A stretch of 64,000 bases of DNA from UHGV virus genome UHGV-1558314. One strand, given 5' to 3'. Of this stretch, positions 1-64,000 are shown piece by piece. The notes beneath the pieces were generated by a model. That model saw only the letters and a list, made by a program, of their open reading frames with translations, did not search any database and had not been told where the DNA came from. Within the stretch, counting starts at the first letter, position 1. Each line of letters starts with the position of its first letter. The position numbers were made by a program, and so were the translations under genes. Source of the DNA: a virus.

Positions 1-47
1 TTGCAGAAATTCCGATTTTGCAATATCATCTGAAATGACTACTTTTA

Positions 48-1031
48 ATGTCAATTTATACAAACCTTAAAAACGCAGTTATGATTAAAAAGATGATTTG
101 CATTGCGGTATGTACTTGGATGTGTGCATGCTGTGAGAAAAATGACGGGGGAGGGGTATTCGATGAGCCGGTAGAACCTCCTGTTGAAAAGCCGACTACT
201 CCGCCGTCAACCGAAGATTTAAGAACAATCAATATTAACGATGAGATTATGGCAGTAGTTGGTACAAAAACTTGGAGAAGCATTGCATATGGTAATGGCA
301 TATATGTAGTAGTTGGTTTAGACGGTTATACTGCATATTCTACGGATGGAGAAAATTGGACAAGAAAAACTGTTGGAACAGAGTCTTGGTATGCTATTGC
401 GTTCGGTAATGGCAAATTCGTTGCCGTAGGTAAATCGAGAAAGATTACAACCACTACCGATGGTAAAACATGGACTACAGTTAAACAAGTAGGAACAAGC
501 GCAGTTGGGAACTGGCTGGCTATTACGTATGCTGATGGCAAATTTATCACATCCAGTTCTAAAGGGTATGGCGCAATATCCATCGATGGTGTGAATTGGA
601 CAAATATGCGAATAGCTTCAGATTATACTTGGTCTTTATCTACTATTGCATATGGAAATGGTAGATTCATTGCGTCTGGTATGTCTAATACTTATAAATC
701 TACAGATGGTGAAACATGGGTAAAGTGTGCTAATCATGTGGCGTGTAATGCCATGACATATGGGGCTGGCAAATTTGTTTCAGTCCATATTGAGAGCGGA
801 GCTTATTCAACCGATAACGGTGAAACATGGACTGACGTGCCAATTACCGGTGGCTCTTATAATTGGCTCGGAATAACATATGCCAACGGTTTATTTGTGG
901 CTGGTGGCCAAGATGGTTACATAACTACTTCCATAGATGGAGTTACATGGAGTCAGCCAGTACAAGTAATACCGAAAGGAACGGGGACTACTAATGACAA
1001 TGCGATATATGACATTGTAAAGATGAATTAG
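48..1031 (+). CDS. BNR/Asp-box repeat lipoprotein (predicted beta-propeller)
   Basis: N-terminal hydrophobic stretch with Cys cluster (CTWMCACC) suggests a lipoprotein signal; six Asp-box-like repeats S/T-x-D-G-x-x-W-T (STDGENWT, TTDGKTWT, SIDGVNWT, STDGETWV, TDNGETWT, SIDGVTWS). One of very few plus-strand genes. Confidence 0.6.
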   Translation: MSIYTNLKNAVMIKKMICIAVCTWMCACCEKNDGGGVFDEPVEPPVEKPTTPPSTEDLRTININDEIMAVVGTKTWRSIAYGNGIYVVVGLDGYTAYSTDGENWTRKTVGTESWYAIAFGNGKFVAVGKSRKITTTTDGKTWTTVKQVGTSAVGNWLAITYADGKFITSSSKGYGAISIDGVNWTNMRIASDYTWSLSTIAYGNGRFIASGMSNTYKSTDGETWVKCANHVACNAMTYGAGKFVSVHIESGAYSTDNGETWTDVPITGGSYNWLGITYANGLFVAGGQDGYITTSIDGVTWSQPVQVIPKGTGTTNDNAIYDIVKMN

Positions 1032-1110
1032 GGGAATGTTGTAACAAGTACATTATATGCTATTATAGCAGCCCAATAATTTCCAAAAATATAAAAACGA
1101 AATAATATGA

Positions 1111-1140
1111 AAAGCAGCATGAATTTCATGCTGCTTTTAT
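1111..1140. terminator. bidirectional rho-independent terminator hairpin
   Basis: Perfect inverted repeat aaagcagcatga / tcatgctgcttt flanked by A-run and T-run, between convergent genes. Confidence 0.55.
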
Positions 1141-1187
1141 TGTATAAATACTTAAAATTCTTATATTTGCATATGAGACATCCTATT

Positions 1188-1802
1188 CTAAGTTTGGTAC
1201 ATTAAAGTATATAGATGTCTGCCAAATTTGTTGCCATATCGTTTCTGTTTAGTTTCAAGTGCTTTGTCAATATTTATGATGCCTCTTGTACCATGTTCTT
1301 TTTCACGTTTAGCTAAAATTGTTTGCATGTCGCCAAGTTTGTTGCCATATCGTTGCAATTTAGTTTCATGCATTTTTGCAATATTTGTCCAACTATCACC
1401 ATAATGTTGTCTATGTGTTGCAGCGCAACGTGCTTTGTCACCAAACATGTGTCCAAACTTTGCTAAACGACGCTCAACAAATTTTTGCATGTCACCCATG
1501 CCATTACCATATCGTTTCTGCTTAGTTGCAACAGCCTTTTGCATATTGACACCTCGATAGCCATAACGCATTTCTATTGTTGTAGTAATTTTATCACTGA
1601 TGACTTTTGATTGCTGAGCATACTCAAAACCATATTTACGCAAGCAGCCAATTCGCTTATTATATTTCAAACGAATTTTACCATGAGATGTTTGCTTTGG
1701 GGCATACCATTCATATGGCGTTTCTGCAATCAATTTATCGCGTTCAGCTTCAAGTTCTTTTATTCGAGCTTCAAGAGCATCGCCAGTTAGTCGTTCAGCC
1801 AT
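1188..1802 (-). CDS. paralog family member A (tandem basic repeat protein, lacks the C-terminal domain)
   Basis: N-terminus MAERLTGDALEARIKELEAERDKL is near-identical to the ORF at 14031..15398; repeats K-x-x-RYGN-x-x-GDMQ; start taken at internal Met to avoid overlap with terminase. Confidence 0.5.
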   Translation of the reverse strand: MAERLTGDALEARIKELEAERDKLIAETPYEWYAPKQTSHGKIRLKYNKRIGCLRKYGFEYAQQSKVISDKITTTIEMRYGYRGVNMQKAVATKQKRYGNGMGDMQKFVERRLAKFGHMFGDKARCAATHRQHYGDSWTNIAKMHETKLQRYGNKLGDMQTILAKREKEHGTRGIINIDKALETKQKRYGNKFGRHLYTLMYQT

Positions 1803-1869
1803 TGTGTATGAATGTTCAGAATGTAAATTCACTATATGTACATATAACACGAATATTCAAGTTAGATGC

Positions 1870-3861
1870 ATGGCTGAAGTCAAGAATCAAGTGTTTAATC
1901 CAGTAGCACAATTCAAATCTGCTGAAGAAAAAGAAGCTGCGAAAGTTATATGGTGCAGTGAATCAGTCGCAATGGCATATGCTGCAGTTGACCAAGGCTT
2001 GCCACTTAGAGCAAATCCGTGGTTCTTTGGCAATATTGCACTGCGTAAGCCCGGATTGCTATACAGATACACTGACATAGAATTGCGTGAATGGCTTAGA
2101 TGCAAGTATGACATATTATATTTTGCTGACACATGGTGTCAGATTTTAACTCCAGATGGCACAAGAAAGCATTTTAATTTGAGACCATATCAACGCAAAA
2201 TGCTGCGTGCATATCAACGACAAAAGTATACGATAGTTCTTACTGGGCGACAAGTAGGCAAAACGGTCGTTACATCAGTATTTCTTGCTTGGGCTGTCAT
2301 TTTCAATCGTGAGCTCAACATAGCAGTACTTGGCGACCGCTTGGCTACATCAAGCGAAAACCTGAACAAAACAAAAGACATCATAAACAATCTACCATTC
2401 TTTATGAAGCCTGGTGTATTTGTTTGGAATGGGGGAATGGTTGCATTTGACAATGGTTGCAAAATTATCACAGGCACTGCTCAAAAGTCATCACTTGTCG
2501 GTAAAACAATTCACATCTTGTATCTTGATGAGCTCGCAATTCCGCCTGCTCAGCAATCAAAGACTCTTGTAGACTATGCATTACCAACAATTGCATCATT
2601 GCCAACTGGCAAAGTTATTGTAACATCTACGCCATCTGGTGATAATGTGTTCAAGACTTTGTGGCTTGGCGCAATTAACAAAACAAATGGCTTCTTTCCA
2701 ATTCAAGTAAACTGGTGGGACATACCAGGTCGTGATGAAAAATGGAAAGCTGAACAAATTGCAATTCTTGGTGAAGACGCTTTCAATGAGCAATACAACT
2801 GTGTGTTCTTGTCAGGTGCAACATCAATCTTCAATTCAAGAGCAATTGATGATATTGCAAGACGGCAGCAAAAGTACGAATTTGTTGCTGATGAGCATCT
2901 TGAATCGCTGCTCAGATTTTTCATTGCTGATTCAGATGTTGGCACTGAACCTGAGCCGCATTCATTTATGACTTGGCGTGCAGATATTGACCCAGCAACA
3001 CTTAAAAATGAAACATGCATCATCAACATCGACATTGCTGAAGGTTTATCTGGCGACTTTTCTGTCATACATGTGCATCGTATAGTTGACATTGCAAAAG
3101 ACACTGAACTTGAGCTTGATGCAAGCAATCTGTACGATATGTTTGATGACGACAAAAAATCACTATTTGCAAAAGCTGTTGAAATGCAACGTCAAATGTC
3201 AGCAACGCAAACTCAAGATGATGACGATGATGACGATGACGATTGGTTTGGTGCAGACGATGATGTTGCTCAAGGCGTCGATGCATATCAAGATTATGCA
3301 AATGCTGCAGTAGAAGAGATTGGCTTGTGGCGTTCAAATGTGACATCAATCAAAGTCATGGCTCTATATTTGCAGTTCTTAATGACATATGTGTTTGACG
3401 CAAACAAAACAAAGATTATCTATGAACGCAACAAATATGGCGGAGAGTTTCGTTCATATTGTTTGTCTGAACGTGCACGCAATATTGCAATTGATGAAGA
3501 GAGCTTCGTAAGCTTCCAACGAACGCTTGGTTCAGAACAACTTGCACCAGGCTGTTCAATTACACCGGGCACAAAGCCAGTGTATGTAAGACAGCTCAAA
3601 GACCTTGTTGAAACTGGTAAGATTCTTGAAAACAATGCAGACACACAAAGAGAGCTTACATATTTTGGCGGTGTCAAAGGCAAGAATGGGCACGTGTCAT
3701 ATCAGGCGTCGCCTGGCTTCCATGATGACATTGCAATGACTCTTGTATCTCTTGCAGCGTTTATGGACACTCGATGCAATGACTGGCTTGAACTGCTTGA
3801 TGTGTTCTACAATGGAAGCAGCCAAACAAGTTCTGATGATGACGATGACGATTGGATTTGA
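1870..3861 (+). CDS. terminase large subunit
   Basis: Walker A-like VLTGRQVGKT and Walker B-like HILYLDE as in T4 gp17-type terminases; two poly-Asp tracts (DDDDDDDDD internal, DDDDDD near C-terminus). Confidence 0.85.
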   Translation: MAEVKNQVFNPVAQFKSAEEKEAAKVIWCSESVAMAYAAVDQGLPLRANPWFFGNIALRKPGLLYRYTDIELREWLRCKYDILYFADTWCQILTPDGTRKHFNLRPYQRKMLRAYQRQKYTIVLTGRQVGKTVVTSVFLAWAVIFNRELNIAVLGDRLATSSENLNKTKDIINNLPFFMKPGVFVWNGGMVAFDNGCKIITGTAQKSSLVGKTIHILYLDELAIPPAQQSKTLVDYALPTIASLPTGKVIVTSTPSGDNVFKTLWLGAINKTNGFFPIQVNWWDIPGRDEKWKAEQIAILGEDAFNEQYNCVFLSGATSIFNSRAIDDIARRQQKYEFVADEHLESLLRFFIADSDVGTEPEPHSFMTWRADIDPATLKNETCIINIDIAEGLSGDFSVIHVHRIVDIAKDTELELDASNLYDMFDDDKKSLFAKAVEMQRQMSATQTQDDDDDDDDDWFGADDDVAQGVDAYQDYANAAVEEIGLWRSNVTSIKVMALYLQFLMTYVFDANKTKIIYERNKYGGEFRSYCLSERARNIAIDEESFVSFQRTLGSEQLAPGCSITPGTKPVYVRQLKDLVETGKILENNADTQRELTYFGGVKGKNGHVSYQASPGFHDDIAMTLVSLAAFMDTRCNDWLELLDVFYNGSSQTSSDDDDDDWI

Positions 3862-3927
3862 TTTGACACGTCATCACAAAACAAGCCAGCAGACAATTCT
3901 GCTGGCTTGTTTTGTGATGCCTTGCTG

Positions 3928-4431
3928 TCATCGTTTTCGATGGAAGACTTTGAATTTGTATCGCAATGTTCTGTCATTATCTGTGTATGTGTACAGAGCA
4001 GACTCAGATTTTTTAGTCCACATTCGCCAATTGACTGCAGGAAATCGAACGTCGCCTTCAACATAATTGTCAATCATCGTCAAGTACATTCTGTCTGCAT
4101 AAATCATTGCTTCTTCAAACAACTTAGAACCACCGATGATAAACATATTAGATGCAAATGCAGACTTGCAATATGCTATTGCATTGGCTAGCGTGCTAAA
4201 TACGAAATAGTCGCTTGTTGGCTGCAATGTAGAACTTATAATAATGTTAATTCTATCTGGCAAGGGCTTGCAATTCATCGACTCAAAAGTCTTACGACCC
4301 ATGATGACAATGTGATTCTTTGTGAGTTTCTTGAAGTGCTGCAAGTCATGTGGAATATGCCAGGGCAAATCACCATTGCGACCTATGACATTGTTATTTG
4401 ATACTGCTGCTATGATATTGATGTATTGCAT
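3928..4431 (-). CDS. dihydrofolate reductase
   Basis: IAAVSNNNVIGRNGDLPWHIPHDLQHFKKLT...IMGRKTFES matches the DHFR N-terminal signature. Confidence 0.85.
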   Translation of the reverse strand: MQYINIIAAVSNNNVIGRNGDLPWHIPHDLQHFKKLTKNHIVIMGRKTFESMNCKPLPDRINIIISSTLQPTSDYFVFSTLANAIAYCKSAFASNMFIIGGSKLFEEAMIYADRMYLTMIDNYVEGDVRFPAVNWRMWTKKSESALYTYTDNDRTLRYKFKVFHRKR

Positions 4432-4446
4432 TGTTGATGAAGTTGT

Positions 4447-4755
4447 TTATAATGAGTCAGACACTACAGATGCATATTGCAAGACCTGTTTGCGAATATC
4501 ACTGCCAATCAGTCGTTCATATTGCAGACGCAGTTCTGTAACTGTCATATTATCTGGCAGCTCTTTGACTTTGATAAAGATGCCTGCAGTGTCGCCTTTA
4601 GCAATGTAGCCGCTTTTCTCGCACATGTTACGCAAACAGTCAATATATGAATGTCGCTCAGATTTGACTGCGCATAGCATTTGCTGTCTGCTAAATGACT
4701 CGCCTACTGCAATGCCTGCAATGAACTGCTTAAACGCATACCAACGTGTCATCAC
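4447..4755 (-). CDS. hypothetical protein
   Basis: ORF in minus-strand gene array; no recognisable motif. Confidence 0.4.
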   Translation of the reverse strand: MMTRWYAFKQFIAGIAVGESFSRQQMLCAVKSERHSYIDCLRNMCEKSGYIAKGDTAGIFIKVKELPDNMTVTELRLQYERLIGSDIRKQVLQYASVVSDSL

Positions 4756-5207
4756 AGATTTGATTTGTATGTTTCACAACGTTTCCAATCTGTTGCAGCT
4801 TTAAGACCCTTCAAGTATTCTACATACATTGGATGTTCCCATGCAGGGTCATCAGTTACAGCAACATAACCTTTGCTGTGCTTATCTTTGTCAATAAGCA
4901 TCTCTGCATATTTTGGCGCAAGCAGTCGTTTGTTTGCAGCCCAAGCAAAATGACATTTGATAAAGTGTCGCGTAATTCTTGTGTATGCCGCTTTGACAGA
5001 CTTTAGCATATCAAGGTCTGCAATAACATCTGCCAAATTCTGTGGCGCTGCTGCAATGAAAACTGCTTCACAATCTTTGTGCTTTGCAGCAATTTGCTGC
5101 AGCAAATCTTCATGCGAATTAAGATGCAGAATTGTTGAACAGATGACTACAATGTCTGTTGCAGGTTCTATTCGCTTTGCTTGTTCTTTAAGAGATGGTT
5201 GTTCCAT
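4752..5207 (-). CDS. hypothetical protein
   Basis: ORF tightly packed with neighbours; no recognisable motif. Confidence 0.4.
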   Translation of the reverse strand: MEQPSLKEQAKRIEPATDIVVICSTILHLNSHEDLLQQIAAKHKDCEAVFIAAAPQNLADVIADLDMLKSVKAAYTRITRHFIKCHFAWAANKRLLAPKYAEMLIDKDKHSKGYVAVTDDPAWEHPMYVEYLKGLKAATDWKRCETYKSNL

Positions 5208-5213
5208 GTTGTG

Positions 5214-5483
5214 TCAGATTTTGATATGTCGTAGCAAAATTTTATGCAAATTCAACAATGATTGCGCTGCATATGCTGTATTTGGTTGAAGCTCTTTGCA
5301 GTTGTCGCATTTCAATGACTGCTCAGTTATTTGAGCATCTGTGTCAATGTTAATTGCAGTTTGGCAAACTACACATTGCCATTTAAGCGTATGTGTATGC
5401 AAGTTGTCTACGAACAATGTAGAGCCAAACTTATCTTGCCAGTCTTCTGCGCATTTTGGATGAAACATTGTCAATGAGCCCAA
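5214..5483 (-). CDS. hypothetical zinc-ribbon protein
   Basis: Cys pairs CxxC ... CxxC. Confidence 0.35.
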   Translation of the reverse strand: MGSLTMFHPKCAEDWQDKFGSTLFVDNLHTHTLKWQCVVCQTAINIDTDAQITEQSLKCDNCKELQPNTAYAAQSLLNLHKILLRHIKI

Positions 5484-6472
5484 TTAAGCCATACGTCATC
5501 AATTGATTGCGTAGTATATTCACAATCATACAAGAAATCTACAAGAGCATCATAATTGCGTCTGCCCCACAATTTGTGCTTCAGACTGCCGATTTCTTCG
5601 TCTTTCTTGTAATTGTTGTAGATTCGTTCAAGCATTGCTGAAGAGCCTGCTTTTGTGTCGTACTCTGCCTCAAACAAACAGCCACAACTTGCTTTCTTAA
5701 CAATTATGCGGTCATACATTGACACTACTGCTCGTAAAATGCTCTTTGACTGTAATCGTAGTGTGTCAAGTTTATTGCATTGAGACTCCCATTTTTTGTA
5801 CAATGTGTTGAATGATGGATTGTCAAGTAGCTTGTCTGCAATTGCATACGCAAATGACATTGCATGCCAATCATCTGTTCTGAAGTCCTCTGTATTATGC
5901 TTGTTGTAATATGCGCCAGTCGGTGCACAGCCAATAAATGCTTCAAGCTGTCCAGAATCATTTCGTAATATGCGCAATGAATGCTTATTAAAAAATGACA
6001 CCCATATGCGATTATGCGCAACTATCACAGAATACTTGTTTTCACATTTTGCTGCAGCATCGCTTATTGAACGACAATCAATCTGCTTGCAAATTGATGT
6101 TATGAATGCTGCAAACTCTTCATGCTTCTTGAGCTTGTTTTGTGTGACGTCATACAGATGCAACAGACCATTGACAACAGAGTCAAGCTTAGCTTCATCA
6201 GACTCAAAACTGCCAAATGTTTCAAAGACTCGCATCTCTTTGTCAACAAGCGTTTCTACAATTGCATCAATATCTTTGCTAAGTAGTGTTTTGGGTTCTA
6301 ACGTTGCATGCATAAATGTCAATTGAAGCAATGCATTTGCAGTTTGCTCAGACAACACGTCATTTGCGCGTGCAATGTCGATTGCAGCTTTAAGTTCTGT
6401 TCGTTTGACTTCAAAATATCGTTGCAGCTGTAGTTTAAGTTGCTGAGAGTAGACGTTATTTGGTCTGAGCAT
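5471..6472 (-). CDS. hypothetical protein
   Basis: 333-aa ORF; no recognisable motif. Confidence 0.5.
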   Translation of the reverse strand: MLRPNNVYSQQLKLQLQRYFEVKRTELKAAIDIARANDVLSEQTANALLQLTFMHATLEPKTLLSKDIDAIVETLVDKEMRVFETFGSFESDEAKLDSVVNGLLHLYDVTQNKLKKHEEFAAFITSICKQIDCRSISDAAAKCENKYSVIVAHNRIWVSFFNKHSLRILRNDSGQLEAFIGCAPTGAYYNKHNTEDFRTDDWHAMSFAYAIADKLLDNPSFNTLYKKWESQCNKLDTLRLQSKSILRAVVSMYDRIIVKKASCGCLFEAEYDTKAGSSAMLERIYNNYKKDEEIGSLKHKLWGRRNYDALVDFLYDCEYTTQSIDDVWLNWAH

Positions 6473-6575
6473 ATTTGGGATGGACTCTTACGTTTATTTA
6501 AGAATAAAGTACCACAAGTTGTCAAGTTTTGCTAACTTTGACGATTTGTGGTACGTCTGTTTTGTGCATGCGCAG

Positions 6576-6944
6576 TTATTTGATTGCACGTTCAAACATT
6601 CTGCAGCACCAGTCTTTATATGCAGGATTGCCCTTAACATCTGCTCGGAATGCACAGTTGATAAGAGTCTTCTCTTCATCAACAAAGCATGCATAACGAC
6701 AGTTTGCACAGCAACGAGCATCTTCATGTTTCATACAGAATGCTGCGCATGTCATGTCATCTTCTGTGTTGCGAATTGTTTTTGTTGGCGTGTATTCATA
6801 AGTGCACTGACAAATGCCATTATGCTCACGATGAAAGAAGCAATTTTTGCAAACATGTGCAACTTCTTCAACTGGCGCTGATGCTGCATATGTTTGTTCT
6901 TGCTCTACTGCAGGCTGTGCAGCAGCTTTAGTCTTTTTTGCCAT
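6576..6944 (-). CDS. cysteine-rich small protein (possible metal-binding regulator)
   Basis: Start taken at MAKKTKAAA; the longer ORF-track N-terminus translates the intergenic tandem repeat. About 16 Cys in 123 aa. Confidence 0.5.
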   Translation of the reverse strand: MAKKTKAAAQPAVEQEQTYAASAPVEEVAHVCKNCFFHREHNGICQCTYEYTPTKTIRNTEDDMTCAAFCMKHEDARCCANCRYACFVDEEKTLINCAFRADVKGNPAYKDWCCRMFERAIK

Positions 6945-6975
6945 TGTATCAAATGTTTGTATTTGTATTTGTAAG

Positions 6976-7080
6976 TTGTTTTGATGCAAAATGCAAAACA
7001 ATATAAAATTGTTTTGATGCAAAATGCAAAACAATATAAAATTGTTTTGATGCAAAATGCAAAACAATATGTTGTTTTGA
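6976..7080. repeat. 33-bp direct repeat array (about 3.3 copies)
   Basis: ttgttttgatgcaaaatgcaaaacaatataaaa repeated head to tail; unit is partly palindromic (ttgttttg...caaaacaa); immediately upstream of the Cys-rich gene. Confidence 0.8.
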
Positions 7081-7083
7081 TAT

Positions 7084-8988
7084 CTACAAAGATTTGAACA
7101 ATTCCTCGTACGTTACAATTTTCTTGTCTTTTGCAAGTGCAGCTTTCATTTTATTCGACAGTTTGTTGGGGTCATTTGTAACAACATAGTCGCATGCATC
7201 AATGTTTGCACCGACATCTTCAAGCTTACCATTTGCAGCGTCAATAAATGCACCCTTTGTTGCCCAAGTAGGCTTAGGCGAGCCTGTCATGACAACCTTG
7301 ATTGTATCAGCGTTCGTAGATGCTTCTTTGTGCATTTCATTGAACATTACGAAGCATTGCGGGTATTGTTTGAGCAATCTTTGAATGACATTCAACTTTA
7401 TGAGCTTATCAATGGGTTCCATGCTCAAGCCCTTAAAGTCATATTGACAATTGCTGAAGTACGCAGATAACTGATACGCTGCTTTGCTGCCAAGACCAGG
7501 AATCTGCATGCATTCAATGAAATGCGATAAGTGAATGCTATTGAAGCGTTCACGTAAGCCTGTAATGACTGTACGGTCATTTTTGCTGTTCATGTCAAAC
7601 TGTAGCAGCTCAAACAATCGTTCATTGTCAACTTCTTGCACAATGCAGAACAAGTCTTCAATTGTTGGCGCATCAGAGAATGTCAACATGACATCAAGAT
7701 TGTCTTGTGCAATAAGCAAAGCCTCGCAAATTTTCGTAGCATAAACCCAACCAAGCCCATCGATGTTAAGCTTGCAAACGCCTTTGATAAACCTCGTGCA
7801 TCTTGCAAATTCCTCAGGCATCATCAAGTGAATGCCATCGACATATGCATGCACAGGAATGTCAGCTTTGCTGATATCACCAGGTTCAATACATTCTTGA
7901 ATGTCTGGAATAATGTCACCACCCTTTTCAATACGAACAAGAGCACCTGGCCAGATACCATTTGCATGCAAAAAGCCGTAGTGAAATGCAGATGCAGCCT
8001 TGACTGTAGTGCCATCAAGCTCAACAGGCTCAAGTTCAACTCTGGGAAAGAGTTCACCATTGATTCGTTGACGCCAATCAATTCGAATCACTCGAGTTAC
8101 AGCAGACATTGCGTCAAGCTTCAATGCAACCATGTTTGCATATTCTGCTGCATTTGCAAACTGCTGCTCAATCCACAAGTCATCTGCAAAAGGCTTGACT
8201 ACAATGCCATCAATGCGATATTTGAATTCTGAGCGCTCATTGGCAATTTTTGTGCAAGTTTCTGCAAACTCATTGTAATCAGTGACTTCAAAGACTTCTG
8301 CAATAAATTCTGCGGGCCAGCCAACTTTTGCAAGAGCATCTGCAGGATTGGTTTGCTCATATATTTTGTCATCAAGTGTGTCAGTTAGCATGTATGCCAT
8401 AGGGTCAATGTCTTCCATACCACACATATCTAATGACTTCACAAATGCCGCAGCAGTATTGCGCTCATTTTTGTATTTGACTGAGCCATCAGAGTTGAAG
8501 TGATATTTTTGCGCAAAAACGTCTTTTGCAATGACAGCTTCAAAGCGAATCTGATATGGCTGTTCTGCTGCAGCAAGCTGCATCGGCACTTTGCCTGCTA
8601 CGACAAATTTGCGTGTGACATCATAGCCCGTGTAGCCATCACCACGAGTAACAACTTTCAGCAATCTGCCATCAGTGTCGTAATGTGCTTCACAGCCCAT
8701 GCCGTCATACTTGTGCATAAGCAGCATTTCATGACCAACAATGTTGCACACAGTATCATGCAACGCAGTCGTAAACTGTGATTTTGTATGAATTGCAGCA
8801 AGACTCAATGCAGGTGTAAGATGCTTAACTTCTTGCTTATTTGACTCTTCAAAGCGAATCTTATGTTTGATGTCGCTATTTGCAAGAAGCTGCTGTTCAA
8901 GAGCATCAAATGCCTCATCAGACATTATCGGATTGCCTGCATAATACGCAGCTATTGCGTCATGGTACATATTGAGTGTATCAGTCAT
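7084..8988 (-). CDS. ligA: NAD-dependent DNA ligase
   Basis: Adenylation motif HKYDGMG followed by TRGDGYTGYDVT (LigA K-x-D-G ... TRGDG..GEDVT pattern); helix-hairpin-helix-like IPGLGSKAAYQL. Confidence 0.8.
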   Translation of the reverse strand: MTDTLNMYHDAIAAYYAGNPIMSDEAFDALEQQLLANSDIKHKIRFEESNKQEVKHLTPALSLAAIHTKSQFTTALHDTVCNIVGHEMLLMHKYDGMGCEAHYDTDGRLLKVVTRGDGYTGYDVTRKFVVAGKVPMQLAAAEQPYQIRFEAVIAKDVFAQKYHFNSDGSVKYKNERNTAAAFVKSLDMCGMEDIDPMAYMLTDTLDDKIYEQTNPADALAKVGWPAEFIAEVFEVTDYNEFAETCTKIANERSEFKYRIDGIVVKPFADDLWIEQQFANAAEYANMVALKLDAMSAVTRVIRIDWRQRINGELFPRVELEPVELDGTTVKAASAFHYGFLHANGIWPGALVRIEKGGDIIPDIQECIEPGDISKADIPVHAYVDGIHLMMPEEFARCTRFIKGVCKLNIDGLGWVYATKICEALLIAQDNLDVMLTFSDAPTIEDLFCIVQEVDNERLFELLQFDMNSKNDRTVITGLRERFNSIHLSHFIECMQIPGLGSKAAYQLSAYFSNCQYDFKGLSMEPIDKLIKLNVIQRLLKQYPQCFVMFNEMHKEASTNADTIKVVMTGSPKPTWATKGAFIDAANGKLEDVGANIDACDYVVTNDPNKLSNKMKAALAKDKKIVTYEELFKSL

Positions 8989-9220
8989 CGTCTTCTTCTG
9001 TTAAATCATTTTCTTCTACCAATGTGTCAGTTGTGTCAATATCTGGAAATTCGTAGTTATTAGGTCGTTTTACGCTAATGTTATGCAAATGCTTCATAAG
9101 TTCATCACGAGTCATAAAGAACGTGTTATTATTGTCATTTGCATACATTAAGGGTTTTGCTGTAGATTCATATGTAGTTGCCGTGCACACATACAACGGC
9201 GAGCCATTTAGTGTTGGCAT
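8981..9220 (-). CDS. hypothetical protein, acidic C-terminus
   Basis: Short ORF in operon context. Confidence 0.3.
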   Translation of the reverse strand: MPTLNGSPLYVCTATTYESTAKPLMYANDNNNTFFMTRDELMKHLHNISVKRPNNYEFPDIDTTDTLVEENDLTEEDDD

Positions 9221-9221
9221 T

Positions 9222-9665
9222 TCATTGCAATTGTTTTTGATACGCTATTAATTCATTAAGCAATTCATCTGCATGACATTGAACAAGCAGTTGCCACGTT
9301 TTTGAATCAATGTCTTCAGTTTGCATGTACAAGTCTACTACTCGTTTGTCAAACTTATTTATTGCATCTACAGTAGCATTACTTGCAGGTTTGTCAACTT
9401 TCTTACCGCTGATAAAAGACCATTTTGGTTGTCTTGCGTTGCCAAGTTCTCTATGATAAGCATTCATAACTTGTGTCATGTCCATACCGAGTTTGTTGAA
9501 TGCTTGAGCAATCTGCGGAAAGGCTATGGCAACATTGCGATTTGTCATGAATGCATTGTCTGCTTTTTGTTTTGCAGTCAACTTATCATAATCGCTATCA
9601 CGAACATACAGCAACTCCTTGAATTTGAAGAAGTCTACTTTTTGTGTGATGAATTGTTCTGCCAT
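9222..9665 (-). CDS. hypothetical protein
   Basis: ORF preceded by the promoter-like motif. Confidence 0.45.
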   Translation of the reverse strand: MAEQFITQKVDFFKFKELLYVRDSDYDKLTAKQKADNAFMTNRNVAIAFPQIAQAFNKLGMDMTQVMNAYHRELGNARQPKWSFISGKKVDKPASNATVDAINKFDKRVVDLYMQTEDIDSKTWQLLVQCHADELLNELIAYQKQLQ

Positions 9666-9688
9666 TGAAGTTTATTGTTATATAATGA

Positions 9689-9717
9689 TATAGTACAACA
9701 AAGTTCCCAAATTTGCA
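9689..9717 (-). promoter_or_regulatory. recurrent bipartite promoter-like motif
   Basis: atagtacaacaaagttcccaaatttgcac; gene-sense reading GTGCAAA then ~13 nt then TTGTTGTACTAT, about 20 nt upstream of the start codon. Confidence 0.5.
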
Positions 9718-9719
9718 CC

Positions 9720-10217
9720 CTATGATGGCTTTTTGTCATCAAATTTGAAAATGACTGGCATTGCAGAATCAGGTTTTATGTCGCCTTTGTTAACTGCGTC
9801 ATTTAAGCATTCTACAATCTTTTTGCCAAAATCTTTTACTTCTGCAGGAATTTTCTCGTATGGCACATTTGACGATAATTGAGGTTCATTTTGCTGAGGC
9901 TCGTTTTGTTGAAGCTCTGCTGTTTCAGATAGCTGCTTATCAATTCGAGTAAACATCAATTCATCATGTGCATCAATGAATTCTTGAATTGCTTGCAGCT
10001 GCTCAATGCTGCATATTACAATGCATTGCAACAAATTTGACGCGTCATAGAATGACATGCCAACAATTCGTGTAGTATCATAATCGATGTCTTTCAATGT
10101 GTCCATAAACGACATTGATAAGTCTTCAATGCTTGATACATCTGCAATGCTGAATACAAATTGTGTGCTGCCGACACATTCATGCTTGTCTGAAAATATG
10201 AGCTTATCTACTGTCAT
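9720..10217 (-). CDS. hypothetical protein
   Basis: ORF; no recognisable motif. Confidence 0.45.
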   Translation of the reverse strand: MTVDKLIFSDKHECVGSTQFVFSIADVSSIEDLSMSFMDTLKDIDYDTTRIVGMSFYDASNLLQCIVICSIEQLQAIQEFIDAHDELMFTRIDKQLSETAELQQNEPQQNEPQLSSNVPYEKIPAEVKDFGKKIVECLNDAVNKGDIKPDSAMPVIFKFDDKKPS

Positions 10218-10429
10218 TTCGTAGTTGCTTTTGTAATGATGCCCTTTGCAAGCATCTTTTTGTATGTGTCATAGCCGATAATGTCAATTGTTATGTCGTT
10301 TACTCGCCGAACAATCAACTCTGCTTTATCTGCAGCAGACATGATGTTATCTGCAGCTTCTTTGTTTGCAGTGATAGCAGACCACTTACCATTACCGAGC
10401 TTAGTTATGTTTGCTTTGATTGATGCCAT
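10214..10429 (-). CDS. hypothetical protein
   Basis: Short ORF overlapping neighbours by 4 nt. Confidence 0.35.
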   Translation of the reverse strand: MASIKANITKLGNGKWSAITANKEAADNIMSAADKAELIVRRVNDITIDIIGYDTYKKMLAKGIITKATTK

Positions 10430-10434
10430 TGTTG

Positions 10435-11778
10435 TCAGAATTGAAACATGTTGTTGATAAACGTATCGCCAAACTGCGCATCTGCAGCTTTTGACGTTAT
10501 GTCATACGTTGCTGCATTGATGCCAAGCGCAGTTATTGTTGATTGCGCATCTACAAGTTCATACACTTTGCAGCTTGGCTTTGTAATGTCTGTAAATGAC
10601 ATTGTGTACATGAAGTTTTCAAAGATATGTCTTGGTACTTCACGTGCATTTAAGCATGCAAGCTGTCTATTTTCTGCAAATCGTGCTTTGAGCCATTCAA
10701 AGTCATCTGCAGGTACTGAGTCAACATTCATGAATGTCTTATATGCTGCAGTCAAAAACATTGTAATGACTTCGTCATCATACAAATCTTCACCAAGCAT
10801 ATATCGCATGCCAGGTTCCAACTGTTTTGCATTGTTAGTTTCAATGCCAAGAGACTTCAATGCATCGTAGATTTGGCCTACAGATAAATGCGACCAATTG
10901 TTGCCACGTTTCTTGAGCATGCCAAACAATTCTGGGATGTTGTCGCCAGCGTCGCCAAGTACAATCTTATAAAACAAGAAACTTGGTACATGCTCACGAA
11001 TCTCAGCGTCAACATACTCAAGCAGTGCTGCATATGGGTTGTCAAGTATACGAGTTTTGACTTGGGCGCCAGCAAAGCTGTCGAAGATACTGCTGCCAAC
11101 ATTCTGTGACTTTTCACCAGCAAGTTCTTTGATGTGTTCAAGCACAAACTTGTCGCCCATCAATACTCGAGACTTCTGCCAGCCATTTGCTTTGCAGCCA
11201 TTTTTGATGATTGCATATGCTGAACATGCGCCAGTATAAGTATCGACACAAACACATTGAGTCAAGTCTTTATCAGTGCCTTGATACAGCACATTGCGGC
11301 CTTTTGACGTTGCATATCTGCTAAGCATGAAGATGACATCATCAGCTTCTGCTTCAGAAAGCTTAATGTGACGAATGCCATGCGCTTCTTGCATCAACTT
11401 CAACCATTCAAAGTATACACCATAAACTTTGAGCCAGTTGATTGTCTGGTCATACGTTCGAGTGCCTTTGTAACCAGCATCTTCACCTTGTTCAAAGCCC
11501 TCTCTTGTCAAGTATTGATGCTTTGAGCGCCACAAATTCGACTTTTTGTCATCGACAGCAATGATGACATCATCAACGACATCTTCAAGTCTACGAAGCT
11601 CATTACAAAGGTCGAGTGTTAGCTTGGATATCAAAGACAGTCTTGATGCATTCTCATTCTTTTCAAATGACAAGTCTGTACCTGATTTTGCTAATACTGG
11701 CACTCTGCTCTTCAACCACCAGCTTCCATCAATTACGTAGATGAACTTGTGATTATGAGTATTGTCAAGCTTTGTCAT
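10435..11778 (-). CDS. 5'-3' exonuclease / flap endonuclease (RNase H-like)
   Basis: FIYVIDGSWWL near N-terminus and GDAGDNIPELFG (GDxxDNIPGV-type motif of the FEN / 5' nuclease family). Confidence 0.7.
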   Translation of the reverse strand: MTKLDNTHNHKFIYVIDGSWWLKSRVPVLAKSGTDLSFEKNENASRLSLISKLTLDLCNELRRLEDVVDDVIIAVDDKKSNLWRSKHQYLTREGFEQGEDAGYKGTRTYDQTINWLKVYGVYFEWLKLMQEAHGIRHIKLSEAEADDVIFMLSRYATSKGRNVLYQGTDKDLTQCVCVDTYTGACSAYAIIKNGCKANGWQKSRVLMGDKFVLEHIKELAGEKSQNVGSSIFDSFAGAQVKTRILDNPYAALLEYVDAEIREHVPSFLFYKIVLGDAGDNIPELFGMLKKRGNNWSHLSVGQIYDALKSLGIETNNAKQLEPGMRYMLGEDLYDDEVITMFLTAAYKTFMNVDSVPADDFEWLKARFAENRQLACLNAREVPRHIFENFMYTMSFTDITKPSCKVYELVDAQSTITALGINAATYDITSKAADAQFGDTFINNMFQF

Positions 11779-12027
11779 TGTCTGAATGCTTTTGCAATTA
11801 CTGATGTTGAGAGCATTGGCACACTACCATTTTTGAAGCGAGGCTTTTTGTTTGACAACGACCACTTTTGTTTATGCCACTTCGAGCAACTTGTGCCACG
11901 ATTTGTTACATCTGCGCCGGACCTTGAGCATTTGAGTCGAAAGTCTTGTGCAGATGTACCATGCTTCTTTATTGAATGCTGACAATTATAGCAGCATTTA
12001 TCGTGCGGTTCTACTGGATATCTCATG

Positions 12028-12495
12028 TCATTCAATGATAAGTGTATGACCGACTTCTTTCGCAAATGACACAATGCAACCAAACAATTGCGGGTCACAC
12101 CAAGGCTTGATGAACTGCTGCCACCAGTGAACATCAGATGATACCATCATTTCTTTGACAAGGTCTTCCTTTTCCCTGTCAAGATATGCAATGTCGCCCA
12201 ACGCAAACATTGACTTCAAGATGTTATCATCACTCATGTCAAACTTGCCAAGCCCTTGTTCGTCAACTTTTCGTGCAACCTTGATTGCATCAGGCAGCTT
12301 ACATGCACCATTTGCGCATAAACATGCTGCAAGAATTACAAATGCAGGCTTTTTGTCCTGTGCAAGTCTGTATGCCCAATTGCGTGTTGCAGGAAAGTTT
12401 GGTACCCTGATGTCTACACCTTGAGGCAGATTTGATTCTTTAACTGCTTTGAGCTTGGCATCACTGCCAACCATGCCCATCTTTATTTGTGTCAT
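12028..12495 (-). CDS. hypothetical protein
   Basis: ORF; no recognisable motif. Confidence 0.4.
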   Translation of the reverse strand: MTQIKMGMVGSDAKLKAVKESNLPQGVDIRVPNFPATRNWAYRLAQDKKPAFVILAACLCANGACKLPDAIKVARKVDEQGLGKFDMSDDNILKSMFALGDIAYLDREKEDLVKEMMVSSDVHWWQQFIKPWCDPQLFGCIVSFAKEVGHTLIIE

Positions 12496-12622
12496 ATGTC
12501 AATCTTGGTCAAGAAATTGTTCTTCGTCATTTGGCTGTTTCTTTGTCGACTCATCGACATTGTCTGCATCAAGCCACTGGTCATCTTGCTTGACTGTTCC
12601 AGTATCTGGTACGTTCATATCG

Positions 12623-13018
12623 TTATCGATTCTTTGAAAATGAAACTTGTGTTGATTGCTGTGGTCGTATGTCAACAAACACTGAATCTACTGCATCAAA
12701 CTTAAGCGTAGCAAGTGAATCAATTGTTTGTCTTGCTTTTTGCAAATTGCGTGCTTTGATGCCTGATACTGTTGCAGACTTTTCAAGCAGATATGCATCA
12801 CGAGGCGTCCAGTAACGAGCTTGCCAACGCATATGCATAGAGTCGACAATCAGATTTTCTGCTGCAGCATCAATAATTGCTGCAGTTGATTGCTGAGTTG
12901 CATCAAGTCGTTGCTGTAACACCGCCAATTGTTTTGTGTGCTGTTGCTGTTGTTTGAACACTACGCTGATTGCGCCAAATAAAAGAAACCACGCAATAAA
13001 ATGCAAAAATGACTTCAT
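12623..13018 (-). CDS. hypothetical membrane-anchored protein
   Basis: N-terminal hydrophobic segment FIAWFLLFGAISVVF followed by Q-rich region. Confidence 0.4.
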   Translation of the reverse strand: MKSFLHFIAWFLLFGAISVVFKQQQQHTKQLAVLQQRLDATQQSTAAIIDAAAENLIVDSMHMRWQARYWTPRDAYLLEKSATVSGIKARNLQKARQTIDSLATLKFDAVDSVFVDIRPQQSTQVSFSKNR

Positions 13019-13989
13019 GATTGCTGCACGAATTTTGAGAGCTCGAATGATAATGCGAGCATTGTTATGAATTGGTCAATTGATTGTTTCGACTCTACGC
13101 CATATTTGTGAGCTGCAATGACAATGTCTCCAAGTCGTGCAACAAAACCAGGCGTGTTCTTTGATAGCTTTGCATAGCACCAATTTGCAAAGTCAGTTGA
13201 GAGAGCATTGATGACTTCGGTTTCACGACCTTTGTATTGTGACAGTGTTTTGTAAAATTCACGTGGGTCTTTGCATGCAACAATGAAATCATACAGCTCT
13301 TCAAACTTTGCTGACATGCCCTTTGTGACATGCTCAAGCGTTATATGACGCTCACCTTGATTGAAGACAAAGTAGCAAATGTTCAGAATTTTACGGAAGT
13401 CTGGGTAGTTATCTTGAATAAGCTTGATGAGCGCTTCTTTTTCAATGGTACATTCATTTTCCTTCAAGATATTGTAGACGCGAACCATGCATTTCTTCAT
13501 CAACTGTTCTGCGACATCATCAGAAAAGTCGAATGATAACATTTTGAGACGAGATTGAGCAATTGATGCATCAATGCGGTCTGGATAGTTGCAAGTTGCA
13601 ATGAAAAACGCAATGCCTGCAAACTCTTCAATGGTGCCTCTTAAAGCCATCTGACTTTGCGTCGATAAAAAATCCATCTCATCAAGCAGTACCACCTTTA
13701 CGCCACTTGACGACAATGACATATGCTGACAGAATTCTGAAATTGTGTTGCGAACTGTGTCAATGCCAGAATTCTTTGAGCAGTTGATTTGCAGAATTGA
13801 ACGTCTATCAGTCCACTTCAATGCCAATGCTCTTGCTGCGGTTGTTTTTCCACTTCCTGGTGCTCCTGCGAACAAATAATTTTGCGGTTGACCATTAAAT
13901 GCTGCAGCATAATCATCAGGCACAATTAACTCTTCGACTTTTGTTGGCCTGTAGCGTTCTAACCAAGTTCTATCTTTAAGGGATGTCAT
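13015..13989 (-). CDS. sliding clamp loader subunit (gp44 / RFC-like AAA+)
   Basis: WLERYRPTKVEEL, Walker A GAPGSGKTT, Walker B VVLLDEMD, and NYPDFRKILN resembling T4 gp44. Confidence 0.85.
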   Translation of the reverse strand: MTSLKDRTWLERYRPTKVEELIVPDDYAAAFNGQPQNYLFAGAPGSGKTTAARALALKWTDRRSILQINCSKNSGIDTVRNTISEFCQHMSLSSSGVKVVLLDEMDFLSTQSQMALRGTIEEFAGIAFFIATCNYPDRIDASIAQSRLKMLSFDFSDDVAEQLMKKCMVRVYNILKENECTIEKEALIKLIQDNYPDFRKILNICYFVFNQGERHITLEHVTKGMSAKFEELYDFIVACKDPREFYKTLSQYKGRETEVINALSTDFANWCYAKLSKNTPGFVARLGDIVIAAHKYGVESKQSIDQFITMLALSFELSKFVQQS

Positions 13990-14014
13990 TTGTTGTTTGT
14001 TAAATATGAGTATA

Positions 14015-14043
14015 TAATACTACTGACTTGTCAATTTTGCACA
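14015..14043 (-). promoter_or_regulatory. recurrent bipartite promoter-like motif
   Basis: ataatactactgacttgtcaattttgcac upstream of the clamp loader start. Confidence 0.45.
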
Positions 14044-15398
14044 GCATGACCACAGTCATAAACTGCAACATAGCCAGCATCAATCATCTCTTGCTCATCT
14101 TGTCCGCAGTCTTCAATATGTTTGCCTGTCTTGTAATTATGCCAATGCTTATGTATTACATAGTCTTTTGCAAAGTGGGGATTTTTTGACATATCTGTAC
14201 TATCAATTGGTAAATGTTCGATATGTCTACGAATAATATCAATAACGTAGTCTACATTATCCCAATCCCATATTGATACGCAAACAAAACCGTGCTGCAA
14301 TGCAACTAATGTTTTTGTTAAATGATATGTTGGCTGCTTTAGATGCAATGGATTATTGTAATTTGTGCGACCCACACTATATTGAAATGTATATGTGCTA
14401 TTATGTGTAAATGACGGATTGACTTCTATTAACAATTTGCATGTCTGTGTAATATATGACAAATCATATGTGTATGCGTTTATATGAAAGCTGTCAAGTT
14501 CAAATGTAATGCCAAGCGCTTGCTGTAATTTTGATTGCCACCATTTGTTAATTGCAGAAGTCATGCGCCCATTATGTTTAATGCATTGAGGCAATTGGCA
14601 TGCCCAATCAACGCCATACAATGTTTTACATGTCTGTGTAGCTGTACGCATATTAAATGCTCTATAGCCATACAATTTGTGTCGTGTTTGACAACCCTGT
14701 TCATGGTTTACATATAATGGGTTGCCATAACGTTCAAGTTTTGTTTGCTCAATTTTGTGTTTATCGCCAAACGCATTGCCATATTTGCGCAATTTTGTAT
14801 GAATTTGTTTATCTACAGGGCCTTGCGGATAGCCATGTCGCTCAATGTTTGTTTTACGACACTTGTCGACATTGTATTTAGACTTACCATATCGTTCAAG
14901 CTTTGTTTGCTGAATTTTATCAATGTCGCCAAACGCATTGCCGTATTTTTGCTGCTTTGTTTGCAACATTTGTTTAACATTGCCTTGCGGATAGCCATAC
15001 TTTAGCATATTCTTTTGTCTAATCTTAGATTTATCACCAAAGATTGAGCCATCATACAATACGCGTTTAGTTGCCATCATTTGTTGCACATTGCCGCTTT
15101 TATTGCCATACTTTTCAATCTTCGTATTAAGCATTTTTTGAACATTGCCATGTCCGCTGCCATAACGCGCTTTTCGTGTATCAATCATTTGCACTTTAAC
15201 TGTGTCAATTTGCAATGGATTTTCAACACCGTGTTTGCGCAAGCAGCCAATACGTTTGTTGAAAGCTAAACGAATTTTGCCATGCGACGTTTTACATGGC
15301 GCATATCTCACAAAGGGTGTTTCTGCAAGCAATCTGTCTCTTTCCTCTTCAAGTTCTTTTATGCGAGCTTCAAGAGCTTCTCCAGTTAATGGTTCCAT
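14031..15398 (-). CDS. paralog family member B (repeat array plus conserved C-terminal domain)
   Basis: About ten ~19-aa repeats K-x-x-(R/K)YGN-x-x-G-(D/N); C-terminal motifs LLIEVNPSFTHNST, VSIWDWD, VYDCGH shared with the ORFs at 55475..56494, 56599..57621 and 59771..61060. Confidence 0.6.
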   Translation of the reverse strand: MEPLTGEALEARIKELEEERDRLLAETPFVRYAPCKTSHGKIRLAFNKRIGCLRKHGVENPLQIDTVKVQMIDTRKARYGSGHGNVQKMLNTKIEKYGNKSGNVQQMMATKRVLYDGSIFGDKSKIRQKNMLKYGYPQGNVKQMLQTKQQKYGNAFGDIDKIQQTKLERYGKSKYNVDKCRKTNIERHGYPQGPVDKQIHTKLRKYGNAFGDKHKIEQTKLERYGNPLYVNHEQGCQTRHKLYGYRAFNMRTATQTCKTLYGVDWACQLPQCIKHNGRMTSAINKWWQSKLQQALGITFELDSFHINAYTYDLSYITQTCKLLIEVNPSFTHNSTYTFQYSVGRTNYNNPLHLKQPTYHLTKTLVALQHGFVCVSIWDWDNVDYVIDIIRRHIEHLPIDSTDMSKNPHFAKDYVIHKHWHNYKTGKHIEDCGQDEQEMIDAGYVAVYDCGHAVQN

Positions 15399-15632
15399 AT
15401 GTCATTTGTGTAAATATCAACAAAAATAGCGCAGCAGTATAATCTCACGACTAACTGCTGCGCTTGAACATTGTGCTATGAAAGAATGACCATCCCAAAC
15501 ACCCAAACAAGCACAAATGTTCCGACACAAGAAAACGGAAGAACCCGAAAGAAGCGAGGAGCACGCTTTGTTTGTGACTGGATTGTTATCAATGTATGTA
15601 CTTATAGGGTGTTTGTTCGTGGGTTCTTGTCA

Positions 15633-18600
15633 TCAAAAGCCTCGATTCATCAGTTCATCAGCAAGTCGTTCAAGTTCAGTAGCAGCCTTTTGTCGCTTGG
15701 CTTCTCTTTCAGCTTCAACATCTGCTTTGCTAACTGGCGATTCCAAGTCTTTTGCAGGCGCATCTTCAATAACAGTCAAATTGCTGTCATCAAACTTGTT
15801 GTCAATGTCAACTCGTTTGAATGATATGATGCCTGATGACACCTGAGCTTCTGCTTGCTGTTTGTCAAATACAAGACTGCTAATCGTTGATTGCAGTTTT
15901 GCAGATGCCAGCAATCGTTCTGTGTTATCTGCAAAAATGTCATCAGTAAACAATACATGCAGCATTTGAGCAATTGAATCACGACTTCTACTGTAACCAC
16001 TGTCAAATGCTGGCAGCTGCTTAATTGCGTAGATATCGCCATCATGTACTGTAATTGCATTGAACATACGTCTTGCAATTGATGCCACAGAATCAAGTAC
16101 GTCTGGTGATTGTGGCGTGTAGCCTCGTGAATCGAAGTATATGAGTGCAGAGTTCTTAACAATTTGGTCGACAACTTCTGATGCAATTGAAACTGCATCT
16201 TTGCTATTGTTGAAGACATCATTCAGCATATATGACACAATCTTGATGTTTGATTCATGCATTGTGCCACTTGAGCCTGCATCAAATATTGACACTGCGT
16301 CTTTGATTGATTTGAGTCTTGCAAGTCGATACATGTCTTTGTTGTCAATGACATACATATCGATAGTCTTCATGATTGTGTCAAACAAGTAATGATGCGA
16401 TAATGTTCGCAATGCATGTCGCCAATCATCAAATACTCGTCTGTCTTCTACAAGATATGTAAGCTTGCCATTTTTCTTGACAAGTTCAAATCTGTCTGAT
16501 TCTTGAACTTGCTCTGCTGGCAAATTCATGATAACTTCGAATGTAGCCTGATTGACAAATGATGCAAACATTTTGCCAATCTTGCTGTTCTTTTCTTGAC
16601 GGTACTCTGCTCGAGCTTCTTTTGCAGCATTGAGAACTTGAGCAATCATCATGTCATCTGCAACAACATCTTGCACGACTTTGCATTCATAGCCATACGA
16701 TGACAATGTGTTCTGAATGATGACAAGCTGAGTAGCCCATTGTCGCCATTTCTGCTCAAACATATTGAGCTTATACGCAGTCAAGTGAATCTTGATTTCA
16801 CCTGTGTACGGGTCACGATAAAAGTACGGTGCATTGAATGCCCATTCAAAGAAATCAAAGAGACTTCTTGAGTCATTGCGCTTTGTCTGCATTTGCAAAA
16901 TGTCCCAGAATGTCAACTTTTCAACATTTGTTAATGTCAAGTCAAGCTCGTCATATGCAGTAATGTTTCGCGGGTCACCATTCGCTTTTGTCATGCTGAA
17001 ATACACATATGACTGAATGGATATTTTGCGAAGCCGTGAATTGAACTGTTCGATTTCTTGACCTGTGAATGCCTCGTCATAAATGACATCAAATTCATAG
17101 CTGTCATTGATATCAATGCCAACTGACAAGTAATTTGTGCAGAATAGCAGTTCAATATCACCGATTGTGCCAGATTCATTGATTGACTGAACAAAGTCAT
17201 GCATTGCATTGTCACGCTTGTAGTACTTGACTTTTGGATTTCTGCCAAGCATCATTCGAACTGCACCAACAATTGCATGAGTAAATGCGTCGCCTTTGTT
17301 TGTTGGGAACAGAATTCGTTTGCCTGCTTTAATTGCTGTTGAGATATGTGATGCAAGTTTTGTAATCTTGTCGCCGTCATGTTTGCAGCAGACAAATCTG
17401 ACACCTTTGTTGTAATTAAGCGGCTTGTCGCAGAATATGACAGTGTCAAAATGACAGAACATGTGTTCAGCTACAGGTGTGCCTGTCATCAAAATGACTT
17501 TTGTCTGCAACTTTGTTAAGTTGTCAATTACATTTGCAGGCACAACATCACGATATGCAGACATTGTCAACAAGTGTGACTCGTCGACGACAACGTAGTC
17601 ATATAAAATTGATACTTCCTCTGGGTCAGCTAATGTAAACTTATCGAATGTCAAAGCTACATTGACATGCTTAGACAATTCAAGACCGCGCTGACCAAAT
17701 GAGCAATACATGCCAAGGTCTGACATCTCAATCTTTGATTGCAAGATTGATGTGTATGGTTCAATCAGCATGACTCGTTTTCCATCACGAGTAAGCTGCT
17801 TGATAAATTCTGTCTTGCCTGAGCCTGGCCGTGCAATCAAGTAATTGATGCCAGTTACAAATGCTTCTTCAAGTTCATGCTTGTATGTTGACAAGTATTC
17901 ATTTTCTGCAAGTTTGAAGACATGCGTATGTCGAAGTTCAAAGTCTTTTTGCTGTGCAACTTTCGACATAATGTACTGACTGATTGCATCTTCTGTATTG
18001 TGTTCAGCAATCAGTTCATTGACAGTTACAGATGACTTGTTAGCAAACTTAAATTTGAAGCCATGCTTTTCACGAAGTTCTTTGACAGATGACCATACGC
18101 ACGGACAAGTACCTGCTGCATTACGTTCAACTGCAGACCTGAATGAGTTTGCCCAGCTGTTATGCTCTGCATTGAACTTTGGATTGCCCGAACACATTTG
18201 CAAGAACATTTGCAACACATGTTCATATTGACCACCTGTAGTTGACTTCAAATCATATAGCCATGCAAGTGTATAGGCCAAGCGATATCTACCAGTGTTA
18301 TCGTAGTTTTGTGGAGTGATTGTGAGCATTGTGCCCTCTTCAATCATTGTGATGTCGTCACGTTGAGTAAAGACTTGCTCGCCGTCAGTCATTGCAGTCA
18401 TATGAGACTTCGGTGCATAATCAAAACGACCTCGAAGTCTATCAAACATTGTCTTTAGTTTGTCGATGCAGAATTTTGCATCAACTGAAGCATAGATGCT
18501 AACATCAAACTCTGGTTGCTCAATGAATTGCGCGTTTTGATTGATGATGACATCTTTATCTCGTGCAACAAACAGTGGCTGACTAATTTTGCAAACGGAT

Positions 18601-19232
18601 GCATCGACTACTCGAGATTCAGACATTTGTCCAGACTTTTCAAGTCGTCTTGACAACGTGTTATTTACAGGATGCACTTCTCGAGCCATGTCATGATTGC
18701 CCTCTGATTCAAGCTGGTCACTCAGCAACACAAGGCATTTCCAAATGACATACAGTTTTGCTTCATATGCATCAAGATATGTTTTCTTTGCTGCAGAAGC
18801 ATTTTCAGATGACACAAATACAGCGTCTTCAGTTTGAATTGACAGAGGCTTTGAGATTGTGTAGACGTGCAAGCCTGAACCAGAAGTTGACTTAAGCACA
18901 GCAACACACCACGGATATTTGCAAAGCATTGCAGCCAAACGTGGTTTGATGACTTCTACAAGTTCTTTTGAGTGAAAGTCCAAATCGACTGGTTGTAGAC
19001 CTGACCAAGTCAAGTAGTCATGAACTTGCTGTTTTGGTCGAGCAAACATTGTCGATTGCGACACAAAGGGACGATGCGCTTTATCTACTGTGTCAAGTGA
19101 CTCATCATTTGCAACTTTCATGATGAGGTCATACAATGAAATTTGTTGCTTATTGACAGTGTCTTCTGTTTTACGAACACTGTCGCCCATCATGAACTTT
19201 ATGCCACTGAGCAAATCTTTGACGTTTGACAT
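15633..19232 (-). CDS. large SF2 helicase-domain protein (possible replicative helicase/primase)
   Basis: Walker A LIARPGSGKTEF, DExH box VVVDESHLL, motif III-like LMTGTP; about 480-aa N-terminal domain of unknown function. Confidence 0.6.
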   Translation of the reverse strand: MSNVKDLLSGIKFMMGDSVRKTEDTVNKQQISLYDLIMKVANDESLDTVDKAHRPFVSQSTMFARPKQQVHDYLTWSGLQPVDLDFHSKELVEVIKPRLAAMLCKYPWCVAVLKSTSGSGLHVYTISKPLSIQTEDAVFVSSENASAAKKTYLDAYEAKLYVIWKCLVLLSDQLESEGNHDMAREVHPVNNTLSRRLEKSGQMSESRVVDASVCKISQPLFVARDKDVIINQNAQFIEQPEFDVSIYASVDAKFCIDKLKTMFDRLRGRFDYAPKSHMTAMTDGEQVFTQRDDITMIEEGTMLTITPQNYDNTGRYRLAYTLAWLYDLKSTTGGQYEHVLQMFLQMCSGNPKFNAEHNSWANSFRSAVERNAAGTCPCVWSSVKELREKHGFKFKFANKSSVTVNELIAEHNTEDAISQYIMSKVAQQKDFELRHTHVFKLAENEYLSTYKHELEEAFVTGINYLIARPGSGKTEFIKQLTRDGKRVMLIEPYTSILQSKIEMSDLGMYCSFGQRGLELSKHVNVALTFDKFTLADPEEVSILYDYVVVDESHLLTMSAYRDVVPANVIDNLTKLQTKVILMTGTPVAEHMFCHFDTVIFCDKPLNYNKGVRFVCCKHDGDKITKLASHISTAIKAGKRILFPTNKGDAFTHAIVGAVRMMLGRNPKVKYYKRDNAMHDFVQSINESGTIGDIELLFCTNYLSVGIDINDSYEFDVIYDEAFTGQEIEQFNSRLRKISIQSYVYFSMTKANGDPRNITAYDELDLTLTNVEKLTFWDILQMQTKRNDSRSLFDFFEWAFNAPYFYRDPYTGEIKIHLTAYKLNMFEQKWRQWATQLVIIQNTLSSYGYECKVVQDVVADDMMIAQVLNAAKEARAEYRQEKNSKIGKMFASFVNQATFEVIMNLPAEQVQESDRFELVKKNGKLTYLVEDRRVFDDWRHALRTLSHHYLFDTIMKTIDMYVIDNKDMYRLARLKSIKDAVSIFDAGSSGTMHESNIKIVSYMLNDVFNNSKDAVSIASEVVDQIVKNSALIYFDSRGYTPQSPDVLDSVASIARRMFNAITVHDGDIYAIKQLPAFDSGYSRSRDSIAQMLHVLFTDDIFADNTERLLASAKLQSTISSLVFDKQQAEAQVSSGIISFKRVDIDNKFDDSNLTVIEDAPAKDLESPVSKADVEAEREAKRQKAATELERLADELMNRGF

Positions 19233-19259
19233 ATTTTGTTGTTGCTTTTTGTTTGGTCA

Positions 19260-19314
19260 AAATTATATTGAATATGATGCAAAATGCATATTCAAATTAT
19301 ATTGAATATGATAC
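19260..19314. repeat. direct repeats aattatattgaatatgat (2 copies) flanking tgcaaaatgca
   Basis: Seen in the intergenic region upstream of the helicase gene. Confidence 0.6.
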
Positions 19315-19334
19315 AACACTTGTGACATTTTTGC

Positions 19335-19976
19335 TTAGAATGCGACACCGACATGTGCGCCAATCATAGCAGCTTTTGAGTCAACTTGCTTCATGCAGCC
19401 TGCATCAAGACCGATACGCCATTGTAAACTACCCTGGCCAAATTGACGAGTGTATGATAGCCAATACATGTCAATTGATTGCTTGTTAAATGTTCCAAAT
19501 GCATAGTGAAAGTCTACATTATTTCGTGGCGCATCATGGTCAATGACTTTGATTGTCGTAGTTTGCACTTCACGAATAACTGTGTCTGCTTTGAACATTA
19601 AAACGTCCCAATCACGTTGCTTGATTGTGTTTTGCGTAATGTAGTCTTTTATTGCTATTTGCAGTTTGTCTGACTTCAATGTGTCTGCGTACTCATATTG
19701 CGCAAAGTAGTCATTGACATATTGCATGAGCATTGTTGTATCGATGTCAACTACAAGTGTAGTGTCACGATACACTGGCACTGGCACAGTTTTGCCTGGC
19801 AATCTTATTGTGTCATGCTTAATGAACGTATCTACTTTGAATGTTGGTTCTGCATTTATAGCGTCTTGATATGTTTGCCAGTCTTTTGGACTAACAAAAT
19901 GCCAATCTTTGAAAATCATGACAGCAGTCAATACAATGACTGTTGTCATGACTATGATTTTGAGTGTCTTCAACAT
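19335..19976 (-). CDS. hypothetical membrane-anchored protein
   Basis: N-terminal TM helix IIVMTTVIVLTAVMIF. Confidence 0.45.
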   Translation of the reverse strand: MLKTLKIIVMTTVIVLTAVMIFKDWHFVSPKDWQTYQDAINAEPTFKVDTFIKHDTIRLPGKTVPVPVYRDTTLVVDIDTTMLMQYVNDYFAQYEYADTLKSDKLQIAIKDYITQNTIKQRDWDVLMFKADTVIREVQTTTIKVIDHDAPRNNVDFHYAFGTFNKQSIDMYWLSYTRQFGQGSLQWRIGLDAGCMKQVDSKAAMIGAHVGVAF

Positions 19977-19982
19977 GGTTGC

Positions 19983-21578
19983 TTATGCTTTTGCAGTTAC
20001 AGATGATAAGACAATTCGCTGTAGGAAATTGCCCGTGGTGTCCATGATGTCCCAAGTAGTACTTGAGCCCTCATTGTTTGACAATGTAAATCTGATGTAA
20101 TTCGATGTTCTTGTCAATTCATCGCAAATGATATTGTTGCCTGAACGTGCAATGTAACTACCAAATTTCTGCAATGCAATTTGAGCATTGTCTGTGTCAA
20201 GCAATGCAATTGATATGTCTACAGAAGAGCCTTTTGGACAGTTAATTGTCTTGACAACGAACAATGATTGAGCATCATCATTTATCACAAGCTTGCTAAT
20301 AAGCGTAGGCACTGGTCTGTCAATCTGCAAGACTCTATCTACGCCCGCTTTTGCATTGCCAATGACTGTCTTTTGATTGATGACTTTATGCACAATGTCA
20401 TATGATTCAAATTTGACTTGAGGCTTACGATGCCAGCAAAGCATTGCAATGTCGTCTTCAGACAGAATCAATTGCATTGAACGACTTATGCGTACTTGTC
20501 CAAGAGTCGACACGTAATCAAGCACAGCAGTAACATATACAAGAGCCATTTTTGGCTTGTTATCTGGATTGTCATCATCTACAATGATGGGCGACCATTC
20601 AACTGCTTGTGTCGCATTGTCAACATTTGCAAACTGCATGTGTCGTATGCTTGAGTCTATGAGAGCGCCCTCTGCATTGTACGCTTGCAAGATGACGTCA
20701 TACGTGACATTCGCATCATCAATCAACTCAAGTCTTGAAATCCAATCTGACAGTTGCATTGTGCGATGCTTCATCTGCATTTCAATGCATGCAGGCGCAA
20801 ATTCGGATTCTTGTCGCAGTACTACATCTGCATACAAAGTCTCATCTTCATTGCCAGTCAATAGCAATGCTTGTTTGATTTCTCGAAGAGCAAACTGAGT
20901 AAATGTTCTGACTGCGCCAGATACAAGTGACTGCTCAAATGAGTAAACTTTGTCATCATACACAAGGCCAATCTCCACATTGATATTTGATTGCAGTGCT
21001 CGTCTTGTAGACGTGCCAAACACAAACTCACGAACTTTAGACATTTCATCACTGTTCATTGAACATAAGAAGTCAATATCGACAATCTTGAATTCAATTT
21101 CAGTAGTGAATTGCTCATTGTCAATGACGACAATCTTGTTTTTGACAGGTGTAAACAATGAACGTGCTTTGATGTCAAACAATGACATCAAACTGTACTT
21201 GACATCATCAATGTCAATTGACAGTCGAAGCCAAACGCCGACAACATTTGATGCATAACGAAATCCACTGACTGCATATAATCTGCATGTCAGATATTGC
21301 AGTTTGTCAAGTGATGTCGTCTTATATGCTGAATCTGCAAAATTTGCAACAATTGTGTCTGTGTATGAGTCTGGTGTCAGATATGTCGGCACCTGATATA
21401 TAGTGTTTTGTGCAACTGAACTATATTCACGAACATTGTGTGTTTCTGCACCATCGGCATTCAATAAATGCACAACACCACCACTTGCAATCTTATGCAA
21501 GGGCACGTCTGTCATGTCGTAGACACTTGAATCACCAATCTCAAGTGCAAAGTCTTCAGTCAGTCTCAGTCGTTGCAT
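19983..21578 (-). CDS. hypothetical protein
   Basis: 531-aa ORF; no recognisable motif. Confidence 0.5.
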   Translation of the reverse strand: MQRLRLTEDFALEIGDSSVYDMTDVPLHKIASGGVVHLLNADGAETHNVREYSSVAQNTIYQVPTYLTPDSYTDTIVANFADSAYKTTSLDKLQYLTCRLYAVSGFRYASNVVGVWLRLSIDIDDVKYSLMSLFDIKARSLFTPVKNKIVVIDNEQFTTEIEFKIVDIDFLCSMNSDEMSKVREFVFGTSTRRALQSNINVEIGLVYDDKVYSFEQSLVSGAVRTFTQFALREIKQALLLTGNEDETLYADVVLRQESEFAPACIEMQMKHRTMQLSDWISRLELIDDANVTYDVILQAYNAEGALIDSSIRHMQFANVDNATQAVEWSPIIVDDDNPDNKPKMALVYVTAVLDYVSTLGQVRISRSMQLILSEDDIAMLCWHRKPQVKFESYDIVHKVINQKTVIGNAKAGVDRVLQIDRPVPTLISKLVINDDAQSLFVVKTINCPKGSSVDISIALLDTDNAQIALQKFGSYIARSGNNIICDELTRTSNYIRFTLSNNEGSSTTWDIMDTTGNFLQRIVLSSVTAKA

Positions 21579-21645
21579 ATTGTCGAAATCTTGTTTGTGT
21601 TATATGTACACAAAACTGCACCAGCAAAATTGCTGGTGCAGCTGG

Positions 21646-21903
21646 TTAATTGTTGAGATACTGTTGAAGTTCTACTTCTGTTGCAAGTCTGCATTGCTTA
21701 ACATTGAACACTGTCACAGCATTGCAACACTTACATTTATGCCAAATTTCAGCTACAGCAGTTTGTTCGTTCTTTGGCAATGAATGTCTGTACTTGACAA
21801 TGTCTGTAGTGCCGCAGCATTTACATGTGCCAAGCACTACATACAATTTTGAGTTAGTCGCGCTCAATTGTGACATGTCTAACTTTTGCTTCTTCATAGC
21901 CAT
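21646..21903 (-). CDS. hypothetical zinc-ribbon protein
   Basis: CKCCG ... CKCCN Cys clusters. Confidence 0.35.
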   Translation of the reverse strand: MAMKKQKLDMSQLSATNSKLYVVLGTCKCCGTTDIVKYRHSLPKNEQTAVAEIWHKCKCCNAVTVFNVKQCRLATEVELQQYLNN

Positions 21904-23275
21904 GCTCTCTTAGCTTTTCAATGAGTGCTTCAACATCTGCTCGATAAGTGTCACGATTGTCAGAACGTTCAACTACTTTGTACTCTTTCTTAAGTTCTAC
22001 AATCTTTGCTTTAAGCTTTTTCTGCTCATCTTGAGTCAATCTGCTGACTGCAATTTCAAGAACTTTGTGATTGATTGAATGCTCATCAAGAATAGACTTG
22101 ACTTGTTTAGTAGTCATCTTATGCAGTACAATGACTTCGTCAAGCACAAGTTGAATGAACTTCATGATGTCTTCATACCACTGAATTGTAGTACGAATGT
22201 CTTCAAGTCGTTTTTGCTTGCGAATTTCATAGAATTGCAAACGCCACTCGACAAATCGCATAATGAGTGAACCGACTGTTTTGTATCGACGAATCTTGTC
22301 ATCGAAGTCAATAACAGTCAAGTTGTCACGTTCAATTCTGCAGAACATTGCAAGAGTCCAGTATAATGAATCTTTTGCAAGCAGTTCAGCAAGTTTTGCT
22401 TTCGTGAACTTTATTTCATACAGAATCTTATCTTTATGCGAGTAGTTTGTCCATGCTTCAATAATGTCGCGGTCAAGCAACATATTGAGATGATTTTCAT
22501 AGCCATCGAATGTGTTGTTGTATGGGATTGCAGTTACATTGACTGTAGTGTCATCAACAACTTCCATTCGACCATGATGCTCATATACACCGTTGACAAG
22601 TTGCCATTCTCCTTGCAAGCCTTTGACATATGGCGTAATTTTACGTTCAGAAATATCTTCGCCATCAAGAGCATCAATAACAGCATTGCAAACTTCAATT
22701 GGATTACGATTGATAATTGTGCTTGAATAGCCAACCGCGATGCCCATAATTGAGTTTAGCAAAATTGTGGGCACAATTGGCAGATAAAATTGCGGCTCAA
22801 CTTCAATGCCCTCTTGCCAACGATTTGTAAGCAGCTCATTGTCTTTCATGAGCAGCTCAAATGCATCTGATAATCGAACAAAGATGTATCGAGGCGCACC
22901 TGCATATGGGCTGTAGAACGTACCAAATTGGCCTTCACCAATGAAATATGGAATGTTCTGCTTAAAGTCCTGAGACATGATTGTTATATTGCCCTCAAGA
23001 CTTGTCTGGCCATGTTCATAGCCGCCCTCTGCTTTCACATAACCCGCAAATGCACCTACAGTTTGCTTAACGCCACCTTTAAGACGCTTAAGTGCAACAT
23101 ACATGATTTTTCGTGCAGTAGGCTTAAAGCCATCACGAACATCAGGTATTGCACGTTCAAATGCTGTGTGTAATGCGTACTCTTTATATCGAGTGTTCAA
23201 AAATTCCGCAATGGAAATTTGAATATCTTGTTCTGTCAATGGTTCTGTATAGACTTCTTGTTTTCGTCGTGCCAT
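21854..23275 (-). CDS. DNA topoisomerase II, DNA-cleavage subunit (GyrA / gp52-like)
   Basis: AIPDVRDGFKPTARKIMYVA matches the GyrA-type signature around the active site; start taken at MARRKQ (ATG at 23275). Confidence 0.85.
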   Translation of the reverse strand: MARRKQEVYTEPLTEQDIQISIAEFLNTRYKEYALHTAFERAIPDVRDGFKPTARKIMYVALKRLKGGVKQTVGAFAGYVKAEGGYEHGQTSLEGNITIMSQDFKQNIPYFIGEGQFGTFYSPYAGAPRYIFVRLSDAFELLMKDNELLTNRWQEGIEVEPQFYLPIVPTILLNSIMGIAVGYSSTIINRNPIEVCNAVIDALDGEDISERKITPYVKGLQGEWQLVNGVYEHHGRMEVVDDTTVNVTAIPYNNTFDGYENHLNMLLDRDIIEAWTNYSHKDKILYEIKFTKAKLAELLAKDSLYWTLAMFCRIERDNLTVIDFDDKIRRYKTVGSLIMRFVEWRLQFYEIRKQKRLEDIRTTIQWYEDIMKFIQLVLDEVIVLHKMTTKQVKSILDEHSINHKVLEIAVSRLTQDEQKKLKAKIVELKKEYKVVERSDNRDTYRADVEALIEKLREHGYEEAKVRHVTIERD

Positions 23276-23305
23276 TGTAGCTAATTTGATTTTATTTCCT
23301 ATATT

Positions 23306-23334
23306 ATTGTACAACATGCAAAACGAGTTTGCAC
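23306..23334 (-). promoter_or_regulatory. recurrent bipartite promoter-like motif
   Basis: attgtacaacatgcaaaacgagtttgcac upstream of the topo II gene. Confidence 0.5.
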
Positions 23335-23544
23335 TGTTTTGATACAACGATGTTATCAGATTTGCACCATTTGAATATCTTCAAATCTGCAAAGCTGTGC
23401 AGTAGACTGAATACGGAATACTAAGAACACACCGCAATCAGTGACACGTTTAACAAGTGCATCTTCATTTGTAGGCGTATACAGTACAACATCCCAAGGT
23501 TCGAGTTGTTTTGCTTCTTCTGCTGTCATATTTGTAGTAATGTT

Positions 23545-24513
23545 TTAGTCGAGCCAATGCAGCATATTCTCGTCATCAAAACGAGATTCAAGCTCAGCAG
23601 TTGTAATGAATGCAAGTTTGTTCAGCATATACTGCTGCAATTCACGTTTGCGAATTGATTCAAATCTGACAAATGTTTCAGGCACTTCAAGTTCACCATC
23701 AGCATCATATGTTGCAACAGAAGTGTCAACATTGATATTGTGAATCTTTTCACATGAAACTCTGTACTTTGTCAAGTCAAAGCCTGGCATGCCATCATTA
23801 CGAGGCAGCAAACTCCACATAGCAAAGTTTTCTACAGCTTCAGCAACAAATGCAAGAGCTTCATGCATGTCAACACTGTAGTCTTCTATAAGATTTGCGT
23901 ATAGTGTAGCTACAATGTTTTGATGTGTTGCAAGGTCAAGCTTATTGCTAATTGCATGCTCAAAAATGTCTTTGAAGTTCTCATACATAGTAAAGTTCTT
24001 CAAGACAAGTCGCTGTAATGCTGTGCGGTCTTCAAGAGCTGCATATGCAGCATCATCATGCATTGCAGAAGCTGCTGCTTGCTGAGCATTCAGTACAACT
24101 GATACATCATGAATGACAAATTTTGAGTCAATCAGCACTGACACTGCAATAAACGGCGCAACAGACTTTGAGTCTTTTTGAGCAAAATCAATTTCAATGT
24201 GAAACGAATTGCCTTGCCGTGACTGCACTGAATGATAAATTTCGTAGTCATTGACGTACAGCTTAAAGTGCTGTTTGATTGCATCATTGACTGCGGTAAT
24301 GCCTGCGTCATAAATGTTGCCGATCACTTCAAGTGCACGAGTGTTAAGTGTATGCGCAAGAAATGCTACATTTTGATAATTGACAAGTTTGTAAGACAAA
24401 TCAGTCGTGTTGTTAAGTTGTCTCATCAAATCATGCAGTGCATCATATGACAATTTGATGTCATCTAATGTGTTGCACTCATGTATTGCGTTAATTTGCT
24501 GTGTCAGAGTCAT
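23545..24513 (-). CDS. hypothetical protein
   Basis: 322-aa ORF. Confidence 0.5.
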   Translation of the reverse strand: MTLTQQINAIHECNTLDDIKLSYDALHDLMRQLNNTTDLSYKLVNYQNVAFLAHTLNTRALEVIGNIYDAGITAVNDAIKQHFKLYVNDYEIYHSVQSRQGNSFHIEIDFAQKDSKSVAPFIAVSVLIDSKFVIHDVSVVLNAQQAAASAMHDDAAYAALEDRTALQRLVLKNFTMYENFKDIFEHAISNKLDLATHQNIVATLYANLIEDYSVDMHEALAFVAEAVENFAMWSLLPRNDGMPGFDLTKYRVSCEKIHNINVDTSVATYDADGELEVPETFVRFESIRKRELQQYMLNKLAFITTAELESRFDDENMLHWLD

Positions 24514-24757
24514 TTTGTGTATGTTGTTGATTTGCTTGTTCTGCTAAGTTGTTTATGAATGCTTTGAGCAATGTAATGATTGTTGTTAGCAACTGAATTT
24601 GAAACAATACAATGCTAAACACGACAATTGCTACAACGCAAAATGAAATGAAGAGCATATTGATGTCAAATTTGTTTGCTATCAATGTTTGCAGCCAAGT
24701 TATGACTGCAAACATTGAAATCAGTATGAATACTTTGTGCTGTGATAACGATTTCAT
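24491..24757 (-). CDS. small hydrophobic membrane protein
   Basis: Two predicted TM segments (FILISMFAVITWL; FISFCVVAIVVFSIVLF). Confidence 0.35.
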   Translation of the reverse strand: MKSLSQHKVFILISMFAVITWLQTLIANKFDINMLFISFCVVAIVVFSIVLFQIQLLTTIITLLKAFINNLAEQANQQHTQNDSDTAN

Positions 24758-25473
24758 TTGAAATGTGCGGATGTCGGATTAGTGTCGGTCATTCTAATGT
24801 GCCAGTCATAAATGAACCATCTTGCGAGGTCATCATTTTTGATGTTATGAGTTTTGACATACTGTTCAGGACCTAATGCCTCGCCGGTTTCAGGATTGAC
24901 TGCGAAGTGGGATTCATCTACATTAGTAGACTTGTTTTTGATGTTTGAGATTCGGAGCTTTGTATGCAGTTCAGTGCCATCAGATTGCAGTGTTTTGACA
25001 TAGAATGCAGTTTTTGTCGTTGCTTCATTGTCAAGCCATACTCCAAACTTAACTCCGTGTGATTTCCAATATGCATTGTCAGCATCCCTGATTGCTTTGA
25101 AGTTCGGGTCATCAAGCCAAAGCTTGAAGACATATACAGCATGTTGTTCCTTTCGAGTGATTTCGCCTTTGCCTTCACAAACTGTATGATACAGCCGCAT
25201 TGCAGTTTCTTCATCGAAATAGTAAGTCAGATTGCCTGGCTTATCGAATGTGCCAAACTGCTGACCATCGATTACGAGAATGAATGTGTAATGTGAATCC
25301 TTGAAGAACTCTACTCGTACAGGTTGTTTGTGCTGTCTGCTGTTAAGCAGTCTGTCAATTGTAATTACTGCCCAGTTGGTGCCTGTCTTTGTTTTGTTGC
25401 CGTGAAACAGTTCAGGATATGAAACTGTGTAAGGCAATGCTTTGTACTTCCAATGTTCATTAAAGCTTTTCAT
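24754..25473 (-). CDS. hypothetical protein
   Basis: 239-aa ORF directly downstream of the 16-bp repeat array. Confidence 0.5.
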   Translation of the reverse strand: MKSFNEHWKYKALPYTVSYPELFHGNKTKTGTNWAVITIDRLLNSRQHKQPVRVEFFKDSHYTFILVIDGQQFGTFDKPGNLTYYFDEETAMRLYHTVCEGKGEITRKEQHAVYVFKLWLDDPNFKAIRDADNAYWKSHGVKFGVWLDNEATTKTAFYVKTLQSDGTELHTKLRISNIKNKSTNVDESHFAVNPETGEALGPEQYVKTHNIKNDDLARWFIYDWHIRMTDTNPTSAHFK

Positions 25474-25496
25474 ATGTAGAGATTTTTGTAGTTTGT

Positions 25497-25592
25497 ATCA
25501 ATTGCATTCTATATCAATTGCATTCTATATCAATTGCATTCTATATCAATTGCATTCTATATCAATTGCATTCTATATCAATTGTATCTTGT
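25497..25592. repeat. 16-bp tandem repeat array (5 perfect plus degenerate copies)
   Basis: atcaattgcattctat repeated head to tail; unit contains the palindrome caattg. Confidence 0.85.
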
Positions 25593-25820
25593 ATCAAATA
25601 CATTATATTGATATATGATAATTGTACTACAAAAATCCCAAATTTGCACACTTTGATAATCAAAAGTGCAAACAAAATTCAAAGTTATATTGTACATCAT
25701 AAAGTGCAAATTTGCACTTTATGATGCTAAAATGCCACAATTTATAACTCTGCAAAATGTCTGCATAAAATAAGCAGCTTAGATTGCTAAGCTGCTGTCA
25801 TTGTATGCATGCAGTCACTG

Positions 25821-26306
25821 TCATTTGTAGTGTTCAGTTATGTATGCAGAGCATAGCAAAACAACTGATACGCAAATGACAATGTATGTTGGCGTAATCA
25901 GTGTCACATTGAATAGCAATGCAGTCAATGCGCATACTGTTACTGATATGAGTGTTGAAATGAATGCAGCATATGCACTAAATTCGCCTTTTAACAAACG
26001 TTCGATGATATATGTTGTCGCAACAGACAGTAAGACTACGCATGCAAATAACAACAGCCAAGTTGAGTTTGACGTTGTCGGCTCTTCAATAAATTGCAAT
26101 GTTGCTGATGGCACTTCAATGTTGTTTGGCGCTTGTAATGTGCCACTCACTGCATCTGCATACATCACAGTTAAGTAGTGTCGTTGAATTTCTGCTGCGT
26201 CTACTTTATAGATTCTATGCCATGCAACATCTGATATGATGTATGTTGCAACCATAAATGCGGCAATGCATAGCATATAAGAGCCAAACTTTGCAATCGG
26301 TTTCAT
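25821..26306 (-). CDS. hypothetical polytopic membrane protein
   Basis: Several hydrophobic segments; start uncertain. Confidence 0.4.
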   Translation of the reverse strand: MKPIAKFGSYMLCIAAFMVATYIISDVAWHRIYKVDAAEIQRHYLTVMYADAVSGTLQAPNNIEVPSATLQFIEEPTTSNSTWLLLFACVVLLSVATTYIIERLLKGEFSAYAAFISTLISVTVCALTALLFNVTLITPTYIVICVSVVLLCSAYITEHYK

Positions 26307-26340
26307 GCAAATATATTTTTGTTTGTATATGTACATAAAA

Positions 26341-26370
26341 GAGCAAGTTCTCAATGTGGAGAACTTGCTC
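26341..26370 (-). terminator. hairpin terminator at the end of the tRNA cluster
   Basis: Perfect 12-bp stem gagcaagttctc / gagaacttgctc with 6-nt loop; T-run follows on the minus strand. Confidence 0.5.
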
Positions 26371-26759
26371 AGCTGACCTGTTGCCAGGTGAAAGCGTGGT
26401 GCAGCACCTTGTGCTGCAATGGCTATGCTGCCATCGCCATAACGGGCTGAGCATTGCCCAGCATCATTACACGACCAGCTGCGTTAAGCGTACGCTTTGC
26501 TTTGTTGAAAAATTTGCCAGTTATTGGCTATACACATCTGTTCGTACACGTTCATAAGCCGTCAAATACCTGTCACCCCCAATGCTTGGACAGTTGTCAG
26601 TCAGTTGTCCAGCTGACTGCAGTCTTTCTGAGTGTATCAAGTTCAGCGATTCTGCATCTAAAATGACAATGGTTCAAAATGTGGAGGTGCCGCCATCGAA
26701 GGCGGGTCCGTGCAAACTACGTTACGACTTCTTGCTTTCGCAACTTGTCGACATGCATT

Positions 26760-26830
26760 GCAATACGACAGGACTCGAACCTGCGACCTCGGATTGGACG
26801 TCCGCGCTCTTACCGCTGAGCTACGTATTC
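26760..26830 (-). tRNA. tRNA-like, possibly Gly(TCC); non-canonical anticodon arm
   Basis: Canonical D-arm TAGCTCAGCGGTAAGAGC and T-arm GCAGG-TTCGAGT-CCTGT, but the anticodon stem pairs poorly (loop CGTCCAA) and there is a G-G at 1:72. May be a degenerate tRNA. Confidence 0.4.
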
Positions 26831-26920
26831 TTATCAATTGACTGCACTGCAATGCAATCAATCGCGCCAATGACACCTGACGCATAATTGCAGTTATGCG
26901 TAACAATTCAAATGTCATTG

Positions 26921-26993
26921 AGCCAACTGCAGGAATCGAACCTGTAACCTGCTGATTACAAATCAGCTGCTCTGCCAATTGAGCTAAGTTGGC
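26921..26993 (-). tRNA. tRNA-Thr (anticodon TGT)
   Basis: Folded by hand: acceptor GCCAACT/AGTTGGC, D-arm GCTC-AATTGGCA-GAGC, anticodon stem GCTGA/TCAGC with loop TTTGTAA, T-loop TTCGATT. Confidence 0.8.
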
Positions 26994-27075
26994 ATAAAGT
27001 CGTTGGGCCATTGCAACCCAAACCTATCATCTTTGCATAGCCAAAGATGCAAGCGCTCTCTTACACCACGACTTG

Positions 27076-27147
27076 TAGCCGAACTTGGAGTCGAACCAAG
27101 CTTTCGAGAATGAAAATCTCGCGTCCTAACCGATAGACGAAACGGCC
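27076..27147 (-). tRNA. tRNA-Glu (anticodon TTC)
   Basis: D-arm TTCGTCTATCGGTTAGGAC resembles bacterial tRNA-Glu; anticodon stem CGAGA/TCTCG with loop TTTTCAT; T-arm CTTGG-TTCGACT-CCAAG; two T-T mismatches at the base of the acceptor stem. Confidence 0.6.
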
Positions 27148-27330
27148 AAGAGCAGTTCAAGTCTGCAGCATTGAACTGCGGAAGCAATGCCTGTACGGGC
27201 AACCAATTGTGCAGATACAGCGACATTGCAAAATCACACCGAACCAAGTTTGTGGCTCTTCTGTCTCATAAAAACAGTAATCATTACACTTGGCACCAAT
27301 GATTCTGATGTAAAAATCGGTGTGTTATGC

Positions 27331-27413
27331 GGAAAGCGGAGGTGTCGATCCCCATACGCGAACGTACTCACGGTTTTCAAGACCGGATTTGCAGCCGTGC
27401 AAATTCACTTTCC
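27331..27413 (-). tRNA. tRNA-Ser-like (anticodon TGA), long variable arm, atypical D-arm and T-loop
   Basis: Acceptor GGAAAGT/GCTTTCC; anticodon arm CCGGTCTTGAAAACCG identical to E. coli tRNA-Ser(UGA); variable-arm hairpin GTACG-TTCG-CGTAT; T-loop ATCGACA. Confidence 0.45.
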
Positions 27414-27608
27414 ATAAAACATTGCATAAGCATTCTTATCTCTTGATGAGACCAAGTAGCTAATTTGGCAAGTTTGTTATATCTATCGTGACTGTTGCAG
27501 TTTATTTGTCACTCAATACACAAAATTTTCGAACATTCATTGACAGCACTGCAATATCGCTTTTTTAAGCTCAGCCATCAATGTATTTATGCAATGTATA
27601 ACAATTCG

Positions 27609-27690
27609 TAGCCAAACCGGGACTTGAACCCAGACTCCTAATGGAACAACATTTTGAGTGTTGCGTGTCTACCAATTCCACCATTTGGCC
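27609..27690 (-). tRNA. tRNA-Leu (anticodon CAA)
   Basis: Acceptor GGCCAAA/TTTGGCT, D-arm GTG-GAATTGGTAGA-CAC typical of tRNA-Leu, anticodon stem CAACA/TGTTG with loop CTCAAAA, long variable arm, T-loop TTCAAGT. Confidence 0.8.
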
Positions 27691-27794
27691 ATTTGCAAAT
27701 GCAAGCTGTTTCATAACTGTTTGCATTTGCTGTCGTAAATTTGTATTGTTTAGCCTCTAAAACATGATTCAACTAATCAAAAACCAGAGAATTG

Positions 27795-27867
27795 TCGAGA
27801 ATGTGCGATTTGAACGCCAATTATACGTCCCAAACGTATCGTGTTACCGGATTACACTACATTCTCG
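27795..27867 (-). tRNA. tRNA-Pro (anticodon TGG)
   Basis: Perfect anticodon stem ATACG/CGTAT with loop TTTGGGA; D-loop AATCCGGTAA; T-loop TTCAAAT; ends uncertain by 1 nt. Confidence 0.65.
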
Positions 27868-27874
27868 TTAATTG

Positions 27875-27946
27875 TTGAACCGTCTGGACTCGAACCAGAA
27901 ATGGCTGAACCAAAATCAGCTGTGTTACCGATTACACCACGATTCA
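27875..27946 (-). tRNA. tRNA-Gln (anticodon TTG)
   Basis: Acceptor TGAATCG/CGGTTCA (one G-T), D-arm GTGT-AATCGGTA-ACAC, anticodon stem GCTGA/TCAGC with loop TTTTGGT, T-arm TCTGG-TTCGAGT-CCAGA. Confidence 0.75.
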
Positions 27947-28077
27947 ATCGATGCAAATCTTTGTAAGGCGTTTGCAATCCTGTAATTTGTTTATGTATTT
28001 TTGTTTGTTTAGTAATTATATGAATATATTACTACAAACATTTATGATTTGCACCATATACTGCAACTTTGTATCAC

Positions 28078-28440
28078 TTAGTTGTACAATGTGACTTTGT
28101 CTTTGATTTTGTGCATATGCAACGTACTTGCAATGTCTACAGGCAGTTTATATGACCCATCAGATATTGCAAATGCAGCAAGTTGCATAACTAAATCAGC
28201 ATTGTCTGTAAGAACTTCTGCAAATTTACTGGCATCACAGCATGCACAATATTTGCGTATTGTTGCAGTGTGTTTCTGTATGATGATTCGTACATACACA
28301 GTTTGAGCAATGATTGCACGTCGTAAATCGACTTTGACAATACACATAGTGTCATCGTGGTCATTTATGACATGTCGCCATACGCCGTCATTGCAAATGC
28401 CATGCTGCGCTATAAGTGATTTTGTGATATCAGACATCAT
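28078..28440 (-). CDS. hypothetical protein
   Basis: 120-aa ORF. Confidence 0.4.
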   Translation of the reverse strand: MMSDITKSLIAQHGICNDGVWRHVINDHDDTMCIVKVDLRRAIIAQTVYVRIIIQKHTATIRKYCACCDASKFAEVLTDNADLVMQLAAFAISDGSYKLPVDIASTLHMHKIKDKVTLYN

Positions 28441-28485
28441 CTCTGCTCAAATATAATTTTTTGATAATAAAATTCCATACAAACA

Positions 28486-28986
28486 TCATTCGATGTTACC
28501 AGATAGTATCTGAATGGCATCCAATGCATTTTCGCGTATTAAGCCAAACTTACCTATAACTTGAACAAAATGTTTGTCATTTTCAAATGCTGAGTCATCA
28601 AGAATGACATATTGTTTGATGTCATATTTCTCAACAAGTGCAGGCACTGCATCAAATCTGTCATAAAAGCCCTCAGCGTAAATTGATGGCAACAAATAGC
28701 CTGGCATATTACGCTTAAGCCACATTGTCTTGCAGTCATCAAGAATAGCCCAACTACTTATCAAGCATATTGCACCAACATCTGACATCTGACAAATGTA
28801 TCTCAACCAGCCAACACATCGTTCATCAAACAATTGGCCAAACTCATCTCTTGACTGCACATCCATGTTTGCACGATGCTTTGACATGTGCAACATATTG
28901 AGATTATCTTGGCTATTCAGAACACCATCAATGTCCAAGAATATCACTTTGTCAGGCCAAATCACTTTGCTTGTTGTGTTGTTCAT
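28486..28986 (-). CDS. HAD-superfamily phosphatase (possible 5'(3')-deoxyribonucleotidase-like)
   Basis: HAD motif I FLDIDGVL, Ser/Thr motif ISSW, acidic motif ILDD. Confidence 0.5.
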   Translation of the reverse strand: MNNTTSKVIWPDKVIFLDIDGVLNSQDNLNMLHMSKHRANMDVQSRDEFGQLFDERCVGWLRYICQMSDVGAICLISSWAILDDCKTMWLKRNMPGYLLPSIYAEGFYDRFDAVPALVEKYDIKQYVILDDSAFENDKHFVQVIGKFGLIRENALDAIQILSGNIE

Positions 28987-29851
28987 TACGATGTTTTGTT
29001 ATGTCTTCTACTGTTAGCTTGAGTTCAGGCCAAGTGTCAAAAATCTTTTGCAGCTGCTCATCTGACTTGTTAAGAAGCTTCTTATATGTAGTGCTCAATG
29101 ACTGATAATTAGCATCAATAGCTTTGCTGATGTGCACAAGTGGTATTTGCAAATGCACAACGCAATGCAGTATGAATGCTTGTTTACGAAGTCTTTGAAT
29201 GCCGCCATCTAAGCGCCATTGTTGCAATATGCCAGCATTCAATGCATCTTCATACAATGACTGTACAACTTGTATGTTATGCTCTGCTGTAGCACGTCTG
29301 TTATCGCGCTTTGCTATTGCAAGCGACTTACGTGAATCTGGCGCGTTGTCTTGTGTGCTTAGTAGTCTGTACTGTGACATTATTGATATGACTATGAGTT
29401 TCTCAACATCAATGAATTCAGTACGATGTTCTTTTGCTGCAGTTTTTCGTCTGCCAAGTATATGTTTGTCATACACTTGTTCTTGCAGTCGTTCAGACAA
29501 CTCTGCTTGCAAATCTGCAACTTGTTTGCGTAATGTAACATTCTGCGCAGATTGCTGTGCTGCAATATCTGCAACAGACATAATATCAAAGACGGTGTTG
29601 AGCTGCAGCCATACGTTATATGCGCATTCTACAATATGACGTTTGGCTGCATCAATTGTTGCAAATTGCTCACGGGTCTTAAATGCATCAAGCATTGTGC
29701 TTATGACATACACATGCTCACGTTGAATTATTGTGATATTGATGCCGCCAATTGTTGCAGTCCATTGCATTGGCGCAGATAACTGCACATTGACAGATGC
29801 ATCAATAGACTTGCGTAATGAATCAAACATGGTTGCTTGGGGGGTCATCAT
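28952..29851 (-). CDS. hypothetical protein
   Basis: 299-aa ORF. Confidence 0.45.
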   Translation of the reverse strand: MMTPQATMFDSLRKSIDASVNVQLSAPMQWTATIGGINITIIQREHVYVISTMLDAFKTREQFATIDAAKRHIVECAYNVWLQLNTVFDIMSVADIAAQQSAQNVTLRKQVADLQAELSERLQEQVYDKHILGRRKTAAKEHRTEFIDVEKLIVISIMSQYRLLSTQDNAPDSRKSLAIAKRDNRRATAEHNIQVVQSLYEDALNAGILQQWRLDGGIQRLRKQAFILHCVVHLQIPLVHISKAIDANYQSLSTTYKKLLNKSDEQLQKIFDTWPELKLTVEDITKHRNEQHNKQSDLA

Positions 29852-30357
29852 AACATTATGTGTTGTTGACGTGCTTGCATCTGCTCAATGCAATCATCAC
29901 CTGTTATGCACAAATACTGAGGCAACTTGTCAAGTGAAATGAGCGTGCAAATGTATGGGTCAAAGAACTTATTTGTTGATGCAAGCAAATCGTAAAATAG
30001 ACATGCTTGTTCTGCGTCAAGTCGAGTAACAACAAGTCTATTGTATCCAGGCGCGTCAAACCCGCATTTGAGCAAATGTCTACCGACATGTATGTCATTA
30101 CCCATTGTCAATGTGGCTGCAAGCATGCTGTTACATTCTACTGCAGGTTCTGAGTAATGCCAGTTAATCGATGCATATGCTGTTAACACATACATGCCAG
30201 CAACAACATCATATTCAGACTCTGCAATAATTGCCCATGTGCGCTTGCCATTATGTTCAATTTCGACAAAGTCACCTCTTGTGAATGAATCTACAAGCTT
30301 TGCAGTTATCAGATATTGCAGTTGTTCTGTGCTATTGTATTTGATGCAAGTTTTCAT
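29848..30357 (-). CDS. hypothetical protein
   Basis: 169-aa ORF. Confidence 0.4.
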   Translation of the reverse strand: MKTCIKYNSTEQLQYLITAKLVDSFTRGDFVEIEHNGKRTWAIIAESEYDVVAGMYVLTAYASINWHYSEPAVECNSMLAATLTMGNDIHVGRHLLKCGFDAPGYNRLVVTRLDAEQACLFYDLLASTNKFFDPYICTLISLDKLPQYLCITGDDCIEQMQARQQHIML

Positions 30358-30652
30358 AATCTGTCAATATAAAGCATCGTACAAGTCTTGAAATGAGTCG
30401 TTTATGACCCGTCTCAACTCGTATCATATGCTTGGTGAATAGTGGACCTGCTGCTGTTGCACAATGTCTGTCAAGGGCATTTAATACTTTGTTCATTGCA
30501 ATCAATGGGTGCAAATGACTATTCGGCCAGCATTCTTCTGCAATGTATGTCAAAATGCCATCGCCATATGACACGACTGCGCATTTATCTGCAATAAGAC
30601 GCTTCTTAGCAATCTCTGCAACTTTCTGTGTAGAACAACGCATAGCAATCAA
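30332..30652 (-). CDS. hypothetical protein
   Basis: 106-aa ORF. Confidence 0.35.
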   Translation of the reverse strand: MIAMRCSTQKVAEIAKKRLIADKCAVVSYGDGILTYIAEECWPNSHLHPLIAMNKVLNALDRHCATAAGPLFTKHMIRVETGHKRLISRLVRCFILTDYENLHQIQ

Positions 30653-32643
30653 TCATCTGCAGCATCGCCATCGAAGCCCATAAGTACTTTGCGTACATGT
30701 GCATTGCCGCCAAGCCATGCATTGATTGCATCCCATGAGTCTTCTTTAGCGACTACTTGTTCGAGTACAGGTGCAGACATAATGTCTTCAAACTCTGTAG
30801 AAGTCAATGATGCAAGACCCTTCTTATGATTGACTTCCCAGTCTTTGCTGCCGTTGAATTTGTCTGCGACTTTATTGTAATCATCATAGAAGTAGAACTT
30901 TCGTTCTTCACCAGTTTTGCGATTGTTGCAGATGATGATTGGCGTGACTACATTGTACACAAGACCCATGTCAAACAACTCAGGCCAGAACTTGTAGAAG
31001 AACAGCTGCAACAATGATGAAATGCTGTAGCCATCAACATCAGCATCGGTCAAAATGCAAATCTTGCCATAGCGCAATTTACGTGGGTCTGCTTTTTCAT
31101 TGAATCGCAAGCCAAGTGACTGCATCAAACCAGCAATTTCAGGCTTTTCTATGAGTTTCTTTGGATTGTCATAGTAGCAATTGCCGATTGACTTACCACG
31201 AATACAGTAGAAGCCTTGTGTAAGCGCGTTTCGATTGACTCGAATACCTTGTGATGCAGAATCACCTTCTACAATGAACAGCATGCATTCATTACGATTT
31301 GTCTTTTGTGCAGCATCTACAAGTTTATTGACGTGAAACTGCTTTGTCTTGACTTCAAGTTTCTTATTGAGCTCCTTGGCTTCTTTGGCTTTCTCTTTCT
31401 CTTCTTCAATCTGTTTCTTGATTTTGCAGTCCATCAAGATGCGGTCAAGAATTTCAGTTTTTGTCAAGTATTTCTTGAGCTTATCTGAAATGAGAATTGG
31501 AAAGCCGAACTTTTGCGTCTTTGTAGCTAATTTGTCTTTGACCTGCGCATCGAATTCAGGATTAGGAATTTTCCACATTGACAAGATTGACATGTGCTTG
31601 AACACGTCTTTCTTTGCTGGTTCAAATCCATATTTGTTTTTGATGTGGCCAATCAAAAAGTCTGCACATACATTCGCAATGAAGTCCATATGCGTGCCAT
31701 AGTCACATCTAATTGAGTTGACTATTGCAAAGCTTTCAAAGAAGCCTGCTCTGCTTGGGCCAATCTCGAAACTGTAGTTCTCGTTTTCATCACCACGAAA
31801 TTCTTTGGTGTGTTCCCACAAGTCTTTGTACTCCCAGAAGTGTTTGAACTTGAACTCATAGTTTTCACCAGTGACTTCATTGTGCCATTCAACTACAAGT
31901 GGATTGTTCACATCACAACCCATGACTGCGACTTCAATTGCTCGTGACAACCACTTGTCTACAGTGTCATCTGGAATATGGTCAAGCGGCGCTGCGTTAA
32001 TCCACTCCCATCTACCAAGGTCAAGATGCGCCTCGATGTATGTAAAGTGTTCAGACTTACGACATTTGCTGACTTTTGCATCATCATGTCGACCCATATT
32101 GTCATACCAGCAAATTTCAAGTTTTTTGCCATCTTTTGCTGTGATGACTTTGAATGACTTAGACATCACATTGACAAGTGATGCACCAAGCCCATTAGTG
32201 CCAGACAATGCGCCGCGGTCAGCAACAAAATTTGAACCAGACCTCAATGAGCCAAACACCATCTGCGGTATGTACTCATTGTACTCTGGATGCATCACTA
32301 CAGGAATACCACCGTTGTCCCATACTGCAAGCTTGCCTGTTTTAGGATTGACTGTGACTGATATGCGATTGACTACTTCTTGTGCATGACTTTGAATGTT
32401 ACGTTGACGCTCATCAAAACTGTTATTTATGCACTCATTAAACATTGTGTTCAAGCCAATTGACTGATATGTGTCATAGACACGTCGAATCGGTCTTTCA
32501 GCATCTTCATATGGACGATACAACTCACATTCTTGTTCCGCAAGAAATTCAAGCGAACCTATGTACATGCCAGGCTTCAGTAGACAATGCTCGCGCGATG
32601 AAAGTTTTTTGAATTTTTCTGTCAGATTGTTTATGTCAGACAT
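30649..32643 (-). CDS. DNA topoisomerase II, ATPase/TOPRIM subunit (GyrB / gp39-like)
   Basis: GHKL ATPase-like N-terminus, GLGASLVNVMS, TOPRIM motif MLFIVEGDSASQG; start taken at MSDINNL (ATG at 32643), downstream of the promoter-like motif at about 32680. Confidence 0.85.
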   Translation of the reverse strand: MSDINNLTEKFKKLSSREHCLLKPGMYIGSLEFLAEQECELYRPYEDAERPIRRVYDTYQSIGLNTMFNECINNSFDERQRNIQSHAQEVVNRISVTVNPKTGKLAVWDNGGIPVVMHPEYNEYIPQMVFGSLRSGSNFVADRGALSGTNGLGASLVNVMSKSFKVITAKDGKKLEICWYDNMGRHDDAKVSKCRKSEHFTYIEAHLDLGRWEWINAAPLDHIPDDTVDKWLSRAIEVAVMGCDVNNPLVVEWHNEVTGENYEFKFKHFWEYKDLWEHTKEFRGDENENYSFEIGPSRAGFFESFAIVNSIRCDYGTHMDFIANVCADFLIGHIKNKYGFEPAKKDVFKHMSILSMWKIPNPEFDAQVKDKLATKTQKFGFPILISDKLKKYLTKTEILDRILMDCKIKKQIEEEKEKAKEAKELNKKLEVKTKQFHVNKLVDAAQKTNRNECMLFIVEGDSASQGIRVNRNALTQGFYCIRGKSIGNCYYDNPKKLIEKPEIAGLMQSLGLRFNEKADPRKLRYGKICILTDADVDGYSISSLLQLFFYKFWPELFDMGLVYNVVTPIIICNNRKTGEERKFYFYDDYNKVADKFNGSKDWEVNHKKGLASLTSTEFEDIMSAPVLEQVVAKEDSWDAINAWLGGNAHVRKVLMGFDGDAADD

Positions 32644-32830
32644 ATCTGTAAATTGAGATGTTTGTATATGTATATTGTACAACAAGAATGCAAAACTTGC
32701 ACTGAAAATATACACATTTTCACATAACAGCAAGCATAATGCCAAGCACTACTGCAAGACATATCAAACCTATGCCAAGAACAATAAAGTCCAGTATAGA
32801 ATACGTGTCATTAGACTGTTTCATAAGTAG

Positions 32831-33757
32831 TTATCGCAATTGATTCTTTGCAATGAATGCATTGATGTGCTCTGGCTTGCATACAGCACGATAGTAGAGT
32901 TCAAATACTCGTTTAGCAGATGGCAATTTGCATGCAGTCAAATCTTTATCTTGCATTACAACACCAGTAATGTACTTAATGTCATGCAGCTCAATGTCTG
33001 AACAATGATGCTTTGCTGCAAACTCAAATGCTTGCTTAACAATTTTTGAGCATTCTGCTGTAGTACATTGCTGAAATGCTGCACAAAACTCTGCATAAGT
33101 GCTGCAGTCATTTTGCAGATGTAATGTAACAGATGATTTCAACATTGCTTCTGTTAAGTACTTTGGCAGCTTGCACAAAAATTTGACATATCTGCACTTG
33201 TCATCTGTCACATGCACATAGCCAGACACTGCAAGCATTCTAACATATCGAACAAGTTCTCTATGCTGTAGCACTGTGCGCAATATGACATTGTTTTGCA
33301 GCAAAATCTCATTGTCAACTGTGCAGTTAAGTGGCAATGTATTGTATGCTACTTTAAGATATGATAGCTTCGTTAATTGTTGTAAGCCATCATAGCCAAC
33401 AAAATCTGCTGGCACAATCAGTGGCAGACTGGCAACAACTTGTCGATTATTTCTGTCAACAATTGTGATTGCTGGGTTTTGCAAGTCAAGCACAGATTTT
33501 GAGCAAAACACTTGCATTGTGTCTTGAACTATGACAAATCCGAAGTTCTTGCACAATTGCATATTGCATGTACGAGCTTCTGCTGCGCTAATTGTTGCAA
33601 TGGGCAATCGTTTGTCGCTACACACATGCATTGGAGTTGGCCATATTGGGTCTGCTCTCAATACAAACACGTGTTTATTGCGGTCATATATTGCAGCAAA
33701 ATCTGCAAGATTGCTGATGTATCTTAAAGTAGTGTTACAAATCCCATTCATATGCAT
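32831..33757 (-). CDS. hypothetical protein
   Basis: ORF track gives 32831..33973 but that overlaps the upstream gene by about 240 nt; internal start more likely. Confidence 0.4.
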   Translation of the reverse strand: MHMNGICNTTLRYISNLADFAAIYDRNKHVFVLRADPIWPTPMHVCSDKRLPIATISAAEARTCNMQLCKNFGFVIVQDTMQVFCSKSVLDLQNPAITIVDRNNRQVVASLPLIVPADFVGYDGLQQLTKLSYLKVAYNTLPLNCTVDNEILLQNNVILRTVLQHRELVRYVRMLAVSGYVHVTDDKCRYVKFLCKLPKYLTEAMLKSSVTLHLQNDCSTYAEFCAAFQQCTTAECSKIVKQAFEFAAKHHCSDIELHDIKYITGVVMQDKDLTACKLPSAKRVFELYYRAVCKPEHINAFIAKNQLR

Positions 33758-34568
33758 TGTCTTGTACAGGTCCGCTAATTTGAACATCGAGGCCAAAGCG
33801 CTCAAGATAGCCATCGCAGAAATCAAGCCCATATTTGTTGCACTGTCTGAATGCATACTGGAACTTATCCAAGATTGCCCATAGATAAGGCTTTGAGCCT
33901 TCTGTGGGATATCCACCCTTTCTGTAATGCCACCAGCGCATGATATCATGAAACTCCCAATCTTCTGCTTCACATTCTACTGTAAAGCAGTCATGATATT
34001 TTGCCATCTGAGGCCAGAGTTCAGTATTGATGCGTTGACGAGTTGCTGCGCAGTCATCAAGCAACTCAAGAAACTCTTCAGGCGCATCAATCATGGGCAG
34101 ATTTGCTTCATTGACATCGATTTCTGCATCATTCGACAGCAGCTTTGTGATACGACCATTGTGCTCCGCGATGTCCTCGTAGACTTTTTTGCGTGTTGCA
34201 TCCATAGTCGCAGTCCACTTCGTGCCCTCTTCAATTTTCGGAAGTTGCTTGTCTTTGTTTTCGTTCCATTCAGGTGACTGGTCGAATATCGCCTTGCGAC
34301 GAATGTCTACAAGCTCCAAAAAGAAGGGCTTCGTCAACATAACAGCGTCACCCAGAATTTCTTTTGCTTGTTCAAAGCCCTCAATTTTGATTGAGTCTGC
34401 TGCAGCACAAATCTGCTCCTGAATTTTGTCTGCAGCTTCAAGAATGATGCGAGCTTTTGTTTTGATGTCATAAGATGCAGAATGTAAGCCAAGCTGCTCT
34501 GCGATTTCTACGGAATTTTGAAGACGAGCCTGCATGGCTTCTTCATTGTTCTTCTTTCCTCGTGCCAT
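33735..34568 (-). CDS. hypothetical protein
   Basis: 277-aa ORF. Confidence 0.5.
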   Translation of the reverse strand: MARGKKNNEEAMQARLQNSVEIAEQLGLHSASYDIKTKARIILEAADKIQEQICAAADSIKIEGFEQAKEILGDAVMLTKPFFLELVDIRRKAIFDQSPEWNENKDKQLPKIEEGTKWTATMDATRKKVYEDIAEHNGRITKLLSNDAEIDVNEANLPMIDAPEEFLELLDDCAATRQRINTELWPQMAKYHDCFTVECEAEDWEFHDIMRWWHYRKGGYPTEGSKPYLWAILDKFQYAFRQCNKYGLDFCDGYLERFGLDVQISGPVQDNAYEWDL

Positions 34569-35111
34569 AATATTGTTGTTTTGCTATATGAGACTTGTTA
34601 TGACTTCAAGCACATGTTCTTTTGAATAGCACTTATCAAACTTATGCTTGAAGTCAATTAGTGACTCAAGCTTTGTTAAGTACCATTGATTGTCATACTT
34701 GAACCAGACTCGAGCATTTGCCGAACATATTGCATGCATTGCAGCATTCTGGTCTTCTTCAGGATTACGTCACTTAGACCCAAAGTAATATTGCAATGTA
34801 ATGCCACATTTATGAATTTCGTGCAATTTCATTTTTATGCTTACTAAAATGTTAACTGTAATGACTTGATATTGACGCATTCAATTTTTAACATGACAAG
34901 CTTATCATGTGCAGCCATTGCGTCATATTTGATGTTTGCAATTTCAAGCTTCTGTGCAATTTTGTATGCAGAGACGCCATCAGTAGATATGCAGATACAG
35001 TTGCCAATGACTACATTTGCTGCATCTGTTATGTTAACTTTGCATGCATTATCATTGTTATCAATGACTTCTATGCATTTGATTGAGCTAAAGTCCATAT
35101 TGCGAATGCTT

Positions 35112-35342
35112 TTATTGTGCTGATTTTGCTACATTTGCATATACCATGCCATGACAGCATGGGCATGTCCAATATGCTTCGGGTTCTTCATATGCAGGAC
35201 CTGGTATAGGATTGCCAAGCGTCATGTGTAAATCAGAAGCTTCGATTTCTATAATAGAATTGCACATATAGCAGACCTTTCTGCCAAGTCGTTTATCTAT
35301 TTGTTGCGTAGGTGCTTTGTAGTTGTTTTCAATGATTTTCAT
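35112..35342 (-). CDS. hypothetical zinc-finger protein
   Basis: CYMC ... CPCC Cys pairs. Confidence 0.35.
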   Translation of the reverse strand: MKIIENNYKAPTQQIDKRLGRKVCYMCNSIIEIEASDLHMTLGNPIPGPAYEEPEAYWTCPCCHGMVYANVAKSAQ

Positions 35343-35574
35343 AGATGTAGAGGTTTAGTATATTTGATAGTATATTATTTATAGATATATAATACTACAC
35401 ACTTGCAGATTTTGCACTTAGTTGATAAATAATTTGTAAACATTTTCACAAACTTTTAACAGCTCTTTCGCTTATGAAAACTACTCAACTCTGGTTTGAA
35501 CGCCAGCAGTCAATCGCGGGTGGGCTCTTCGTGCTCCTATCACTACTATTGATGTCAGACTGTATGACTATGAT

Positions 35575-36225
35575 ATGCCGACAAAGGCATACACGACTGG
35601 GACTCATAGCATCGTAGTATACTATGATGGCGGAATTGTTGCAAATGGCAACACACAAAATGGGCGTTGGTACTCATCTCGACTTCAGCTTCAGCAATCA
35701 AAGGGCGCAGTTATCACTATAGCATTGCAAGATGCAAGCATTAGCGGCGTTGGTTGTGCTACTGTGTCATTTTACGCAGATGATGCAAAGATACAAAATG
35801 GCACTATGCATGTCAAACTATATTGTCGTACACAATATGAGTTTGTATGGCCACAAGCATACATGACTCAGTATGTGAATGATTTAATGTATGCTGTTTA
35901 TGTAGAGCCAAGTGACGTAAGATTTAATACAAGAGCTTTTGTCAATTGTTGCGGTTGTGGTCAAGCATTGACTGACAACTTTAATGGAGAACTCTGGGAT
36001 AATGGCTATTCAATTGAAGACACTGACATTATGCAAGCTGACGCAGACGAATGGTGGCCAATGATTAGTAATGCCTATGCAGAATTTCCATACACTGTCA
36101 TAGCATCAAACATTCCGGAAGAGTCTATGGCATCTGGACTTGCAGCTTTTCTGCAAAGTGCTGGTGTTGGCAGTGTTTTCTATGTACAAGCATTGCAGCT
36201 TGGTGAACTTGTAAGTTCATTTTAG
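35575..36225 (+). CDS. hypothetical protein (isolated plus-strand gene)
   Basis: 216-aa ORF on the opposite strand to all neighbours, followed directly by a strong bidirectional terminator. Confidence 0.5.
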   Translation: MPTKAYTTGTHSIVVYYDGGIVANGNTQNGRWYSSRLQLQQSKGAVITIALQDASISGVGCATVSFYADDAKIQNGTMHVKLYCRTQYEFVWPQAYMTQYVNDLMYAVYVEPSDVRFNTRAFVNCCGCGQALTDNFNGELWDNGYSIEDTDIMQADADEWWPMISNAYAEFPYTVIASNIPEESMASGLAAFLQSAGVGSVFYVQALQLGELVSSF

Positions 36226-36242
36226 ACTGTAGCATGATACAA

Positions 36243-36287
36243 AAAGAAAGCCGAACTGAATTTCAGTTCGGCTTTCTTTTTTGCATA
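36243..36287. terminator. bidirectional rho-independent terminator
   Basis: About 15-bp perfect stem agaaagccgaactgaa / ttcagttcggctttct flanked by A-run and T-run between convergent genes. Confidence 0.65.
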
Positions 36288-36300
36288 CGCTTATGCTATG

Positions 36301-39300
36301 TTAGAACAGAGCAATGATGTTGTCAACAAACATAAAGCACTTTTGCAGCAATTCAGCTGTCGGCGTCATCTCATATGCTTTGCCATCATACATAAATCGC
36401 ACAGTGACAATGGGTGACACTTCGTCTTTGAATGCAAGCACAGGAACATCTACACCTGCAGTCAATTGCACTTCAACATCCTTGTCAGCTGCTACATCTT
36501 TAGCAATCACTGCAATATCTTGACAACGACCAGCAGCTACTGCATATCTAACGTTTGTCAATGTAGCAGACATGTCAGCAAGAGCTTGCATGATTTGCTG
36601 TTGAGTAAATTGCTCAACCGACTTCTTTGCAGCCTTGACAGCTTCGATATCTTGCGTATTTGCAAGAATCAATGCTACCACTGCAGGGTCAGAAGTAGTC
36701 CACCAACGACCATCAATTGCAAGCCACAGTCGATTGCCATTGACGTCAATTGCATATGCATATTGAGTGTTTGGCGCCAATGTGACTTTTCGAGTGTTCT
36801 TTAAGAACTCTGCTGCATCAGGTGCTGCAACAATGTTCTTGACAAATGACGGCAGCATTTCAGCTTCAAATGTTTGTGTAGCTTCAAAGACACCGCCACG
36901 TGCATCGTCATCAATTCTGCCTGCAAAGCGTTTGCAGATTTGAATGATTGTAGCCATGCCTACTGTTGGAACGACTTGACGTTTCATTGCAGGCATTTGC
37001 AGAGGCATTGTATCTTGCGCAATGTACAATGATGTCGCATCAACAGTGTCAAGTACTCGTGCAATGTCTGCAGTATCAACAATTACAAACCAGTCGCCAT
37101 CATGGCAGACAATGAGTTGCTTGCTGTCATTTGCATATGTCAGCAATACTGCAATGTCATTTTTGATTGAGATTGCAGGAATCCATGCTTGTTGCAGAGG
37201 TAAGTCAAGATTTGGTGTGCCGCATGGATAAAGCGCAGATGGCTGCATAATTGAGCGGCAATCAAAACCTATTGAACTTACAAGCTGCAGAACTTCGCCA
37301 CGAATGCAAGCATTACTTTGATTCTGTGTCATGTCATATGCAAGCCAACTGCAAATTGCTTTGATTGATGACACTGGAAATGCTACGCCAATTGTGCTGT
37401 ATGCAATCTTGCCGTCTGCTGACAATGACTCATCAACTGCAATGCCAGCATCATTGAACAATGACATATCAATTGAACAATGGAATTCGCCACCAGGCAT
37501 TGGACCTGCAGCAATGCCATAGCCATGACCAAGTGACAGCCATTCTTTCATTGCATCTGAATTGTATGACGAGAACTTGTACAGCACATATGACTTATGC
37601 GGGTCACTAACTGACTTGCGAATCTCCATCTTGGCGCCTGCTTTCTTTGCAATTGCTTTAATGTTATCGGCATGCTTTTTTGCCTCAGACTTGTCAAATT
37701 TGCCTTCATCAAGTTGAGCAATCTTGCCAAGCGCATAAGCAGTCCATGCAATTAACAATTGATTCAGTGCACCAACTTCTGACCACGACTTTTCTGCAAA
37801 CCATGAGCCAAGACCAGATTTGTCAAGGGTTTCTTTGCGTTCAGCTTTTGTTGTGCTGTCCCACCACTTGCCAGTCGCAGGCAATACAATGTCTTTGATT
37901 TGCTCCTTACGAAGCTCATTGACACCAATTTTGCCCTCATGAACATGCGCATTTGCATGATATGCTCTAAGAGCAGCCAACGCAGCATCATATGAGTCAT
38001 AGTCTTGCGGCCAGAATTCCCCATTCTTGCCAATGATGCCCCATACACCCTTTGACTTTTCTTGGATGACAGAGTCTTTGTCACCGGCAGCTTCATTGAC
38101 AAATGCCGTGTTAAGATATGCAATGACATGCTGAAGCTCTTTGTCGTCTGCAGACTCATTGACGTTCTTAGCGTAATCACCAAGAATTGATTCAACTTTG
38201 CCACGCAAATTGCTTGGCATATCATCAAGGTCAAGATTGCCGTACTTCGTAACTTCTGGTTGAGACAATCCAAGCAATTTCAACACCTTATCGCGGTACT
38301 TATTTGCAAGCTTCTTCCAAATCCAGCGGAATGTTACAGCGCCAATCAAGAATTTGATGAGGCCCTCATCAAGTACATGTTGTTCACGCAAATATGCTGT
38401 AATGCATGAACGTTGACCATCAGTCAAGTCAACCCACATTTTATCAAGCAATATTGAATCTGGGTTGCTTGCAATGCCAGCGCCGCTGCGGTTGTACACA
38501 TTCATTCTGTCAATTGCTGGTGTTGCGTCATTGTCCCACCAAGCTTGTGCATATGAACATCCAGCAGGATTTGAGATTGCTTCATTAATGTACATGACAT
38601 TGAAGATTTCGCAAAGACGCTTGCGACATTCAGGTGACATAACTTGCCATTGTGTTGCAATTTTGTCTTCTGACCACTGCAACAGCATGTCTGCAAATTC
38701 TTTACCTGCGCATTGCTCAACTGCACCATGTTTCGAACGCCAATAATTGTCAGGCTCAATTTGTGCAATTGCATGAACAAATGAAGTCAGATTGTATGAC
38801 GCAGATTCGCAAATGCAATGCTGTTCAATGTAGCTACGAACAGCAAGTGCAGTGTCTTCCGGCAAGTTGCTATATGGTGACTCATAGATGTTTGCTTGCT
38901 GATTGAGCATATGTGGAGCAACTTCTGCAATGATTTGTTTGCGAACATTCAATGGCCATGCATTCCATGAAGATTCTACAGATTCATCAAGATGCATGCC
39001 AATTGCATCCATAACTGCATCAGCATCTTTGCCCGACAGTTCGTCAAACAATTTGTCTACTACTGCATAATCATATCGCAAATTTGGCTGAGCCTTTGCA
39101 AGAGCGTCCATCATTGCTTTGCGTTCTTGTTTTGACGCATTATTCCATGTGCCAGCATACAATTCTGCTGTCGCGCTTTCACAGACAATATCTGCAGCAG
39201 CATATGCTTGCTTCATAATGTCCATGAAGATTGACTTCATTTTTGGATGCATCACATGATACTTTTCATTGTAGATGTCAAGTACGCCATAAACATCTTT

Positions 39301-39507
39301 CAATGGTCGAATGCTTTCTGATGAGCCGAATGATGGCTTCAAAATTGAATTGCATACACGTTCAACGGTGCCACGCATAAACTTGACATCACTTCGCTTG
39401 TCACTGATAGACATAAATGCATCAATGACAGACTTGATGTTGTCATCTGCAGCTTCATTGACAAAGCCTACTGGTCGACCGCCAAACTTGTTTGTTTGTG
39501 TTGTCAT
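36301..39507 (-). CDS. large hypothetical protein (1068 aa)
   Basis: Long uninterrupted ORF; no recognisable catalytic motif by eye. Confidence 0.55.
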   Translation of the reverse strand: MTTQTNKFGGRPVGFVNEAADDNIKSVIDAFMSISDKRSDVKFMRGTVERVCNSILKPSFGSSESIRPLKDVYGVLDIYNEKYHVMHPKMKSIFMDIMKQAYAAADIVCESATAELYAGTWNNASKQERKAMMDALAKAQPNLRYDYAVVDKLFDELSGKDADAVMDAIGMHLDESVESSWNAWPLNVRKQIIAEVAPHMLNQQANIYESPYSNLPEDTALAVRSYIEQHCICESASYNLTSFVHAIAQIEPDNYWRSKHGAVEQCAGKEFADMLLQWSEDKIATQWQVMSPECRKRLCEIFNVMYINEAISNPAGCSYAQAWWDNDATPAIDRMNVYNRSGAGIASNPDSILLDKMWVDLTDGQRSCITAYLREQHVLDEGLIKFLIGAVTFRWIWKKLANKYRDKVLKLLGLSQPEVTKYGNLDLDDMPSNLRGKVESILGDYAKNVNESADDKELQHVIAYLNTAFVNEAAGDKDSVIQEKSKGVWGIIGKNGEFWPQDYDSYDAALAALRAYHANAHVHEGKIGVNELRKEQIKDIVLPATGKWWDSTTKAERKETLDKSGLGSWFAEKSWSEVGALNQLLIAWTAYALGKIAQLDEGKFDKSEAKKHADNIKAIAKKAGAKMEIRKSVSDPHKSYVLYKFSSYNSDAMKEWLSLGHGYGIAAGPMPGGEFHCSIDMSLFNDAGIAVDESLSADGKIAYSTIGVAFPVSSIKAICSWLAYDMTQNQSNACIRGEVLQLVSSIGFDCRSIMQPSALYPCGTPNLDLPLQQAWIPAISIKNDIAVLLTYANDSKQLIVCHDGDWFVIVDTADIARVLDTVDATSLYIAQDTMPLQMPAMKRQVVPTVGMATIIQICKRFAGRIDDDARGGVFEATQTFEAEMLPSFVKNIVAAPDAAEFLKNTRKVTLAPNTQYAYAIDVNGNRLWLAIDGRWWTTSDPAVVALILANTQDIEAVKAAKKSVEQFTQQQIMQALADMSATLTNVRYAVAAGRCQDIAVIAKDVAADKDVEVQLTAGVDVPVLAFKDEVSPIVTVRFMYDGKAYEMTPTAELLQKCFMFVDNIIALF

Positions 39508-39570
39508 ATATCAACTATTTTGATTGTCAATCAATTGATTTGTTTGTTATATGTATGCAACAATGCAAAA

Positions 39571-39605
39571 TGAACCTGCAAATTTCTTCGCAGGTTCATT
39601 TTGAG
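39571..39605 (-). terminator. hairpin terminator downstream of the ribonucleotide reductase gene
   Basis: Stem aatgaacctgc / gcaggttcatt with about 10-nt loop, T-rich tail on the minus strand. Confidence 0.5.
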
Positions 39606-39619
39606 TGTGTCATGCAACA

Positions 39620-42600
39620 TCAATTGCATGCTGAATGTCCGCAGTTGGTGCATCGAACACAGCCGTCAAACTTGACCATGTCACCACCGCATTCAGGGCA
39701 CTTTGCATACATTTTTGAGCCATCTTGAATATGCAGTTTCAATGCACGACCAATTGCTTTGCAGAATGTTCCGACAGATGCAAAGCTTTTTGCAGTTTGG
39801 TCGACAATTTCGCCAAGGTCAATACCATTGCGAAGCATCGTTGAGTATAGTCGAGTAATTGTTTGTTGCTCATCTGAACCAAGACGTTCTGATATATTGT
39901 CATAGTGCTGCAAGAATGACAAATTGTCACCAAGCTTGTAGTGCTTCTTATCAGTCTTTGTGATTGTCGTTTGTTCAATGCCTTGCAACTTGTCGAATTC
40001 ATCTTTGTCAAGTTCAAATGCAAAGATTTCATAAGGTCGACCGTCATCACAGCCTACAAGAATACACCACTTGCGCTTATACACTGACACGCAATACACT
40101 GCAGCAGGCAATACTGGTTTTCGTTTTGAGCGATGACCAGATTGCAAGATGTGCGACTTGTCTTTTGACTGCTTGTCATCTTTTACGAGAACACCTGCAC
40201 GTGAGCCGTCTCGATAAATTGTGCAGCCCTTGCAGCCAGATTTCCATGCAGTCATATAAATTTCACGAACGAGTTCTTTTGTTGCAGAGTTTGGAATGTT
40301 GACCGTTACAGAAATTGACGAGTCAATGTATTTTTGCAATGCACCTTGCAGTTTCACCTTGCCAATCCAGTCAACATCTTCAGTAGTTGCCTTGTAGTAT
40401 GGTGATTGAACAAGCAACTCATCAATGACTGCTTGTGGAGCATTTGATAGCCAAGCTTTGATACGAGACATTTCTGCTTCTGACCATTCAATGCCAGTAT
40501 CTTTGACAAGAGTAAATTTGCCATCGCCAAGCTGCAATCGTTTACAAATCCACTGCATCAATGGGTAGTGAACTACAGCATATTCAATGAACTTGTCACC
40601 AGTAGTCTCATCAATGAAGTTGATGTCAGCTTCATTATCAACTGCAGTAGGCTTGCGACGACGTTTATGCAGCGGCATAAAGACAGGTTCAATGCCAGAC
40701 GTTGTCTGAGTCATCAAAGCTGTAGTGCCTGTTGGCGCAATTGTGGTCGTGTTAATGTTTCGACGGCCAAATTGCTGATAAGTTTTGATATGCTCATCAT
40801 CAATCGGTTCAGATAGCATACGCTGTACGAACTTTGACTGCACATCTGTGTCATAGTCGAATATTGCAAATGCGCCACGAATCTTTGCTAAGTCAATCGA
40901 TGCTTCATAAGTAGCCTTTACAAGCCATTGTTGCATAGTGACTGCGAAGTCAATTGACTCTTGTGAACCATAGCGCAAGCCAAGCATTGCCATTGCATCG
41001 CCAAGTGCAAGGAAGCCCATGCCATATCTACGAGTATTTGTCAATTTGTCATAGACTTTGTGCCACAAGTCAAGTTCAGTCTTTTTGATGTCAAAGTCTT
41101 CTTTGTCTGACTGTACCTTTGCAATGATTCGTTGCACTGCTTCAATTTCAAGCTGTACAAGGTCATCCATGATGACTGCACAATCATACGTGTCTTTATA
41201 GAATGTCTCAAAGTCAAATGACGCATCAGCAGTCCAAGGATTAAGCACGTATGCAGTCAAATTGCGATGTGACAAAATGCAGCTTGCATATGCTGCAAGA
41301 GGTTGTTCACCACAATTTAATGTATTGACTACTTGCTTGTCATTGACTGCAATAAAGAAATTGTGGAAGTCTTCTACTGTACCATTGTACACATCTGCTT
41401 TGTTCATGTGACGTGTTGCAACGACTTTGACAATTGTATCACCAGTAGTGTCAATGTCTGCATATTTGCTGCAGCCACCTAATGCTGCACAAGCTTCACA
41501 GCAATATGACTGTTCACGATTGTCATAAGAGATTTCGAATTCTTTACCACAGCACTCGCATTGTTTGATAACTGTATTTCGTTCTGTTTTTACAAGCTCA
41601 TCAGTCTTCAATGCAATTGATAGCTTATCTGCGCTTGGCATATCAATTGCCCACAACGTGTCATTTGTCGCAAGGTCAATTGCATACTTGAAATCACCAT
41701 TAGCAAGTCTGAACTCATGATTTGCTGTGCAATTGATGACATGACCATCATCAAGCACAATCTGAATGATTTGTGCATTGTGTGCAGTCAATCTTGGTCG
41801 ACGCATTGTACGCACAACAAGCTTGCCATTAGCGTCAAGACAATACACTGGAATGTCTTCGCCGTTATCAGCAAGCTCTTTGAATGTCTTCAAGCCTGAG
41901 CCATCAGCAACAAGCACTTTTGTGTCACCAGTGAAGCATGGATTTGTTGAGCGCTCTTCATACATTTTGCCGTATGCTTTCGAGTTCGACTCTTCCATAA
42001 TGCGGTCCCAAAAGAATACACCAGGTTCTGCAGATGCCCATACATTATCAACAATTTTGTCAAACAATGCTTTTGCATCTGATGTCTTATGCAGCTCTTG
42101 ACCATTAGAGCCACGCCAAACATGCTCAAACTGTTGTTCTGCAAGCACTGCACGCATAAATGCATCAGTAAGCTTGATGGAAATGTTTGCGCATGTGATT
42201 TTCGTCAAGTCCTTTTTTGCATCAATGAACTTATCTGCATCAGGATGCTCAATTGACAATGACAACATCAATGCGCCACGCCTGCCATTTTGTGCAACTT
42301 CTTTTGTCGATGTTGAAAAACGTTCCATAAATGACACTACACCAGACGTCGTAACAGCACTGTTATGCACTTCTACGCCTTCTGGACGAATATGTGACAA
42401 ATCATGGCCGACACCACCACGACGTTTCATCAACTGAACTTGTTCTTCATCTATTTTGAAGATGCCGCCATATGAGTCTGCATCATTGCCTATTACATAG
42501 CAATTTGACATTGATGTGTAACCGCCAAGACCAATACCAGCCATTGGAGAACCACCAAGTACAAATCGCTTAAATGGCTCAAGCAAATATGCAAGTCGCT

Positions 42601-42841
42601 CTTTTGACAATACACGTTTGCCTGTCTGTTCTTCAAATTGTGATTCTATACGGTCAAATTCATTGACCCAGCGTTCATGCATATCAGACAATGAGTGTTC
42701 ATACAGATTGTCTTTGTCATGATGCAAGTATTTTGACATGCATATGTCAGCAGCCATTGAGTCGCCTGTAAATTCATGTGTCAGTGTAGTGTGCACTTCA
42801 GCATATTCAGGCGACCCAATTTGAATAGGACGTTTTGTCAT
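39620..42841 (-). CDS. ribonucleotide reductase catalytic subunit (probably class II NrdJ-like), intein-containing
   Basis: Active-site NPCGE is split (…ERSTNP | intein | CGEQPL…); C-terminal zinc ribbon CPECGG...CVRCTNCGH; start taken at MTKRP (ATG at 42841). Confidence 0.8.
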   Translation of the reverse strand: MTKRPIQIGSPEYAEVHTTLTHEFTGDSMAADICMSKYLHHDKDNLYEHSLSDMHERWVNEFDRIESQFEEQTGKRVLSKERLAYLLEPFKRFVLGGSPMAGIGLGGYTSMSNCYVIGNDADSYGGIFKIDEEQVQLMKRRGGVGHDLSHIRPEGVEVHNSAVTTSGVVSFMERFSTSTKEVAQNGRRGALMLSLSIEHPDADKFIDAKKDLTKITCANISIKLTDAFMRAVLAEQQFEHVWRGSNGQELHKTSDAKALFDKIVDNVWASAEPGVFFWDRIMEESNSKAYGKMYEERSTNPCFTGDTKVLVADGSGLKTFKELADNGEDIPVYCLDANGKLVVRTMRRPRLTAHNAQIIQIVLDDGHVINCTANHEFRLANGDFKYAIDLATNDTLWAIDMPSADKLSIALKTDELVKTERNTVIKQCECCGKEFEISYDNREQSYCCEACAALGGCSKYADIDTTGDTIVKVVATRHMNKADVYNGTVEDFHNFFIAVNDKQVVNTLNCGEQPLAAYASCILSHRNLTAYVLNPWTADASFDFETFYKDTYDCAVIMDDLVQLEIEAVQRIIAKVQSDKEDFDIKKTELDLWHKVYDKLTNTRRYGMGFLALGDAMAMLGLRYGSQESIDFAVTMQQWLVKATYEASIDLAKIRGAFAIFDYDTDVQSKFVQRMLSEPIDDEHIKTYQQFGRRNINTTTIAPTGTTALMTQTTSGIEPVFMPLHKRRRKPTAVDNEADINFIDETTGDKFIEYAVVHYPLMQWICKRLQLGDGKFTLVKDTGIEWSEAEMSRIKAWLSNAPQAVIDELLVQSPYYKATTEDVDWIGKVKLQGALQKYIDSSISVTVNIPNSATKELVREIYMTAWKSGCKGCTIYRDGSRAGVLVKDDKQSKDKSHILQSGHRSKRKPVLPAAVYCVSVYKRKWCILVGCDDGRPYEIFAFELDKDEFDKLQGIEQTTITKTDKKHYKLGDNLSFLQHYDNISERLGSDEQQTITRLYSTMLRNGIDLGEIVDQTAKSFASVGTFCKAIGRALKLHIQDGSKMYAKCPECGGDMVKFDGCVRCTNCGHSACN
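41315..41938 (-). mobile_element. mini-intein (208 aa) inside the ribonucleotide reductase gene
   Basis: Begins CFTGDTKVLV (block A), contains NCTANHEF (block B) and VYNGTVEDFHNFF (block G-like), ends ...VVNTLN followed by extein Cys; precise excision restores NPCGE. No LAGLIDADG or HNH domain; carries a Cys-rich insert CECCGKEF...CCEACAALGGC. Confidence 0.75.
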
Positions 42842-42908
42842 TGTAACAGTGCATTTAAGTGTTTTAACAGTTTTATGTATAAATTGTACAACAATGGGCA
42901 AAATTTTG

Positions 42909-42958
42909 CATCAACTCAAAACAGCCAAGCAATGAATTGCTTGGCTGTTTTGAGTTGA
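42909..42958 (-). terminator. long perfect hairpin (about 22-bp stem)
   Basis: tcaactcaaaacagccaagcaa / ttgcttggctgttttgagttga with loop tgaa, upstream of the ribonucleotide reductase promoter-like motif. Confidence 0.5.
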
Positions 42959-43149
42959 TGCGCACCTGCTATTTTACTTGAACAGCTTCTGCAAGAATGA
43001 AACTGCAATCTACTACATCATCTTCTTCGCATTTAGAATTGAAGTACTGCTGAGCATCCTTGGCATTGTCAAATGCTTCATACCATCGATGGTCAATGTA
43101 GTCTACTAATACAAGATAGTGTTTCATAGTTAGTTGCAGTTAGTTGTAG

Positions 43150-43605
43150 TTATTGTGCTTTGCCAGTATAATAAGTGATTGCGTCAATGTAAGGCTGTTC
43201 TTTAGACATTAGCCAATCAATGCCAAATACTGTATCTTGGCGAAATCTTCGTTGTGCAATCATTTGAACTTCTATAGGCATATCTACGTCCTTGCCAAAT
43301 CTTATTGTATTTGCAAGTTCTGTGATTGCATATCTGAGAATTTTATCAGTGCTCATTGTTAATGTACTTTCCGGCAATTGCCAGTAGCGTTCTTGGAATG
43401 CTCGATTTGCTGAGTAAGTCCAAAGTTCAAGTCTTGCATTTCTGCAATCATATGAAACAATCAGACTTAATCCTTTTGTCCAGCAATGTGCTATCTTAAT
43501 GATAGGGTTGTTGTCATTGATTGATGACATTGCTTGCAGTTTTTCGAAATCTTTAACATATCTGTTATCATTCGAAAGCTGTTCCATTATTTCACCGTAA
43601 GTCAT
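43150..43605 (-). CDS. hypothetical protein
   Basis: 151-aa ORF. Confidence 0.45.
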   Translation of the reverse strand: MTYGEIMEQLSNDNRYVKDFEKLQAMSSINDNNPIIKIAHCWTKGLSLIVSYDCRNARLELWTYSANRAFQERYWQLPESTLTMSTDKILRYAITELANTIRFGKDVDMPIEVQMIAQRRFRQDTVFGIDWLMSKEQPYIDAITYYTGKAQ

Positions 43606-43639
43606 TGTAGTAGAGGTTAAAATATATTAATATATAATA

Positions 43640-43667
43640 ATTATACTACAAAGTTGCCAGATTTGCA
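43640..43667 (-). promoter_or_regulatory. recurrent bipartite promoter-like motif
   Basis: ttatactacaaagttgccagatttgcac upstream of the 43150..43605 gene. Confidence 0.45.
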
Positions 43668-43780
43668 CCAGAATGTATAACAAGTTCACACAAAATTACA
43701 AACAAAAACAAGCAGACTGCAATTACAGCCTGCTTGCACCAAAACAGAAAAAGATGATAACTTAACCCAAAAACCTAACT

Positions 43781-45322
43781 TTATCTACTTACAGAATCTC
43801 GCATTGAAATCATAACTTGCTCTTGAATTGACATAGGTATGATGTTGAAGTCTGACACTTCAGCAACGTCATCAACATCAAGTGCTCTTAATGTGTCTGT
43901 GTTACAGCAAGTCACTATGATTGACTTGCGAACATACTCATCAGCAACATTCCACAACAGCTGACAAATTGCTCGATTGTCAAGACAAATTTCATTGACT
44001 GTGCGGACAAGGCTGTACCATGCAGTCACATTATTGCGCTTCAGAGTTTCAAGCATATATCGTGCAAGCCCAAAACCTGCTACATATGACCCAGTCTGCT
44101 TATTGAATGACTCAATTGCGTATGCATCAAACAATGCTTCTGTCATCAAGGGCATTGCAGCGGTCATTCGGTAGTATCGATAGTCAACACATACAATCAA
44201 CCAGTTAACATATGAATTGACTGCGTATGCATGCGCTTTGAACCCAAGGTCATTCAAGATTTTGCAGATGGCATTGTAAGTCGATTCATCAGCATTGCCA
44301 AAGTTTGCAAGCAGCTTAACTTTAAGAATGTCTTCACCAATTGCATTTCTTGTAGCAGTGAATGATGGTATGCATGCAAAGCTTCTTTTGCAGATGTCTG
44401 TGATAAGTTGCTGTGCATCATTCACAAGCTGTCTTGCAGCCTCAGCACGCTTTTCAGACTGTGCTTGATATTTTGGCCGCAACTGTGATGAGCCAGTTGC
44501 AGCACCATATCGCATAGCAGCTTGCCAGTCCTTGAGATTATTTTGCAATTCACGAACATAGTCTGCAGCGACCATTGCAGATGGAGTTCTTTGCTGTTCG
44601 ATGAGTTTGTTGATGTTTGCAAGCACATCTGATGCAAACATATCTTTTGGTTTGACTTTCGCAATTTCAGCAAGCACTGCAGGTACACGAGCAATGCCAC
44701 GAGGCTCATTTGAAACTACTACTGCATAATCTACAAGTGCCTCACATACAAGCTGTTCATCGACAAAGTACTCAGGATTCTGCACAGCGTCTTCAACAAC
44801 TGCAATCAATGTTGCTATACGATTGCCGTCAGGCTTATTGCCAAACAGCTCAATGTACAACATATCTGCTTGTTGGTCTGTCATTGAACCTGCAATGTCA
44901 ATTGACTTTGCCAGCTTATTAAGCAGTTCAGCTTGCTTACTCGACAATCTGACTTTGTATGATGACTCTACAGCTTCTTTGACTGCTTTGAGTTTTCTAT
45001 CAATGTCAAGACTACTTTCATTGACATTCATACCAACAATGCCAGCAGCGTCAGTGTTAAATTGCTCAACAGTTTCTGCTGCAGTTATTGGCGATGACAC
45101 AATAGATTGTTTTGCATTTGCTGCAAGCTGATTGAGTCGAGTGACTGCTTCAGAATCTTGCGCAACTGCAAGATATCTTACGCACAGCTCATCAATCTGT
45201 GAAAGATAACTTTGGGTCATGTTTATCGAAAAATTGTTGTTTCTTGACGAATAGCTGTTGGATGCAATTTGCAGAAACACTTCGACATTTCTAAGTTCCG
45301 ATGATGACAACAATGTTTCCAT
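43781..45322 (-). CDS. hypothetical protein
   Basis: 513-aa ORF. Confidence 0.5.
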   Translation of the reverse strand: METLLSSSELRNVEVFLQIASNSYSSRNNNFSINMTQSYLSQIDELCVRYLAVAQDSEAVTRLNQLAANAKQSIVSSPITAAETVEQFNTDAAGIVGMNVNESSLDIDRKLKAVKEAVESSYKVRLSSKQAELLNKLAKSIDIAGSMTDQQADMLYIELFGNKPDGNRIATLIAVVEDAVQNPEYFVDEQLVCEALVDYAVVVSNEPRGIARVPAVLAEIAKVKPKDMFASDVLANINKLIEQQRTPSAMVAADYVRELQNNLKDWQAAMRYGAATGSSQLRPKYQAQSEKRAEAARQLVNDAQQLITDICKRSFACIPSFTATRNAIGEDILKVKLLANFGNADESTYNAICKILNDLGFKAHAYAVNSYVNWLIVCVDYRYYRMTAAMPLMTEALFDAYAIESFNKQTGSYVAGFGLARYMLETLKRNNVTAWYSLVRTVNEICLDNRAICQLLWNVADEYVRKSIIVTCCNTDTLRALDVDDVAEVSDFNIIPMSIQEQVMISMRDSVSR

Positions 45323-45334
45323 GTGATATGTATT

Positions 45335-45943
45335 TTAGCCTGCAAACTCATTGATTTTTAGGTCATTTGTCGTAACTGCAAAGCAATCAATGTGCAGCCA
45401 TGTGACGTCTTTTTCTATACGACAACGATGCGGCAATTCATCTGCATGTTCTTTAATGAGCTTTCGCATTTCTGCAGCAGTCATATCTGCAGACTGACAA
45501 TCAATTGCTGCACCATTACAATGTGCACTCAAATAAAGCTTGTTTGCAAGTGTCTTGTCTTTTGGGATTTGACAGATATTGCATCGTAAGCCACGTTGAC
45601 TCATTGTGCCGCCTTTAGCCCAATTATTGACACATAACGGCACTTTCAGCACAAATTTGCGTAATGCAAGCAGCAAGTCAAGCAGTTCTCTGTCAAGAAA
45701 CTGCCAAGAATTATCGCCAAACTTGTCATAGCAATGTTTGCATACAAGTTCTTTTATGCTGAAATATTGCTTAAGCTCTGCAATGACAGAGTCTCTTGAA
45801 GCACTTGCAATATCTGCAATGTTAGCTATGCTGTTGTTGCTGTTGTTCATGTTGTCTATCAAGTTCTTTGCATTTGCACTCATTTCGTTCACCCATGACT
45901 TTTGTAATGCCCGCAGTTGCAAACATGCCTGCGACTGCGCCAA
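45335..45943 (-). CDS. endolysin, peptidase M15 family (L-alanyl-D-glutamate peptidase-like)
   Basis: Zn-binding signature SAHCNGAAID (S-x-H-x-x-G-x-A-x-D) and downstream WLHID; start uncertain, probably an internal Met. Confidence 0.65.
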   Translation of the reverse strand: MAQSQACLQLRALQKSWVNEMSANAKNLIDNMNNSNNSIANIADIASASRDSVIAELKQYFSIKELVCKHCYDKFGDNSWQFLDRELLDLLLALRKFVLKVPLCVNNWAKGGTMSQRGLRCNICQIPKDKTLANKLYLSAHCNGAAIDCQSADMTAAEMRKLIKEHADELPHRCRIEKDVTWLHIDCFAVTTNDLKINEFAG

Positions 45944-46133
45944 TTATGCCTGCAACTGCGCCAAGTTGCTCAGTTGTTTTGCCAGTTGCTACGACTTCCC
46001 ATATGATAGCAAAACAAACAACGAGCAATATAAAGATGCCTATAAAAGTCACAGCTACAACAAAAAATGATTTGACTGACACACCAGTGTCATTCGTCAC
46101 TAAGTTGCGCATTGTAAATTTGTTGTTATTCAT
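45822..46133 (-). CDS. holin-like small membrane protein
   Basis: Two hydrophobic helices (FFVVAVTFIGIFILLVVCFAII; LGAVAGIIGAVAGMFATAGI), charged Q-rich C-terminus, immediately upstream of and overlapping the endolysin. Confidence 0.45.
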   Translation of the reverse strand: MNNNKFTMRNLVTNDTGVSVKSFFVVAVTFIGIFILLVVCFAIIWEVVATGKTTEQLGAVAGIIGAVAGMFATAGITKVMGERNECKCKELDRQHEQQQQQHS

Positions 46134-46145
46134 ATGGATGGCGAA

Positions 46146-46175
46146 CTGTACACATTGTACACATTGTACACACTT
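46146..46175. repeat. 9-bp tandem repeat tgtacacat x3
   Basis: ctgtacacattgtacacattgtacacac upstream of the holin-like gene. Confidence 0.7.
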
Positions 46176-46293
46176 ATATTGTATGTGTTTGTATATGTAT
46201 TTTAACAGGCATTAGCAAACAATACAAAAATGCAAAATGAAAGTGGCTCAGATGTATATCTGAGCCACTTTCATTTGTCATATGAGTTGTCTA

Positions 46294-47949
46294 TTATGCA
46301 AGCAATGTTTGCAGCATGTAGCAGCCTTTTGCATATGCGACAATTGCTTTTGCAGGATTGTTCTTGATGTATGCAGGCAACTTGAGCCAAATCAGTGCTA
46401 CAAGAACTTTCTGTCGCAGCGTTAAATCAAGTTCATCAATGTTGTAGCCAATGACTTTTGCTCTGACATCGCCATCAACATAATCGAATTGCTGATATGC
46501 TGACTGATTGAATGCATCATAGCCAGACAAGCCATATGCAAACTTTGCAATGTCATAATCGATGTCACCAGTCATCTTGACGTCACCAAAGTAGCCTCTT
46601 GGGTCAATGAACATGCATTTTGATGAATCTGCACTGAACATTGTATTTGACGTATTCGGGTCACCATGAATGAATGACCAATTTTCGCATGCATAGTCAA
46701 TTGAATCTTCTTGTGACAAGAAGAATCTTAACTTGCTCATCAGTTCATCGAATGGCATCAATGCAATACCATTGAATGATTTGATGCCTGCTACAAGTGA
46801 CTTGACTTCAGCATATCTTGCAATAGTAGTCTCAATGTACTCTTTGCGCATTGCGTCAATCATTTGCTGTCTGCTAACTGGCCAAATCTCGTCATTGTCA
46901 AGATTACTTGCATGCAATTCATTGATTGACTGTTTGAATGTTGTCATGCAGCCACGAGCAATTGCAGCATATCTACGCTCAATATCAACTTTGTTGAGGA
47001 ACTGATGTACAGTCACTCCGTTAATTTTCGACATTTTGATGAAGTCTTCACCAGTTTCAAATATCGATGGAATGACTGTCGATTCTGCATTCATAGCATG
47101 ACGATACCATTCTTGTTCTTTCTGAATGAGTGCCAAACCACGAGCATTTGTAGCAGATTTCGTAACAATATCGCCATCAATGCTAATGCTATTGAAATAC
47201 CGCACTTCATTATCACGTGCAGCCTTGACTGCTTCACTGACAAATGCTCCGCGTTCGCCATATGAATGACAGCCAGCAATTTCATATCTGTCTACAAATG
47301 TAACGTTGGTCATTAAATCAGCAAAATCAGCATTGTTATCATTATGCTGCATATCAATGACATTGTTATGAAACGCTGCAGGTACATAATATGCGCCAAC
47401 AATGCCACTATGATATGTAGACTCATACAAATGGTCGAGCACATATGCTTCTGCATCTGCATAAGACCCTACTTTGTAGAATGCATCAGTAGGAATGAGA
47501 TGCAGTCTGCAATCAATGTCATTTGACGTGCAACAAGTTATGCAGCCATTTTTGAATTCTGCAAACGGCAATTCAATATCGCCAAGCCACACATCAGACC
47601 AATGATAGAATACATTGCAATCACCAATGTTGTTAGCAACAAACATTGCTACATCTGCGCATGCTTTTGCTGAGCCATCAGCTTTGTCATGCACAATAGT
47701 TGATAACTTGATATCTGGTGCAAATGCTGCAGCATGTTCATGAATCATTGCTACATGAGTGTCATTTGCACATGCAACAATGACTTCATCAAACTGTCGA
47801 GCATAGGATGTCAAAATCTTTGCAAGCACTGTTTGTTTGCCTGCATTTACAAGAGTTTTAGGGATGTAATTGTTGCCGGTCATTGTTGACATGCGAGTGC
47901 CCAACCCACATGCAATGATTGCTAACACATTTGGATATTGATGAGACAT
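46294..47949 (-). CDS. bifunctional sugar-phosphate nucleotidyltransferase / APH-choline-kinase-fold kinase
   Basis: N-terminal AIIACGLGTRM...IPKTL (G-x-G-T-R nucleotidyltransferase signature); C-terminal FIHGDPNTSN and FIDPRGY (kinase H-x-D...N and D-x-x-G-type motifs). Confidence 0.6.
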   Translation of the reverse strand: MSHQYPNVLAIIACGLGTRMSTMTGNNYIPKTLVNAGKQTVLAKILTSYARQFDEVIVACANDTHVAMIHEHAAAFAPDIKLSTIVHDKADGSAKACADVAMFVANNIGDCNVFYHWSDVWLGDIELPFAEFKNGCITCCTSNDIDCRLHLIPTDAFYKVGSYADAEAYVLDHLYESTYHSGIVGAYYVPAAFHNNVIDMQHNDNNADFADLMTNVTFVDRYEIAGCHSYGERGAFVSEAVKAARDNEVRYFNSISIDGDIVTKSATNARGLALIQKEQEWYRHAMNAESTVIPSIFETGEDFIKMSKINGVTVHQFLNKVDIERRYAAIARGCMTTFKQSINELHASNLDNDEIWPVSRQQMIDAMRKEYIETTIARYAEVKSLVAGIKSFNGIALMPFDELMSKLRFFLSQEDSIDYACENWSFIHGDPNTSNTMFSADSSKCMFIDPRGYFGDVKMTGDIDYDIAKFAYGLSGYDAFNQSAYQQFDYVDGDVRAKVIGYNIDELDLTLRQKVLVALIWLKLPAYIKNNPAKAIVAYAKGCYMLQTLLA

Positions 47950-47990
47950 TGTGTAGTATTGTTTATATGAATATTGTACAATATGCATTG

Positions 47991-48248
47991 CTATTTTGCA
48001 AGATGACAATGCTTACGCCATACTGCAATTTCAACATCTGTAGCAAAATCAAAGTGCAAGCCATGCAATTGTTTCATGTCATATTGACGTCTTGCAATAT
48101 ACTTATTGCCAACTCGCTCAACAACAGAACCAATTTCTACTACATTTTTAGAATGTCGTGGCTCATGTAATGGCACTCTGAATATGTATCTGCCATCTAA
48201 TGTTGACATTATGTCACCATTGTCAATTATGCCTGTTTGCCTGCTCAT
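47991..48248 (-). CDS. hypothetical protein
   Basis: 85-aa ORF. Confidence 0.3.
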   Translation of the reverse strand: MSRQTGIIDNGDIMSTLDGRYIFRVPLHEPRHSKNVVEIGSVVERVGNKYIARRQYDMKQLHGLHFDFATDVEIAVWRKHCHLAK

Positions 48249-48263
48249 TGTTAAAGCATCAAG

Positions 48264-48938
48264 TTATTTTTGAATGTCTACAAGTTCTGCTGCAATTCTA
48301 TCATATGCTAGCATGTGCTTAATTGCGTCATCAAGCAGCTTGTTAAATTCAAGATACTGCTGCAGCACTTTGTCATTCTGCAATGACTGCTCAAGCGCAG
48401 CATAATCACCTGCAAACGGGCGATTCATTGACAGGCCAAAGTTCTTCGCACATTTAGCATAAAATGCATTGTACTCTGCAGCATCAATTGGTGTCGCGTC
48501 ATGAGCTTTAAGCGCACTTTCACTGAGCAACGGGATGGTTTGCTTTCTGCAACGAGTAAACTCGTCTTTGTCAACATACAACACAGAACAACGAACGACA
48601 TTGTCTTCTGCATTCATACCACCTGTCAACAAATCCATTTCCCAATCGAAGCAAATGTTGTAGATGTACAGCATCACAGTTCGATGCTTGTTATCAACAA
48701 ACTTCCAATATCGAGACTTTTTGCAGATAGCTTTGATATGCTGCAAGTCATGCATAAACTTATCATGCGATATCGCATCAAAGCGAGGCAATGATTTGTT
48801 GTCAATGAATGTGTTTGCTGCATCTGCACAACGTTTGAATTCTGCTTGATGCATATTCAGCTCTTCTATGCGCTTTGCTACAAGCGCTTCATATTCTGCT
48901 TTTGCAAGAGCAAGTCTTGCTTCATACAAACTTTGCAT
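48264..48938 (-). CDS. hypothetical protein
   Basis: 224-aa ORF. Confidence 0.45.
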   Translation of the reverse strand: MQSLYEARLALAKAEYEALVAKRIEELNMHQAEFKRCADAANTFIDNKSLPRFDAISHDKFMHDLQHIKAICKKSRYWKFVDNKHRTVMLYIYNICFDWEMDLLTGGMNAEDNVVRCSVLYVDKDEFTRCRKQTIPLLSESALKAHDATPIDAAEYNAFYAKCAKNFGLSMNRPFAGDYAALEQSLQNDKVLQQYLEFNKLLDDAIKHMLAYDRIAAELVDIQK

Positions 48939-48963
48939 ATTTGTGTATGTTTATGAGTTTCTG

Positions 48964-49420
48964 TTAAAATTTGCCATCTGCTACTTGAAAACATTGATAG
49001 CCAAGCTCTCGCCATTTAGCGACCATGGAATCGCGGTCTTCAAGCACAAATGCAATTTGTTGCAGTTCGTCTTCAGACAATGTTTCTACAAGCAATTCAG
49101 GTTTGACAAGCGTATCATGACGTTTATCACCATCTTTTCGCATAAGAATTTGCGGATTGACGATTCTGCCATCTGTATGCTGTGCAAGCCAAACTTCTGT
49201 CATCTGTCTGCAGCTTTCACGACGACCTGTGCAGAATATGATTCTGTAGCCAACTTGCTGCAAATCGCAAAGCAAGTCAAGCACAGTCATAATAGGCTTG
49301 TCTTCATAACAGTGTGCATAAAATGCATCCCCAATCTTTGTTTGATTGTTGAAGATATTTTAGACGGTCGCCAACTTTTGAAATTGTTCCGTCAATGTCG
49401 CATATGATGATATTTGCCAT
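48964..49420 (-). pseudogene. HAD-superfamily phosphatase interrupted by a +1 frameshift
   Basis: ATG at 49420 opens MANIIICDIDGTISKVGDRLKYLQQSNKDW (HAD motif I) and stops after 38 codons; the rest (DAFYAHCYEDKPI...IIFCTGRRE...) continues in the +1 frame; removing one base from the cccc run at 49329..49332 fuses both parts. Confidence 0.5.
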
Positions 49421-49444
49421 GATATGTATGCTTATGAAAGGAAG

Positions 49445-49470
49445 AGCTCAATTGAGCTCTTCCTGATAGT
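49445..49470 (-). terminator. perfect palindromic hairpin
   Basis: aggaagagctcaa / ttgagctcttcct downstream of the 49495..50367 gene. Confidence 0.5.
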
Positions 49471-49494
49471 CAACTTGATAAACCTCTACGAAAA

Positions 49495-50367
49495 TCAAGC
49501 CTGACTACTTTTGTTGATTACGAGATACTTGTATCGTTCTTTGATTGTGATGTTCTTTGATTTTGCTGCCTCGAGTTCTTTACGTTCCTTGGAGGAATAG
49601 TTGAACTTGATGTAGTCGGAGAACAATTCGGGCTTATCTGCTACTTCATTGTTCTTGACTTCTTTTACAAGAGTTTGCTGAAACTCATTGATTGTAGTGA
49701 AACCAAGGAATGACTGGAACTTGTTAAGCGGAAACAACTTATCTGTGTTGTCCTCGAATGTCGGGAATTCGTCGGAATACGTAATTTCGATTTGGTCTAC
49801 GAAATATCTAAGTTTTTCCCAAGGTTCCTTGCCAATGAGGAGAATGTTCTGATGGTCAAGTTTTTCCTCGAACATTTCCAGGAGGCATTCGTATGATTTT
49901 ACGAGACGAACTCCAGGATATGTAATTGATGCAATTGAACGAGGTTTGTGAGTTGTCTTGACTTCTTTATTGTACGTTTCCTCATCAATGCAATAGATGT
50001 ATCGCTTGACCTTGTCGTATTCTTTCGGAAGATAGTTGTTGTCAAGGAATTGCTTGTCAACTACAATGAAACTGAAAGGATAGAGTTCATTGAATCGTTG
50101 ACGAAGCTGTTCTGTTGCAAGGAAGAAATGCGAGCCATCTTTTGCTGCAAATTCCATATTTGAATTGCATCCTGCATATGCAATGTATCTGTTTCGCTTC
50201 CATTTAAGGAATCGACTTACCAGATTCTTTTCGAAGATATCCTTGTATTTGAAGTTAGTGTCCCAGTACTCCTTAACAATTCCATCTTGCATTTTTCTTG
50301 ACAATTTTGAATTGTCTACCGGCCTATCAGTAAAAACTGAAGGTTTGTTTGCATTGTATAATCCCAT
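49495..50367 (-). CDS. hypothetical protein with atypical nucleotide composition
   Basis: Start taken at MGLYNANK (ATG at 50367) just downstream of a promoter-like motif; sequence visibly richer in gg/tcgg/ggaa than neighbouring genes. Confidence 0.5.
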   Translation of the reverse strand: MGLYNANKPSVFTDRPVDNSKLSRKMQDGIVKEYWDTNFKYKDIFEKNLVSRFLKWKRNRYIAYAGCNSNMEFAAKDGSHFFLATEQLRQRFNELYPFSFIVVDKQFLDNNYLPKEYDKVKRYIYCIDEETYNKEVKTTHKPRSIASITYPGVRLVKSYECLLEMFEEKLDHQNILLIGKEPWEKLRYFVDQIEITYSDEFPTFEDNTDKLFPLNKFQSFLGFTTINEFQQTLVKEVKNNEVADKPELFSDYIKFNYSSKERKELEAAKSKNITIKERYKYLVINKSSQA

Positions 50368-50407
50368 TGTAGTAGAGGTTTTTGTTAAATTTATTATATA
50401 TGTATAT

Positions 50408-50434
50408 ATTACAACGACAGTGCAAAATTTGCAC
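50408..50434 (-). promoter_or_regulatory. recurrent bipartite promoter-like motif
   Basis: attacaacgacagtgcaaaatttgcac (contains the palindrome cagtgcaaaatttgcactg). Confidence 0.5.
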
Positions 50435-50461
50435 TGTCGTAGCATAAAAGTTTACACATTT

Positions 50462-50812
50462 TTACAAATATGAGTACAGTTTGTTCATAACTCGTTCAAT
50501 TGCAAATTCAACACCATATTGCAACAACTGTTCAGTGCTAAATGTCTTTGCTGCATGTGCATGCGCAACAATATGCTTTGTCTGTGCATATAATATCCAA
50601 GTATCAGTTGGCCTGTCATAAGTTACTGTCAGTCTACATGTTTGCAACACAAACTCTTGACTAAAGTATTCTCTTCGCCAAAACTCTGGTTCTGCAATAT
50701 GCAAATCAAGCCAAGCAAACTCAAACAGAATTTGTTTAAGTTGACGTTGATGCTTACGTTCAGCACGATATGAGTTGCTGAATAGCCATTTAATGATGTT
50801 CATCATTTGCAA
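50462..50812 (-). CDS. hypothetical protein
   Basis: 116-aa ORF. Confidence 0.4.
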   Translation of the reverse strand: MQMMNIIKWLFSNSYRAERKHQRQLKQILFEFAWLDLHIAEPEFWRREYFSQEFVLQTCRLTVTYDRPTDTWILYAQTKHIVAHAHAAKTFSTEQLLQYGVEFAIERVMNKLYSYL

Positions 50813-51519
50813 TCATTATGCTGAGTATGAATTGCGTTGCCCTGTGAATCCAAGCGAATCGCAGTTTGCATTGCGACTTCAGATTGTGTTTGTTCTGCTT
50901 GACGAGCTCTTTGAAGTCCACCTCCAGGGTGACATGTGTAAAATCTATCAAAGTCAGTGCCAAGCTGTTCAGCAACAGACAACATGATGTTATCACCAAT
51001 GAGCTGAGATGCTAGCAGAGAATTCGTCGGAATTCGTGGATTGCGTGAGTCCTCGTCAATTGCTGGCAATGATACAAGCAAGTCTGCCCAAGCATTCATA
51101 TCAGTGACCTTGCCACCAGCAAAGTTAATGCCGATGATTTGGCAATTCGGTGCAAGCAATTCACGATGTTCACGAAGATATGTCATTGCAGTTGCAAGTT
51201 CAGATGTGTTGCCTGTTTTGCTGAATGCTACAATAACATCATTGTTTCGAATCATACCAAAGTCACCATGCATTGCATGTACTGCATCAAAGAACGCAGC
51301 ATCAAGTGAAATTGAATAGCATGTTGCAGCAAGTTTTTCACAGCAATGCACATTTTTGCCAATGCCAGTGAACAATACTTTGCCATCAGACTTCAATGCA
51401 TTTGCAATAATGTCTGCTGCAATGCCAAGAACATCATATTGCGCATCTGAAATGTTGTTGTGCCATGCTACAAGCGACTCGACTGATGCAGCAATGCCTT
51501 TGTGTACAAGTGTTTTCAT
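50803..51519 (-). CDS. SIS-domain sugar-phosphate isomerase (arabinose-5-phosphate isomerase-like)
   Basis: DGKVLFTGIGKNVHCCEKLAAT and VIVAFSKTGNTSEL match the KdsD/KpsF-type SIS signature; no CBS domains. Confidence 0.7.
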   Translation of the reverse strand: MKTLVHKGIAASVESLVAWHNNISDAQYDVLGIAADIIANALKSDGKVLFTGIGKNVHCCEKLAATCYSISLDAAFFDAVHAMHGDFGMIRNNDVIVAFSKTGNTSELATAMTYLREHRELLAPNCQIIGINFAGGKVTDMNAWADLLVSLPAIDEDSRNPRIPTNSLLASQLIGDNIMLSVAEQLGTDFDRFYTCHPGGGLQRARQAEQTQSEVAMQTAIRLDSQGNAIHTQHNDCK

Positions 51520-51537
51520 TTTGTGATGTTTGAAGGT

Positions 51538-52221
51538 TCAAAGAAACTTGAGTTTTGACAGCATTTCAGTGTCTTGTTCTGTGTTGATGCCAAGCTCTTG
51601 CATGACATCAAGCAACGCAGACCATAATTGCTCATATGATTGCCCACCCCCATTCATGACAACTGCATCAACGAACAACTCGTCGATGTGCTGCTCACTT
51701 GAATGATTGATGTTTTGCATGACATCATCATTAACAATCTTTATGAGTTTGAAGCCTCTTGAGCGCAATGCGGTCGCTTCATTTGGATATCGACAGTCAC
51801 CAACACAAATGAGAGCTTCATTATGACAGTTGTCAAGTCGATACAACAAACTATTGACAAAGAAGTCTTCACCATACAGTTTCTTGAGCACATCTGAAAC
51901 ATCAAGATGCACATTGCGAATCGATGAACCTGCAAACTCTACAAAGTGTTTTTGTTTGAATGCATTGTTATGCAAGTCTTGCAAATTGTAGCCCAGTGTA
52001 CTTGCAATAAATGCTTTCAGTGGCTTTGCAAAGCACTCATATGCAAGATTGCAGCCACATGACCAGTATGGATTTGCTTCAATTTGCTGCAAAGTTGATG
52101 TGTAAATGCTATCAATTACAGTGAACTTGCATTTAGTCATGACTCGAATCATCGCCCAAGCCAAATCTTTGCCTACGCCTGCATGACCAACAAGCGCAAT
52201 TTTTGTTATGTCATCATTCAT
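51538..52221 (-). CDS. deoxynucleoside monophosphate kinase (T4 gene 1-like)
   Basis: P-loop ALVGHAGVGKD (G-x-x-G-K-D variant typical of phage dNMP kinases). Confidence 0.55.
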   Translation of the reverse strand: MNDDITKIALVGHAGVGKDLAWAMIRVMTKCKFTVIDSIYTSTLQQIEANPYWSCGCNLAYECFAKPLKAFIASTLGYNLQDLHNNAFKQKHFVEFAGSSIRNVHLDVSDVLKKLYGEDFFVNSLLYRLDNCHNEALICVGDCRYPNEATALRSRGFKLIKIVNDDVMQNINHSSEQHIDELFVDAVVMNGGGQSYEQLWSALLDVMQELGINTEQDTEMLSKLKFL

Positions 52222-52696
52222 TGCACCACTGTTTAAGAGTCACAAAATTGTTGAAGTCTGCATAAAAGTCATCGCCACCGTTAAGCATTGCGACATTCTC
52301 AAGTTCATTGAGAATGATTTGCTTATCAATGACTATTGCAAGAGCGTCAAAGTCTTCTTTTGATTGCAAATCAAGTAGCACAGGATGACCTTTGAGTCTT
52401 GTAGTTAATGTTGTTGGCAGTCTATGCACAGACTTCTTTTTCTTTGACTGCGTAGGATGTTTTGAGCGCTTTCTTGTAGCAGTCAGCTGAATATCATAGT
52501 CAATTTCAAGCAAACCTGCATCTTGCATTACAAAGTTGAGATTGACATACACAGGATGCTTTTGCTGAATGTCTATGAATTCTTGTAATTTGTCGTTTAT
52601 CATTTGAAATGCATTTGTATATGATAATTGTACCACGTATGCATCAACTTTGCACACAAAACAAGACCAACTCAATTGAGCTGGTCTTGCGGTCAT
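52214..52696 (-). CDS. hypothetical protein
   Basis: 160-aa ORF. Confidence 0.4.
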   Translation of the reverse strand: MTARPAQLSWSCFVCKVDAYVVQLSYTNAFQMINDKLQEFIDIQQKHPVYVNLNFVMQDAGLLEIDYDIQLTATRKRSKHPTQSKKKKSVHRLPTTLTTRLKGHPVLLDLQSKEDFDALAIVIDKQIILNELENVAMLNGGDDFYADFNNFVTLKQWCNE

Positions 52697-52707
52697 ATGT
52701 AGACTTC

Positions 52708-53265
52708 TTAAAATTTGGATAGACTCGTAGTTGAATCAATGCGCAAAGAATCTGCTATAGGTGCGCAATCATCAATTGGGCGACTTGCAGGCTTAACTTT
52801 GAGCATGTACATTCTGCAGTTGCCAATATCTATAAGGGAACCAGAACGTGTCATATAATCACAACCCAAAATGCCAACAACTTCATGACCAAGTGCTTTG
52901 CTAAGCTGAACTAAAATAGGCGAAATGTCGTCAATAAACATGTCCAGCTGTACAGAACCATTTGCGATAGTAATGTCTGCATCTATTGCATGAGATACTT
53001 GAAGAGCTCCTGTGACATATGATAGTCGCTTAACTGAACGCTCTTTGCCAACCATGTCATGAGTTGCAACAAATGTGCTGTCAATCAATGACAATGATGC
53101 GCCAGTGTCAAGCAAAAGCCATGTGTCGACACCATTGACATTTGCATGCACAAATGGCAGGCTCTTCAAAACAATCGGTGACTGTGATTGCTGCAATGCT
53201 TCATTACACATTGTCAGCGTCATAATCGCAAGTAGCGATATAAGAAACAATTTGAATGTTTTCAT
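52708..53265 (-). CDS. secreted/lipoprotein retropepsin-like aspartic protease
   Basis: Signal peptide with LTMC lipobox-like cleavage site; active-site signature LLLDTGAS (hydrophobic-D-T-G-A-S). Confidence 0.6.
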   Translation of the reverse strand: MKTFKLFLISLLAIMTLTMCNEALQQSQSPIVLKSLPFVHANVNGVDTWLLLDTGASLSLIDSTFVATHDMVGKERSVKRLSYVTGALQVSHAIDADITIANGSVQLDMFIDDISPILVQLSKALGHEVVGILGCDYMTRSGSLIDIGNCRMYMLKVKPASRPIDDCAPIADSLRIDSTTSLSKF

Positions 53266-53269
53266 AAGG

Positions 53270-55222
53270 CTACTCTGCTTTTGTTGCTTGCATCAGTTCA
53301 GCAAAGCTTACAGTGTAAGCATCTTCACCAACAGTCACATATGCTGCATCAACATTGGAGTCATTGCCTGTGTATGTAACCAAGGTGCCTGCAGGAATTT
53401 CTACACCGTCAATTGTTCGCATCGAATTGACAAGCTTATATGTCTTGTTGTCTTCGAAGTTCTCATTGACATATGCGGCAGCAATCATTGTTGAACGCTT
53501 ACGAGATGCAGACTCATTGACAAAGCTTGCGCCAACAAGTTCTGACAGCTTCTTCTTTGTTGCTGCAGAACACTTGTCATATGCAATGTCAATTGCAAGG
53601 TCTACATCGCCAAGTTCCTTTGCAATGAGTTCATCAATCTGAGACAGCTTCTTGTCATCTTTGACAGCGACAAAATTCATTGCAAACTTGCGAGCGTTGT
53701 CTGACAATGATTCATCAATGTTCCACTGTTTCATCAATGTCTGCTTCAGTACCTTGTCAAGTTCCGACCAGTCCTTATCTGCAAGAGTAGTTGCATCAAA
53801 GTCTTCATTGCTGAACTGCTTCAGCACTTTGACTTTGTCATCATGTGACAATGCTGACCACTTGTTTGCAGCGTCTTCAGCAGATTCAAGCAGAGGCTTG
53901 ATTGCATCTTTGAGTTCTTGCGGCCAAGTTTCAGGCGCTTTGAGCAGCATCTCAGATGAGTTGTACTTAAGCATGTCGGTCATGATTGCAAGCTTAACAT
54001 TGTTAGCTTTCTCCTCAGGTGACAGAGCTTTGAACTTTTCAGCCCAGTCTTCAGATTCAGTCACGATTGATACTGGCTTTGCAAAACCAGCGACAAAGAC
54101 AAGCTTATACATGATGTTCGTCATGAATGAACAAACTGCATCAATATCAGACTGAGTTGCTGCAGATTGAGCATCACGAATGTTAAGCAATGCTTGACGA
54201 AGAGACATAATGCCTACAACAGGGTCAGACCATGTCAATACAACTGAACTATCGATTGTGATGCCCTTGTCAAATCGCATATTTTCTGCAATGCGGTCAG
54301 CAAGTTCAGGCAGTTCAGTGTAGTACTGCTCAAGTGCTGCATGTGTAGCAGGAATAGAAACTTTTGCAGCATCAAATGGGTTATTGATGTGCATAACATG
54401 TGCAGTTTGAATTGACTGCATCAGCATCGACACTACTGCAGATTCTATTGCAACATCATCTGCAGCAGCTTCATCAAGATTTGCAATTTTTAGCAATGCC
54501 TTTTTGTCTGCATCTGACAATCGCAGCCAAATGTATTCCCATTGACTGTTTGCATCATAGCCACGGTCAGTAGCAAACTTGGTGAGTTCTGCAGATTTCT
54601 TTGCTGCGTCATCGTCATCAAGCCAATCCAAGAATGCTTTCAGTTTGTCGTCAAATGCTTCATTGACAAATGACGCCATCGCATTTTGCAACAAATATTG
54701 ATGGTCTCGTACTGGTGACTCAACAATTTCAAAGCCTTCAAGAGACTTTGGCGAGTCAGTTGCTGAACCAGCTTCAAGACACTTCTTTGATGCATTGTCA
54801 ATGACAAACCACATCTTTTGTGCTTTGAGTGCAATGTAAGTCTTGTCTTTTGATTGCTGAACAGTCATGTTGTCAAGAGCCAATGCACTGATTGGCAAAT
54901 TCTTGACTGCTGACTTGTCAAGTGCTTCATTGACTGCTACATTGTCATCACTCATTAACTGAGTATTTGCAGCAAATGTTGCAGAATCAATGCTAAGCTC
55001 TTTGCCATCGGGCATAGCGAACTTAACTGCATCTGCAACATCAAGCACTTGCACCATGGTGCCTGCTTCGACTTTGTCGTCACCAACAGCGAACTCAGTT
55101 ACAACCTGATATGCTTTGTTAGCTTCAACAGTCTCAACAGACTCCATAATGAACTTTGCTGTGCTGCAAGAGATTTTGTGCTTTTTCATGTTCATGTATG
55201 AATTTGAGTGTTTGTTGTTCAT
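53270..55222 (-). CDS. hypothetical acidic protein (possible prohead scaffold or other virion protein)
   Basis: 650-aa D/E/K/A-rich ORF located in the capsid gene neighbourhood. Confidence 0.45.
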   Translation of the reverse strand: MNNKHSNSYMNMKKHKISCSTAKFIMESVETVEANKAYQVVTEFAVGDDKVEAGTMVQVLDVADAVKFAMPDGKELSIDSATFAANTQLMSDDNVAVNEALDKSAVKNLPISALALDNMTVQQSKDKTYIALKAQKMWFVIDNASKKCLEAGSATDSPKSLEGFEIVESPVRDHQYLLQNAMASFVNEAFDDKLKAFLDWLDDDDAAKKSAELTKFATDRGYDANSQWEYIWLRLSDADKKALLKIANLDEAAADDVAIESAVVSMLMQSIQTAHVMHINNPFDAAKVSIPATHAALEQYYTELPELADRIAENMRFDKGITIDSSVVLTWSDPVVGIMSLRQALLNIRDAQSAATQSDIDAVCSFMTNIMYKLVFVAGFAKPVSIVTESEDWAEKFKALSPEEKANNVKLAIMTDMLKYNSSEMLLKAPETWPQELKDAIKPLLESAEDAANKWSALSHDDKVKVLKQFSNEDFDATTLADKDWSELDKVLKQTLMKQWNIDESLSDNARKFAMNFVAVKDDKKLSQIDELIAKELGDVDLAIDIAYDKCSAATKKKLSELVGASFVNESASRKRSTMIAAAYVNENFEDNKTYKLVNSMRTIDGVEIPAGTLVTYTGNDSNVDAAYVTVGEDAYTVSFAELMQATKAE

Positions 55223-55277
55223 ATGATATGATATATATCAAGTGCAGCAATTGAACAGATTGCAAAAACAATGCTCA

Positions 55278-55307
55278 GACTGTAAAGTCTGAGCATTGAA
55301 CGACTAA
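55278..55307 (-). terminator. hairpin terminator
   Basis: caatgctcagact / gtctgagcattg with T-run on the minus strand. Confidence 0.5.
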
Positions 55308-55474
55308 ATTGTGCATCTTCCACAATGATATAGAATCATTGTTAATATTGTATTGATATTGTACAACATGCATTGCATATTTGCAATGATACAACATGCA
55401 AAATGCGCTTGCACTTTGATGCAAAGTGCTGCGTATACAACATGCATCGCGTATTCGCATTTGATGCAATGTCA

Positions 55475-56494
55475 CTATTGCTTATGCCAGCCATATGATG
55501 CCTGACCAGCATCATACACTTCTACAAAACCATGGTCGTACATAAAATCTTCATTACGAGTGCCCTTGCCCCCATTAGTACCAAGAATACGGTCTGCACC
55601 ATGCATAAGCAGCATATTATTTGTGATATGTTGCTTTGTCAGCATATTGAACCAATGTTTGCTATATGACAAGCCAAGACCATCAAAGCCCAGCTTTGTG
55701 TACACGCCACCATCAAACTTGCTCAAATCACAATACGACAACACAGATTCAGGGTCATATGTCTTGATAAAGTGCTTGAATATGCGTTCGGCGCCACCTA
55801 CGACTTTTGTTGCTGCACAAAGACGCAGTAGTTCATACTGATATCGCTTATTGTATCGTGGACGACCAAATGTCATAAGCTGATGTATGACATAGCCGCC
55901 AAGCAATTCAAGTGGATGGCCTTCAATCAACGCAAGATTGATAAAATTGCCTGAGCACTTGCCTTGCAAATGATGTTCAATCAAAAATTGATTTGCAGTA
56001 TACTTGTCAATTTCAACAACTTTAAGCTTGCGAGCATATACAATCTTTGATTTGTCTACGATTTGATGCTTGATGTGATTGATAACTTTCTTGGCGTCAT
56101 CCCAATCCCACACATGAATGCAATGAAAGCCTGCAGCTTTTGCAATGTCTGTTTTCTTTGCATGAATATCACAAGGCAAATGCGAATCTTTTGCAGCATG
56201 CATAAATAGATGCTCAAATGAATGCGTGCTATTATGTGAAAATGTGGGATTGATGTTGATGACGATGTTGTCATGTCTAAAATCGAAGACTTCATCACCA
56301 ATAACAAAGTTGCGCTCAAAATCTATACCGACATGTTTGAGTAATACTTGATGCCACACATCTTTATAGGCTGATTCAAGATTGCTTAGCTCATCACAGT
56401 TTGCAATATTTTTGTAACGTTGAATAGCAGCATCAAAGTCAAGATTGACTTCAGCGTAGTCTGCATTTTTATCGTAGTGAAATTTTGAGCTCAT
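55475..56494 (-). CDS. paralog family member C (conserved domain without the repeat array, extra inserted region)
   Basis: NINPTFSHNST, CIHVWDWDD, FVEVYDAGQ; FLIEHHLQG region between them; start taken at MSSKFHYD (ATG at 56494). Confidence 0.55.
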   Translation of the reverse strand: MSSKFHYDKNADYAEVNLDFDAAIQRYKNIANCDELSNLESAYKDVWHQVLLKHVGIDFERNFVIGDEVFDFRHDNIVININPTFSHNSTHSFEHLFMHAAKDSHLPCDIHAKKTDIAKAAGFHCIHVWDWDDAKKVINHIKHQIVDKSKIVYARKLKVVEIDKYTANQFLIEHHLQGKCSGNFINLALIEGHPLELLGGYVIHQLMTFGRPRYNKRYQYELLRLCAATKVVGGAERIFKHFIKTYDPESVLSYCDLSKFDGGVYTKLGFDGLGLSYSKHWFNMLTKQHITNNMLLMHGADRILGTNGGKGTRNEDFMYDHGFVEVYDAGQASYGWHKQ

Positions 56495-56598
56495 GTGTAT
56501 AATTTGTATGAGATTATTGTACAACATGCAAATGCATGTTGCATTTGATGCAAAGTACTGCGTACACAACATAAAGTACAAGTTTGCTTTTGACAGAC

Positions 56599-57621
56599 TT
56601 ACTTTGTATTGCTACGCGTCATTGTTAAATGACCGCAATCATACACATCAACTTCTGTTTTGCCAAGCATGCATGTATGACAATTTATTTTGAAATCTAC
56701 TGCAGTGTAGTCAGGATAGTTTAGCGGAGATTCTTTTGACAAATCAATTTCAATTGTGTCAGTAGTTTTAAGTTGTTCAGTGCCTGCAATGATATCTGCA
56801 ATGAGATTGATAACATCTTCTTGTGAATCCCAGTCAAACACAGTTATGCAACGATAGCCTGCATCAAGCGCAAGTTTTGTTTTGTTGTAATGGTATTGCG
56901 CATCAAGTGGCTCATTTTTGTCAGACAATTTTGTTGCATATCGAAACCCAAGCGTGCTGTTATGCGATACGGTAGGATTGATTTCTACAAGCAATTTATG
57001 TGTGCCATCAATATCATATGACAAATCATATGAATAACGTTGAATTCTAACTGCGTCAAGCTGCATGTCAATGTGTAAATGACGCAATATTATTGCATGC
57101 CAATGCTTGTTGATGCCCGATATTATATTTGCAGCTTCCATGCATTTTGGATGCATTACAAAATACGGCACGCCAAAGCGTTCTTGTATTGTTTTGTATG
57201 CTTTTGCATTAGAATCTTTACCATAAATGCTGCCATAACGCTTAAGCTTTGTAGCAATCAACTTGTCTATGTCACCCATAGCATTGCCAAAGCGCTCAAT
57301 CTTATGCTGTTTAATGGCATCTTTGTCGCCAAACATATGACCATATCGAGACATCTTTGTTGCTTTGACTGCATTGATGTTGCAACCTGCACCATATCGA
57401 GCATGCATAGTTTGCATGCGTTTAGCAATGTGCTCTTGTGATTGCTTAATTTGTTCGGTGCCAAATTTGCGCAAATTATTGATACGCTTAGTAACATCTT
57501 GTTTAATGACTGAATGCGTGGTTGTTCGCTTGCCAAGTCTTACACATTCTGTAGTTTTGAGCAATGTATCTCGTTCAAACTCAATTTGTGCAATTCGTGC
57601 AACAATTTCTTTAGATGTCAT
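56599..57621 (-). CDS. paralog family member D
   Basis: Repeats KxxRYG...GD plus LLVEINPTVSHNST, CITVFDWD, VDVYDCGH; start taken at MTSKEIVARI (ATG at 57621). Confidence 0.6.
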   Translation of the reverse strand: MTSKEIVARIAQIEFERDTLLKTTECVRLGKRTTTHSVIKQDVTKRINNLRKFGTEQIKQSQEHIAKRMQTMHARYGAGCNINAVKATKMSRYGHMFGDKDAIKQHKIERFGNAMGDIDKLIATKLKRYGSIYGKDSNAKAYKTIQERFGVPYFVMHPKCMEAANIISGINKHWHAIILRHLHIDMQLDAVRIQRYSYDLSYDIDGTHKLLVEINPTVSHNSTLGFRYATKLSDKNEPLDAQYHYNKTKLALDAGYRCITVFDWDSQEDVINLIADIIAGTEQLKTTDTIEIDLSKESPLNYPDYTAVDFKINCHTCMLGKTEVDVYDCGHLTMTRSNTK

Positions 57622-57706
57622 TTTTAATAGCATATTGATAATTATACAACATACAAATGAGTTTTGCATTTTTGATGTAGCAATTGCTTGCACAGTTTGC
57701 AAAAAA

Positions 57707-57738
57707 GAACCGCTTGCAATCTAATTGCAAGCGGTTCA
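57707..57738 (-). terminator. rho-independent terminator
   Basis: gaaccgcttgcaat / attgcaagcggttc followed by T6 on the minus strand. Confidence 0.6.
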
Positions 57739-57966
57739 ATGAATACGTTTGTCAGAAACTGTCAATGGTGCAATCGCTTGAAGAGTTAACTGAACAACTT
57801 GTTGATGCGATTGCTGCATTGGTGACTACCAAGCAGCCCATTGAACATTGGATTCGACATCAACGTCTTTGTGGTTGTTGTTGAACTCCCCAAGCCAGCA
57901 AGTATCATTTAGCAAGTTTCCAAACTTAACGTACTTGTCGTTCCCCGGCTTGGGTGGTGCAGGTTG

Positions 57967-59682
57967 TCAAATCCAGCCGTAGTCGCTGTGGATAGCGAAG
58001 GTGAGGTAAGCCAACTCGGGATACATACCCGTCTCCGCGAGAGCGTAATCCGACTCAATCAGCAACTTTGGCGCTGCTGTTCCTTCGGCTGTTAATTCCA
58101 CACTTGATGCAAGGTCATATGGCATGAATACACATCCCTGGTTGACATTCTCTACGTCAACACCGTCAGCAGTCTTGTTCGTACGAAGAACGAGAACAGT
58201 GTTGTCGTTCAGCGGCTGCTTAGGATTGCAATAGATTTTAATGCCAGCAAGGTCACCTGCGTAATACAGGTTTTTGTTGTCCTGTACCAGCGTATTGTCA
58301 AGAGCTGCAACAAAGTTTTTCTGAGCCTTAATTGCAACCAAGGCAATCGTATTGACCACAGCAGCATCACCAGCACCGAAACGCGACAGGTTGCCAATGA
58401 TTGCCGAAGCAGCCAGGATACGCGTTGCGATACGAGCCTGACGGGTAATCTGGTTCTCAGCCGAGCTGTTCGATTCAGCGTTCGGAACCATGCCGAATTC
58501 AGCCGTACGGTCTACACCCATCTTGTCGACAAATGCAGGAGCTTGGAATTCCGAGAATGCCTTGGCAGTCGAACCAGCGTAGCCAATGTACAAGTTCAGG
58601 TTGTAGCCCTGAGCAGCCAACAGCTGAGCATGTGTCGTAACACCAAGTGCACGCATGCGCTTCAGACCATTGTCATTGATTGACTGCGTGATTTCATTCT
58701 GCATTGCATTCTTGATGATTGCAACTGCATCCAAACCGCGAGCACGGAGGTCCTTAACCTGGCGACGAGTCAGAGCGCCCCAAGTCTGGTACGTCTTAAC
58801 TTCGATAGCCTTTGAGAAGGTGCGGAGCTCCAGCATGTTCGGGTTGCCAGCCTCAGCCTCAGAACGAGACATTGGGTTGCCGTCAAGGTCATCCATTGCA
58901 GCGAAGCCGTGGATGTGTTCGTCACCAGCCGAAACCAGGTCGAACATAACCTCAGTCATACCAGTCAGCAAGTCAGTTACAGCACCTGCAGCGTCAACCG
59001 AGTAGATTTTCGATGCAGCCATTGCAACATCAGCCAACGACTTGTCAGGAGCAACAGTCATTGCGCCACCTGCGCCTACAGTGTACACGCCCTCATTGCG
59101 AACTACGAGGTAGCCTGCAACACGCGATACCTGTACAAACGTTACTTTGGCAGCAAGCTCACCAGCAGCTGAACCGCCGATGTACAGAACTTGACCCTTC
59201 TTGAGGCCACGAACCATTGTCTGCGAAGCAACATTGTACAGTTCCTTCCACTTGATGAGGAAGTAGCGAGGACCCTTGGCAACATTCAGCTTGCCGCCAC
59301 CATACACGTAGTCTACATAGTCCAGCTGAACCAGCGGGCTGTAAACAGGAATGGTCGGGAGCAGGTCGAACAGAATCGTGTTGGCTGCGATGTTCATGTT
59401 CAGAGCCAGAACATTGGCAGCTACATCGATTGAACCACGCTTACGCGACGGGTCATGGAACTGTGCTTGCGTGCCTGGGTCAGCAGGGAAAGCGACCGGA
59501 CCTACGCCATTGAGATTCTGCGAATACGTCGACTCAAACGACTCGTTCATATACTGAACGTTCTGAGCGATTGATGCGAGCAGATACTTCTTAGCGGGCG
59601 AGAGCTTGGAGTCAAACGACTCATCAAGAACAGGGCCCCACTTTTTCAGCAATGCATCAATCTGTGTACGTTTTGCGTTCAT
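57967..59682 (-). CDS. major capsid protein (T4 gp23-like)
   Basis: Several segments resemble T4 gp23 as recalled from memory (DALLKKWGPVLDES vs ELLNKWKPLLEGEG; ...IPVYSPLVQLDYVDYVYG; FSKAIEVKTYQ...AVAIIKNAMQNEI); nucleotide composition visibly more GC-rich than neighbours, consistent with a highly expressed gene. Confidence 0.8.
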   Translation of the reverse strand: MNAKRTQIDALLKKWGPVLDESFDSKLSPAKKYLLASIAQNVQYMNESFESTYSQNLNGVGPVAFPADPGTQAQFHDPSRKRGSIDVAANVLALNMNIAANTILFDLLPTIPVYSPLVQLDYVDYVYGGGKLNVAKGPRYFLIKWKELYNVASQTMVRGLKKGQVLYIGGSAAGELAAKVTFVQVSRVAGYLVVRNEGVYTVGAGGAMTVAPDKSLADVAMAASKIYSVDAAGAVTDLLTGMTEVMFDLVSAGDEHIHGFAAMDDLDGNPMSRSEAEAGNPNMLELRTFSKAIEVKTYQTWGALTRRQVKDLRARGLDAVAIIKNAMQNEITQSINDNGLKRMRALGVTTHAQLLAAQGYNLNLYIGYAGSTAKAFSEFQAPAFVDKMGVDRTAEFGMVPNAESNSSAENQITRQARIATRILAASAIIGNLSRFGAGDAAVVNTIALVAIKAQKNFVAALDNTLVQDNKNLYYAGDLAGIKIYCNPKQPLNDNTVLVLRTNKTADGVDVENVNQGCVFMPYDLASSVELTAEGTAAPKLLIESDYALAETGMYPELAYLTFAIHSDYGWI

Positions 59683-59770
59683 GATTGAATTTGTTTGTTA
59701 TTGAAAGTGAAACATATATTTCTGTATAATATGTATAGAACTACTGATATTGATTGAATTGTGAAAATGG

Positions 59771-61060
59771 TCATTTTTCAATCTTTTTGAGCAATGCATG
59801 ACCGCAATCATAGACTTCGACGAAGCCTGAAGCAATCAATGAGTCAACATCTATAGAAGACGTTCGTATAATATGTTCGTGTGTCTTGATATTGTATAGA
59901 TGACACTGAACCCATGTTTTGACGACTTCATAATTTGGATACAATCGAGGGTCTTCTTTTGACAAATCAAGTTCTATGACATCATCAGTTTTGAGCTGCT
60001 CAGTTTTGTTTATGACATCTCTAATGTGCAGCAACATATCATATCTACAATCCCAGTCAAATATTGTTATACATCGATAGCCATTGCGTGCTGCAACATC
60101 TGTTTTGAATTTGTGAGCATACGCAGGTTTGGCGTCATTATCAACAGAATGCCCAGTTATGTAACCAAAGCCCTTTGTTGCATTGTGTGTAACAGTTGGA
60201 TTGATTTCAATTACAACAGCATCTTTTCGCAAATCATATAACAAGTTCTCAATAGGATGCTCAGTAACAAAATCAAGATTGCAAGAATGTTTCAAATCCC
60301 ATTGCCACGACATATTGATGTTTGATGTCAACCTTGCAGATGCTTGCGGCAATTGCAATGCATGTTCTACACCATAGCGTTCACGTAATGTTGCATGAGC
60401 CCTTTGCATATTTTGCATTGCGGGACCCCAATGCTCAAATTTTGTAGCATTTATCTTTGCAATTTTGTCTGGTAGCTTATTTGTACTATCTACACCATAT
60501 TTAATAAGACAACTGATGCGAATATTGTATTGTCGTTTTATTCGAGAATGTGACGTAGCACATCTACTAAATCGTTCAAATGGTGTTGATGCAATCAATG
60601 CATCTCGTTCTGACTCAAGAGCTTTGACATGTTCAAGCACTTCTGCTGGTACATTATCATAGTCAATCACATATTGCTGACGTGGTTGCGTTACATGAGT
60701 TTTGCCGTGTGTCTTAAGCTTATTGATTTGTATGCTATACTTTCTGCGTATATGTGGATGTCTTGATGCATCAGATTGCGCAATTTCATGCTCTCGTTGC
60801 TCTTCAAGTTTAGCTATTTGCTCAACAATAGCTGGTTCAATGTCTGGTTTGTCTGATATGACTATGTTTTTAAGCTCATCAAGACGCTTGTTGAGATATT
60901 TGACACGTCTTGTATATGTTATCTTTGCAACTTGATGGTTTGTATGATGCTTGCCTACTTGCTGTTCTGGTTGATTCAGCGTGTCATCAAGGCGTTGCTT
61001 AGCGAGCTCAAATTCATTATCAAGCCATGCTTTATGCGCATCAAATTCATCTTGTGTCAT
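59771..61060 (-). CDS. paralog family member E
   Basis: N-terminal coiled segment plus VIEINPTVTHNAT, CITIFDWD, FVEVYDCGH. Confidence 0.6.
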   Translation of the reverse strand: MTQDEFDAHKAWLDNEFELAKQRLDDTLNQPEQQVGKHHTNHQVAKITYTRRVKYLNKRLDELKNIVISDKPDIEPAIVEQIAKLEEQREHEIAQSDASRHPHIRRKYSIQINKLKTHGKTHVTQPRQQYVIDYDNVPAEVLEHVKALESERDALIASTPFERFSRCATSHSRIKRQYNIRISCLIKYGVDSTNKLPDKIAKINATKFEHWGPAMQNMQRAHATLRERYGVEHALQLPQASARLTSNINMSWQWDLKHSCNLDFVTEHPIENLLYDLRKDAVVIEINPTVTHNATKGFGYITGHSVDNDAKPAYAHKFKTDVAARNGYRCITIFDWDCRYDMLLHIRDVINKTEQLKTDDVIELDLSKEDPRLYPNYEVVKTWVQCHLYNIKTHEHIIRTSSIDVDSLIASGFVEVYDCGHALLKKIEK

Positions 61061-61127
61061 ATGTGTGTGTAGTGCTTGTTAATCATGTTATATATCATAT
61101 GACAAATTACTACTTTGCATATAACAA

Positions 61128-61154
61128 AAAAGAAGCCAAGTCGTTTTGACTTGG
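61128..61154 (-). terminator. rho-independent terminator
   Basis: gaagccaagtc / gacttggcttc preceded by a6 on the plus strand (T-run on minus). Confidence 0.55.
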
Positions 61155-61189
61155 CTTCAAATTATTCTAACTTATTGATAGTTAATAAG

Positions 61190-61765
61190 TTAAAATTGAG
61201 AACCTACGACACGTGGCACTGCAAGTTCGCTGGTAAGAACGGCTTGACAAGTGTAAATGTCGTCACTATTCTTGTCATGTGAATCGACTGCGCTGATAGG
61301 ACCCTTAGGGAATCCATTCTTGTACGACGTTACTCTCCAGGCTGTTCCAACCTGATTATTTTCAACGAGAATCCAAGAACCCACATAGTTTTTCTTGAGA
61401 CCCATGGCTCCCGTGAGAGGATTCCTGCGTTTCGCATTCCAACTTTGGAATGCATTGTAAATCACAGGGTCATTGGTGTCTGGTCCATGCAAGTTCAGAT
61501 TCATTGTGATAGTCAGGTTGTGAATGTTGCTGACTGTCAATGCTGAGAACTGACGAGACTGATTTTGCGCAACTTTTTGTGAAACCACATCAGGCGCATT
61601 GTCAAGTGTGCCCAAACCTGAAATTGACTGAATTTGCTCATCAATTGTATCTGGAATCACAACGCCTGCAGGTGGCATAAGTGTGAGCTCGAACAATGAA
61701 CTGAACACGGGTTCAGCATATTCGGCAGTCACTTCGCTGTTTTTGATATGCGGTAACTTCGGCAT
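61190..61765 (-). CDS. hypothetical virion-associated protein
   Basis: 191-aa ORF in the structural neighbourhood; no confident match. Confidence 0.45.
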   Translation of the reverse strand: MPKLPHIKNSEVTAEYAEPVFSSLFELTLMPPAGVVIPDTIDEQIQSISGLGTLDNAPDVVSQKVAQNQSRQFSALTVSNIHNLTITMNLNLHGPDTNDPVIYNAFQSWNAKRRNPLTGAMGLKKNYVGSWILVENNQVGTAWRVTSYKNGFPKGPISAVDSHDKNSDDIYTCQAVLTSELAVPRVVGSQF

Positions 61766-61806
61766 GATTGTAATGTGTTATTAAATTGTTCTTGTTTTGT
61801 TATGCG

Positions 61807-62556
61807 TCATCGTACAGTGAATGACTTATCATCATCTTCTGTAGTAGTCGGGTCATCAATTACATCGTGGCCAATGCCTGACTCTGGTTCTGGTTCTGGT
61901 TCCGGTTCCGGTTCCGGTTCTGGTTCTGGTTCCGGTTCTGGTTCCGGTTCTGGTTCCGGTTCTGGTTCCGGTTCTGGTTCCGGTTCTGGTTCAGGTTCTG
62001 GTTCCGGTTCCGGTTCTGGTTCTGGTTCCGGTTCTGGTTCCGGCTTGGGCTCTGGCTTGGGCTCTGGCTTGGGCTTCGATGAATAATCAAACATCTTATG
62101 AATCCATTTGCACCACCATTTGCGACATACATGTGTGCCATCATGATAATACGCTTGCAGCTCCATTGGAATTGCATGATATGCTTTGTCATGTGACATA
62201 CCTTTGAATACTCGCAAGTACACATAGCACAAGCAATATGCAATGTAGTACATAAGCGGTGATGCAAGCAGCCACCACCAGCTAAGCACATTGCATGCTG
62301 CAAGCACAATAAGTACAAGCAACGTCGCAAGTGTTACGAAGATGAATTGCTTTGCATGCACAGCTTCATGCTTCAATGTCTCAGAATATCTACTAAGTGT
62401 GTCATCATATGACTTATCACTTCTTATGAAGCACATTGCACACAACGACATTGCATAATAATGTGAAAATGGAATGTATGGCTGGTCGATGACAAGCATT
62501 GGTCCAGCAAACCACAGTCGCCACTGAGATTTCTTTGGCAGTGTTGCAGTTTTCAT
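61807..62556 (-). CDS. membrane protein with HExxH metallopeptidase-like motif and C-terminal (EP)n repeat
   Basis: HEAVHAKQ motif, hydrophobic segments, and about 60 residues of KPEPEPEP... encoded by a hexanucleotide repeat. Confidence 0.5.
61883..62085. repeat. hexanucleotide simple-sequence repeat (ggttc[ct])n inside a CDS
   Basis: About 200 bp of ggttctggttccggttcc... encoding (EP)n on the minus strand; the plus-strand GS-repeat ORF is its frame artefact. Confidence 0.85.
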
Positions 62557-62619
62557 AAAATGATGTTTATTGTTGATGATGAAGACTGAAGAGCTTTGGC
62601 TCTTCAGTCTATCAATTTG

Positions 62620-64000
62620 CTACTCTGCAGATGCGCCTTGCAGTGACAATGTTGTACGATGTACACCAATTCGAATGCCTTGAGCATTGATAATTTCAGT
62701 GTCAAGTACAATGAATCCGCGAGCAATCGTTTCATCATCATTGTTGCTGCTATCACAGACATTCGTGTACGAAACTGCGCCACCGGCTGCAACGATGCCA
62801 TCCATGAAATTGTCTGCTTTAGTCTTAACCTGCAAACGAACATTTGCAGTGTTTCGCTTGTACTGGGCAGACTTCAAGTATGGCTCGATGTTGTCAGCGA
62901 CGTAGATGAGCAACTCGAGATTTTCGATGTAGCTGAATGCGCTGGTGTAAGCTACTTGTGCAGAACGAGATGTCAGCATTGTGATGACGCCTTGGTCTGA
63001 ACGAGCAAGCATATTCCAACCTGCAGGTTCAAGGTCATCCATATCAGACCCTTCACCTTGTGAGACAATCATGTCAATGTCGGTTACGCCAACACCAGAC
63101 AGTGGCCACTCATCACCAGCAACGACGTCAAAGACATGCTTGCCTGCTTCTATATGCTTTCTCATGAAGACATTCGACAAGATACCTGTTGCAGGAATCG
63201 TCATATCATCAATGCCATCATTGTAGCGAACATTGGCTACATATGTGATGAACGGTGCGCCATCAGTTTGACCTGCGAAGCTGAACAACTTGCTGTATGG
63301 TTTATCGGTGTTACCACCTGCAGCACAGTACTTAGACTCAATTGGGTCACCTGCATTGTCCTTGAAGTACGGGTCAGTTGAGCGGAACAAGTCATACTTG
63401 GTTGGCAGAGCAGAGAATGCGATTGCACGTTTTGAATCATTGCAAATCTTTGCAAACTCGTACTTTTGATTTGCTGCAATGTATGTCTTGAATGGGTCAA
63501 CTACGTAACGCCATTGACATTGATTGTGGTCCATCAAGCTACGATAAACGCCGCCTGAAATGAGAGCTTGCAGTACTTCTGTCTGACGTGCAGATGTGCC
63601 ATCAACAAATTGAGTTGCACGAAGAGCTACGCCATGCAGATATGCGCCCTTGAAGAACTTAACTTGGTCAACAAGCTTCGTCAATGACCAAACAGACGCC
63701 TGCGAGGCGTACTTCATCATTGAGCCATCTGCAAGTTCAAATTCGCCTTCAGCACCCGCAGCTTTGTATGCCAATGCACCAGTGAATTGATATTCAATCA
63801 ACACTTTGTTTTCTGCAAATGCATCGTAGACATTCTTCTTCTCAAGTGGCGACAAATCAGCTTCAGTGATTGTGATTGGCATGCCACCATACTTGAGCGG
63901 CTTATCCAACGGCAGACCATTAGAATCATATTCAACAAGGTCACCACCATATGAAATTGTCTCACCTGCAGCTCTTGCTTTACGAGCTTTCGTTGATGAA
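62620..64000 (-). CDS. hypothetical structural protein, 5'-partial at window edge
   Basis: ORF-track start at 63909 is a TTG codon and the reading frame stays open upstream to the window end. Confidence 0.5.
   Translation of the reverse strand, partial: SSTKARKARAAGETISYGGDLVEYDSNGLPLDKPLKYGGMPITITEADLSPLEKKNVYDAFAENKVLIEYQFTGALAYKAAGAEGEFELADGSMMKYASQASVWSLTKLVDQVKFFKGAYLHGVALRATQFVDGTSARQTEVLQALISGGVYRSLMDHNQCQWRYVVDPFKTYIAANQKYEFAKICNDSKRAIAFSALPTKYDLFRSTDPYFKDNAGDPIESKYCAAGGNTDKPYSKLFSFAGQTDGAPFITYVANVRYNDGIDDMTIPATGILSNVFMRKHIEAGKHVFDVVAGDEWPLSGVGVTDIDMIVSQGEGSDMDDLEPAGWNMLARSDQGVITMLTSRSAQVAYTSAFSYIENLELLIYVADNIEPYLKSAQYKRNTANVRLQVKTKADNFMDGIVAAGGAVSYTNVCDSSNNDDETIARGFIVLDTEIINAQGIRIGVHRTTLSLQGASAE

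What the first reader, a model, noticed from the sequence alone, without database searches (positions are those of the whole stretch)
9689..9717. Recurrent bipartite promoter-like motif upstream of most minus-strand transcription units
At least 14 intergenic sites share, in gene-sense orientation, an upstream box GTGCAAA, then 11 to 14 nt, then TTGT(A/T)GTA(C/T)(A/T)AT, ending about 15 to 25 nt before the start codon. Approximate positions: 9689, 14015, 23306, 25620, 32675, 35388, 42877, 43640, 47967, 50408, 52628, 55345 to 55440 (three tandem copies), 56508 to 56570, 57640. The layout is like the T4 middle-promoter arrangement (activator box plus -10 element) but with a different upstream box. 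The same TGCAAA core also appears in the tandem repeat arrays at 6976 and 19260.
Basis: seen in the sequence. Interest (0 to 1): 0.65.

Follow-up and report, generated by a model that had tools for sequence, protein, structure and literature searches.

The report
Phage-specific promoter class in gut phage
The repeated two-box motif is real and is almost certainly the promoter that an uncultivated ~175 kb T4-like human-gut phage uses for its DNA-replication, nucleotide-metabolism and tRNA genes; it has E. coli-like -35/-10 geometry instead of the promoter type of the presumed Bacteroidota host, so a phage-encoded factor probably reads it.

Summary
There are 19 strong sites plus 2 degenerate tandem copies, all on the minus (coding) strand and all between genes or at gene ends. 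The consensus is gTGCAAA-N10-TGTwG-TAyaAT-A..CATATA.

The spacing is fixed, not 11-14 nt. TGCAAA lies exactly 16 bp before TAYAAT, which gives GTGCAA-17-TAYAAT, the classic sigma-70 geometry. Leave-one-out scores are 19-39 bits, against a maximum of 15 in shuffles.

The sites precede the clamp loader, both topoisomerase II subunits, ribonucleotide reductase, the ligase and dNMP-kinase operons, homing-endonuclease-like genes and a six-tRNA cluster. A second, single-box motif (TACATATA) precedes the capsid, terminase and endolysin-like genes. The first motif therefore marks a temporal, early/middle-type promoter class.

The motif is conserved at orthologous positions in relatives whose proteins are only 27-58% identical. 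Genes lack Shine-Dalgarno sites, which fits a Bacteroidota-type host, but the canonical -33/-7 promoter of that phylum is absent.

A 90-95% identical relative encodes a sigma-70 region 2+4 protein outside the window. My best reading is promoters read by host core polymerase plus a phage specificity factor. The T4 middle-promoter analogy is only partly apt. This is a new variant of a known kind, of moderate interest.

The parts
9690..9717 (-). Class I promoter (TGCAAA-16-TACTAT), 24 nt before the ATG of the 147-aa ORF 9222-9665, which heads the operon ending in the NAD-dependent DNA ligase 7084-8988
6506..6533 (-). Weakest class I site (AGCAAA-16-TACTTT), before the 333-aa ORF 5471-6472
14014..14041 (-). 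Class I promoter before the clamp-loader gene 13015-13989
19308..19335 (-). Class I promoter (AGCAAA-16-TATCAT) before the 1199-aa ORF 15633-19232; the leader contains a direct repeat
23306..23333 (-). Class I promoter before the topoisomerase II medium subunit gene 21854-23275
23339..23366 (-). Second class I copy, 33 nt upstream of the copy at 23306
25621..25648 (-). Strongest class I promoter (42.9 bits) before the 239-aa ORF 24754-25473; its 147-nt leader contains a 16-nt tandem repeat
25689..25716 (-). Upstream tandem class I promoter; its box is part of the perfect palindrome ATAAAGTGCAAATTTGCACTTTAT
28026..28053 (-). Class I promoter before the six-tRNA cluster 26760-27946
32674..32701 (-). 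Class I promoter before the topoisomerase II large subunit gene 30649-32643; conserved in relatives L038 and L040
35389..35416 (-). Class I promoter before the 76-aa ORF 35112-35342
42883..42910 (-). Class I promoter before the intein-containing ribonucleotide reductase gene 39620-42841
43640..43667 (-). Class I promoter before the 151-aa ORF 43150-43605; terminator 43708-43737 lies just upstream
47973..48000 (-). Class I promoter before the 551-aa nucleotidyl-transferase-like ORF 46294-47949
50406..50433 (-). Class I promoter before the 290-aa ORF 49495-50367; its box lies inside the 25-nt palindrome 50415-50439, a terminator-like hairpin for the upstream gene
52627..52654 (-). Class I promoter before the operon 52214-52603 / dNMP kinase 51538-52221 / SIS-domain gene; terminator 52661-52690 lies immediately upstream
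55358..55385 (-). Best of three tandem class I copies; followed by a ~60-nt transcribed stretch, terminator 55269-55298, then the 650-aa ORF 53270-55222
55386..55413 (-). Degenerate tandem copy B (TGCAAG-16-TATCAT)
55432..55459 (-). Degenerate tandem copy A (TGCGAA-16-TATACG)
56516..56543 (-). Class I promoter before the homing-endonuclease-like gene 55475-56494
57641..57668 (-). Class I promoter before the 344-aa ORF 56599-57633; terminator 57707-57737 lies upstream

Best explanation
These sites are one class of phage promoters. They drive the early/middle-type genes (DNA replication, nucleotide metabolism, tRNAs, homing endonucleases) of an uncultivated ~175 kb T4-like phage from the human gut.

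The architecture is a -35-like box gTGCAA(A), a spacer fixed at 17 bp (16 bp counted from TGCAAA), an upstream extension TGTwG with an invariant G at -13, a -10 hexamer TAyaAT, and a CATATA start-site region. Transcription would start about 5-9 nt after the -10 hexamer.

The sites do not resemble the -33 TTTG / -7 TAnnTTTG promoters of the presumed Bacteroidota host. I therefore propose that host core RNA polymerase carrying a phage-encoded specificity factor reads them. The most likely factor is the sigma-70-family protein (regions 2 and 4) that this phage lineage encodes outside the window, with region 4 contacting GTGCAAA and region 2 contacting TAYAAT. A separate single-box class (TACATATA) serves the late genes.

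Shown: the motif, its geometry, its positions, its conservation, the partition between gene classes, and the sigma gene in a near-identical relative.

Inferred: that the sites are promoters (about 0.9), the host phylum (about 0.8), and which factor reads them (about 0.45).
For: Evidence that the sites are promoters:
- All 19 sites are on the coding strand and lie between genes or at gene ends.
- The spacing is fixed.
- In the -10 hexamer, A at position 2 is present in 19/19 sites and T at position 6 in 18/19.
- Leave-one-out scores are cleanly separated from background.
- One site precedes a cluster of six tRNA genes, so the motif is not a translation signal.
- Strong intrinsic terminators sit directly upstream of the sites at 52627, 43640 and 57641.

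Evidence for a temporal class:
- Downstream genes include the clamp loader, topoisomerase II subunits, ribonucleotide reductase, the ligase operon and the dNMP kinase operon.
- The capsid, terminase, endolysin-like and large unknown genes instead carry TACATATA, often right after a terminator.

Evidence for conservation:
- The motif is found before the orthologous topoisomerase II and 239-aa genes in L033, L038, L039 and L040, although the proteins are only 27-58% identical. TGCA, TGT, G and A..AT are invariant in the alignment.
- The spacer is 1 bp longer in L038.

Evidence that the sites are not of host type:
- Only 1 of 57 gene starts has a Shine-Dalgarno-like 4-mer. Leaders are A-rich with A at -3, as in Bacteroidota (PMC6847099).
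- The closest capsid and topoisomerase relatives infect Chryseobacterium, Tenacibaculum, Flavobacterium and Prevotella.
- TTTG-N17-23-TAnnTTTG is not enriched in the window and does not occur before genes.
- The Chryseobacterium phage MA9V-1 does carry TAnnTTTG before its orthologous genes.

Evidence for a phage factor:
- The 90-95% identical contig IMGVR_UViG_3300045988_152288 encodes a 298-aa protein that passes Pfam gathering thresholds for Sigma70_r2 and Sigma70_r4.
- Group 2 (gp23-type) jumbo phages are reported to encode sigma factors and no RNA polymerase (PMC7824862).
- The sigma gene in that relative has a different, MA9V-type promoter with a -7-like box, ATGTGACA-N9-TAAATTTA-TATAAC. 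This fits a cascade from host sigma to phage sigma to class I.
Against: - There are no transcription start data.
- The host is inferred, not known.
- The sigma gene was seen only in a close relative and not in the window. Nothing links it specifically to class I rather than to the late class. In T4 and probably in MA9V-1, the phage sigma serves late genes.
- In MA9V-1 the sigma gene itself carries the same promoter type as the replication genes. This suggests that type is read by host sigma.
- Class I shares its layout with the MA9V-1 promoters: an upstream box, 16-17 bp, then TAy. Class I could therefore still be a host-sigma-dependent derivative.
- Many sites have a partial inverted repeat of the box (TGCAAA..TTTGCA). 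This could mean that a dimeric DNA-binding protein recognises the box rather than sigma region 4.
Confidence: 0.45

Rival explanations
1. These are early promoters read directly by the host primary sigma factor. The motif would simply be this phage's strong version of a host promoter.
For: - The genes served are of the kind that T4 expresses from host-sigma early and middle promoters.
- The layout (box, 16-17 bp, then TAy with G at -13) parallels the MA9V-1 promoters. Those contain a canonical Bacteroidota -7 box and also drive the MA9V-1 sigma gene.
- About 12 of 19 sites have an A, and many have (T)TTG, in positions reminiscent of nAnnTTTG.
Against: - No register of the motif gives TAnnTTTG together with a -33 TTTG.
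- If the host uses E. coli-type promoters, the -35 box matches TTGACA at only 3 of 6 positions, and generic sigma-70 matches are not enriched.
Confidence: 0.2
2. This is sigma appropriation, as at T4 middle promoters. Host sigma would read the TAYAAT -10, while a phage activator (with or without an anti-sigma co-factor) binds GTGCAAA in place of the -35 contact.
For: - The layout is bipartite, with a non-host upstream box and a sigma-70-like -10.
- The box is often part of an inverted repeat centred near -28.5 (25699-25722, 50415-50439 and others), as expected for a DNA-binding protein.
- Two adjacent window proteins (239 aa and 322 aa) share a C-terminal module with the C-terminal extension of the MA9V sigma factor (hhalign 90.8% and 70%). 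They are candidate transcription co-factors. The 239-aa gene has the strongest tandem class I promoters.
Against: - The box lies 16 bp from the -10 at every site in the window (17 bp at two L038 sites). The T4 MotA box lies 11-13 bp away and has a different sequence (own knowledge of T4).
- Pfam found no MotA or AsiA family among 47 unannotated window ORFs, and PHROGs hits on 29 queried ORFs named no such factor.
- The spacing of the inverted-repeat partner varies (0, 1, 2 or 5 nt). That argues against a fixed dimer site and for hairpins or a history of duplication.
- The role of the 239-aa and 322-aa proteins is speculative. Their structure models were unusable.
Confidence: 0.2
3. The sites are not promoters. 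They would be repeated operator or protein-binding sites, or recombination cassettes spread by duplication, with no role in initiation.
For: - Tandem copies lie 33 nt apart.
- The promoter-upstream sequence is duplicated at 55421-55440 and 56545-56565.
- There is a 33-nt array at 6976-7070 with related TTTGCATCAAA units.
- T4-like phages are known to carry mobile terminator-promoter cassettes (PMC4122927).
Against: - Those known cassettes are themselves promoters.
- The strict orientation, the canonical -10 hexamer, and the fixed distance to gene starts or to the tRNA cluster all fit initiation.
- The sites are conserved at orthologous positions across relatives with only 27-58% protein identity.
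Confidence: 0.04

Closest known systems
Bacteriophage T4 early and middle promoters (host sigma-70; MotA/AsiA for the middle class)
   Same: - A phage-specific consensus is repeated before prereplicative genes and tRNA genes of a gp23-type myovirus.
- A sigma-70-like -10 is combined with a non-standard upstream box.
- A separate single-element late class serves the structural genes.
   Different: - The box sequence is GTGCAAA, against GTTTAC (T4 early) or TGCTTtA (MotA box).
- The box lies 16-17 bp from the -10, like a -35 element, not 11-13 bp like a MotA box.
- No MotA or AsiA was detected in the window.
- The presumed host phylum does not use -35/-10 promoters at all.
Phage-encoded sigma cascades (Bacillus phage SPO1 gp28 and gp33/34; sigma factors of group 2 jumbo phages, PMC7824862)
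   Same: - Bipartite phage-specific promoters would be read by host core polymerase plus a phage sigma with DNA-binding regions 2 and 4.
- The lineage encodes such a sigma.
   Different: - No experimental link exists between this sigma and this motif.
- The consensus sequences are unrelated.
Promoters of Chryseobacterium phage MA9V-1 (seen here): ATGTCAAA-N9-TAnnTTTG-TAyTATAA
   Same: - The genes served are orthologous (topoisomerase II and others).
- A similar upstream box (TGTCAAA against GTGCAAA) lies 17 bp, against 16-17 bp, before a TAy element with G at -13.
- The sigma gene of the window's close relative keeps this promoter type.
   Different: MA9V-1 carries the canonical Bacteroidota -7 box TAnnTTTG in the spacer. 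The window's class I sites have TGTwG there and no -7 box.
PeSL composite terminator/early-promoter cassettes of T4-like phages (PMC2839356, PMC4122927)
   Same: - A short conserved promoter is repeated many times.
- Several copies lie directly after a stem-loop or terminator (52627, 43640, 50406, 57641).
- Tandem and duplicated copies occur next to homing-endonuclease-like genes.
   Different: - The sequence is unrelated.
- A role in recombination or shuffling was not tested.
- Many sites have no adjacent stem-loop.
Bacteroidota primary-sigma promoter (-33 TTTG / -7 TAnnTTTG)
   Same: It is expected for the presumed host. Leaders lack Shine-Dalgarno sites, as in this phylum.
   Different: Neither element is present in class I in any register.

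Membership tests
Sigma-70-family -35/-10 promoter | Two conserved elements separated by 17 +/- 1 bp | tested here: met
   GTGCAA-17-TAYAAT at all 19 sites. TGCAA-N16-GTAnnAT occurs 17 times at N=16 and 0-3 times at other N. The spacer is 1 bp longer in relative L038.
Sigma-70-family -35/-10 promoter | -10 hexamer TAnnnT with near-invariant A at position 2 and T at position 6 | tested here: met
   T 19/19, A 19/19, A 18/19 at position 5, T 18/19 at position 6.
Sigma-70-family -35/-10 promoter | -35 hexamer resembling TTGACA | tested here: not met
   GTGCAA matches TTGACA at 3 of 6 positions. Generic TTGACA/TATAAT matches are not enriched: 62 found against 52.7 expected.
Sigma-70-family -35/-10 promoter | Upstream of, and co-oriented with, transcription units | tested here: met
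   19/19 are on the coding strand and intergenic or at a gene end. Most lie 7-75 nt before the ATG, and one precedes the tRNA cluster.
Sigma-70-family -35/-10 promoter | Transcription starts 5-9 nt downstream of the -10 | not testable with these tools
   No transcriptome exists and no host is cultured.
Bacteroidota primary-sigma promoter | -7 box TAnnTTTG with -33 TTTG about 19-21 bp upstream | tested here: not met
   8 matches against 4 expected in the window, and none before genes. TAnnTTT[GA]TA is absent from gene-sense intergenic sites. The box is present in MA9V-1.
T4 middle promoter (MotA/AsiA) | MotA box (a/t)(a/t)(a/t)TGCTTtA centred at -30, 11-13 bp from the -10 | tested here: not met
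   The box here is gTGCAAA, spanning -35 to -29, 16 bp from the -10. The T4 values come from my own knowledge.
T4 middle promoter (MotA/AsiA) | Phage encodes MotA-like activator and AsiA-like anti-sigma proteins | tested here: inconclusive
   Pfam found no such family in 47 window ORFs, and PHROGs hits on 29 queried ORFs named none. About two thirds of the genome was not examined.
T4 late promoter (gp55) | Single -10-region element, no upstream box, before late genes | tested here: not met
   Class I always has the upstream box and precedes replication-type genes. The separate TACATATA class fits this description.
PeSL terminator-promoter cassette | Stem-loop terminator directly adjoining a repeated early promoter | tested here: inconclusive
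   This holds at 52627, 43640, 57641 and 50406 but not at most other sites. A role in recombination was not tested.

The most novel reading that the evidence does not exclude
A lineage of T4-like phages of gut Bacteroidota has replaced host-type (-33/-7) promoters on its replication genes with an E. coli-like -35/-10 promoter. That promoter would be read only by a phage-encoded sigma, possibly together with the 239-aa and 322-aa proteins that carry a module fused to sigma in phage MA9V-1. The sigma gene itself would keep the ancestral host-type promoter. The result would be a self-contained, orthogonal transcription cascade in a phylum whose polymerase normally ignores -35/-10 promoters.
Probability: 0.35. 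Interest if true: 0.65.

Novelty: new variant of a known kind. Interest (0 to 1): 0.45.

Why it matters
[quoted passage not shown] A clean 19-site consensus plus a distinct late motif gives an immediate operon and timing map for an abundant uncultivated gut phage family.

If a phage sigma reads the motif, the pair would be a candidate orthogonal expression system for Bacteroides engineering. It would also be a natural example of promoter-type replacement during phage evolution, when compared with MA9V-1.

If the host sigma reads the motif, it would widen the known promoter repertoire of Bacteroidota.

Tried and rejected
- A megablast of 5 kb against the phage collection gave no match. The phage is uncultivated.
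Nothing was found.
- A profile of MA9V-like sigmas hit only the C-terminal module of the 239-aa and 322-aa proteins, not regions 2 or 4.
- Profiles of these two proteins gave no usable match to PDB sequences.
- AlphaFold single-sequence models of the two proteins had pLDDT 35 and 48, so no fold search was run.
- I scanned 185,579 species genomes for the capsid protein and for the exact motif, looking for host clues. The capsid gave no relative, and the motif gave only single scattered hits.
- I tried to identify the unrelated Shine-Dalgarno-using phage contigs that carry cacGTGCAAA-N16-TATAAT. The protein I chose was DnaK, which is uninformative.
- Literature searches for the motif string returned only primer noise. 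A search for structures of Bacteroidota promoter complexes found nothing relevant.
- I considered the motif as a reverse-oriented or re-registered Bacteroidota -33/-7 promoter. I rejected this because no register supplies TAnnTTTG.
- I considered that CATATA, rather than TAYAAT, is the true -10. I judged this less likely because CATATA is much less conserved (11-16 of 19) than TAYAAT.

Full report
**What the window is.**
The window is the first 64 kb of a ~175 kb contig assembled from human-gut metagenomes (ENA ERZ27260853 k119_42272; the same proteins occur in a ZEEV15 sample). It has no near match among 50,697 phage records.

It encodes a gp23-type capsid protein, a T4-type large terminase, both topoisomerase II subunits, an intein-containing ribonucleotide reductase, an NAD-dependent ligase, a clamp loader, a dNMP kinase, DHFR and six tRNAs. 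Almost all of these are on the minus strand.

The nearest cultured relatives (35-38% identity for capsid and topoisomerase) are Chryseobacterium phages MA9V-1/2, 'Sphingomonas' phage PAU and Tenacibaculum phages. Flavobacterium phage MaF61 and the Prevotella Lak phages are more distant.

Only 1 of 57 gene starts has a Shine-Dalgarno-like 4-mer. Leaders are 43% A and 10% G, with A at -3 in 30 of 57. This is the pattern described for Bacteroidota (PMC6847099). The host is therefore inferred, not shown, to be a gut Bacteroidota.

**The observation.**
An iterated weight matrix gives 19 sites, all on the minus strand. The only plus-strand hits are mirror images of two palindromic sites.

The spacing is strictly fixed. 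TGCAA starts exactly 16 nt before the downstream box at all eleven seed sites. TGCAA-N16-GTAnnAT occurs 17 times at N=16, against 0-3 times at any other N from 8 to 23, and 0 times on the plus strand at N=16.

The consensus is gTGCAAA-w-tTg-N7-TGTwG-TAyaAT-A-tt-CATAtA. Taking TAYAAT as -12 to -7:
- TGCAAA lies at -34 to -29.
- With its preceding G it aligns to a -35 hexamer (GTGCAA) with a 17-bp spacer.
- G at -13 is invariant.

Leave-one-out scores are 18.8-39.1 bits. The next best minus-strand windows score 7.8 and 6.0; these are the two degenerate tandem copies at 55386-55413 and 55432-55459. The best score in 50 shuffles is 14.8.

No site lies inside a gene. Four overlap only the last 1-11 nt of the upstream ORF. 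About 90% of the window is coding, so the motif is clearly not equally frequent in coding regions.

**Why these are promoters.**
- All sites point in the direction of the downstream genes. The -10 ends 7-75 nt before the ATG at most sites.
- The site at 28026 precedes six tRNA genes, not an ORF. This excludes a translational signal.
- Strong intrinsic terminators lie directly upstream of the sites at 52627, 43640 and 57641. The 25-nt palindrome at 50415-50439 follows the stop codon of the preceding gene. In the close relative this palindrome keeps its pairing through a G-U-compatible change.
- The genes served are replication, nucleotide-metabolism and tRNA genes, plus homing-endonuclease-like genes.
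- A second motif, TACATATA(A/C), has no upstream box. It precedes the capsid gene, the terminase gene (on the plus strand), an endolysin-like gene and several large unknown genes, often right after a terminator.

Two motif classes that partition between gene functions are what a temporal transcription programme of the T4 kind looks like.

**Conservation.**
- The 174.6 kb IMG/VR contig 3300045988_152288 is 90-95% identical over the aligned loci and carries the same sites.
- In L033 (capsid 74% identical) and in L038, L039 and L040 (topoisomerase II 55-58% identical), the motif is found before the orthologous topoisomerase II gene and before the orthologue of the 239-aa gene. The 239-aa protein itself is only 27-34% identical.
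- In an alignment of eight such regions from five genomes, TGCA, TGT, G and A..AT are invariant while the flanks vary.
- L038 has the spacer lengthened by 1 bp. L040 has a variant: GTGCAC ... GTGTAGAC-TATTATAAT.

**Comparison with host-type promoters.**
The canonical Bacteroidota pattern TTTG-N17-23-TAnnTTTG is not enriched (8 found, 4 expected) and does not occur before genes. Generic E. coli-type matches are not enriched either.

In MA9V-1, whose host is a known Bacteroidota, the orthologous genes carry ATGTCAAA-N9-TAnnTTTG-TAyTATAA. This combines a canonical -7 box with a similar upstream box 17 bp before a TAy element with G at -13. Its late genes carry TATAAATA-like elements.

The window's class I therefore looks like a relative of the MA9V-1 layout in which the host -7 box has been lost.

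**Candidate trans-acting factors.**
Pfam found no sigma, MotA, AsiA, gp33 or gp55 family in 47 unannotated window ORFs, and PHROGs hits on 29 queried ORFs named no transcription-initiation factor.

Starting from the annotated MA9V-1 sigma (PMC10537231), a profile search found a module-less 302-aa sigma in gut contigs (P0171). Its 57%-identical homologue lies in the window's near-identical relative (L045 10001-10897). That homologue passes the Pfam gathering scores for Sigma70_r2 and Sigma70_r4.

That sigma gene lies in a part of the genome outside the window. It is preceded not by class I but by an MA9V-type promoter, ATGTGACA-N9-TAAATTTA-TATAAC.

The literature states that gp23-type 'group 2' jumbo phages encode sigma factors and no RNA polymerase (PMC7824862).

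Separately, the adjacent window genes 24754-25473 (239 aa) and 23545-24513 (322 aa) share a C-terminal module with the C-terminal extension of the MA9V sigma (hhalign 90.8% and 70%). This fusion pattern hints at a role in transcription, but their structures could not be modelled.

**Mechanism.**
I am confident (about 0.9) that the sites are promoters of an early/middle-type class. Which protein reads them is inference.
- **Preferred (0.45): phage sigma.** The phage sigma with regions 2 and 4 directs host core polymerase to GTGCAA-17-TAYAAT. A bipartite promoter with fixed 17-bp spacing suits a two-domain sigma. The sites lack host-type elements. The sigma gene has a different, host-like promoter.
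- **Rival (0.2): host sigma alone.** This is supported by the parallel with MA9V-1, where the same promoter type also drives the sigma gene.
- **Rival (0.2): MotA-like appropriation.** This is supported by the frequent partial palindromes over the box. It is weakened by the variable spacing of those palindromes and by the -35-like position of the box.
- **Rival (0.04): a non-promoter role.** This is unlikely.

**Comparison with known systems.**
The closest are T4 early and middle promoters, phage sigma cascades such as SPO1, and the PeSL terminator-promoter cassettes of T4-like phages (PMC2839356, PMC4122927). The tandem, 33-nt-spaced and duplicated copies next to homing-endonuclease-like genes resemble the PeSL cassettes.

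The motif fails the sequence and spacing criteria of the MotA box, and it fails those of the Bacteroidota -33/-7 promoter. It is a new consensus within a known kind of element.

**Verdict.**
Its one interesting feature is sigma-70-like geometry in a phage whose presumed host phylum does not use such promoters. Interest is 0.45.

Noticed in passing
window 59728-59735, 1839-1846(+), 1833-1840, 46192-46199, 45325-45332, 39548-39555, 21601-21608, 26326-26333, 49421-49428: There is a second recurrent motif, TACATATA(A/C), without an upstream box. It lies in gene sense before the capsid, terminase, endolysin-like and large unknown genes, often right after a terminator. It is probably the late promoter class. 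A weaker CATATA also follows the -10 of class I sites by 3 nt. Relatives L033, L043 and L045 use the same motif.
   Followed up: partly
window 25496-25584: A perfect 16-nt tandem repeat (TATCAATTGCATTCTA, 5.6 copies) lies inside the 147-nt leader between the strongest class I promoter and the 239-aa gene. It is a possible regulatory array.
   Followed up: no
window 55269-55298 (minus strand): A strong intrinsic terminator lies about 60 nt downstream of the triple class I promoter and before the 650-aa gene. This suggests a short RNA or an attenuated leader. There is no Rfam match.
   Followed up: partly
window 24754-25473 and 23545-24513 (minus strand): Two adjacent genes (239 aa and 322 aa) share a ~45-110 aa C-terminal module with the C-terminal extension of the Chryseobacterium phage MA9V sigma factor (hhalign 90.8% and 70%). 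The module is split off in this lineage, whose own sigma lacks it. The function is unknown.
   Followed up: partly
L045 10001-10897 (IMGVR_UViG_3300045988_152288, outside the part homologous to the window): The near-identical relative encodes a 298-aa sigma-70 region 2 + region 4 protein. Its promoter is of the MA9V type, ATGTGACA-N9-TAAATTTA-TATAAC, with a -7-like box.
   Followed up: yes
window 6976-7070: A 33-nt array of 2.9 perfect copies lies between the ligase gene and the next gene. In gene sense it reads ..TTTTGCATTTTGCATCAAAACAA... The element TTGCATCAAA also sits just upstream of the class I boxes at 55414-55430 and 56545-56560. The array period equals the spacing of the tandem promoters.
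   Followed up: partly
window 25699-25722 and 50415-50439: Perfect palindromes of 24 and 25 nt are built around the box (AAAGTGCAAATTTGCACTTT; CGACAGTGCAAATTTTGCACTGTCG). A similar one occurs in the relative (L028, around position 1840). They may be a terminator hairpin or a dimer binding site.
   Followed up: partly
L013, L016, L021, L024/L010 (IMG/VR contigs of 267, 202, 50 and 32 kb): These unrelated phage contigs have strong Shine-Dalgarno sites and 44-48% GC. They repeatedly carry cacGTGCAAA-N16-(TG)gTATAAT before genes. The same -35-like box is therefore used by other phages of non-Bacteroidota hosts. Their identity is unknown.
   Followed up: partly
window 55475-56494; also 39620-42841: A homing-endonuclease-like (HNH) gene with its own class I promoter sits just downstream of the capsid gene. 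The ribonucleotide reductase gene contains an intein. Both are mobile elements within core genes.
   Followed up: no
window 61883-62076: A long GGTTCT / GGTTCTGGTTCC repeat (about 26 hexamer copies) lies inside ORF 61807-62556. Read on the gene's (minus) strand as AGAACC it encodes an Arg/Thr/Glu/Pro low-complexity stretch (frame not checked), consistent with the Pfam Trypan_PARP (Glu-Pro repeat) hit.
   Followed up: no

What the first reader, a model, noticed from the sequence alone, without database searches (positions are those of the whole stretch)
26760..27946. Minus-strand tRNA cluster including structurally atypical members
Seven tRNA-like genes were folded by hand. Thr(TGT), Leu(CAA), Pro(TGG) and Gln(TTG) look canonical. 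Glu(TTC) has mismatches at the base of the acceptor stem. A Ser(TGA)-like gene has an unusual D-arm hairpin and an A at T-loop position 54. One candidate has canonical D and T arms but an anticodon arm that does not pair, so it may be a decayed tRNA or a tRNA-derived regulatory RNA. The Ser-like gene can formally be read on the other strand with an opal-reading TCA anticodon. Other tRNAs may have been missed in 26560..26760 and 27180..27600.
Basis: seen in the sequence. Interest (0 to 1): 0.5.

Follow-up and report, generated by a model that had tools for sequence, protein, structure and literature searches.

The report
Phage tRNA–tmRNA operon, odd-shaped tRNAs

Summary
The cluster is real. 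ARAGORN and Rfam confirm six minus-strand tRNAs: Gln, Pro, Leu, Glu, Thr and Gly.

The seventh, the Ser(UGA)-like gene at 27330-27413, is not decayed. It is an (8/4) tRNA-Ser, with an 8-bp acceptor stem, 4-bp T stem, 6-bp D stem with a CGGC tetraloop, long variable arm and G73. Mukai et al. 2017 described this class in phage tRNA clusters. I found 96 distinct relatives in IMG/VR with covariation in every testable helix. A model built without the window scores it 86.9 bits, on the minus strand only.

- **"Unpaired anticodon arm" candidate:** this is tRNA-Gly(UCC). It pairs, but has G33 and a G1·G72 mismatch.
- **Opal (plus-strand) reading:** rejected.
- **26332-26774:** holds a permuted two-piece tmRNA, then a terminator.

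Comparison with near-identical contigs shows that the bodies of Pro, Ser and the tmRNA tRNA-like domain are dimorphic cassettes (48-62% identity) set in 93-100% identical flanks. The cassettes assort independently. One relative carries a homing-endonuclease-like gene inside the cluster.

Verdict: a known kind of element, with a modestly new population-level twist.

The parts
27874..27946 (-). tRNA-Gln(UUG), canonical 7/5
   Evidence: ARAGORN. Rfam tRNA 59.1 bits. 100% identical in L001 and L038.
27795..27867 (-). tRNA-Pro(UGG), 8/4-like. It has an 8-bp acceptor stem with C1-G72 and A73, a U8-A9 linker, and a T stem of 3 Watson-Crick pairs plus a conserved G.A. This is allele 'A'.
   Evidence: ARAGORN and Rfam 49.9 bits. 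Family of 11 distinct sequences, A5: acceptor 100% paired, 5 of 8 pairs covary, pair 50:64 never standard. 49% identical to the canonical Pro of L001 and 100% to L038.
27608..27690 (-). tRNA-Leu(CAA), type II, canonical
   Evidence: ARAGORN. Rfam 54.2 bits. Identical in all haplotypes.
27330..27413 (-). (8/4) tRNA-Ser(UGA). It has an 8-bp acceptor stem, AA linker, 6-bp D stem with CGGC tetraloop, anticodon loop CUUGAAA, variable arm GUACG-UUCG-CGUAU, T arm GGGG-AUCGACA-CCUC and G73. No CCA is encoded. This is allele 'A'.
   Evidence: Rfam tRNA-Sec 41.8 bits, below the gathering score. ARAGORN -ps90. CM R1, built without the window, 86.9 bits. Covariation over 96 relatives. Identical in L039 and L196.
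27075..27147 (-). tRNA-Glu(UUC) with U6.U67 and U7.U66 mismatches
   Evidence: ARAGORN and Rfam 46.4 bits. Identical in all four haplotypes.
26996..27074 (-). tRNA-shaped spacer, probably a decayed tRNA. It has a 7-bp acceptor-like stem, an 8-nt 'anticodon' loop and the non-canonical T-loop TGCAATG.
   Evidence: Found by ARAGORN only at -ps90. MFE z = -2.8. Changes in the anticodon-stem region are not compensated between haplotypes.
26920..26993 (-). tRNA-Thr(UGU), canonical
   Evidence: ARAGORN. Rfam 67.1 bits.
26760..26830 (-). tRNA-Gly(UCC), atypical. It has G1.G72, an anticodon stem of 4 Watson-Crick pairs plus G.A, and G33 in place of U33.
   Evidence: ARAGORN and Rfam 44.1 bits. GGA and GGG make up only 7% and 4% of Gly codons. 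Other phage Gly(UCC) genes have U33 or C33.
26332..26774 (-). Permuted (two-piece) tmRNA gene. The 3' tRNA-like domain is at 26681-26720, with T arm CCGCC-UUCGAU-GGCGG and acceptor strand CACCUCC-A. The intervening segment is ~26581-26680. The 5' tRNA-like domain GGGGGUG... is at 26554-26580. The tag ORF GKFFNKAKRTLNAAGRVMMLGNAQPVMAMAA* is at 26423-26518. This is tRNA-like-domain allele 'A'.
   Evidence: Rfam tmRNA_permuted 24.9 bits, below the gathering score. ARAGORN finds it only at -ps80. ARAGORN at default threshold calls the orthologous gene in L001 and L039. G3:U70 is kept, and 5 compensatory double changes separate the alleles.
26341..26370 (-). Intrinsic terminator closing the RNA operon
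   Evidence: 12-bp stem with 6 G-C pairs, followed by a T tract. Conserved in L001, L038 and L039.

Best explanation
This is one minus-strand RNA operon of a ~175-kb T4-like myovirus. It runs from about 28000 to the terminator at 26341-26370. It encodes seven tRNAs (Gln, Pro, Leu, Ser, Glu, Thr, Gly), one tRNA-shaped remnant and a two-piece tmRNA.

Shown:
- The Ser(UGA) gene is a bona fide (8/4) tRNA-Ser of the allo-tRNA class. It belongs to a large phage-borne family with a fixed T arm (GGGG-AUCGACA-CCUC) and a CGGC D-tetraloop.
- The Pro(UGG) gene belongs to a smaller phage family that also has an 8-bp acceptor stem and a shortened T stem.
- The bodies of Pro, Ser and the tmRNA tRNA-like domain exist as two very different alleles. 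One is canonical and the other non-canonical. They sit at identical positions in otherwise near-identical phage genomes, and the three loci assort independently.

Inferred:
- The transcript is cut by host RNase P and 3' processing enzymes, and CCA is added, since only C74 is encoded.
- Host SerRS charges the 8/4 Ser tRNA through its long variable arm and G73. ProRS charges the Pro tRNA through C1-G72 and A73.
- The tRNAs feed translation of the phage's preferred A-ending codons.
- The cassettes move between co-infecting relatives by homologous recombination through the conserved spacers. A homing endonuclease such as the one inserted in the cluster of one relative may stimulate this.
For: **Gene calls.**

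**8/4 Ser family.**
A control 16-mer gave 32 chance hits.
- 96 distinct sequences form standard pairs in 97.4% of cells, against 40-47% when the partners are slid.
- All 8 acceptor pairs and all 6 D-stem pairs change on both sides. Pair 8:91 is UA 67, GC 14, AU 10, CG 2, UG 1, with none unpaired.
- CM R1, built without the window, scores it 86.9 bits (E~1e-21) on the minus strand. The canonical Ser alleles score 32.5 bits.
- A full-length homologue is present in Prevotella Lak megaphages, with compensatory changes.
- Mukai et al. 2017 (PMC5389517) describe exactly this class in phage tRNA clusters, found as sub-threshold tRNA-Sec hits.

**Pro family.**

**Codon usage.** The cognate codons are the phage's most used for their amino acids: TCA 44%, CCA 47%, CAA 65%, GAA 71%, ACA 51%. 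TTG is 31%.

**Cassettes.** Identity is 48-62% inside Pro, Ser and the tmRNA tRNA-like domain, against 93-100% in the other tRNA genes, most spacers and the rest of the tmRNA. Three segments are lower: the stretch upstream of Gln 82-89%, the Pro-Leu spacer 72-90% and the tmRNA intervening segment 88-89%. Haplotypes are listed as Pro allele/Ser allele/tmRNA tRNA-like-domain allele, with A = non-canonical and B = canonical:
- window: A/A/A
- L001: B/B/B
- L038: A/B/A
- L039: ?/A/B
- L195/L196: A/A/A

**tmRNA.** The alleles keep G3:U70 and differ by 5 compensatory double changes. ARAGORN calls a permuted tmRNA.

**Operon end.** Terminator.

**Endonuclease.** A DUF559 endonuclease ORF is inserted between Gly and the tmRNA in L038. 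The precedent is T4 SegB, which sits in the T4 tRNA cluster (PMC2330249).
Against: - There is no expression, processing or aminoacylation data.
- The host is unknown, so codon supplementation relative to the host cannot be tested.
- The 8th pair of the Pro acceptor stem (G8-C65) never varies. The 8/4 assignment for Pro therefore rests on the covarying pair 1:72, the 10 nt before the D stem, and the failure of the 7/5 alternative. It does not rest on covariation of that pair.
- The Ser family was collected through its invariant T arm, so the T stem itself is untested. Acceptor pairing was used as a filter: 96 of 101 distinct sequences passed.
- The window's tmRNA tRNA-like domain has a 6-nt T loop and falls below the default thresholds of both ARAGORN and Rfam.
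- The endonuclease gene is absent from the window, and its target is unknown.
- Only 4-5 haplotypes were recovered.
Confidence: 0.8

Rival explanations
1. The atypical Ser-like and Pro genes are decaying pseudogenes, or tRNA-derived regulatory RNAs that no longer decode.
For: Default ARAGORN and the gathering-threshold Rfam scan miss the Ser gene. The Pro T stem has only 3 Watson-Crick pairs. A tRNA-shaped remnant does sit next door at 26996-27074. Mukai et al. report some allo-tRNAs that are inactive in translation.
Against: Family-wide compensatory change is seen in every testable helix. The sequence is identical in independent samples while the flanking spacers differ by 4-5%. The Ser anticodon matches Ser identity elements: the long variable arm and G73. 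The cognate codons TCA and CCA are the phage's most used Ser and Pro codons.
Confidence: 0.05
2. tRNA-Gly(UCC), the reader's 'anticodon arm does not pair' candidate, is functionally impaired or serves a non-decoding role such as decoy or primer. It is not an ordinary elongator.
For: It has G33 instead of the near-universal U33, a G1.G72 mismatch, and an anticodon stem of 4 Watson-Crick pairs plus G.A. L038 adds a C4.A69 mismatch. GGA and GGG make up only 7% and 4% of Gly codons, unlike the other six tRNAs. Its single-sequence fold is no better than shuffles, z = -0.56.
Against: Rfam tRNA scores it 44.1 bits against a gathering score of 29. Its D and T arms are perfect. Three of the four contigs are identical and L038 differs at one base (70/71). 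A tRNA for a codon that is rare in the phage could still matter if the host lacks it.
Confidence: 0.25
3. The Ser-like gene is read from the plus strand as an opal-suppressor or selenocysteine tRNA with anticodon UCA.
For: The reverse complement of a cloverleaf is formally a cloverleaf. The best Rfam family is tRNA-Sec.
Against: The tRNA-Sec hit and the R1 hit are on the minus strand only. On the plus strand, G.U pairs become A.C, and the D-loop GG and the T loop are lost. Relatives encode CCA 3' of G73/U73 in the minus-strand sense. The acceptor/T stack is 12 bp, not the 13 bp of tRNA-Sec. TGA ends 23 of 45 large ORFs. The whole operon is on the minus strand.
Confidence: 0.01
4. The non-canonical alleles (8/4 Ser, 8/4-like Pro, and the tmRNA domain with a 6-nt T loop) are kept as escape variants. 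Their altered D/T 'elbow' sequences would evade either a host tRNA-cleaving defence or a homing endonuclease that, like T4 SegB, recognises the canonical T-stem-loop DNA motif. This adds to the main explanation and does not exclude it.
For: All three 'A' alleles depart from the GGTTCGAATCC-type T arm, while their 'B' partners keep it. SegB recognises an 11-bp T-stem-loop motif and drives inheritance of the T4 tRNA region (PMC2330249). Phage tRNAs are known to counter tRNA-targeting defences (PMC10264068, PMC11555353 and PMC13096335). An endonuclease-like ORF lies next to allele A of the tmRNA domain in L038. A HAD_SAK_2 RNA-repair-type domain is encoded nearby.
Against: Five other tRNAs in the same operon keep canonical T arms in all haplotypes. 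There is no cleavage data. The endonuclease is absent from the window. The polymorphism could be neutral.
Confidence: 0.18

Closest known systems
(8/4) tRNA-Ser / allo-tRNA class (Mukai et al. 2017, NAR 45:2776; PMC5389517)
   Same: Both have an 8-bp acceptor stem plus a 4-bp T stem, giving a 12-bp stack. Both have a tRNA-Sec-like long D stem with a tetraloop, a long variable arm and a G73 discriminator. Both surface as sub-threshold hits of the Rfam tRNA-Sec model. Both carry a Ser anticodon and sit inside a tRNA cluster of an uncultured phage.
   Different: Here it is one of two alleles at a fixed locus, and sister genomes carry a canonical 7/5 tRNA-Ser(UGA) there. No (8/4) tRNA-His accompanies it. 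The partner with an 8-bp acceptor stem is a tRNA-Pro, which the main text of that paper (its supplements were not available) does not list among the 8/4 species (Ser, His, Cys, Sec).
Bacterial selenocysteine tRNA (Rfam RF01852)
   Same: Both have an 8-bp acceptor stem, a 6-bp D stem with a 4-nt loop and a long variable arm. It is the best-scoring Rfam family.
   Different: The anticodon is UGA (Ser), not UCA. The arrangement is 8/4 (12 bp), not 8/5 (13 bp). The score of 41.8 bits is below the gathering score of 47.
Phage T4 tRNA gene cluster with the SegB homing endonuclease (PMC2330249; PMC13096335)
   Same: Both are compact tRNA operons in a T4-type myovirus, and tRNA content varies between relatives. 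A free-standing endonuclease gene is inserted among the tRNA genes of one relative.
   Different: The ORF here has a DUF559/PD-(D/E)xK-type domain, not GIY-YIG. It is absent from the window. What varies here is the architecture of orthologous tRNAs, not just their presence or absence. A tmRNA is part of the operon.
Phage-encoded two-piece (permuted) tmRNA, e.g. methylophage Melnitz (PMC9004378); Rfam RF04321
   Same: The 3' tRNA-like domain lies upstream of the 5' domain and tag ORF. G3:U70 is present, and the tag ends in ...AA followed by a stop. ARAGORN calls it 'permuted'.
   Different: The window allele has a 6-nt T loop and scores below Rfam's gathering score (24.9 against 47) and ARAGORN's default threshold. 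The tag is long, at 31 aa. No glutamine riboswitch was seen: the Rfam scan found nothing else.

Membership tests
(8/4) tRNA-Ser (allo-tRNA class) | 8-bp acceptor stem | tested here: met
   GGAAAGUG pairs with CGCUUUCC. Across 96 relatives all 8 pairs covary. Pair 8:91 is never unpaired and is seen as UA, GC, AU, CG and UG.
(8/4) tRNA-Ser (allo-tRNA class) | 4-bp T stem, giving a 12-bp acceptor/T stack | tested here: met
   GGGG pairs with CCUC around the 7-nt loop AUCGACA. A fifth pair (U75:N91) is impossible in the window and in 24 of 94 relatives. The stem itself is invariant, so covariation is not testable.
(8/4) tRNA-Ser (allo-tRNA class) | tRNA-Sec-like D arm: a long stem with a tetraloop | tested here: met
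   UUUGCA-CGGC-UGCAAA. All 6 pairs covary in the family and 98.6% of cells are paired.
(8/4) tRNA-Ser (allo-tRNA class) | Long variable arm and a G73/U73 discriminator (SerRS identity) | tested here: met
   The variable arm is GUACG-UUCG-CGUAU and the discriminator is G73. The variable-arm stem is 100% paired, and 3 of its 4 pairs covary.
(8/4) tRNA-Ser (allo-tRNA class) | Serine anticodon, which separates tRNA-Ser from recoding allo-tRNAs | tested here: met
   The loop is CUUGAAA and the anticodon is UGA. Most relatives have UGA, and a few have CGA or GGA.
(8/4) tRNA-Ser (allo-tRNA class) | Serylation by SerRS and use in translation | not testable with these tools
   Inferred only, from the identity elements and from TCA being 44% of Ser codons.
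Selenocysteine tRNA (RF01852) | UCA anticodon, 13-bp acceptor/T stack, score at or above the Rfam gathering score | tested here: not met
   The anticodon is UGA, the stack is 12 bp (8/4), and the score is 41.8 bits against 47.
Canonical type-II tRNA-Ser (RF00005, 7/5) | 7-bp acceptor stem, 5-bp T stem, 3-4-bp D stem with a large loop, T loop UUCRANY | tested here: not met
   Default ARAGORN and the gathering-threshold Rfam scan do not call it. The T loop is AUCGACA and the D loop has 4 nt. The canonical allele is present in L001 and L038 instead.
8/4-type tRNA-Pro (proposed here) | 8-bp acceptor stem including C1-G72, A73, a 2-nt linker and a shortened T stem | tested here: inconclusive
   In 11 sequences the acceptor stem is 100% paired. 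Pairs 1:72, 3:70, 4:69, 5:68 and 7:66 change on both sides. There are 10 nt before the D stem. The T stem has 3 Watson-Crick pairs plus an invariant purine.purine pair. However, pair 8:65 (G-C) never varies.
Two-piece (permuted) tmRNA | Permuted order, with the 3' tRNA-like half upstream of the 5' half | tested here: met
   The 3' domain is at 26681-26720, upstream of the 5' domain at 26554-26580 on the transcribed strand.
Two-piece (permuted) tmRNA | Alanine identity through G3:U70 in a 7-bp acceptor stem | tested here: met
   GGGGGUG pairs with CACCUCC, with G3.U70. The other allele, GGGCUCG with CGAGUCC, keeps G3.U70 and has 3 compensatory changes.
Two-piece (permuted) tmRNA | Tag reading frame ending in a hydrophobic ...AA followed by a stop | tested here: met
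   The tag is GKFFNKAKRTLNAAGRVMMLGNAQPVMAMAA*. It is 98-99% conserved at the DNA level between alleles.
Two-piece (permuted) tmRNA | Reaches the curated detection thresholds | tested here: not met
   The window allele scores 24.9 bits against Rfam RF04321 (gathering score 47), and ARAGORN finds it only at -ps80. ARAGORN at default threshold calls the orthologous allele in L001 and L039.
Two-piece (permuted) tmRNA | SmpB partner and trans-translation activity | not testable with these tools
   No SmpB domain appears among the window ORFs of 150 aa or more. Host SmpB is presumed.

The most novel reading that the evidence does not exclude
The operon is a hotspot of balanced polymorphism in tRNA architecture. 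Canonical (7/5) and non-canonical alleles of tRNA-Ser, tRNA-Pro and the tmRNA tRNA-like domain co-circulate in one phage population. The non-canonical alleles are 8/4 Ser, 8/4-like Pro and the 6-nt-T-loop tmRNA domain. On this reading they persist because they escape something that recognises the canonical tRNA elbow or T arm. That could be a host tRNA-cleaving defence or a T-arm-targeting homing endonuclease of the SegB type. This would give 8/4 tRNAs, whose purpose has been unknown since 2017, a biological rationale. It would also add tRNA-Pro to the 8/4 class.
Probability: 0.15. Interest if true: 0.7.

Novelty: new member of a known kind. Interest (0 to 1): 0.4.

Why it matters
Routine annotation fails on this class. 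ARAGORN and Rfam at default settings miss the Ser gene and the tmRNA allele, and they report the Pro gene as an ordinary tRNA. Phage tRNA inventories therefore under-count the class, even though IMG/VR holds at least 96 distinct members.

Finding 7/5 and 8/4 versions of the same isoacceptor at the same locus in otherwise near-identical genomes is a natural swap experiment. It argues that the two architectures are functionally interchangeable for decoding. It also provides matched pairs for testing why 8/4 tRNAs exist, for example through resistance to tRNA-targeting defences or to homing endonucleases. The 8/4 scaffold is also the chassis used in synthetic selenoprotein work, so natural diversity in it has practical value.

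Tried and rejected
- **D-arm 16-mer TTTGCACGGCTGCAAA in IMG/VR.** All 32 hits were chance matches in unrelated contexts. This served as an empirical chance baseline.
- **T-arm pattern of the tmRNA allele A.** All 17 hits were in GC-rich coding sequence.
- **GenBank phages.** There is no close relative at the DNA level, only generic tRNA hits. Nothing was found for the tmRNA or for Pro-A.
- **More distant relatives found through topoisomerase II (61-64% identity; L035, L037).** They have no tRNAs between the topoisomerase genes, so the operon is specific to this lineage at this site.
- **Spacer 22-mer in JGI metagenomes.** It gave only one extra contig, L039.
- **PHROGs.** It gave nothing for the endonuclease-like ORF or the genes flanking the operon.
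[quoted passage not shown] It is uninformative for Gly.
- **8/4 reading of the tmRNA tRNA-like domain.** I considered and rejected it, because position 8 is A opposite G.
- **tRNA-Sec, opal suppressor and recoding allo-tRNA readings.** Rejected; see the rival explanations and the membership test.
Full report
**Observation.** ARAGORN finds six minus-strand tRNA genes in the window: Gly(tcc) 26760-26830, Thr(tgt) 26920-26993, Glu(ttc) 27075-27147, Leu(caa) 27608-27690, Pro(tgg) 27794-27867 and Gln(ttg) 27874-27946. The same six reach Rfam's tRNA gathering score, at 44-67 bits.

A permissive Rfam scan places it at 27331-27413(-) as a tRNA-Sec hit of 41.8 bits, below the gathering score of 47. ARAGORN at -ps90 draws it as tRNA-Ser(tga) with an 8-bp acceptor stem and a 4-bp T stem.

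Its arm forms C-G, G-C, G-C and A-U plus a G.A, around the loop CGUCCAA. So it does pair, but it has G33 instead of U33 and a G1.G72 mismatch. The two U.U mismatches at the base of the Glu acceptor stem are real.

**Context.** The window belongs to a T4-like myovirus. It encodes a gp23-type capsid protein, T4-type terminase, tail sheath, clamp loader, DHFR, NAD-dependent ligase, both topoisomerase II subunits and an intein-containing RNR.
- GenBank phages hold no close relative. The best topoisomerase matches are ~38% identical, to Chryseobacterium phages.
- A 174.6-kb IMG/VR contig (L001) and a 14.7-kb Logan contig (L038) are 92-98% identical over the neighbourhood.
- A 2.2-kb metagenome contig (L039) and three further short contigs cover parts of the cluster.
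- Relatives at 61-64% topoisomerase identity have no tRNAs at this site.

**The Ser-like gene is an (8/4) tRNA-Ser.** Its sequence reads:

GGAAAGUG-AA-UUUGCA-CGGC-UGCAAA-U-CCGGU-CUUGAAA-ACCGU-GA-GUACG-UUCG-CGUAU-GGGG-AUCGACA-CCUC-CGCUUUCC-G.

This is the architecture Mukai et al. (2017) called 8/4. They found it as near-miss tRNA-Sec hits and reported it for tRNA-Ser with serine anticodons in tRNA clusters of uncultured phages (PMC5389517).

I tested family membership directly.
- BLAST found a full-length 74% match in the Prevotella Lak megaphages. The match has compensatory differences in the acceptor, D, anticodon and variable stems and an identical T arm.
An unrelated 16-mer gave 32 purely chance hits.
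- 118 of 123 matches lie in the same tRNA context, giving 96 distinct sequences.
- On that alignment the 8/4 cloverleaf forms standard pairs in 97.4% of cells, against 40-47% for slid partners. The covariation score is 0.78 against ~0.1.
- All eight acceptor pairs and all six D-stem pairs change on both sides. The diagnostic eighth pair is UA 67, GC 14, AU 10, CG 2, UG 1 and never unpaired.
- A fifth T-stem pair, which the 7/5 alternative requires, is impossible in the window and in 24 of 94 relatives.
- A covariance model built from 91 relatives without the window scores the window gene 86.9 bits (E~1e-21), on the minus strand only. The canonical Ser alleles of L001 and L038 score 32.5 bits.

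Two caveats apply. The T arm is invariant by ascertainment, and acceptor pairing was used to trim the sequences (96 of 101 passed).

Many relatives encode CCA after G73/U73 in this orientation. TGA is the commonest stop codon in the window. Together with the strand-specific model hits, this rules out the plus-strand opal reading.

**Pro is not canonical.** The window Pro reads:

CGAGAAUG-UA-GUGU-AAUCCGGUA-ACAC-G-AUACG-UUUGGGA-CGUAU-AAUU-GGCG-UUCAAAU-CGCA-CAUUCUCG-A.

Ten nucleotides precede the D stem, against nine in canonical tRNAs. Eleven distinct family members came from large phage contigs, many of them in clusters of 10-26 tRNAs.
- Across these the 8-bp acceptor stem is 100% paired.
- Five of its pairs change on both sides, including the outermost C1-G72 (also seen as U-A and A-U).
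- A73 is invariant.
- The T stem has three covarying Watson-Crick pairs plus a purine.purine pair that is never standard: G.A in ten sequences and A.G in one.
- Pair 8:65 is an invariant G-C.

I therefore call the gene '8/4-like' rather than proven 8/4. One family contig (L185) also carries an 8/4 Ser, at 65.7 bits.

**A tmRNA follows the tRNAs.** Rfam's tmRNA_permuted model gives a weak hit, 24.9 bits, at 26560-26710. ARAGORN at default threshold calls a permuted tmRNA in L001 and L039. With -ps80 it calls one in the window at 26332-26774.
- The 3' tRNA-like domain is at 26681-26720.
- The 5' domain is at 26554-26580.
- The tag GKFFNKAKRTLNAAGRVMMLGNAQPVMAMAA* is at 26423-26518.
- A 12-bp-stem terminator at 26341-26370 closes the unit.

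Phage two-piece tmRNAs are known, mostly from aquatic phages (PMC9004378; PMC11915505). Nothing further lies in 27180-27600.

**Cassette polymorphism.** Alignments of the window with L001, L038 and L039 show 93-100% identity in the other five tRNA genes, most spacers, the tag and the terminator. The stretch upstream of Gln (82-89%), the Pro-Leu spacer (72-90%) and the tmRNA intervening segment (88-89%) are somewhat more diverged. Identity then collapses in three places:
- tRNA-Pro: 49% against L001.
- tRNA-Ser: 55% against L001 and L038.
- The two halves of the tmRNA tRNA-like domain: 48-62% against L001 and L039.

In each case the window has the non-canonical form ('A') and the other allele ('B') is textbook-canonical. 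The loci assort independently. Haplotypes, listed as Pro allele/Ser allele/tmRNA tRNA-like-domain allele, are:
- window and ERR1136818 contigs: A/A/A
- L001: B/B/B
- L038: A/B/A
- L039: ?/A/B
- L197 and L198: Pro-A only

The 8/4 Ser allele is identical (84/84) in L039, although the adjacent spacers differ by 4-5%. The two tmRNA alleles keep G3:U70. They differ by three compensatory double changes in the acceptor stem and two in the T stem, so both look functional. Allele A has a 6-nt T loop, which is why the detectors miss it.

The 8/4 Ser belongs to a widespread family, so it cannot have evolved in place from the canonical allele. This is replacement of one gene by a non-orthologous one at the same site, followed by reshuffling through the conserved spacers.

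L038 also carries an ~830-bp insertion exactly between tRNA-Gly and the tmRNA. It encodes a 279-aa protein with an N-terminal Cys cluster and a DUF559 nuclease-type domain (25.9 bits against a cut-off of 20.6). L038 additionally has a 28-bp footprint duplicating the first 9 nt of tRNA-Thr. The window has no homologue of this ORF. The parallel is T4 SegB, a homing endonuclease inside the T4 tRNA cluster. SegB recognises the T-stem-loop motif and forces inheritance of the surrounding tRNA genes (PMC2330249; PMC13096335).

**How it most likely works.** The following are shown:
- gene identities;
- family structures;
- operon layout;
- allele pattern;
- codon match.

Six of the seven tRNAs read the phage's preferred codons: CAA 65%, CCA 47%, TCA 44%, GAA 71% and ACA 51% are the top codons for their amino acids, and TTG is 31%. 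Gly(UCC) reads rare codons, GGA 7% and GGG 4%.

The following are inferred:
- a single transcript processed by host RNase P and 3' nucleases, with CCA addition, since every gene is followed by C-A or C-G and none by CCA;
- serylation through the variable arm and G73;
- prolylation through C1-G72 and A73;
- alanylation of the tmRNA through G3:U70;
- translational supplementation for A-ending codons.

Whether the non-canonical alleles confer escape from tRNA-directed nucleases or from a T-arm-directed homing endonuclease is an attractive but untested addition. I put it at ~15-18%.

**Verdict.** The interpretation as decayed or regulatory RNA, and the opal reading, are not supported. The atypical Ser tRNA is a new member of a published class. 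The 8/4-like tRNA-Pro family, the 7/5-versus-8/4 allelic swaps and the linked tmRNA dimorphism are modest new observations worth recording. Interest is moderate.

Noticed in passing
window 26996-27074 (-): A tRNA-shaped spacer lies between Glu and Thr. It has a 7-bp acceptor-like stem, an 8-nt 'anticodon' loop and the T-loop TGCAATG. Its 5' part resembles the neighbouring Gln/Pro D arm. It is conserved in all haplotypes, but changes in the anticodon-stem region are uncompensated, so it is probably a decayed tRNA gene.
   Followed up: partly
L038 1289-2160 (insertion relative to window ~26759/26760): An ~830-bp insertion sits between tRNA-Gly and the tmRNA. It encodes a 279-aa protein with an N-terminal Cys cluster, basic repeats and a DUF559 nuclease domain, which makes it a likely free-standing homing endonuclease. 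It is absent from the window, L001 and L039.
   Followed up: partly
L038 ~1027-1054 (upstream of tRNA-Thr): A 28-bp insertion, TGCCAACTTGACATAACTTGTCAAGAAT, repeats the first 9 nt of tRNA-Thr. It looks like a repair or recombination footprint.
   Followed up: no
window 26760-26830 (-): tRNA-Gly(UCC) has G33 instead of U33, a G1.G72 mismatch and no position 26 or a 4-bp anticodon stem. It is the only tRNA of the operon whose codons are rare in the phage (GGA 7%). Other phage Gly(UCC) genes looked at have U33 or C33.
   Followed up: partly
window ~26600-26640 (-), tmRNA intervening segment: A hairpin in the segment between the two tmRNA halves shows a compensatory change: GGACA/TGTCC in the window against GAGCA/TGCTC in L001, L038 and L039. 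This suggests the 'spacer' is structured and under selection.
   Followed up: no
window 28486-28986 (-): A 166-aa protein with a HAD_SAK_2 domain ('Swiss Army Knife RNA repair' HAD; 51 bits) is encoded two genes upstream of the RNA operon. It may be linked to tRNA repair or anti-defence.
   Followed up: no
window 39620-42901 (-): The ribonucleotide reductase large subunit is interrupted by an intein (Intein_splicing domain at residues 338-517). This is another sign of selfish-element traffic in this genome.
   Followed up: no
L041 1471-1877 (uncultured huge phage LR756502): Three 8/4-type Ser tRNAs with anticodons UGA, GCU and GGA (R1 scores 82.7, 54.6 and 58.2 bits) flank a canonical tRNA-Ser(UGA) within 400 nt. 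Some phages therefore keep both architectures side by side.
   Followed up: partly
L162, L185 (IMG/VR contigs with the 8/4-like tRNA-Pro): These clusters also contain tRNAs with a CUA anticodon, which ARAGORN calls 'Pyl'. They are probably amber suppressors, hinting at stop-codon recoding in those phages. L185 packs 26 tRNAs into 12 kb.
   Followed up: no
window 26150-28100, intergenic spacers: Short TTGCA/TGCAA-containing palindromes recur in the spacers and upstream region, for example cttgcatttgcaaat, gcaaatgcaaac, gattgcaaacgcc and agatttgcat. They could be processing or promoter signals. No sigma-70-type promoter was found upstream of tRNA-Gln.
   Followed up: no

What the first reader, a model, noticed from the sequence alone, without database searches (positions are those of the whole stretch)
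35575..36287. Isolated plus-strand gene with its own terminator inside the minus-strand array
The 216-aa ORF at 35575..36225 is transcribed against the direction of all surrounding genes and ends at a strong bidirectional terminator. This is the classic moron layout. The product has a Cys cluster (NCCGCGQ) but no recognisable fold by eye.
Basis: inference. Interest (0 to 1): 0.45.

Follow-up and report, generated by a model that had tools for sequence, protein, structure and literature searches.

The report
Swappable leader-tagged phage gene module
The lone plus-strand gene is real, but it is one interchangeable "cartridge" of a repeated phage module in which a constant promoter, a constant 17-codon leader and a short run of G's are joined to unrelated, fast-evolving proteins, and the length of the G run decides which start codon is in frame.

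Summary
A 216-aa ORF lies at 35575..36225 (+), alone among minus-strand genes. It ends at a 19-bp perfect hairpin flanked by A and T runs. "Classic moron" is only partly right.

The ORF is one of at least five unrelated bodies of about 215-240 aa. Each body follows the same invariant 68-nt segment (window 35466-35533): ATG 35474, 16 codons (MKTTQLWFERQQSIAGG), a G tract, then GCT CTT CGT. Each has its own hairpin terminator. One related 174.6-kb genome carries three such modules.

At the window's locus, near-identical relatives carry the same body, an unrelated body, or no module at all. Over 31 copies the G tract is 6G-class (5), 7G-class (23) or 8G (3). With 8G the leader ATG is in frame (259-, 256- and 233-aa products). 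With 6G a TTG is in frame. With 7G neither is.

The window copy reads GGGTGGG (7-class, interrupted), so ATG 35575 is probably an internal Met.

The body is an ORFan with patchy excess of amino-acid changes. The Cys cluster is not conserved, and the CorA-like Pfam hit is below threshold.

Best reading: a frame-gated, recombination-shuffled host-interaction gene family in a ~175-kb gut phage, probably of Bacteroidota. This is a new variant of known kinds (poly-G contingency loci, T4 PeSL modules, T4 capsid-targeting leaders).

The parts
35364..35393 (+). Sigma-70-like promoter match (TTGATA-18-TATAAT, 11 of 12)
   Evidence: This is a consensus match only and not enriched over shuffles. It lies in the divergent intergenic region.
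35385..35465 (+). Locus-A-type promoter and 5' leader. It holds a TTTGCAC box and an ATAAATAAT (-10-like) element. It is near-identical in window, L001, L002 and L003, and about 75% identical to the version at the other loci.
   Evidence: Alignments. Function as a promoter is inferred.
35466..35533 (+). Invariant 68-nt core shared by all modules: TTTCGCTT-ATG-(16 codons)-G tract-CTCTTCGTG
   Evidence: Identical apart from three SNPs and G-tract length in 31 copies joined to five unrelated bodies. One copy in the window.
35474..35617 (+). Leader ATG frame, MKTTQLWFERQQSIAGG... In the window it runs out of frame into a 47-codon ORF that ends at TAG 35615-35617.
   Evidence: The same ATG is fused in frame to the body where the tract is 8G (P0019 259 aa, L018, L028).
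35496..35498 (+). TTG that is in frame with the body in 6G-class copies (MNASSQSRGALR...)
   Evidence: (P0004, P0009, P0018, P0022).
35518..35524 (+). G tract, GGGTGGG in the window (7-nt class, interrupted by T)
   Evidence: Elsewhere it is 6G, 7G, 8G, GGCGGGGGGG or GGGGGGTGG.
35500..36225 (+). Full open frame of the type-1 body. The junction codon GCT is at 35524. Codons 35524-35574 (ALRAPITTIDVRLYDYD) are probably coding.
   Evidence: (the Pfam alignment reaches into this stretch).
35575..36225 (+). The ORF as reported (216 aa, ATG start)
   Evidence: The exact protein is on record as P0020.
35899..36108 (+). Hypervariable patches of the body (junction-numbered aa 126-195, including NCCGCGQ)
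   Evidence: 23 columns with amino-acid changes against 3 synonymous-only among four alleles, interleaved with invariant blocks.
36241..36282 (.). Bidirectional hairpin terminator shared with the convergent 1068-aa gene
   Evidence: Conserved in L001 and L003.
36301..39507 (-). Convergent 1068-aa gene of unknown function (right flank of the locus)
   Evidence: 98% identical in relatives that differ at the cassette.
35104..35345 (-). 76-aa ORF (35112..35342, phrog_2834) inserted next to the leader in this lineage only

Best explanation
SHOWN.
- The ORF is one allele (body type 1) of a repeated, self-contained expression module in ~175-181-kb phages from human-gut metagenomes.
- Each module has its own upstream promoter-like region. 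Then comes an invariant 68-nt segment holding an ATG and 16 codons (MKTTQLWFERQQSIAGG), a short G tract, and GCT CTT CGT (ALR). Then a body of about 215-240 codons and a strong hairpin terminator.
- The bodies fall into at least five types, mostly unrelated in sequence.
- One related genome holds three modules. The same body occurs at different loci and different bodies at the same locus. Homology breaks exactly at the end of the invariant segment.
- G-tract length sets the frame. With 8G the leader ATG is in frame, with 6G a TTG is in frame, with 7G (the majority) neither is.
- The window's copy is GGGTGGG, so it is in the 7-class.

INFERRED.
(a) Bodies are exchanged by homologous recombination. 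One crossover falls in the invariant leader and the other in the terminator or flank.
(b) The G tract acts as a frame gate. It works as a slippage-prone contingency tract, and possibly through -1 slippage on G_GGG_GGG, which would give the same protein as 8G. It couples or uncouples the constant 20-residue N-terminal tag and the body.
(c) The bodies are host-interaction proteins under arms-race selection.
(d) The constant tag sends them to a common destination, most plausibly the virion, as the capsid-targeting sequence does for T4 internal proteins.
(e) In the window the tract is interrupted and out of frame. This copy is therefore made from the internal ATG 35575 without the tag, or at a low level by slippage.
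For: Architecture and shuffling:
- Window and L003 are about 95% identical through the leader up to ...CTCTTCGTGCTCCT (193 nt compared). They are unalignable across the whole body and match again (95.6% over 45 nt) from the terminator.
- Three core copies lie in one 174.6-kb contig.
- L005 and L006 share the upstream context (92-96% identical) but carry type 3 and type 4 bodies. L007 and L009 carry type 4 in a third context.
- Locus A is occupied by type 1, by type 2, or holds no module.

Bodies are real genes:
- pN/pS is 0.12-0.17 for type 4 and 0.23 for type 3.
- Type 1 keeps an intact ORF, has an in-frame 6-nt indel, and shows invariant blocks beside hypervariable patches: 46 columns with amino-acid changes against 10 synonymous-only.

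Coding starts upstream of the first internal ATG:
- In type 4, 6 of 7 substitutions in the 25 codons before the first ATG are synonymous third-position changes.
- Types 1-3 share I-[DY]-V-R with the Arg encoded by AGA, CGG and CGT.
- The Pfam alignment extends into this stretch.

Frame gating:
- Tally of 31 copies: 6G-class 5, 7G-class 23, 8G 3.
- 8G gives MKTTQLWFERQQSIAGGALR... fused to types 2, 3 and 4.
- L017 (6G) and L010-16 (7G) encode the identical protein.
- L001 has ACG to ATG, which creates a start in the 7G frame.

Same design elsewhere in these phages:
- A second leader, ATGCAAATCCCTCGTAACT(G)9-12..., sits on two different bodies. It is in frame at 9G and 12G and out of frame at 10G and 11G, among otherwise near-identical contigs.

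Precedents:
- Poly-G phase variation in Campylobacter phages (Sorensen 2021, cited in PMC12823448) and phage contingency loci (PMC12633550).
- PeSL-mediated shuffling (PMC2839356, PMC4122927).
- The T4 capsid-targeting sequence on diverse internal proteins (PMC3012670, PMC9026906).
Against: - There are no expression, read-level or proteomic data.
- The ATG-in-frame state is rare (3 of 31) and was never seen for type 1. The G tract is short (6-8), and no sample I examined showed more than one tract length at the same locus, although most samples contributed only one contig per locus. The length differences could therefore be ordinary fixed indels in a 5' UTR.
- Types 1, 2 and 3 have canonical starts 7-18 codons after the junction.
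- The leader shows no significant RNA structure (z -0.1 to -1.9) and no conserved downstream stimulator for frameshifting.
- The leader peptide has no detectable relative. It resembles the T4 sequence only as MKT-Q-aromatic.
- Function is unknown. There is no Pfam, PHROG, NCBIfam or PDB match above threshold. AF2 models are of low confidence (pLDDT 30 and 48).
- Locus A lies among replication genes, not structural ones.
Confidence: 0.6

Rival explanations
1. Classic moron. A single foreign gene with its own promoter and terminator was dropped between two phage genes. It serves the host or lysogen and is unrelated to anything else in the genome.
For: Opposite orientation, own terminator and promoter-like sequence. 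Presence, absence and replacement among close relatives. No homologues outside this phage group.
Against: The 5' region is a repeated element of the phage itself, present at three loci in one related genome and joined in frame to at least five bodies. GC is not deviant. Nothing in the window indicates a temperate phage. The core was not found in 185,579 bacterial and archaeal species genomes.
Confidence: 0.08
2. The leader is only a shared promoter and 5' UTR kept by recombination. The G-tract differences are neutral indels. Each body is translated from its own first canonical start, which in the window is ATG 35575 as reported.
For: ATG 35575 is conserved in all type-1 alleles, and GATATG also aligns in type 2. 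Types 2 and 3 have GTG within 10 codons of the junction. 7G-class copies dominate yet the bodies are under purifying selection.
Against: All five body types keep the frame open from the junction. In type 4 the 25 codons before the first ATG evolve as coding sequence (6 of 7 changes synonymous). A UTR would not need 68 nt to stay identical across paralogous loci while the promoter part is only about 75% identical. 8G copies give clean ATG fusions at three loci. L001 gained an ATG in the 7G frame.
Confidence: 0.2
3. Programmed recoding rather than DNA-level phase variation. In the common 7G state, ribosomes starting at the leader ATG slip -1 on G_GGG_GGG, or RNA polymerase adds a G. A fixed fraction of full-length tagged protein results, plus a short leader peptide.
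For: In the ATG frame the heptamer is phased exactly as X_XXY_YYZ (GCG GGG GGG). A -1 slip yields the same sequence as the 8G allele. This would explain purifying selection on bodies that sit in the 7G state and the nucleotide-level invariance of the leader.
Against: 6G-class copies would need +1, not -1. There is no conserved downstream hairpin or pseudoknot, because the sequence after CTCTTCGTG differs by body. The leader fold is not significant. G-rich heptamers are not typical bacterial slippery sites (general knowledge). The window's GGGTGGG weakens re-pairing.
Confidence: 0.2
4. The window's copy is a decaying pseudogene, an out-of-frame relic of a once-tagged gene.
For: pN/pS is 0.64-1.25 among type-1 alleles. 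The tract is interrupted and out of frame with the leader ATG. The commonest lineage lacks the module altogether.
Against: The ORF is intact in all five type-1 DNA loci (window, L001, L002, L019, L021) and in the cluster member P0021, despite up to 18% amino-acid divergence, and the only indel is in frame. Changes cluster in patches between perfectly conserved blocks, with few synonymous changes. That is the pattern of diversifying selection, not uniform decay.
Confidence: 0.07
5. A metal-binding protein: a CorA/MopE-like copper(I) binder, or a Cys-cluster metal site at NCCGCGQ.
For: Pfam PF18252 Cu_bind_CorA, E = 1.6e-5, 25.1 bits over aa 8-153 of the junction-numbered protein.
Against: The score is below the curated cut-off of 27 bits. 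The Cys cluster varies (NCCGCGQ, NFCGCGQ, DVCGSGQ) and lies in the hypervariable patch. PDB profile search gives nothing. The hit most likely reflects a generic beta-sandwich.
Confidence: 0.03

Closest known systems
Hypermutable poly-G tracts and contingency loci in phages (Campylobacter Fletchervirus receptor-binding genes, Sorensen et al. 2021, cited in PMC12823448; T2/T4 contingency loci, PMC12633550)
   Same: A homopolymeric G tract sits near the 5' end of a variable, host-interaction-type gene. Tract length differs among near-identical genomes and decides whether the start codon is in frame.
   Different: The tract is short (6-8). It sits at the seam between a constant leader peptide and interchangeable bodies. 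All three frames have a distinct consequence (ATG, TTG, none). The window's copy is interrupted by T. Within-population switching is not shown.
PeSL (promoter-early stem-loop) cassettes of T4-type phages (PMC2839356, PMC4122927)
   Same: Repeated regulatory sequence upstream of ORFans. Promoter-ORF-terminator units. Replacement, insertion and deletion between close relatives, with homology breaking at the repeated element.
   Different: PeSLs are about 50 copies per genome of a short sigma-70 promoter plus stem-loop that ends at the start codon. Here there are few copies. The repeat is about 110 nt with a 68-nt invariant part that extends 20 codons into the ORF. The stem-loop terminators are not part of the repeat and differ between loci.
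T4 capsid-targeting sequence on internal proteins IPI, IPII and IPIII (PMC3012670, PMC9026906; sequences read)
   Same: A constant short N-terminal peptide sits on otherwise unrelated, rapidly diversifying accessory proteins encoded at polymorphic loci. Both peptides begin MKT-Q-aromatic (MKTYQEFIAE against MKTTQLWFER).
   Different: There is no detectable homology. No (L/I)xE cleavage motif is present (WFE here). The bodies are about 220 aa and not notably basic. Packaging is untested. The tag is in frame in only 3 of 31 copies.
Morons of lambdoid and other temperate phages
   Same: An autonomous promoter-gene-terminator unit, oppositely oriented and variably present.
   Different: It is not a singleton insert. 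It is a family built on the phage's own repeated leader. There is no compositional deviation and no evidence of lysogeny.

Membership tests
Moron (autonomous accessory transcription unit) | Gene flanked by its own promoter and factor-independent terminator | tested here: inconclusive
   The terminator hairpin is strong. The promoter is only a consensus-like match, not enriched over shuffles. The conserved -10-like element in the leader is inferred.
Moron (autonomous accessory transcription unit) | Present in some phages and absent from otherwise collinear relatives | tested here: met
   Present in L001, L020 and L021. Replaced in L003 and L028. Absent in L023-27 and L031.
Moron (autonomous accessory transcription unit) | Independent foreign origin (atypical composition, unrelated to the rest of the genome) | tested here: not met
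   GC is 0.415 against 0.405. The leader is repeated at three loci of one related genome.
Moron (autonomous accessory transcription unit) | Carried by a temperate phage and expressed from the prophage | not testable with these tools
   No lysogeny genes were seen among the ORFs scanned. The core is absent from the species genomes scanned. There are no expression data.
Phage poly-G contingency locus | Homopolymeric G tract inside or next to the 5' coding region | tested here: met
   6-8 G after codon 16 of the leader in the family. In the window the tract is GGGTGGG, i.e. interrupted.
Phage poly-G contingency locus | Tract length differs among otherwise near-identical genomes and switches the reading frame | tested here: met
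   L017 (6G) against L010-16 (7G) with the identical body. L018 and L028 have 8G with the ATG in frame. Leader 2 has 9-12 G.
Phage poly-G contingency locus | High-frequency reversible switching within one population | not testable with these tools
   Only assembled consensus sequences are available.
T4-type PeSL | Composite repeat of a sigma-70 early promoter plus a stem-loop, many copies per genome, ending at the start codon | tested here: not met
   Three copies were found in the one relative surveyed genome-wide (174.6 kb), and one in the 64-kb window. The stem-loops are not part of the repeat. The repeat runs 20 codons into the ORF.
T4-type PeSL | Homology breakpoints of replacements coincide with the repeat | tested here: met
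T4 capsid-targeting-sequence internal proteins | Shared N-terminal propeptide on diverse proteins | tested here: inconclusive
   Shared 20 residues appear when the tract is 8G. The peptide is out of frame in 28 of 31 copies.
T4 capsid-targeting-sequence internal proteins | Sequence relationship to MKTYQEFIAE and an (L/I)xE protease site | tested here: not met
   Only M, K, T and Q are identical. There is no L/I-x-E. tblastn of the peptide against phages finds nothing.
T4 capsid-targeting-sequence internal proteins | Packaged in the head and ejected | not testable with these tools
   Needs virion proteomics.
Pfam PF18252 Cu_bind_CorA | Score at or above the gathering threshold (27 bits) | tested here: not met
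   24.1 and 25.1 bits.
Diversity-generating retroelement target | A template repeat matching the variable region, and a nearby reverse transcriptase | tested here: not met
   blastn of a locus that contains the type-1 gene (L001) against the window gives no second copy of the variable region. No RT appeared among the ORFs scanned. Not every ORF was scanned.

The most novel reading that the evidence does not exclude
These gut phages run a "tag-and-swap" system. A constant N-terminal targeting peptide is fused to an exchangeable repertoire of effector or adhesin bodies held at several loci. Each fusion is gated independently by a slippery G tract (DNA phase variation, recoding, or both). A clonal phage population would then display or inject different combinations of host-interaction proteins. 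That would be a viral counterpart of bacterial contingency loci combined with polymorphic-toxin-style cassette exchange.
Probability: 0.3. Interest if true: 0.8.

Novelty: new variant of a known kind. Interest (0 to 1): 0.6.

Why it matters
Large phages of gut Bacteroidota are almost entirely uncultured, and most of their genes are ORFans. This locus gives a sequence rule for finding their fastest-evolving host-interaction genes: an invariant 68-nt leader followed by a G tract. It also shows how such genes are exchanged, through recombination in a shared leader.

It suggests that phages outside Campylobacter and the T-evens use homopolymer tracts to gate expression. If the constant peptide is a targeting signal, it could be used to load foreign proteins into these phages, as the T4 capsid-targeting sequence is.

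The work also corrects the annotation. Gene callers give 216, 217, 233, 236, 241, 242, 251, 256 or 259 aa for what are only a few genes, depending on tract length.

Tried and rejected
Searches that found nothing useful:
- megablast and tblastn of the gene, and tblastn of its 1068-aa neighbour, against GenBank phages: no match.
- Word-indexed search of 5.8 billion proteins and exhaustive HMMER over 1.84 billion representatives: only the gene's own cluster.
- Pfam, PHROGs and NCBIfam on all body types: only the sub-threshold CorA-like hit.
- PDB profile search: noise.
- Exact core pattern in 185,579 species genomes: none.

Structure:
- AlphaFold2 on type 1 (3 sequences) gave pLDDT 30. On type 4 (6 sequences) it gave pLDDT 48.
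- Foldseek on the type 4 model gave only weak generic Ig-like hits (E > 0.004, TM < 0.25), treated as uninformative.
- hhalign of type 1 against types 4 and 5: no relationship. BLASTP of type 1 against type 2: none.

RNA-element ideas for the leader:
- Rfam gave nothing but terminator-hairpin noise.
- Fold z-scores were -0.1 to -1.9.
- The leader is too invariant to test covariation.

Other ideas rejected:
- Leader repeated inside the window, PeSL-like: only one copy. An nhmmer run returned no output.
- The TTTGCAC...AAT motif as a recurrent promoter: not enriched.
- Leader peptide as a recognisable capsid-targeting sequence: tblastn found none and no other ORF shares it.
- Alternative genetic code to extend the frame upstream: it gives no start codon, and the long neighbouring ORFs read cleanly in code 11.
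- Lipoprotein-like signal peptide in the ATG frame: not conserved across body types, and explained by T-rich third positions read in the +1 frame.

Full report
**1. The observation**

The ORF listing gives a 216-aa ATG ORF at 35575..36225 on the plus strand. From 3928 to 63909 every other non-overlapping ORF of at least 120 aa is on the minus strand.

Fifteen bases after the stop lies AAAAAGAAAGCCGAACTGA-ATT-TCAGTTCGGCTTTCTTTTTT (36241-36282). It forms a 19-bp perfect stem. Folding energy is -35.6 kcal/mol against -12.0 +/- 2.7 for shuffles, z = -8.9. An A run and a T run flank it. The stop of the convergent 1068-aa gene is at 36301. The simple terminator scan missed the hairpin.

**2. The setting**

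The window carries these genes:
- NAD ligase, an exonuclease, both topoisomerase II subunits
- an intein-containing ribonucleotide reductase and a dNMP kinase
- six tRNAs
- at its far end an MCP-like gene, a protease-like gene and a tail sheath

Genes have no Shine-Dalgarno sequences; their upstream regions are A/C-rich. The best phage matches of the topoisomerase are Chryseobacterium jumbo phages (38% aa) and Prevotella Lak phages. A neighbour of a sister module has a BACON domain at 38 bits, above the cut-off of 25. Related contigs are 174.6-181 kb and come from human-gut metagenomes. I infer a large myovirus of gut Bacteroidota. Nothing seen indicates lysogeny.

**3. The protein**

It is an ORFan.
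- There is no match in GenBank phages.
- Two clusters were found among 5.8 billion proteins.
- Exhaustive HMMER over 1.84 billion representatives found nothing else credible.
- The only family signal is Pfam Cu_bind_CorA at 24-25 bits, below the 27-bit cut-off. It probably reflects a beta-sandwich.
- AlphaFold2 failed, with pLDDT 30.
- The Cys cluster is not conserved: NCCGCGQ, NFCGCGQ, DVCGSGQ.

**4. What the relatives show**

(a) L001 is about 96% identical to the window over 16 kb and has the gene in the same place.

(b) The IMG/VR contig IMGVR_UViG_3300045988_152288 is 93-95% identical in both flanks. It has an unrelated 239-codon ORF in the same slot and orientation. DNA identity runs through the upstream region as far as ...GGGCTCTTCGTGCTCCT. 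It vanishes across the whole body and returns at the terminator.

(c) Scanning metagenomes and IMG/VR with the last conserved 28 nt found more copies. These include two further copies in that same IMG/VR contig.

(d) In total there are at least five body types, each 216-242 codons from the junction and each followed by its own strong hairpin.

| Type | Where seen |
|---|---|
| 1 | window, L001, L002, L019-21 |
| 2 | L003, L028 |
| 3 | L005, L008, L018 |
| 4 | L006, L007, L009-18, L034 |
| 5 | L010-17 |

(e) L005 and L006 share their upstream genes (92-96% nt) but carry types 3 and 4. L007 and L009 carry type 4 in a third context. Bodies therefore move between loci.

(f) A survey of locus A through variants of the 1068-aa neighbour shows three states. 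They are type 1, type 2, and, in the commonest lineage (a protein seen on 43 contigs), no module but a co-oriented Cys-rich 142-aa gene.

**5. The constant part**

Across all copies 68 nt (window 35466-35533) are invariant apart from three SNPs and the G tract. The sequence is TTTCGCTT ATG AAA ACT ACT CAA CTC TGG TTT GAA CGC CAG CAG TCA ATC GCG (G)n CTCTTCGTG. The promoter-like part upstream is only about 75% identical between locus types. Rfam finds nothing there. Its fold is not significantly stable.

**6. Where coding starts**

In every body type the long ORF is open back through the junction (GCT CTT CGT = ALR).
- In type 4, seven substitutions fall in the 25 codons between the junction and the first ATG. 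Six are synonymous third-position changes. My own binomial estimate for that split is about 0.007 if changes fell on codon positions at random.
- Types 1-3 share I-[DY]-V-R upstream of their first ATG, with the Arg encoded by AGA, CGG and CGT.
- The CorA-like Pfam alignment improves and extends into this stretch.

Translation therefore starts at or before the junction. ATG 35575 is probably an internal Met.

**7. The G tract**

The tally over 31 copies:

| Class | Copies | Tract forms |
|---|---|---|
| 6G-class | 5 | 6G ×4, GGGGGGTGG ×1 |
| 7G-class | 23 | 7G ×13, GGCGGGGGGG ×7, GGGTGGG ×3 (including the window) |
| 8G | 3 | 8G |

- With 8G the leader ATG (window 35474) is in frame. The product is MKTTQLWFERQQSIAGG-ALR-body. 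It is seen for type 4 (P0019, 259 aa), type 3 (233 aa) and type 2 (256 aa).
- With 6G the TTG at 35496 is in frame (MNASSQSRGALR...; P0004, P0009, P0018, P0022).
- With 7G neither is. L001 has in addition an ACG to ATG change that creates a start in that frame.
- L017 (6G) and L010-16 (7G) encode the identical protein.
- A -1 slip on GCG GGG GGG would give exactly the 8G protein.

A second, unrelated leader in the same phages is ATGCAAATCCCTCGTAACT(G)9-12CACAACAAGCCCTCCAA. It has two different bodies. It is in frame at 9G and 12G and out of frame at 10G and 11G among otherwise near-identical contigs. Gene callers accordingly report many different lengths for the same genes.

**8. Selection**

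Types 3 and 4 are under purifying selection, with pN/pS 0.12-0.23.

Type 1, the window's gene, has pN/pS 0.64-1.25. But the ORF is intact in all five type-1 DNA loci (window, L001, L002, L019, L021) and in the cluster member P0021, and its only indel is in frame. Its 46 columns with amino-acid changes (against 10 synonymous-only) cluster in patches, notably 35899-36108 (23 against 3). These patches lie between perfectly conserved blocks. I read this as diversifying selection on a functional protein, not decay.

**9. Interpretation**

Shown:
- a repeated promoter-leader-G tract-body-terminator module
- body exchange with breakpoints at the leader
- frame control by tract length

Inferred:
- recombination in the leader as the exchange mechanism
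- the tract as a contingency or recoding gate
- a host-interaction role for the bodies
- a common destination, perhaps the virion, specified by the 20-residue tag

I checked the T4 analogy on T4's own sequence. IPII and IPIII begin MKTYQEFIAE and IPI begins MKTFKEFTST. The resemblance to MKTTQLWFER is weak. No other ORF shares the peptide.

In the window the tract is GGGTGGG, which is out of frame with the ATG and interrupted. This copy is either made untagged from ATG 35575 or made at a low level by slippage.

**10. Comparison with known systems**

- Poly-G phase variation in phages is known (Sorensen 2021, cited in PMC12823448; PMC12633550).
- ORFan shuffling through repeated promoter/terminator motifs is known (PeSLs; PMC2839356, PMC4122927).
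- Diverse proteins sharing a capsid-targeting leader are known (PMC3012670, PMC9026906).

This locus combines features of all three and belongs strictly to none of them; the membership table gives the detail. It is a new variant of known kinds, in an uncultured gut phage lineage.

**11. Limits**

There are no expression, read-level or proteomic data. The function is unknown. Both structure predictions are of low confidence. 8G is rare and was not seen for type 1. The neutral-UTR reading is not excluded.

Noticed in passing
window 35104-35345: A 76-aa minus-strand ORF (35112..35342, phrog_2834, unknown function) is an insertion next to the leader. It is absent from L001 and L003 and present in L021 and L022. 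The divergent intergenic region is itself an indel hotspot.
   Followed up: partly
window 25500-25800: A complex intergenic region. It has a perfect palindrome CATCATAAAGTGCAAA/TTTGCACTTTATGATG and six tandem copies of ATAGAATGCAATTGAT. The TTTGCAC half-site recurs upstream of the module promoters. It may be an operator or origin-like region.
   Followed up: partly
L009 905-1260; L010-L017 about 4675-5440 (minus); L018; L034: A second leader family, ATGCAAATCCCTCGTAACT(G)9-12CACAACAAGCCCTCCAA, is joined to two different bodies. The ATG is in frame at 9G and 12G only. The tract differs among near-identical contigs.
   Followed up: yes
L010 5557, L017 2714, L018 5554, L034 7288: Another poly-G tract of 8-10, about 200 nt from the second leader on the other strand, also varies in length between contigs.
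   Followed up: no
L010 3722-4470 (minus) and the same region in L011-L017: The type-5 body is split into 90-aa and 164-aa ORFs by a frameshift in all seven contigs. The 164-aa part is 31% identical to the C-terminal half of type 4 (motif CLPWI[YH]E). Bodies are therefore partly modular.
   Followed up: partly
L023 5846-6274 (locus A of the commonest lineage): Where the window has the module, this lineage has a co-oriented Cys-rich 142-aa ORF with its own hairpin and TATAAT-like box. It has no Pfam or PHROG match.
   Followed up: partly
window 39620-42901; L028 1-2387: The ribonucleotide reductase large subunit carries an intein. In one lineage the gene product is 1328 aa with an HNH_3 domain, instead of the 1073 aa called in L001 and L023. 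Intein content therefore varies.
   Followed up: no
window 55475-56581: An HNH/homing-endonuclease-like gene lies two genes from the MCP-like gene (57967..59682).
   Followed up: no
window 26760-27946: A cluster of six tRNA genes (Gly, Thr, Glu, Leu, Pro, Gln) on the minus strand.
   Followed up: no
L018 3239-3853 and the same gene in L010-L016 and L034: The gene just upstream of the type-4 module encodes a 204-aa BACON-domain protein. It follows a 1442-aa ORF and a 199-aa ORF. This hints that that module sits among virion-surface genes.
   Followed up: partly
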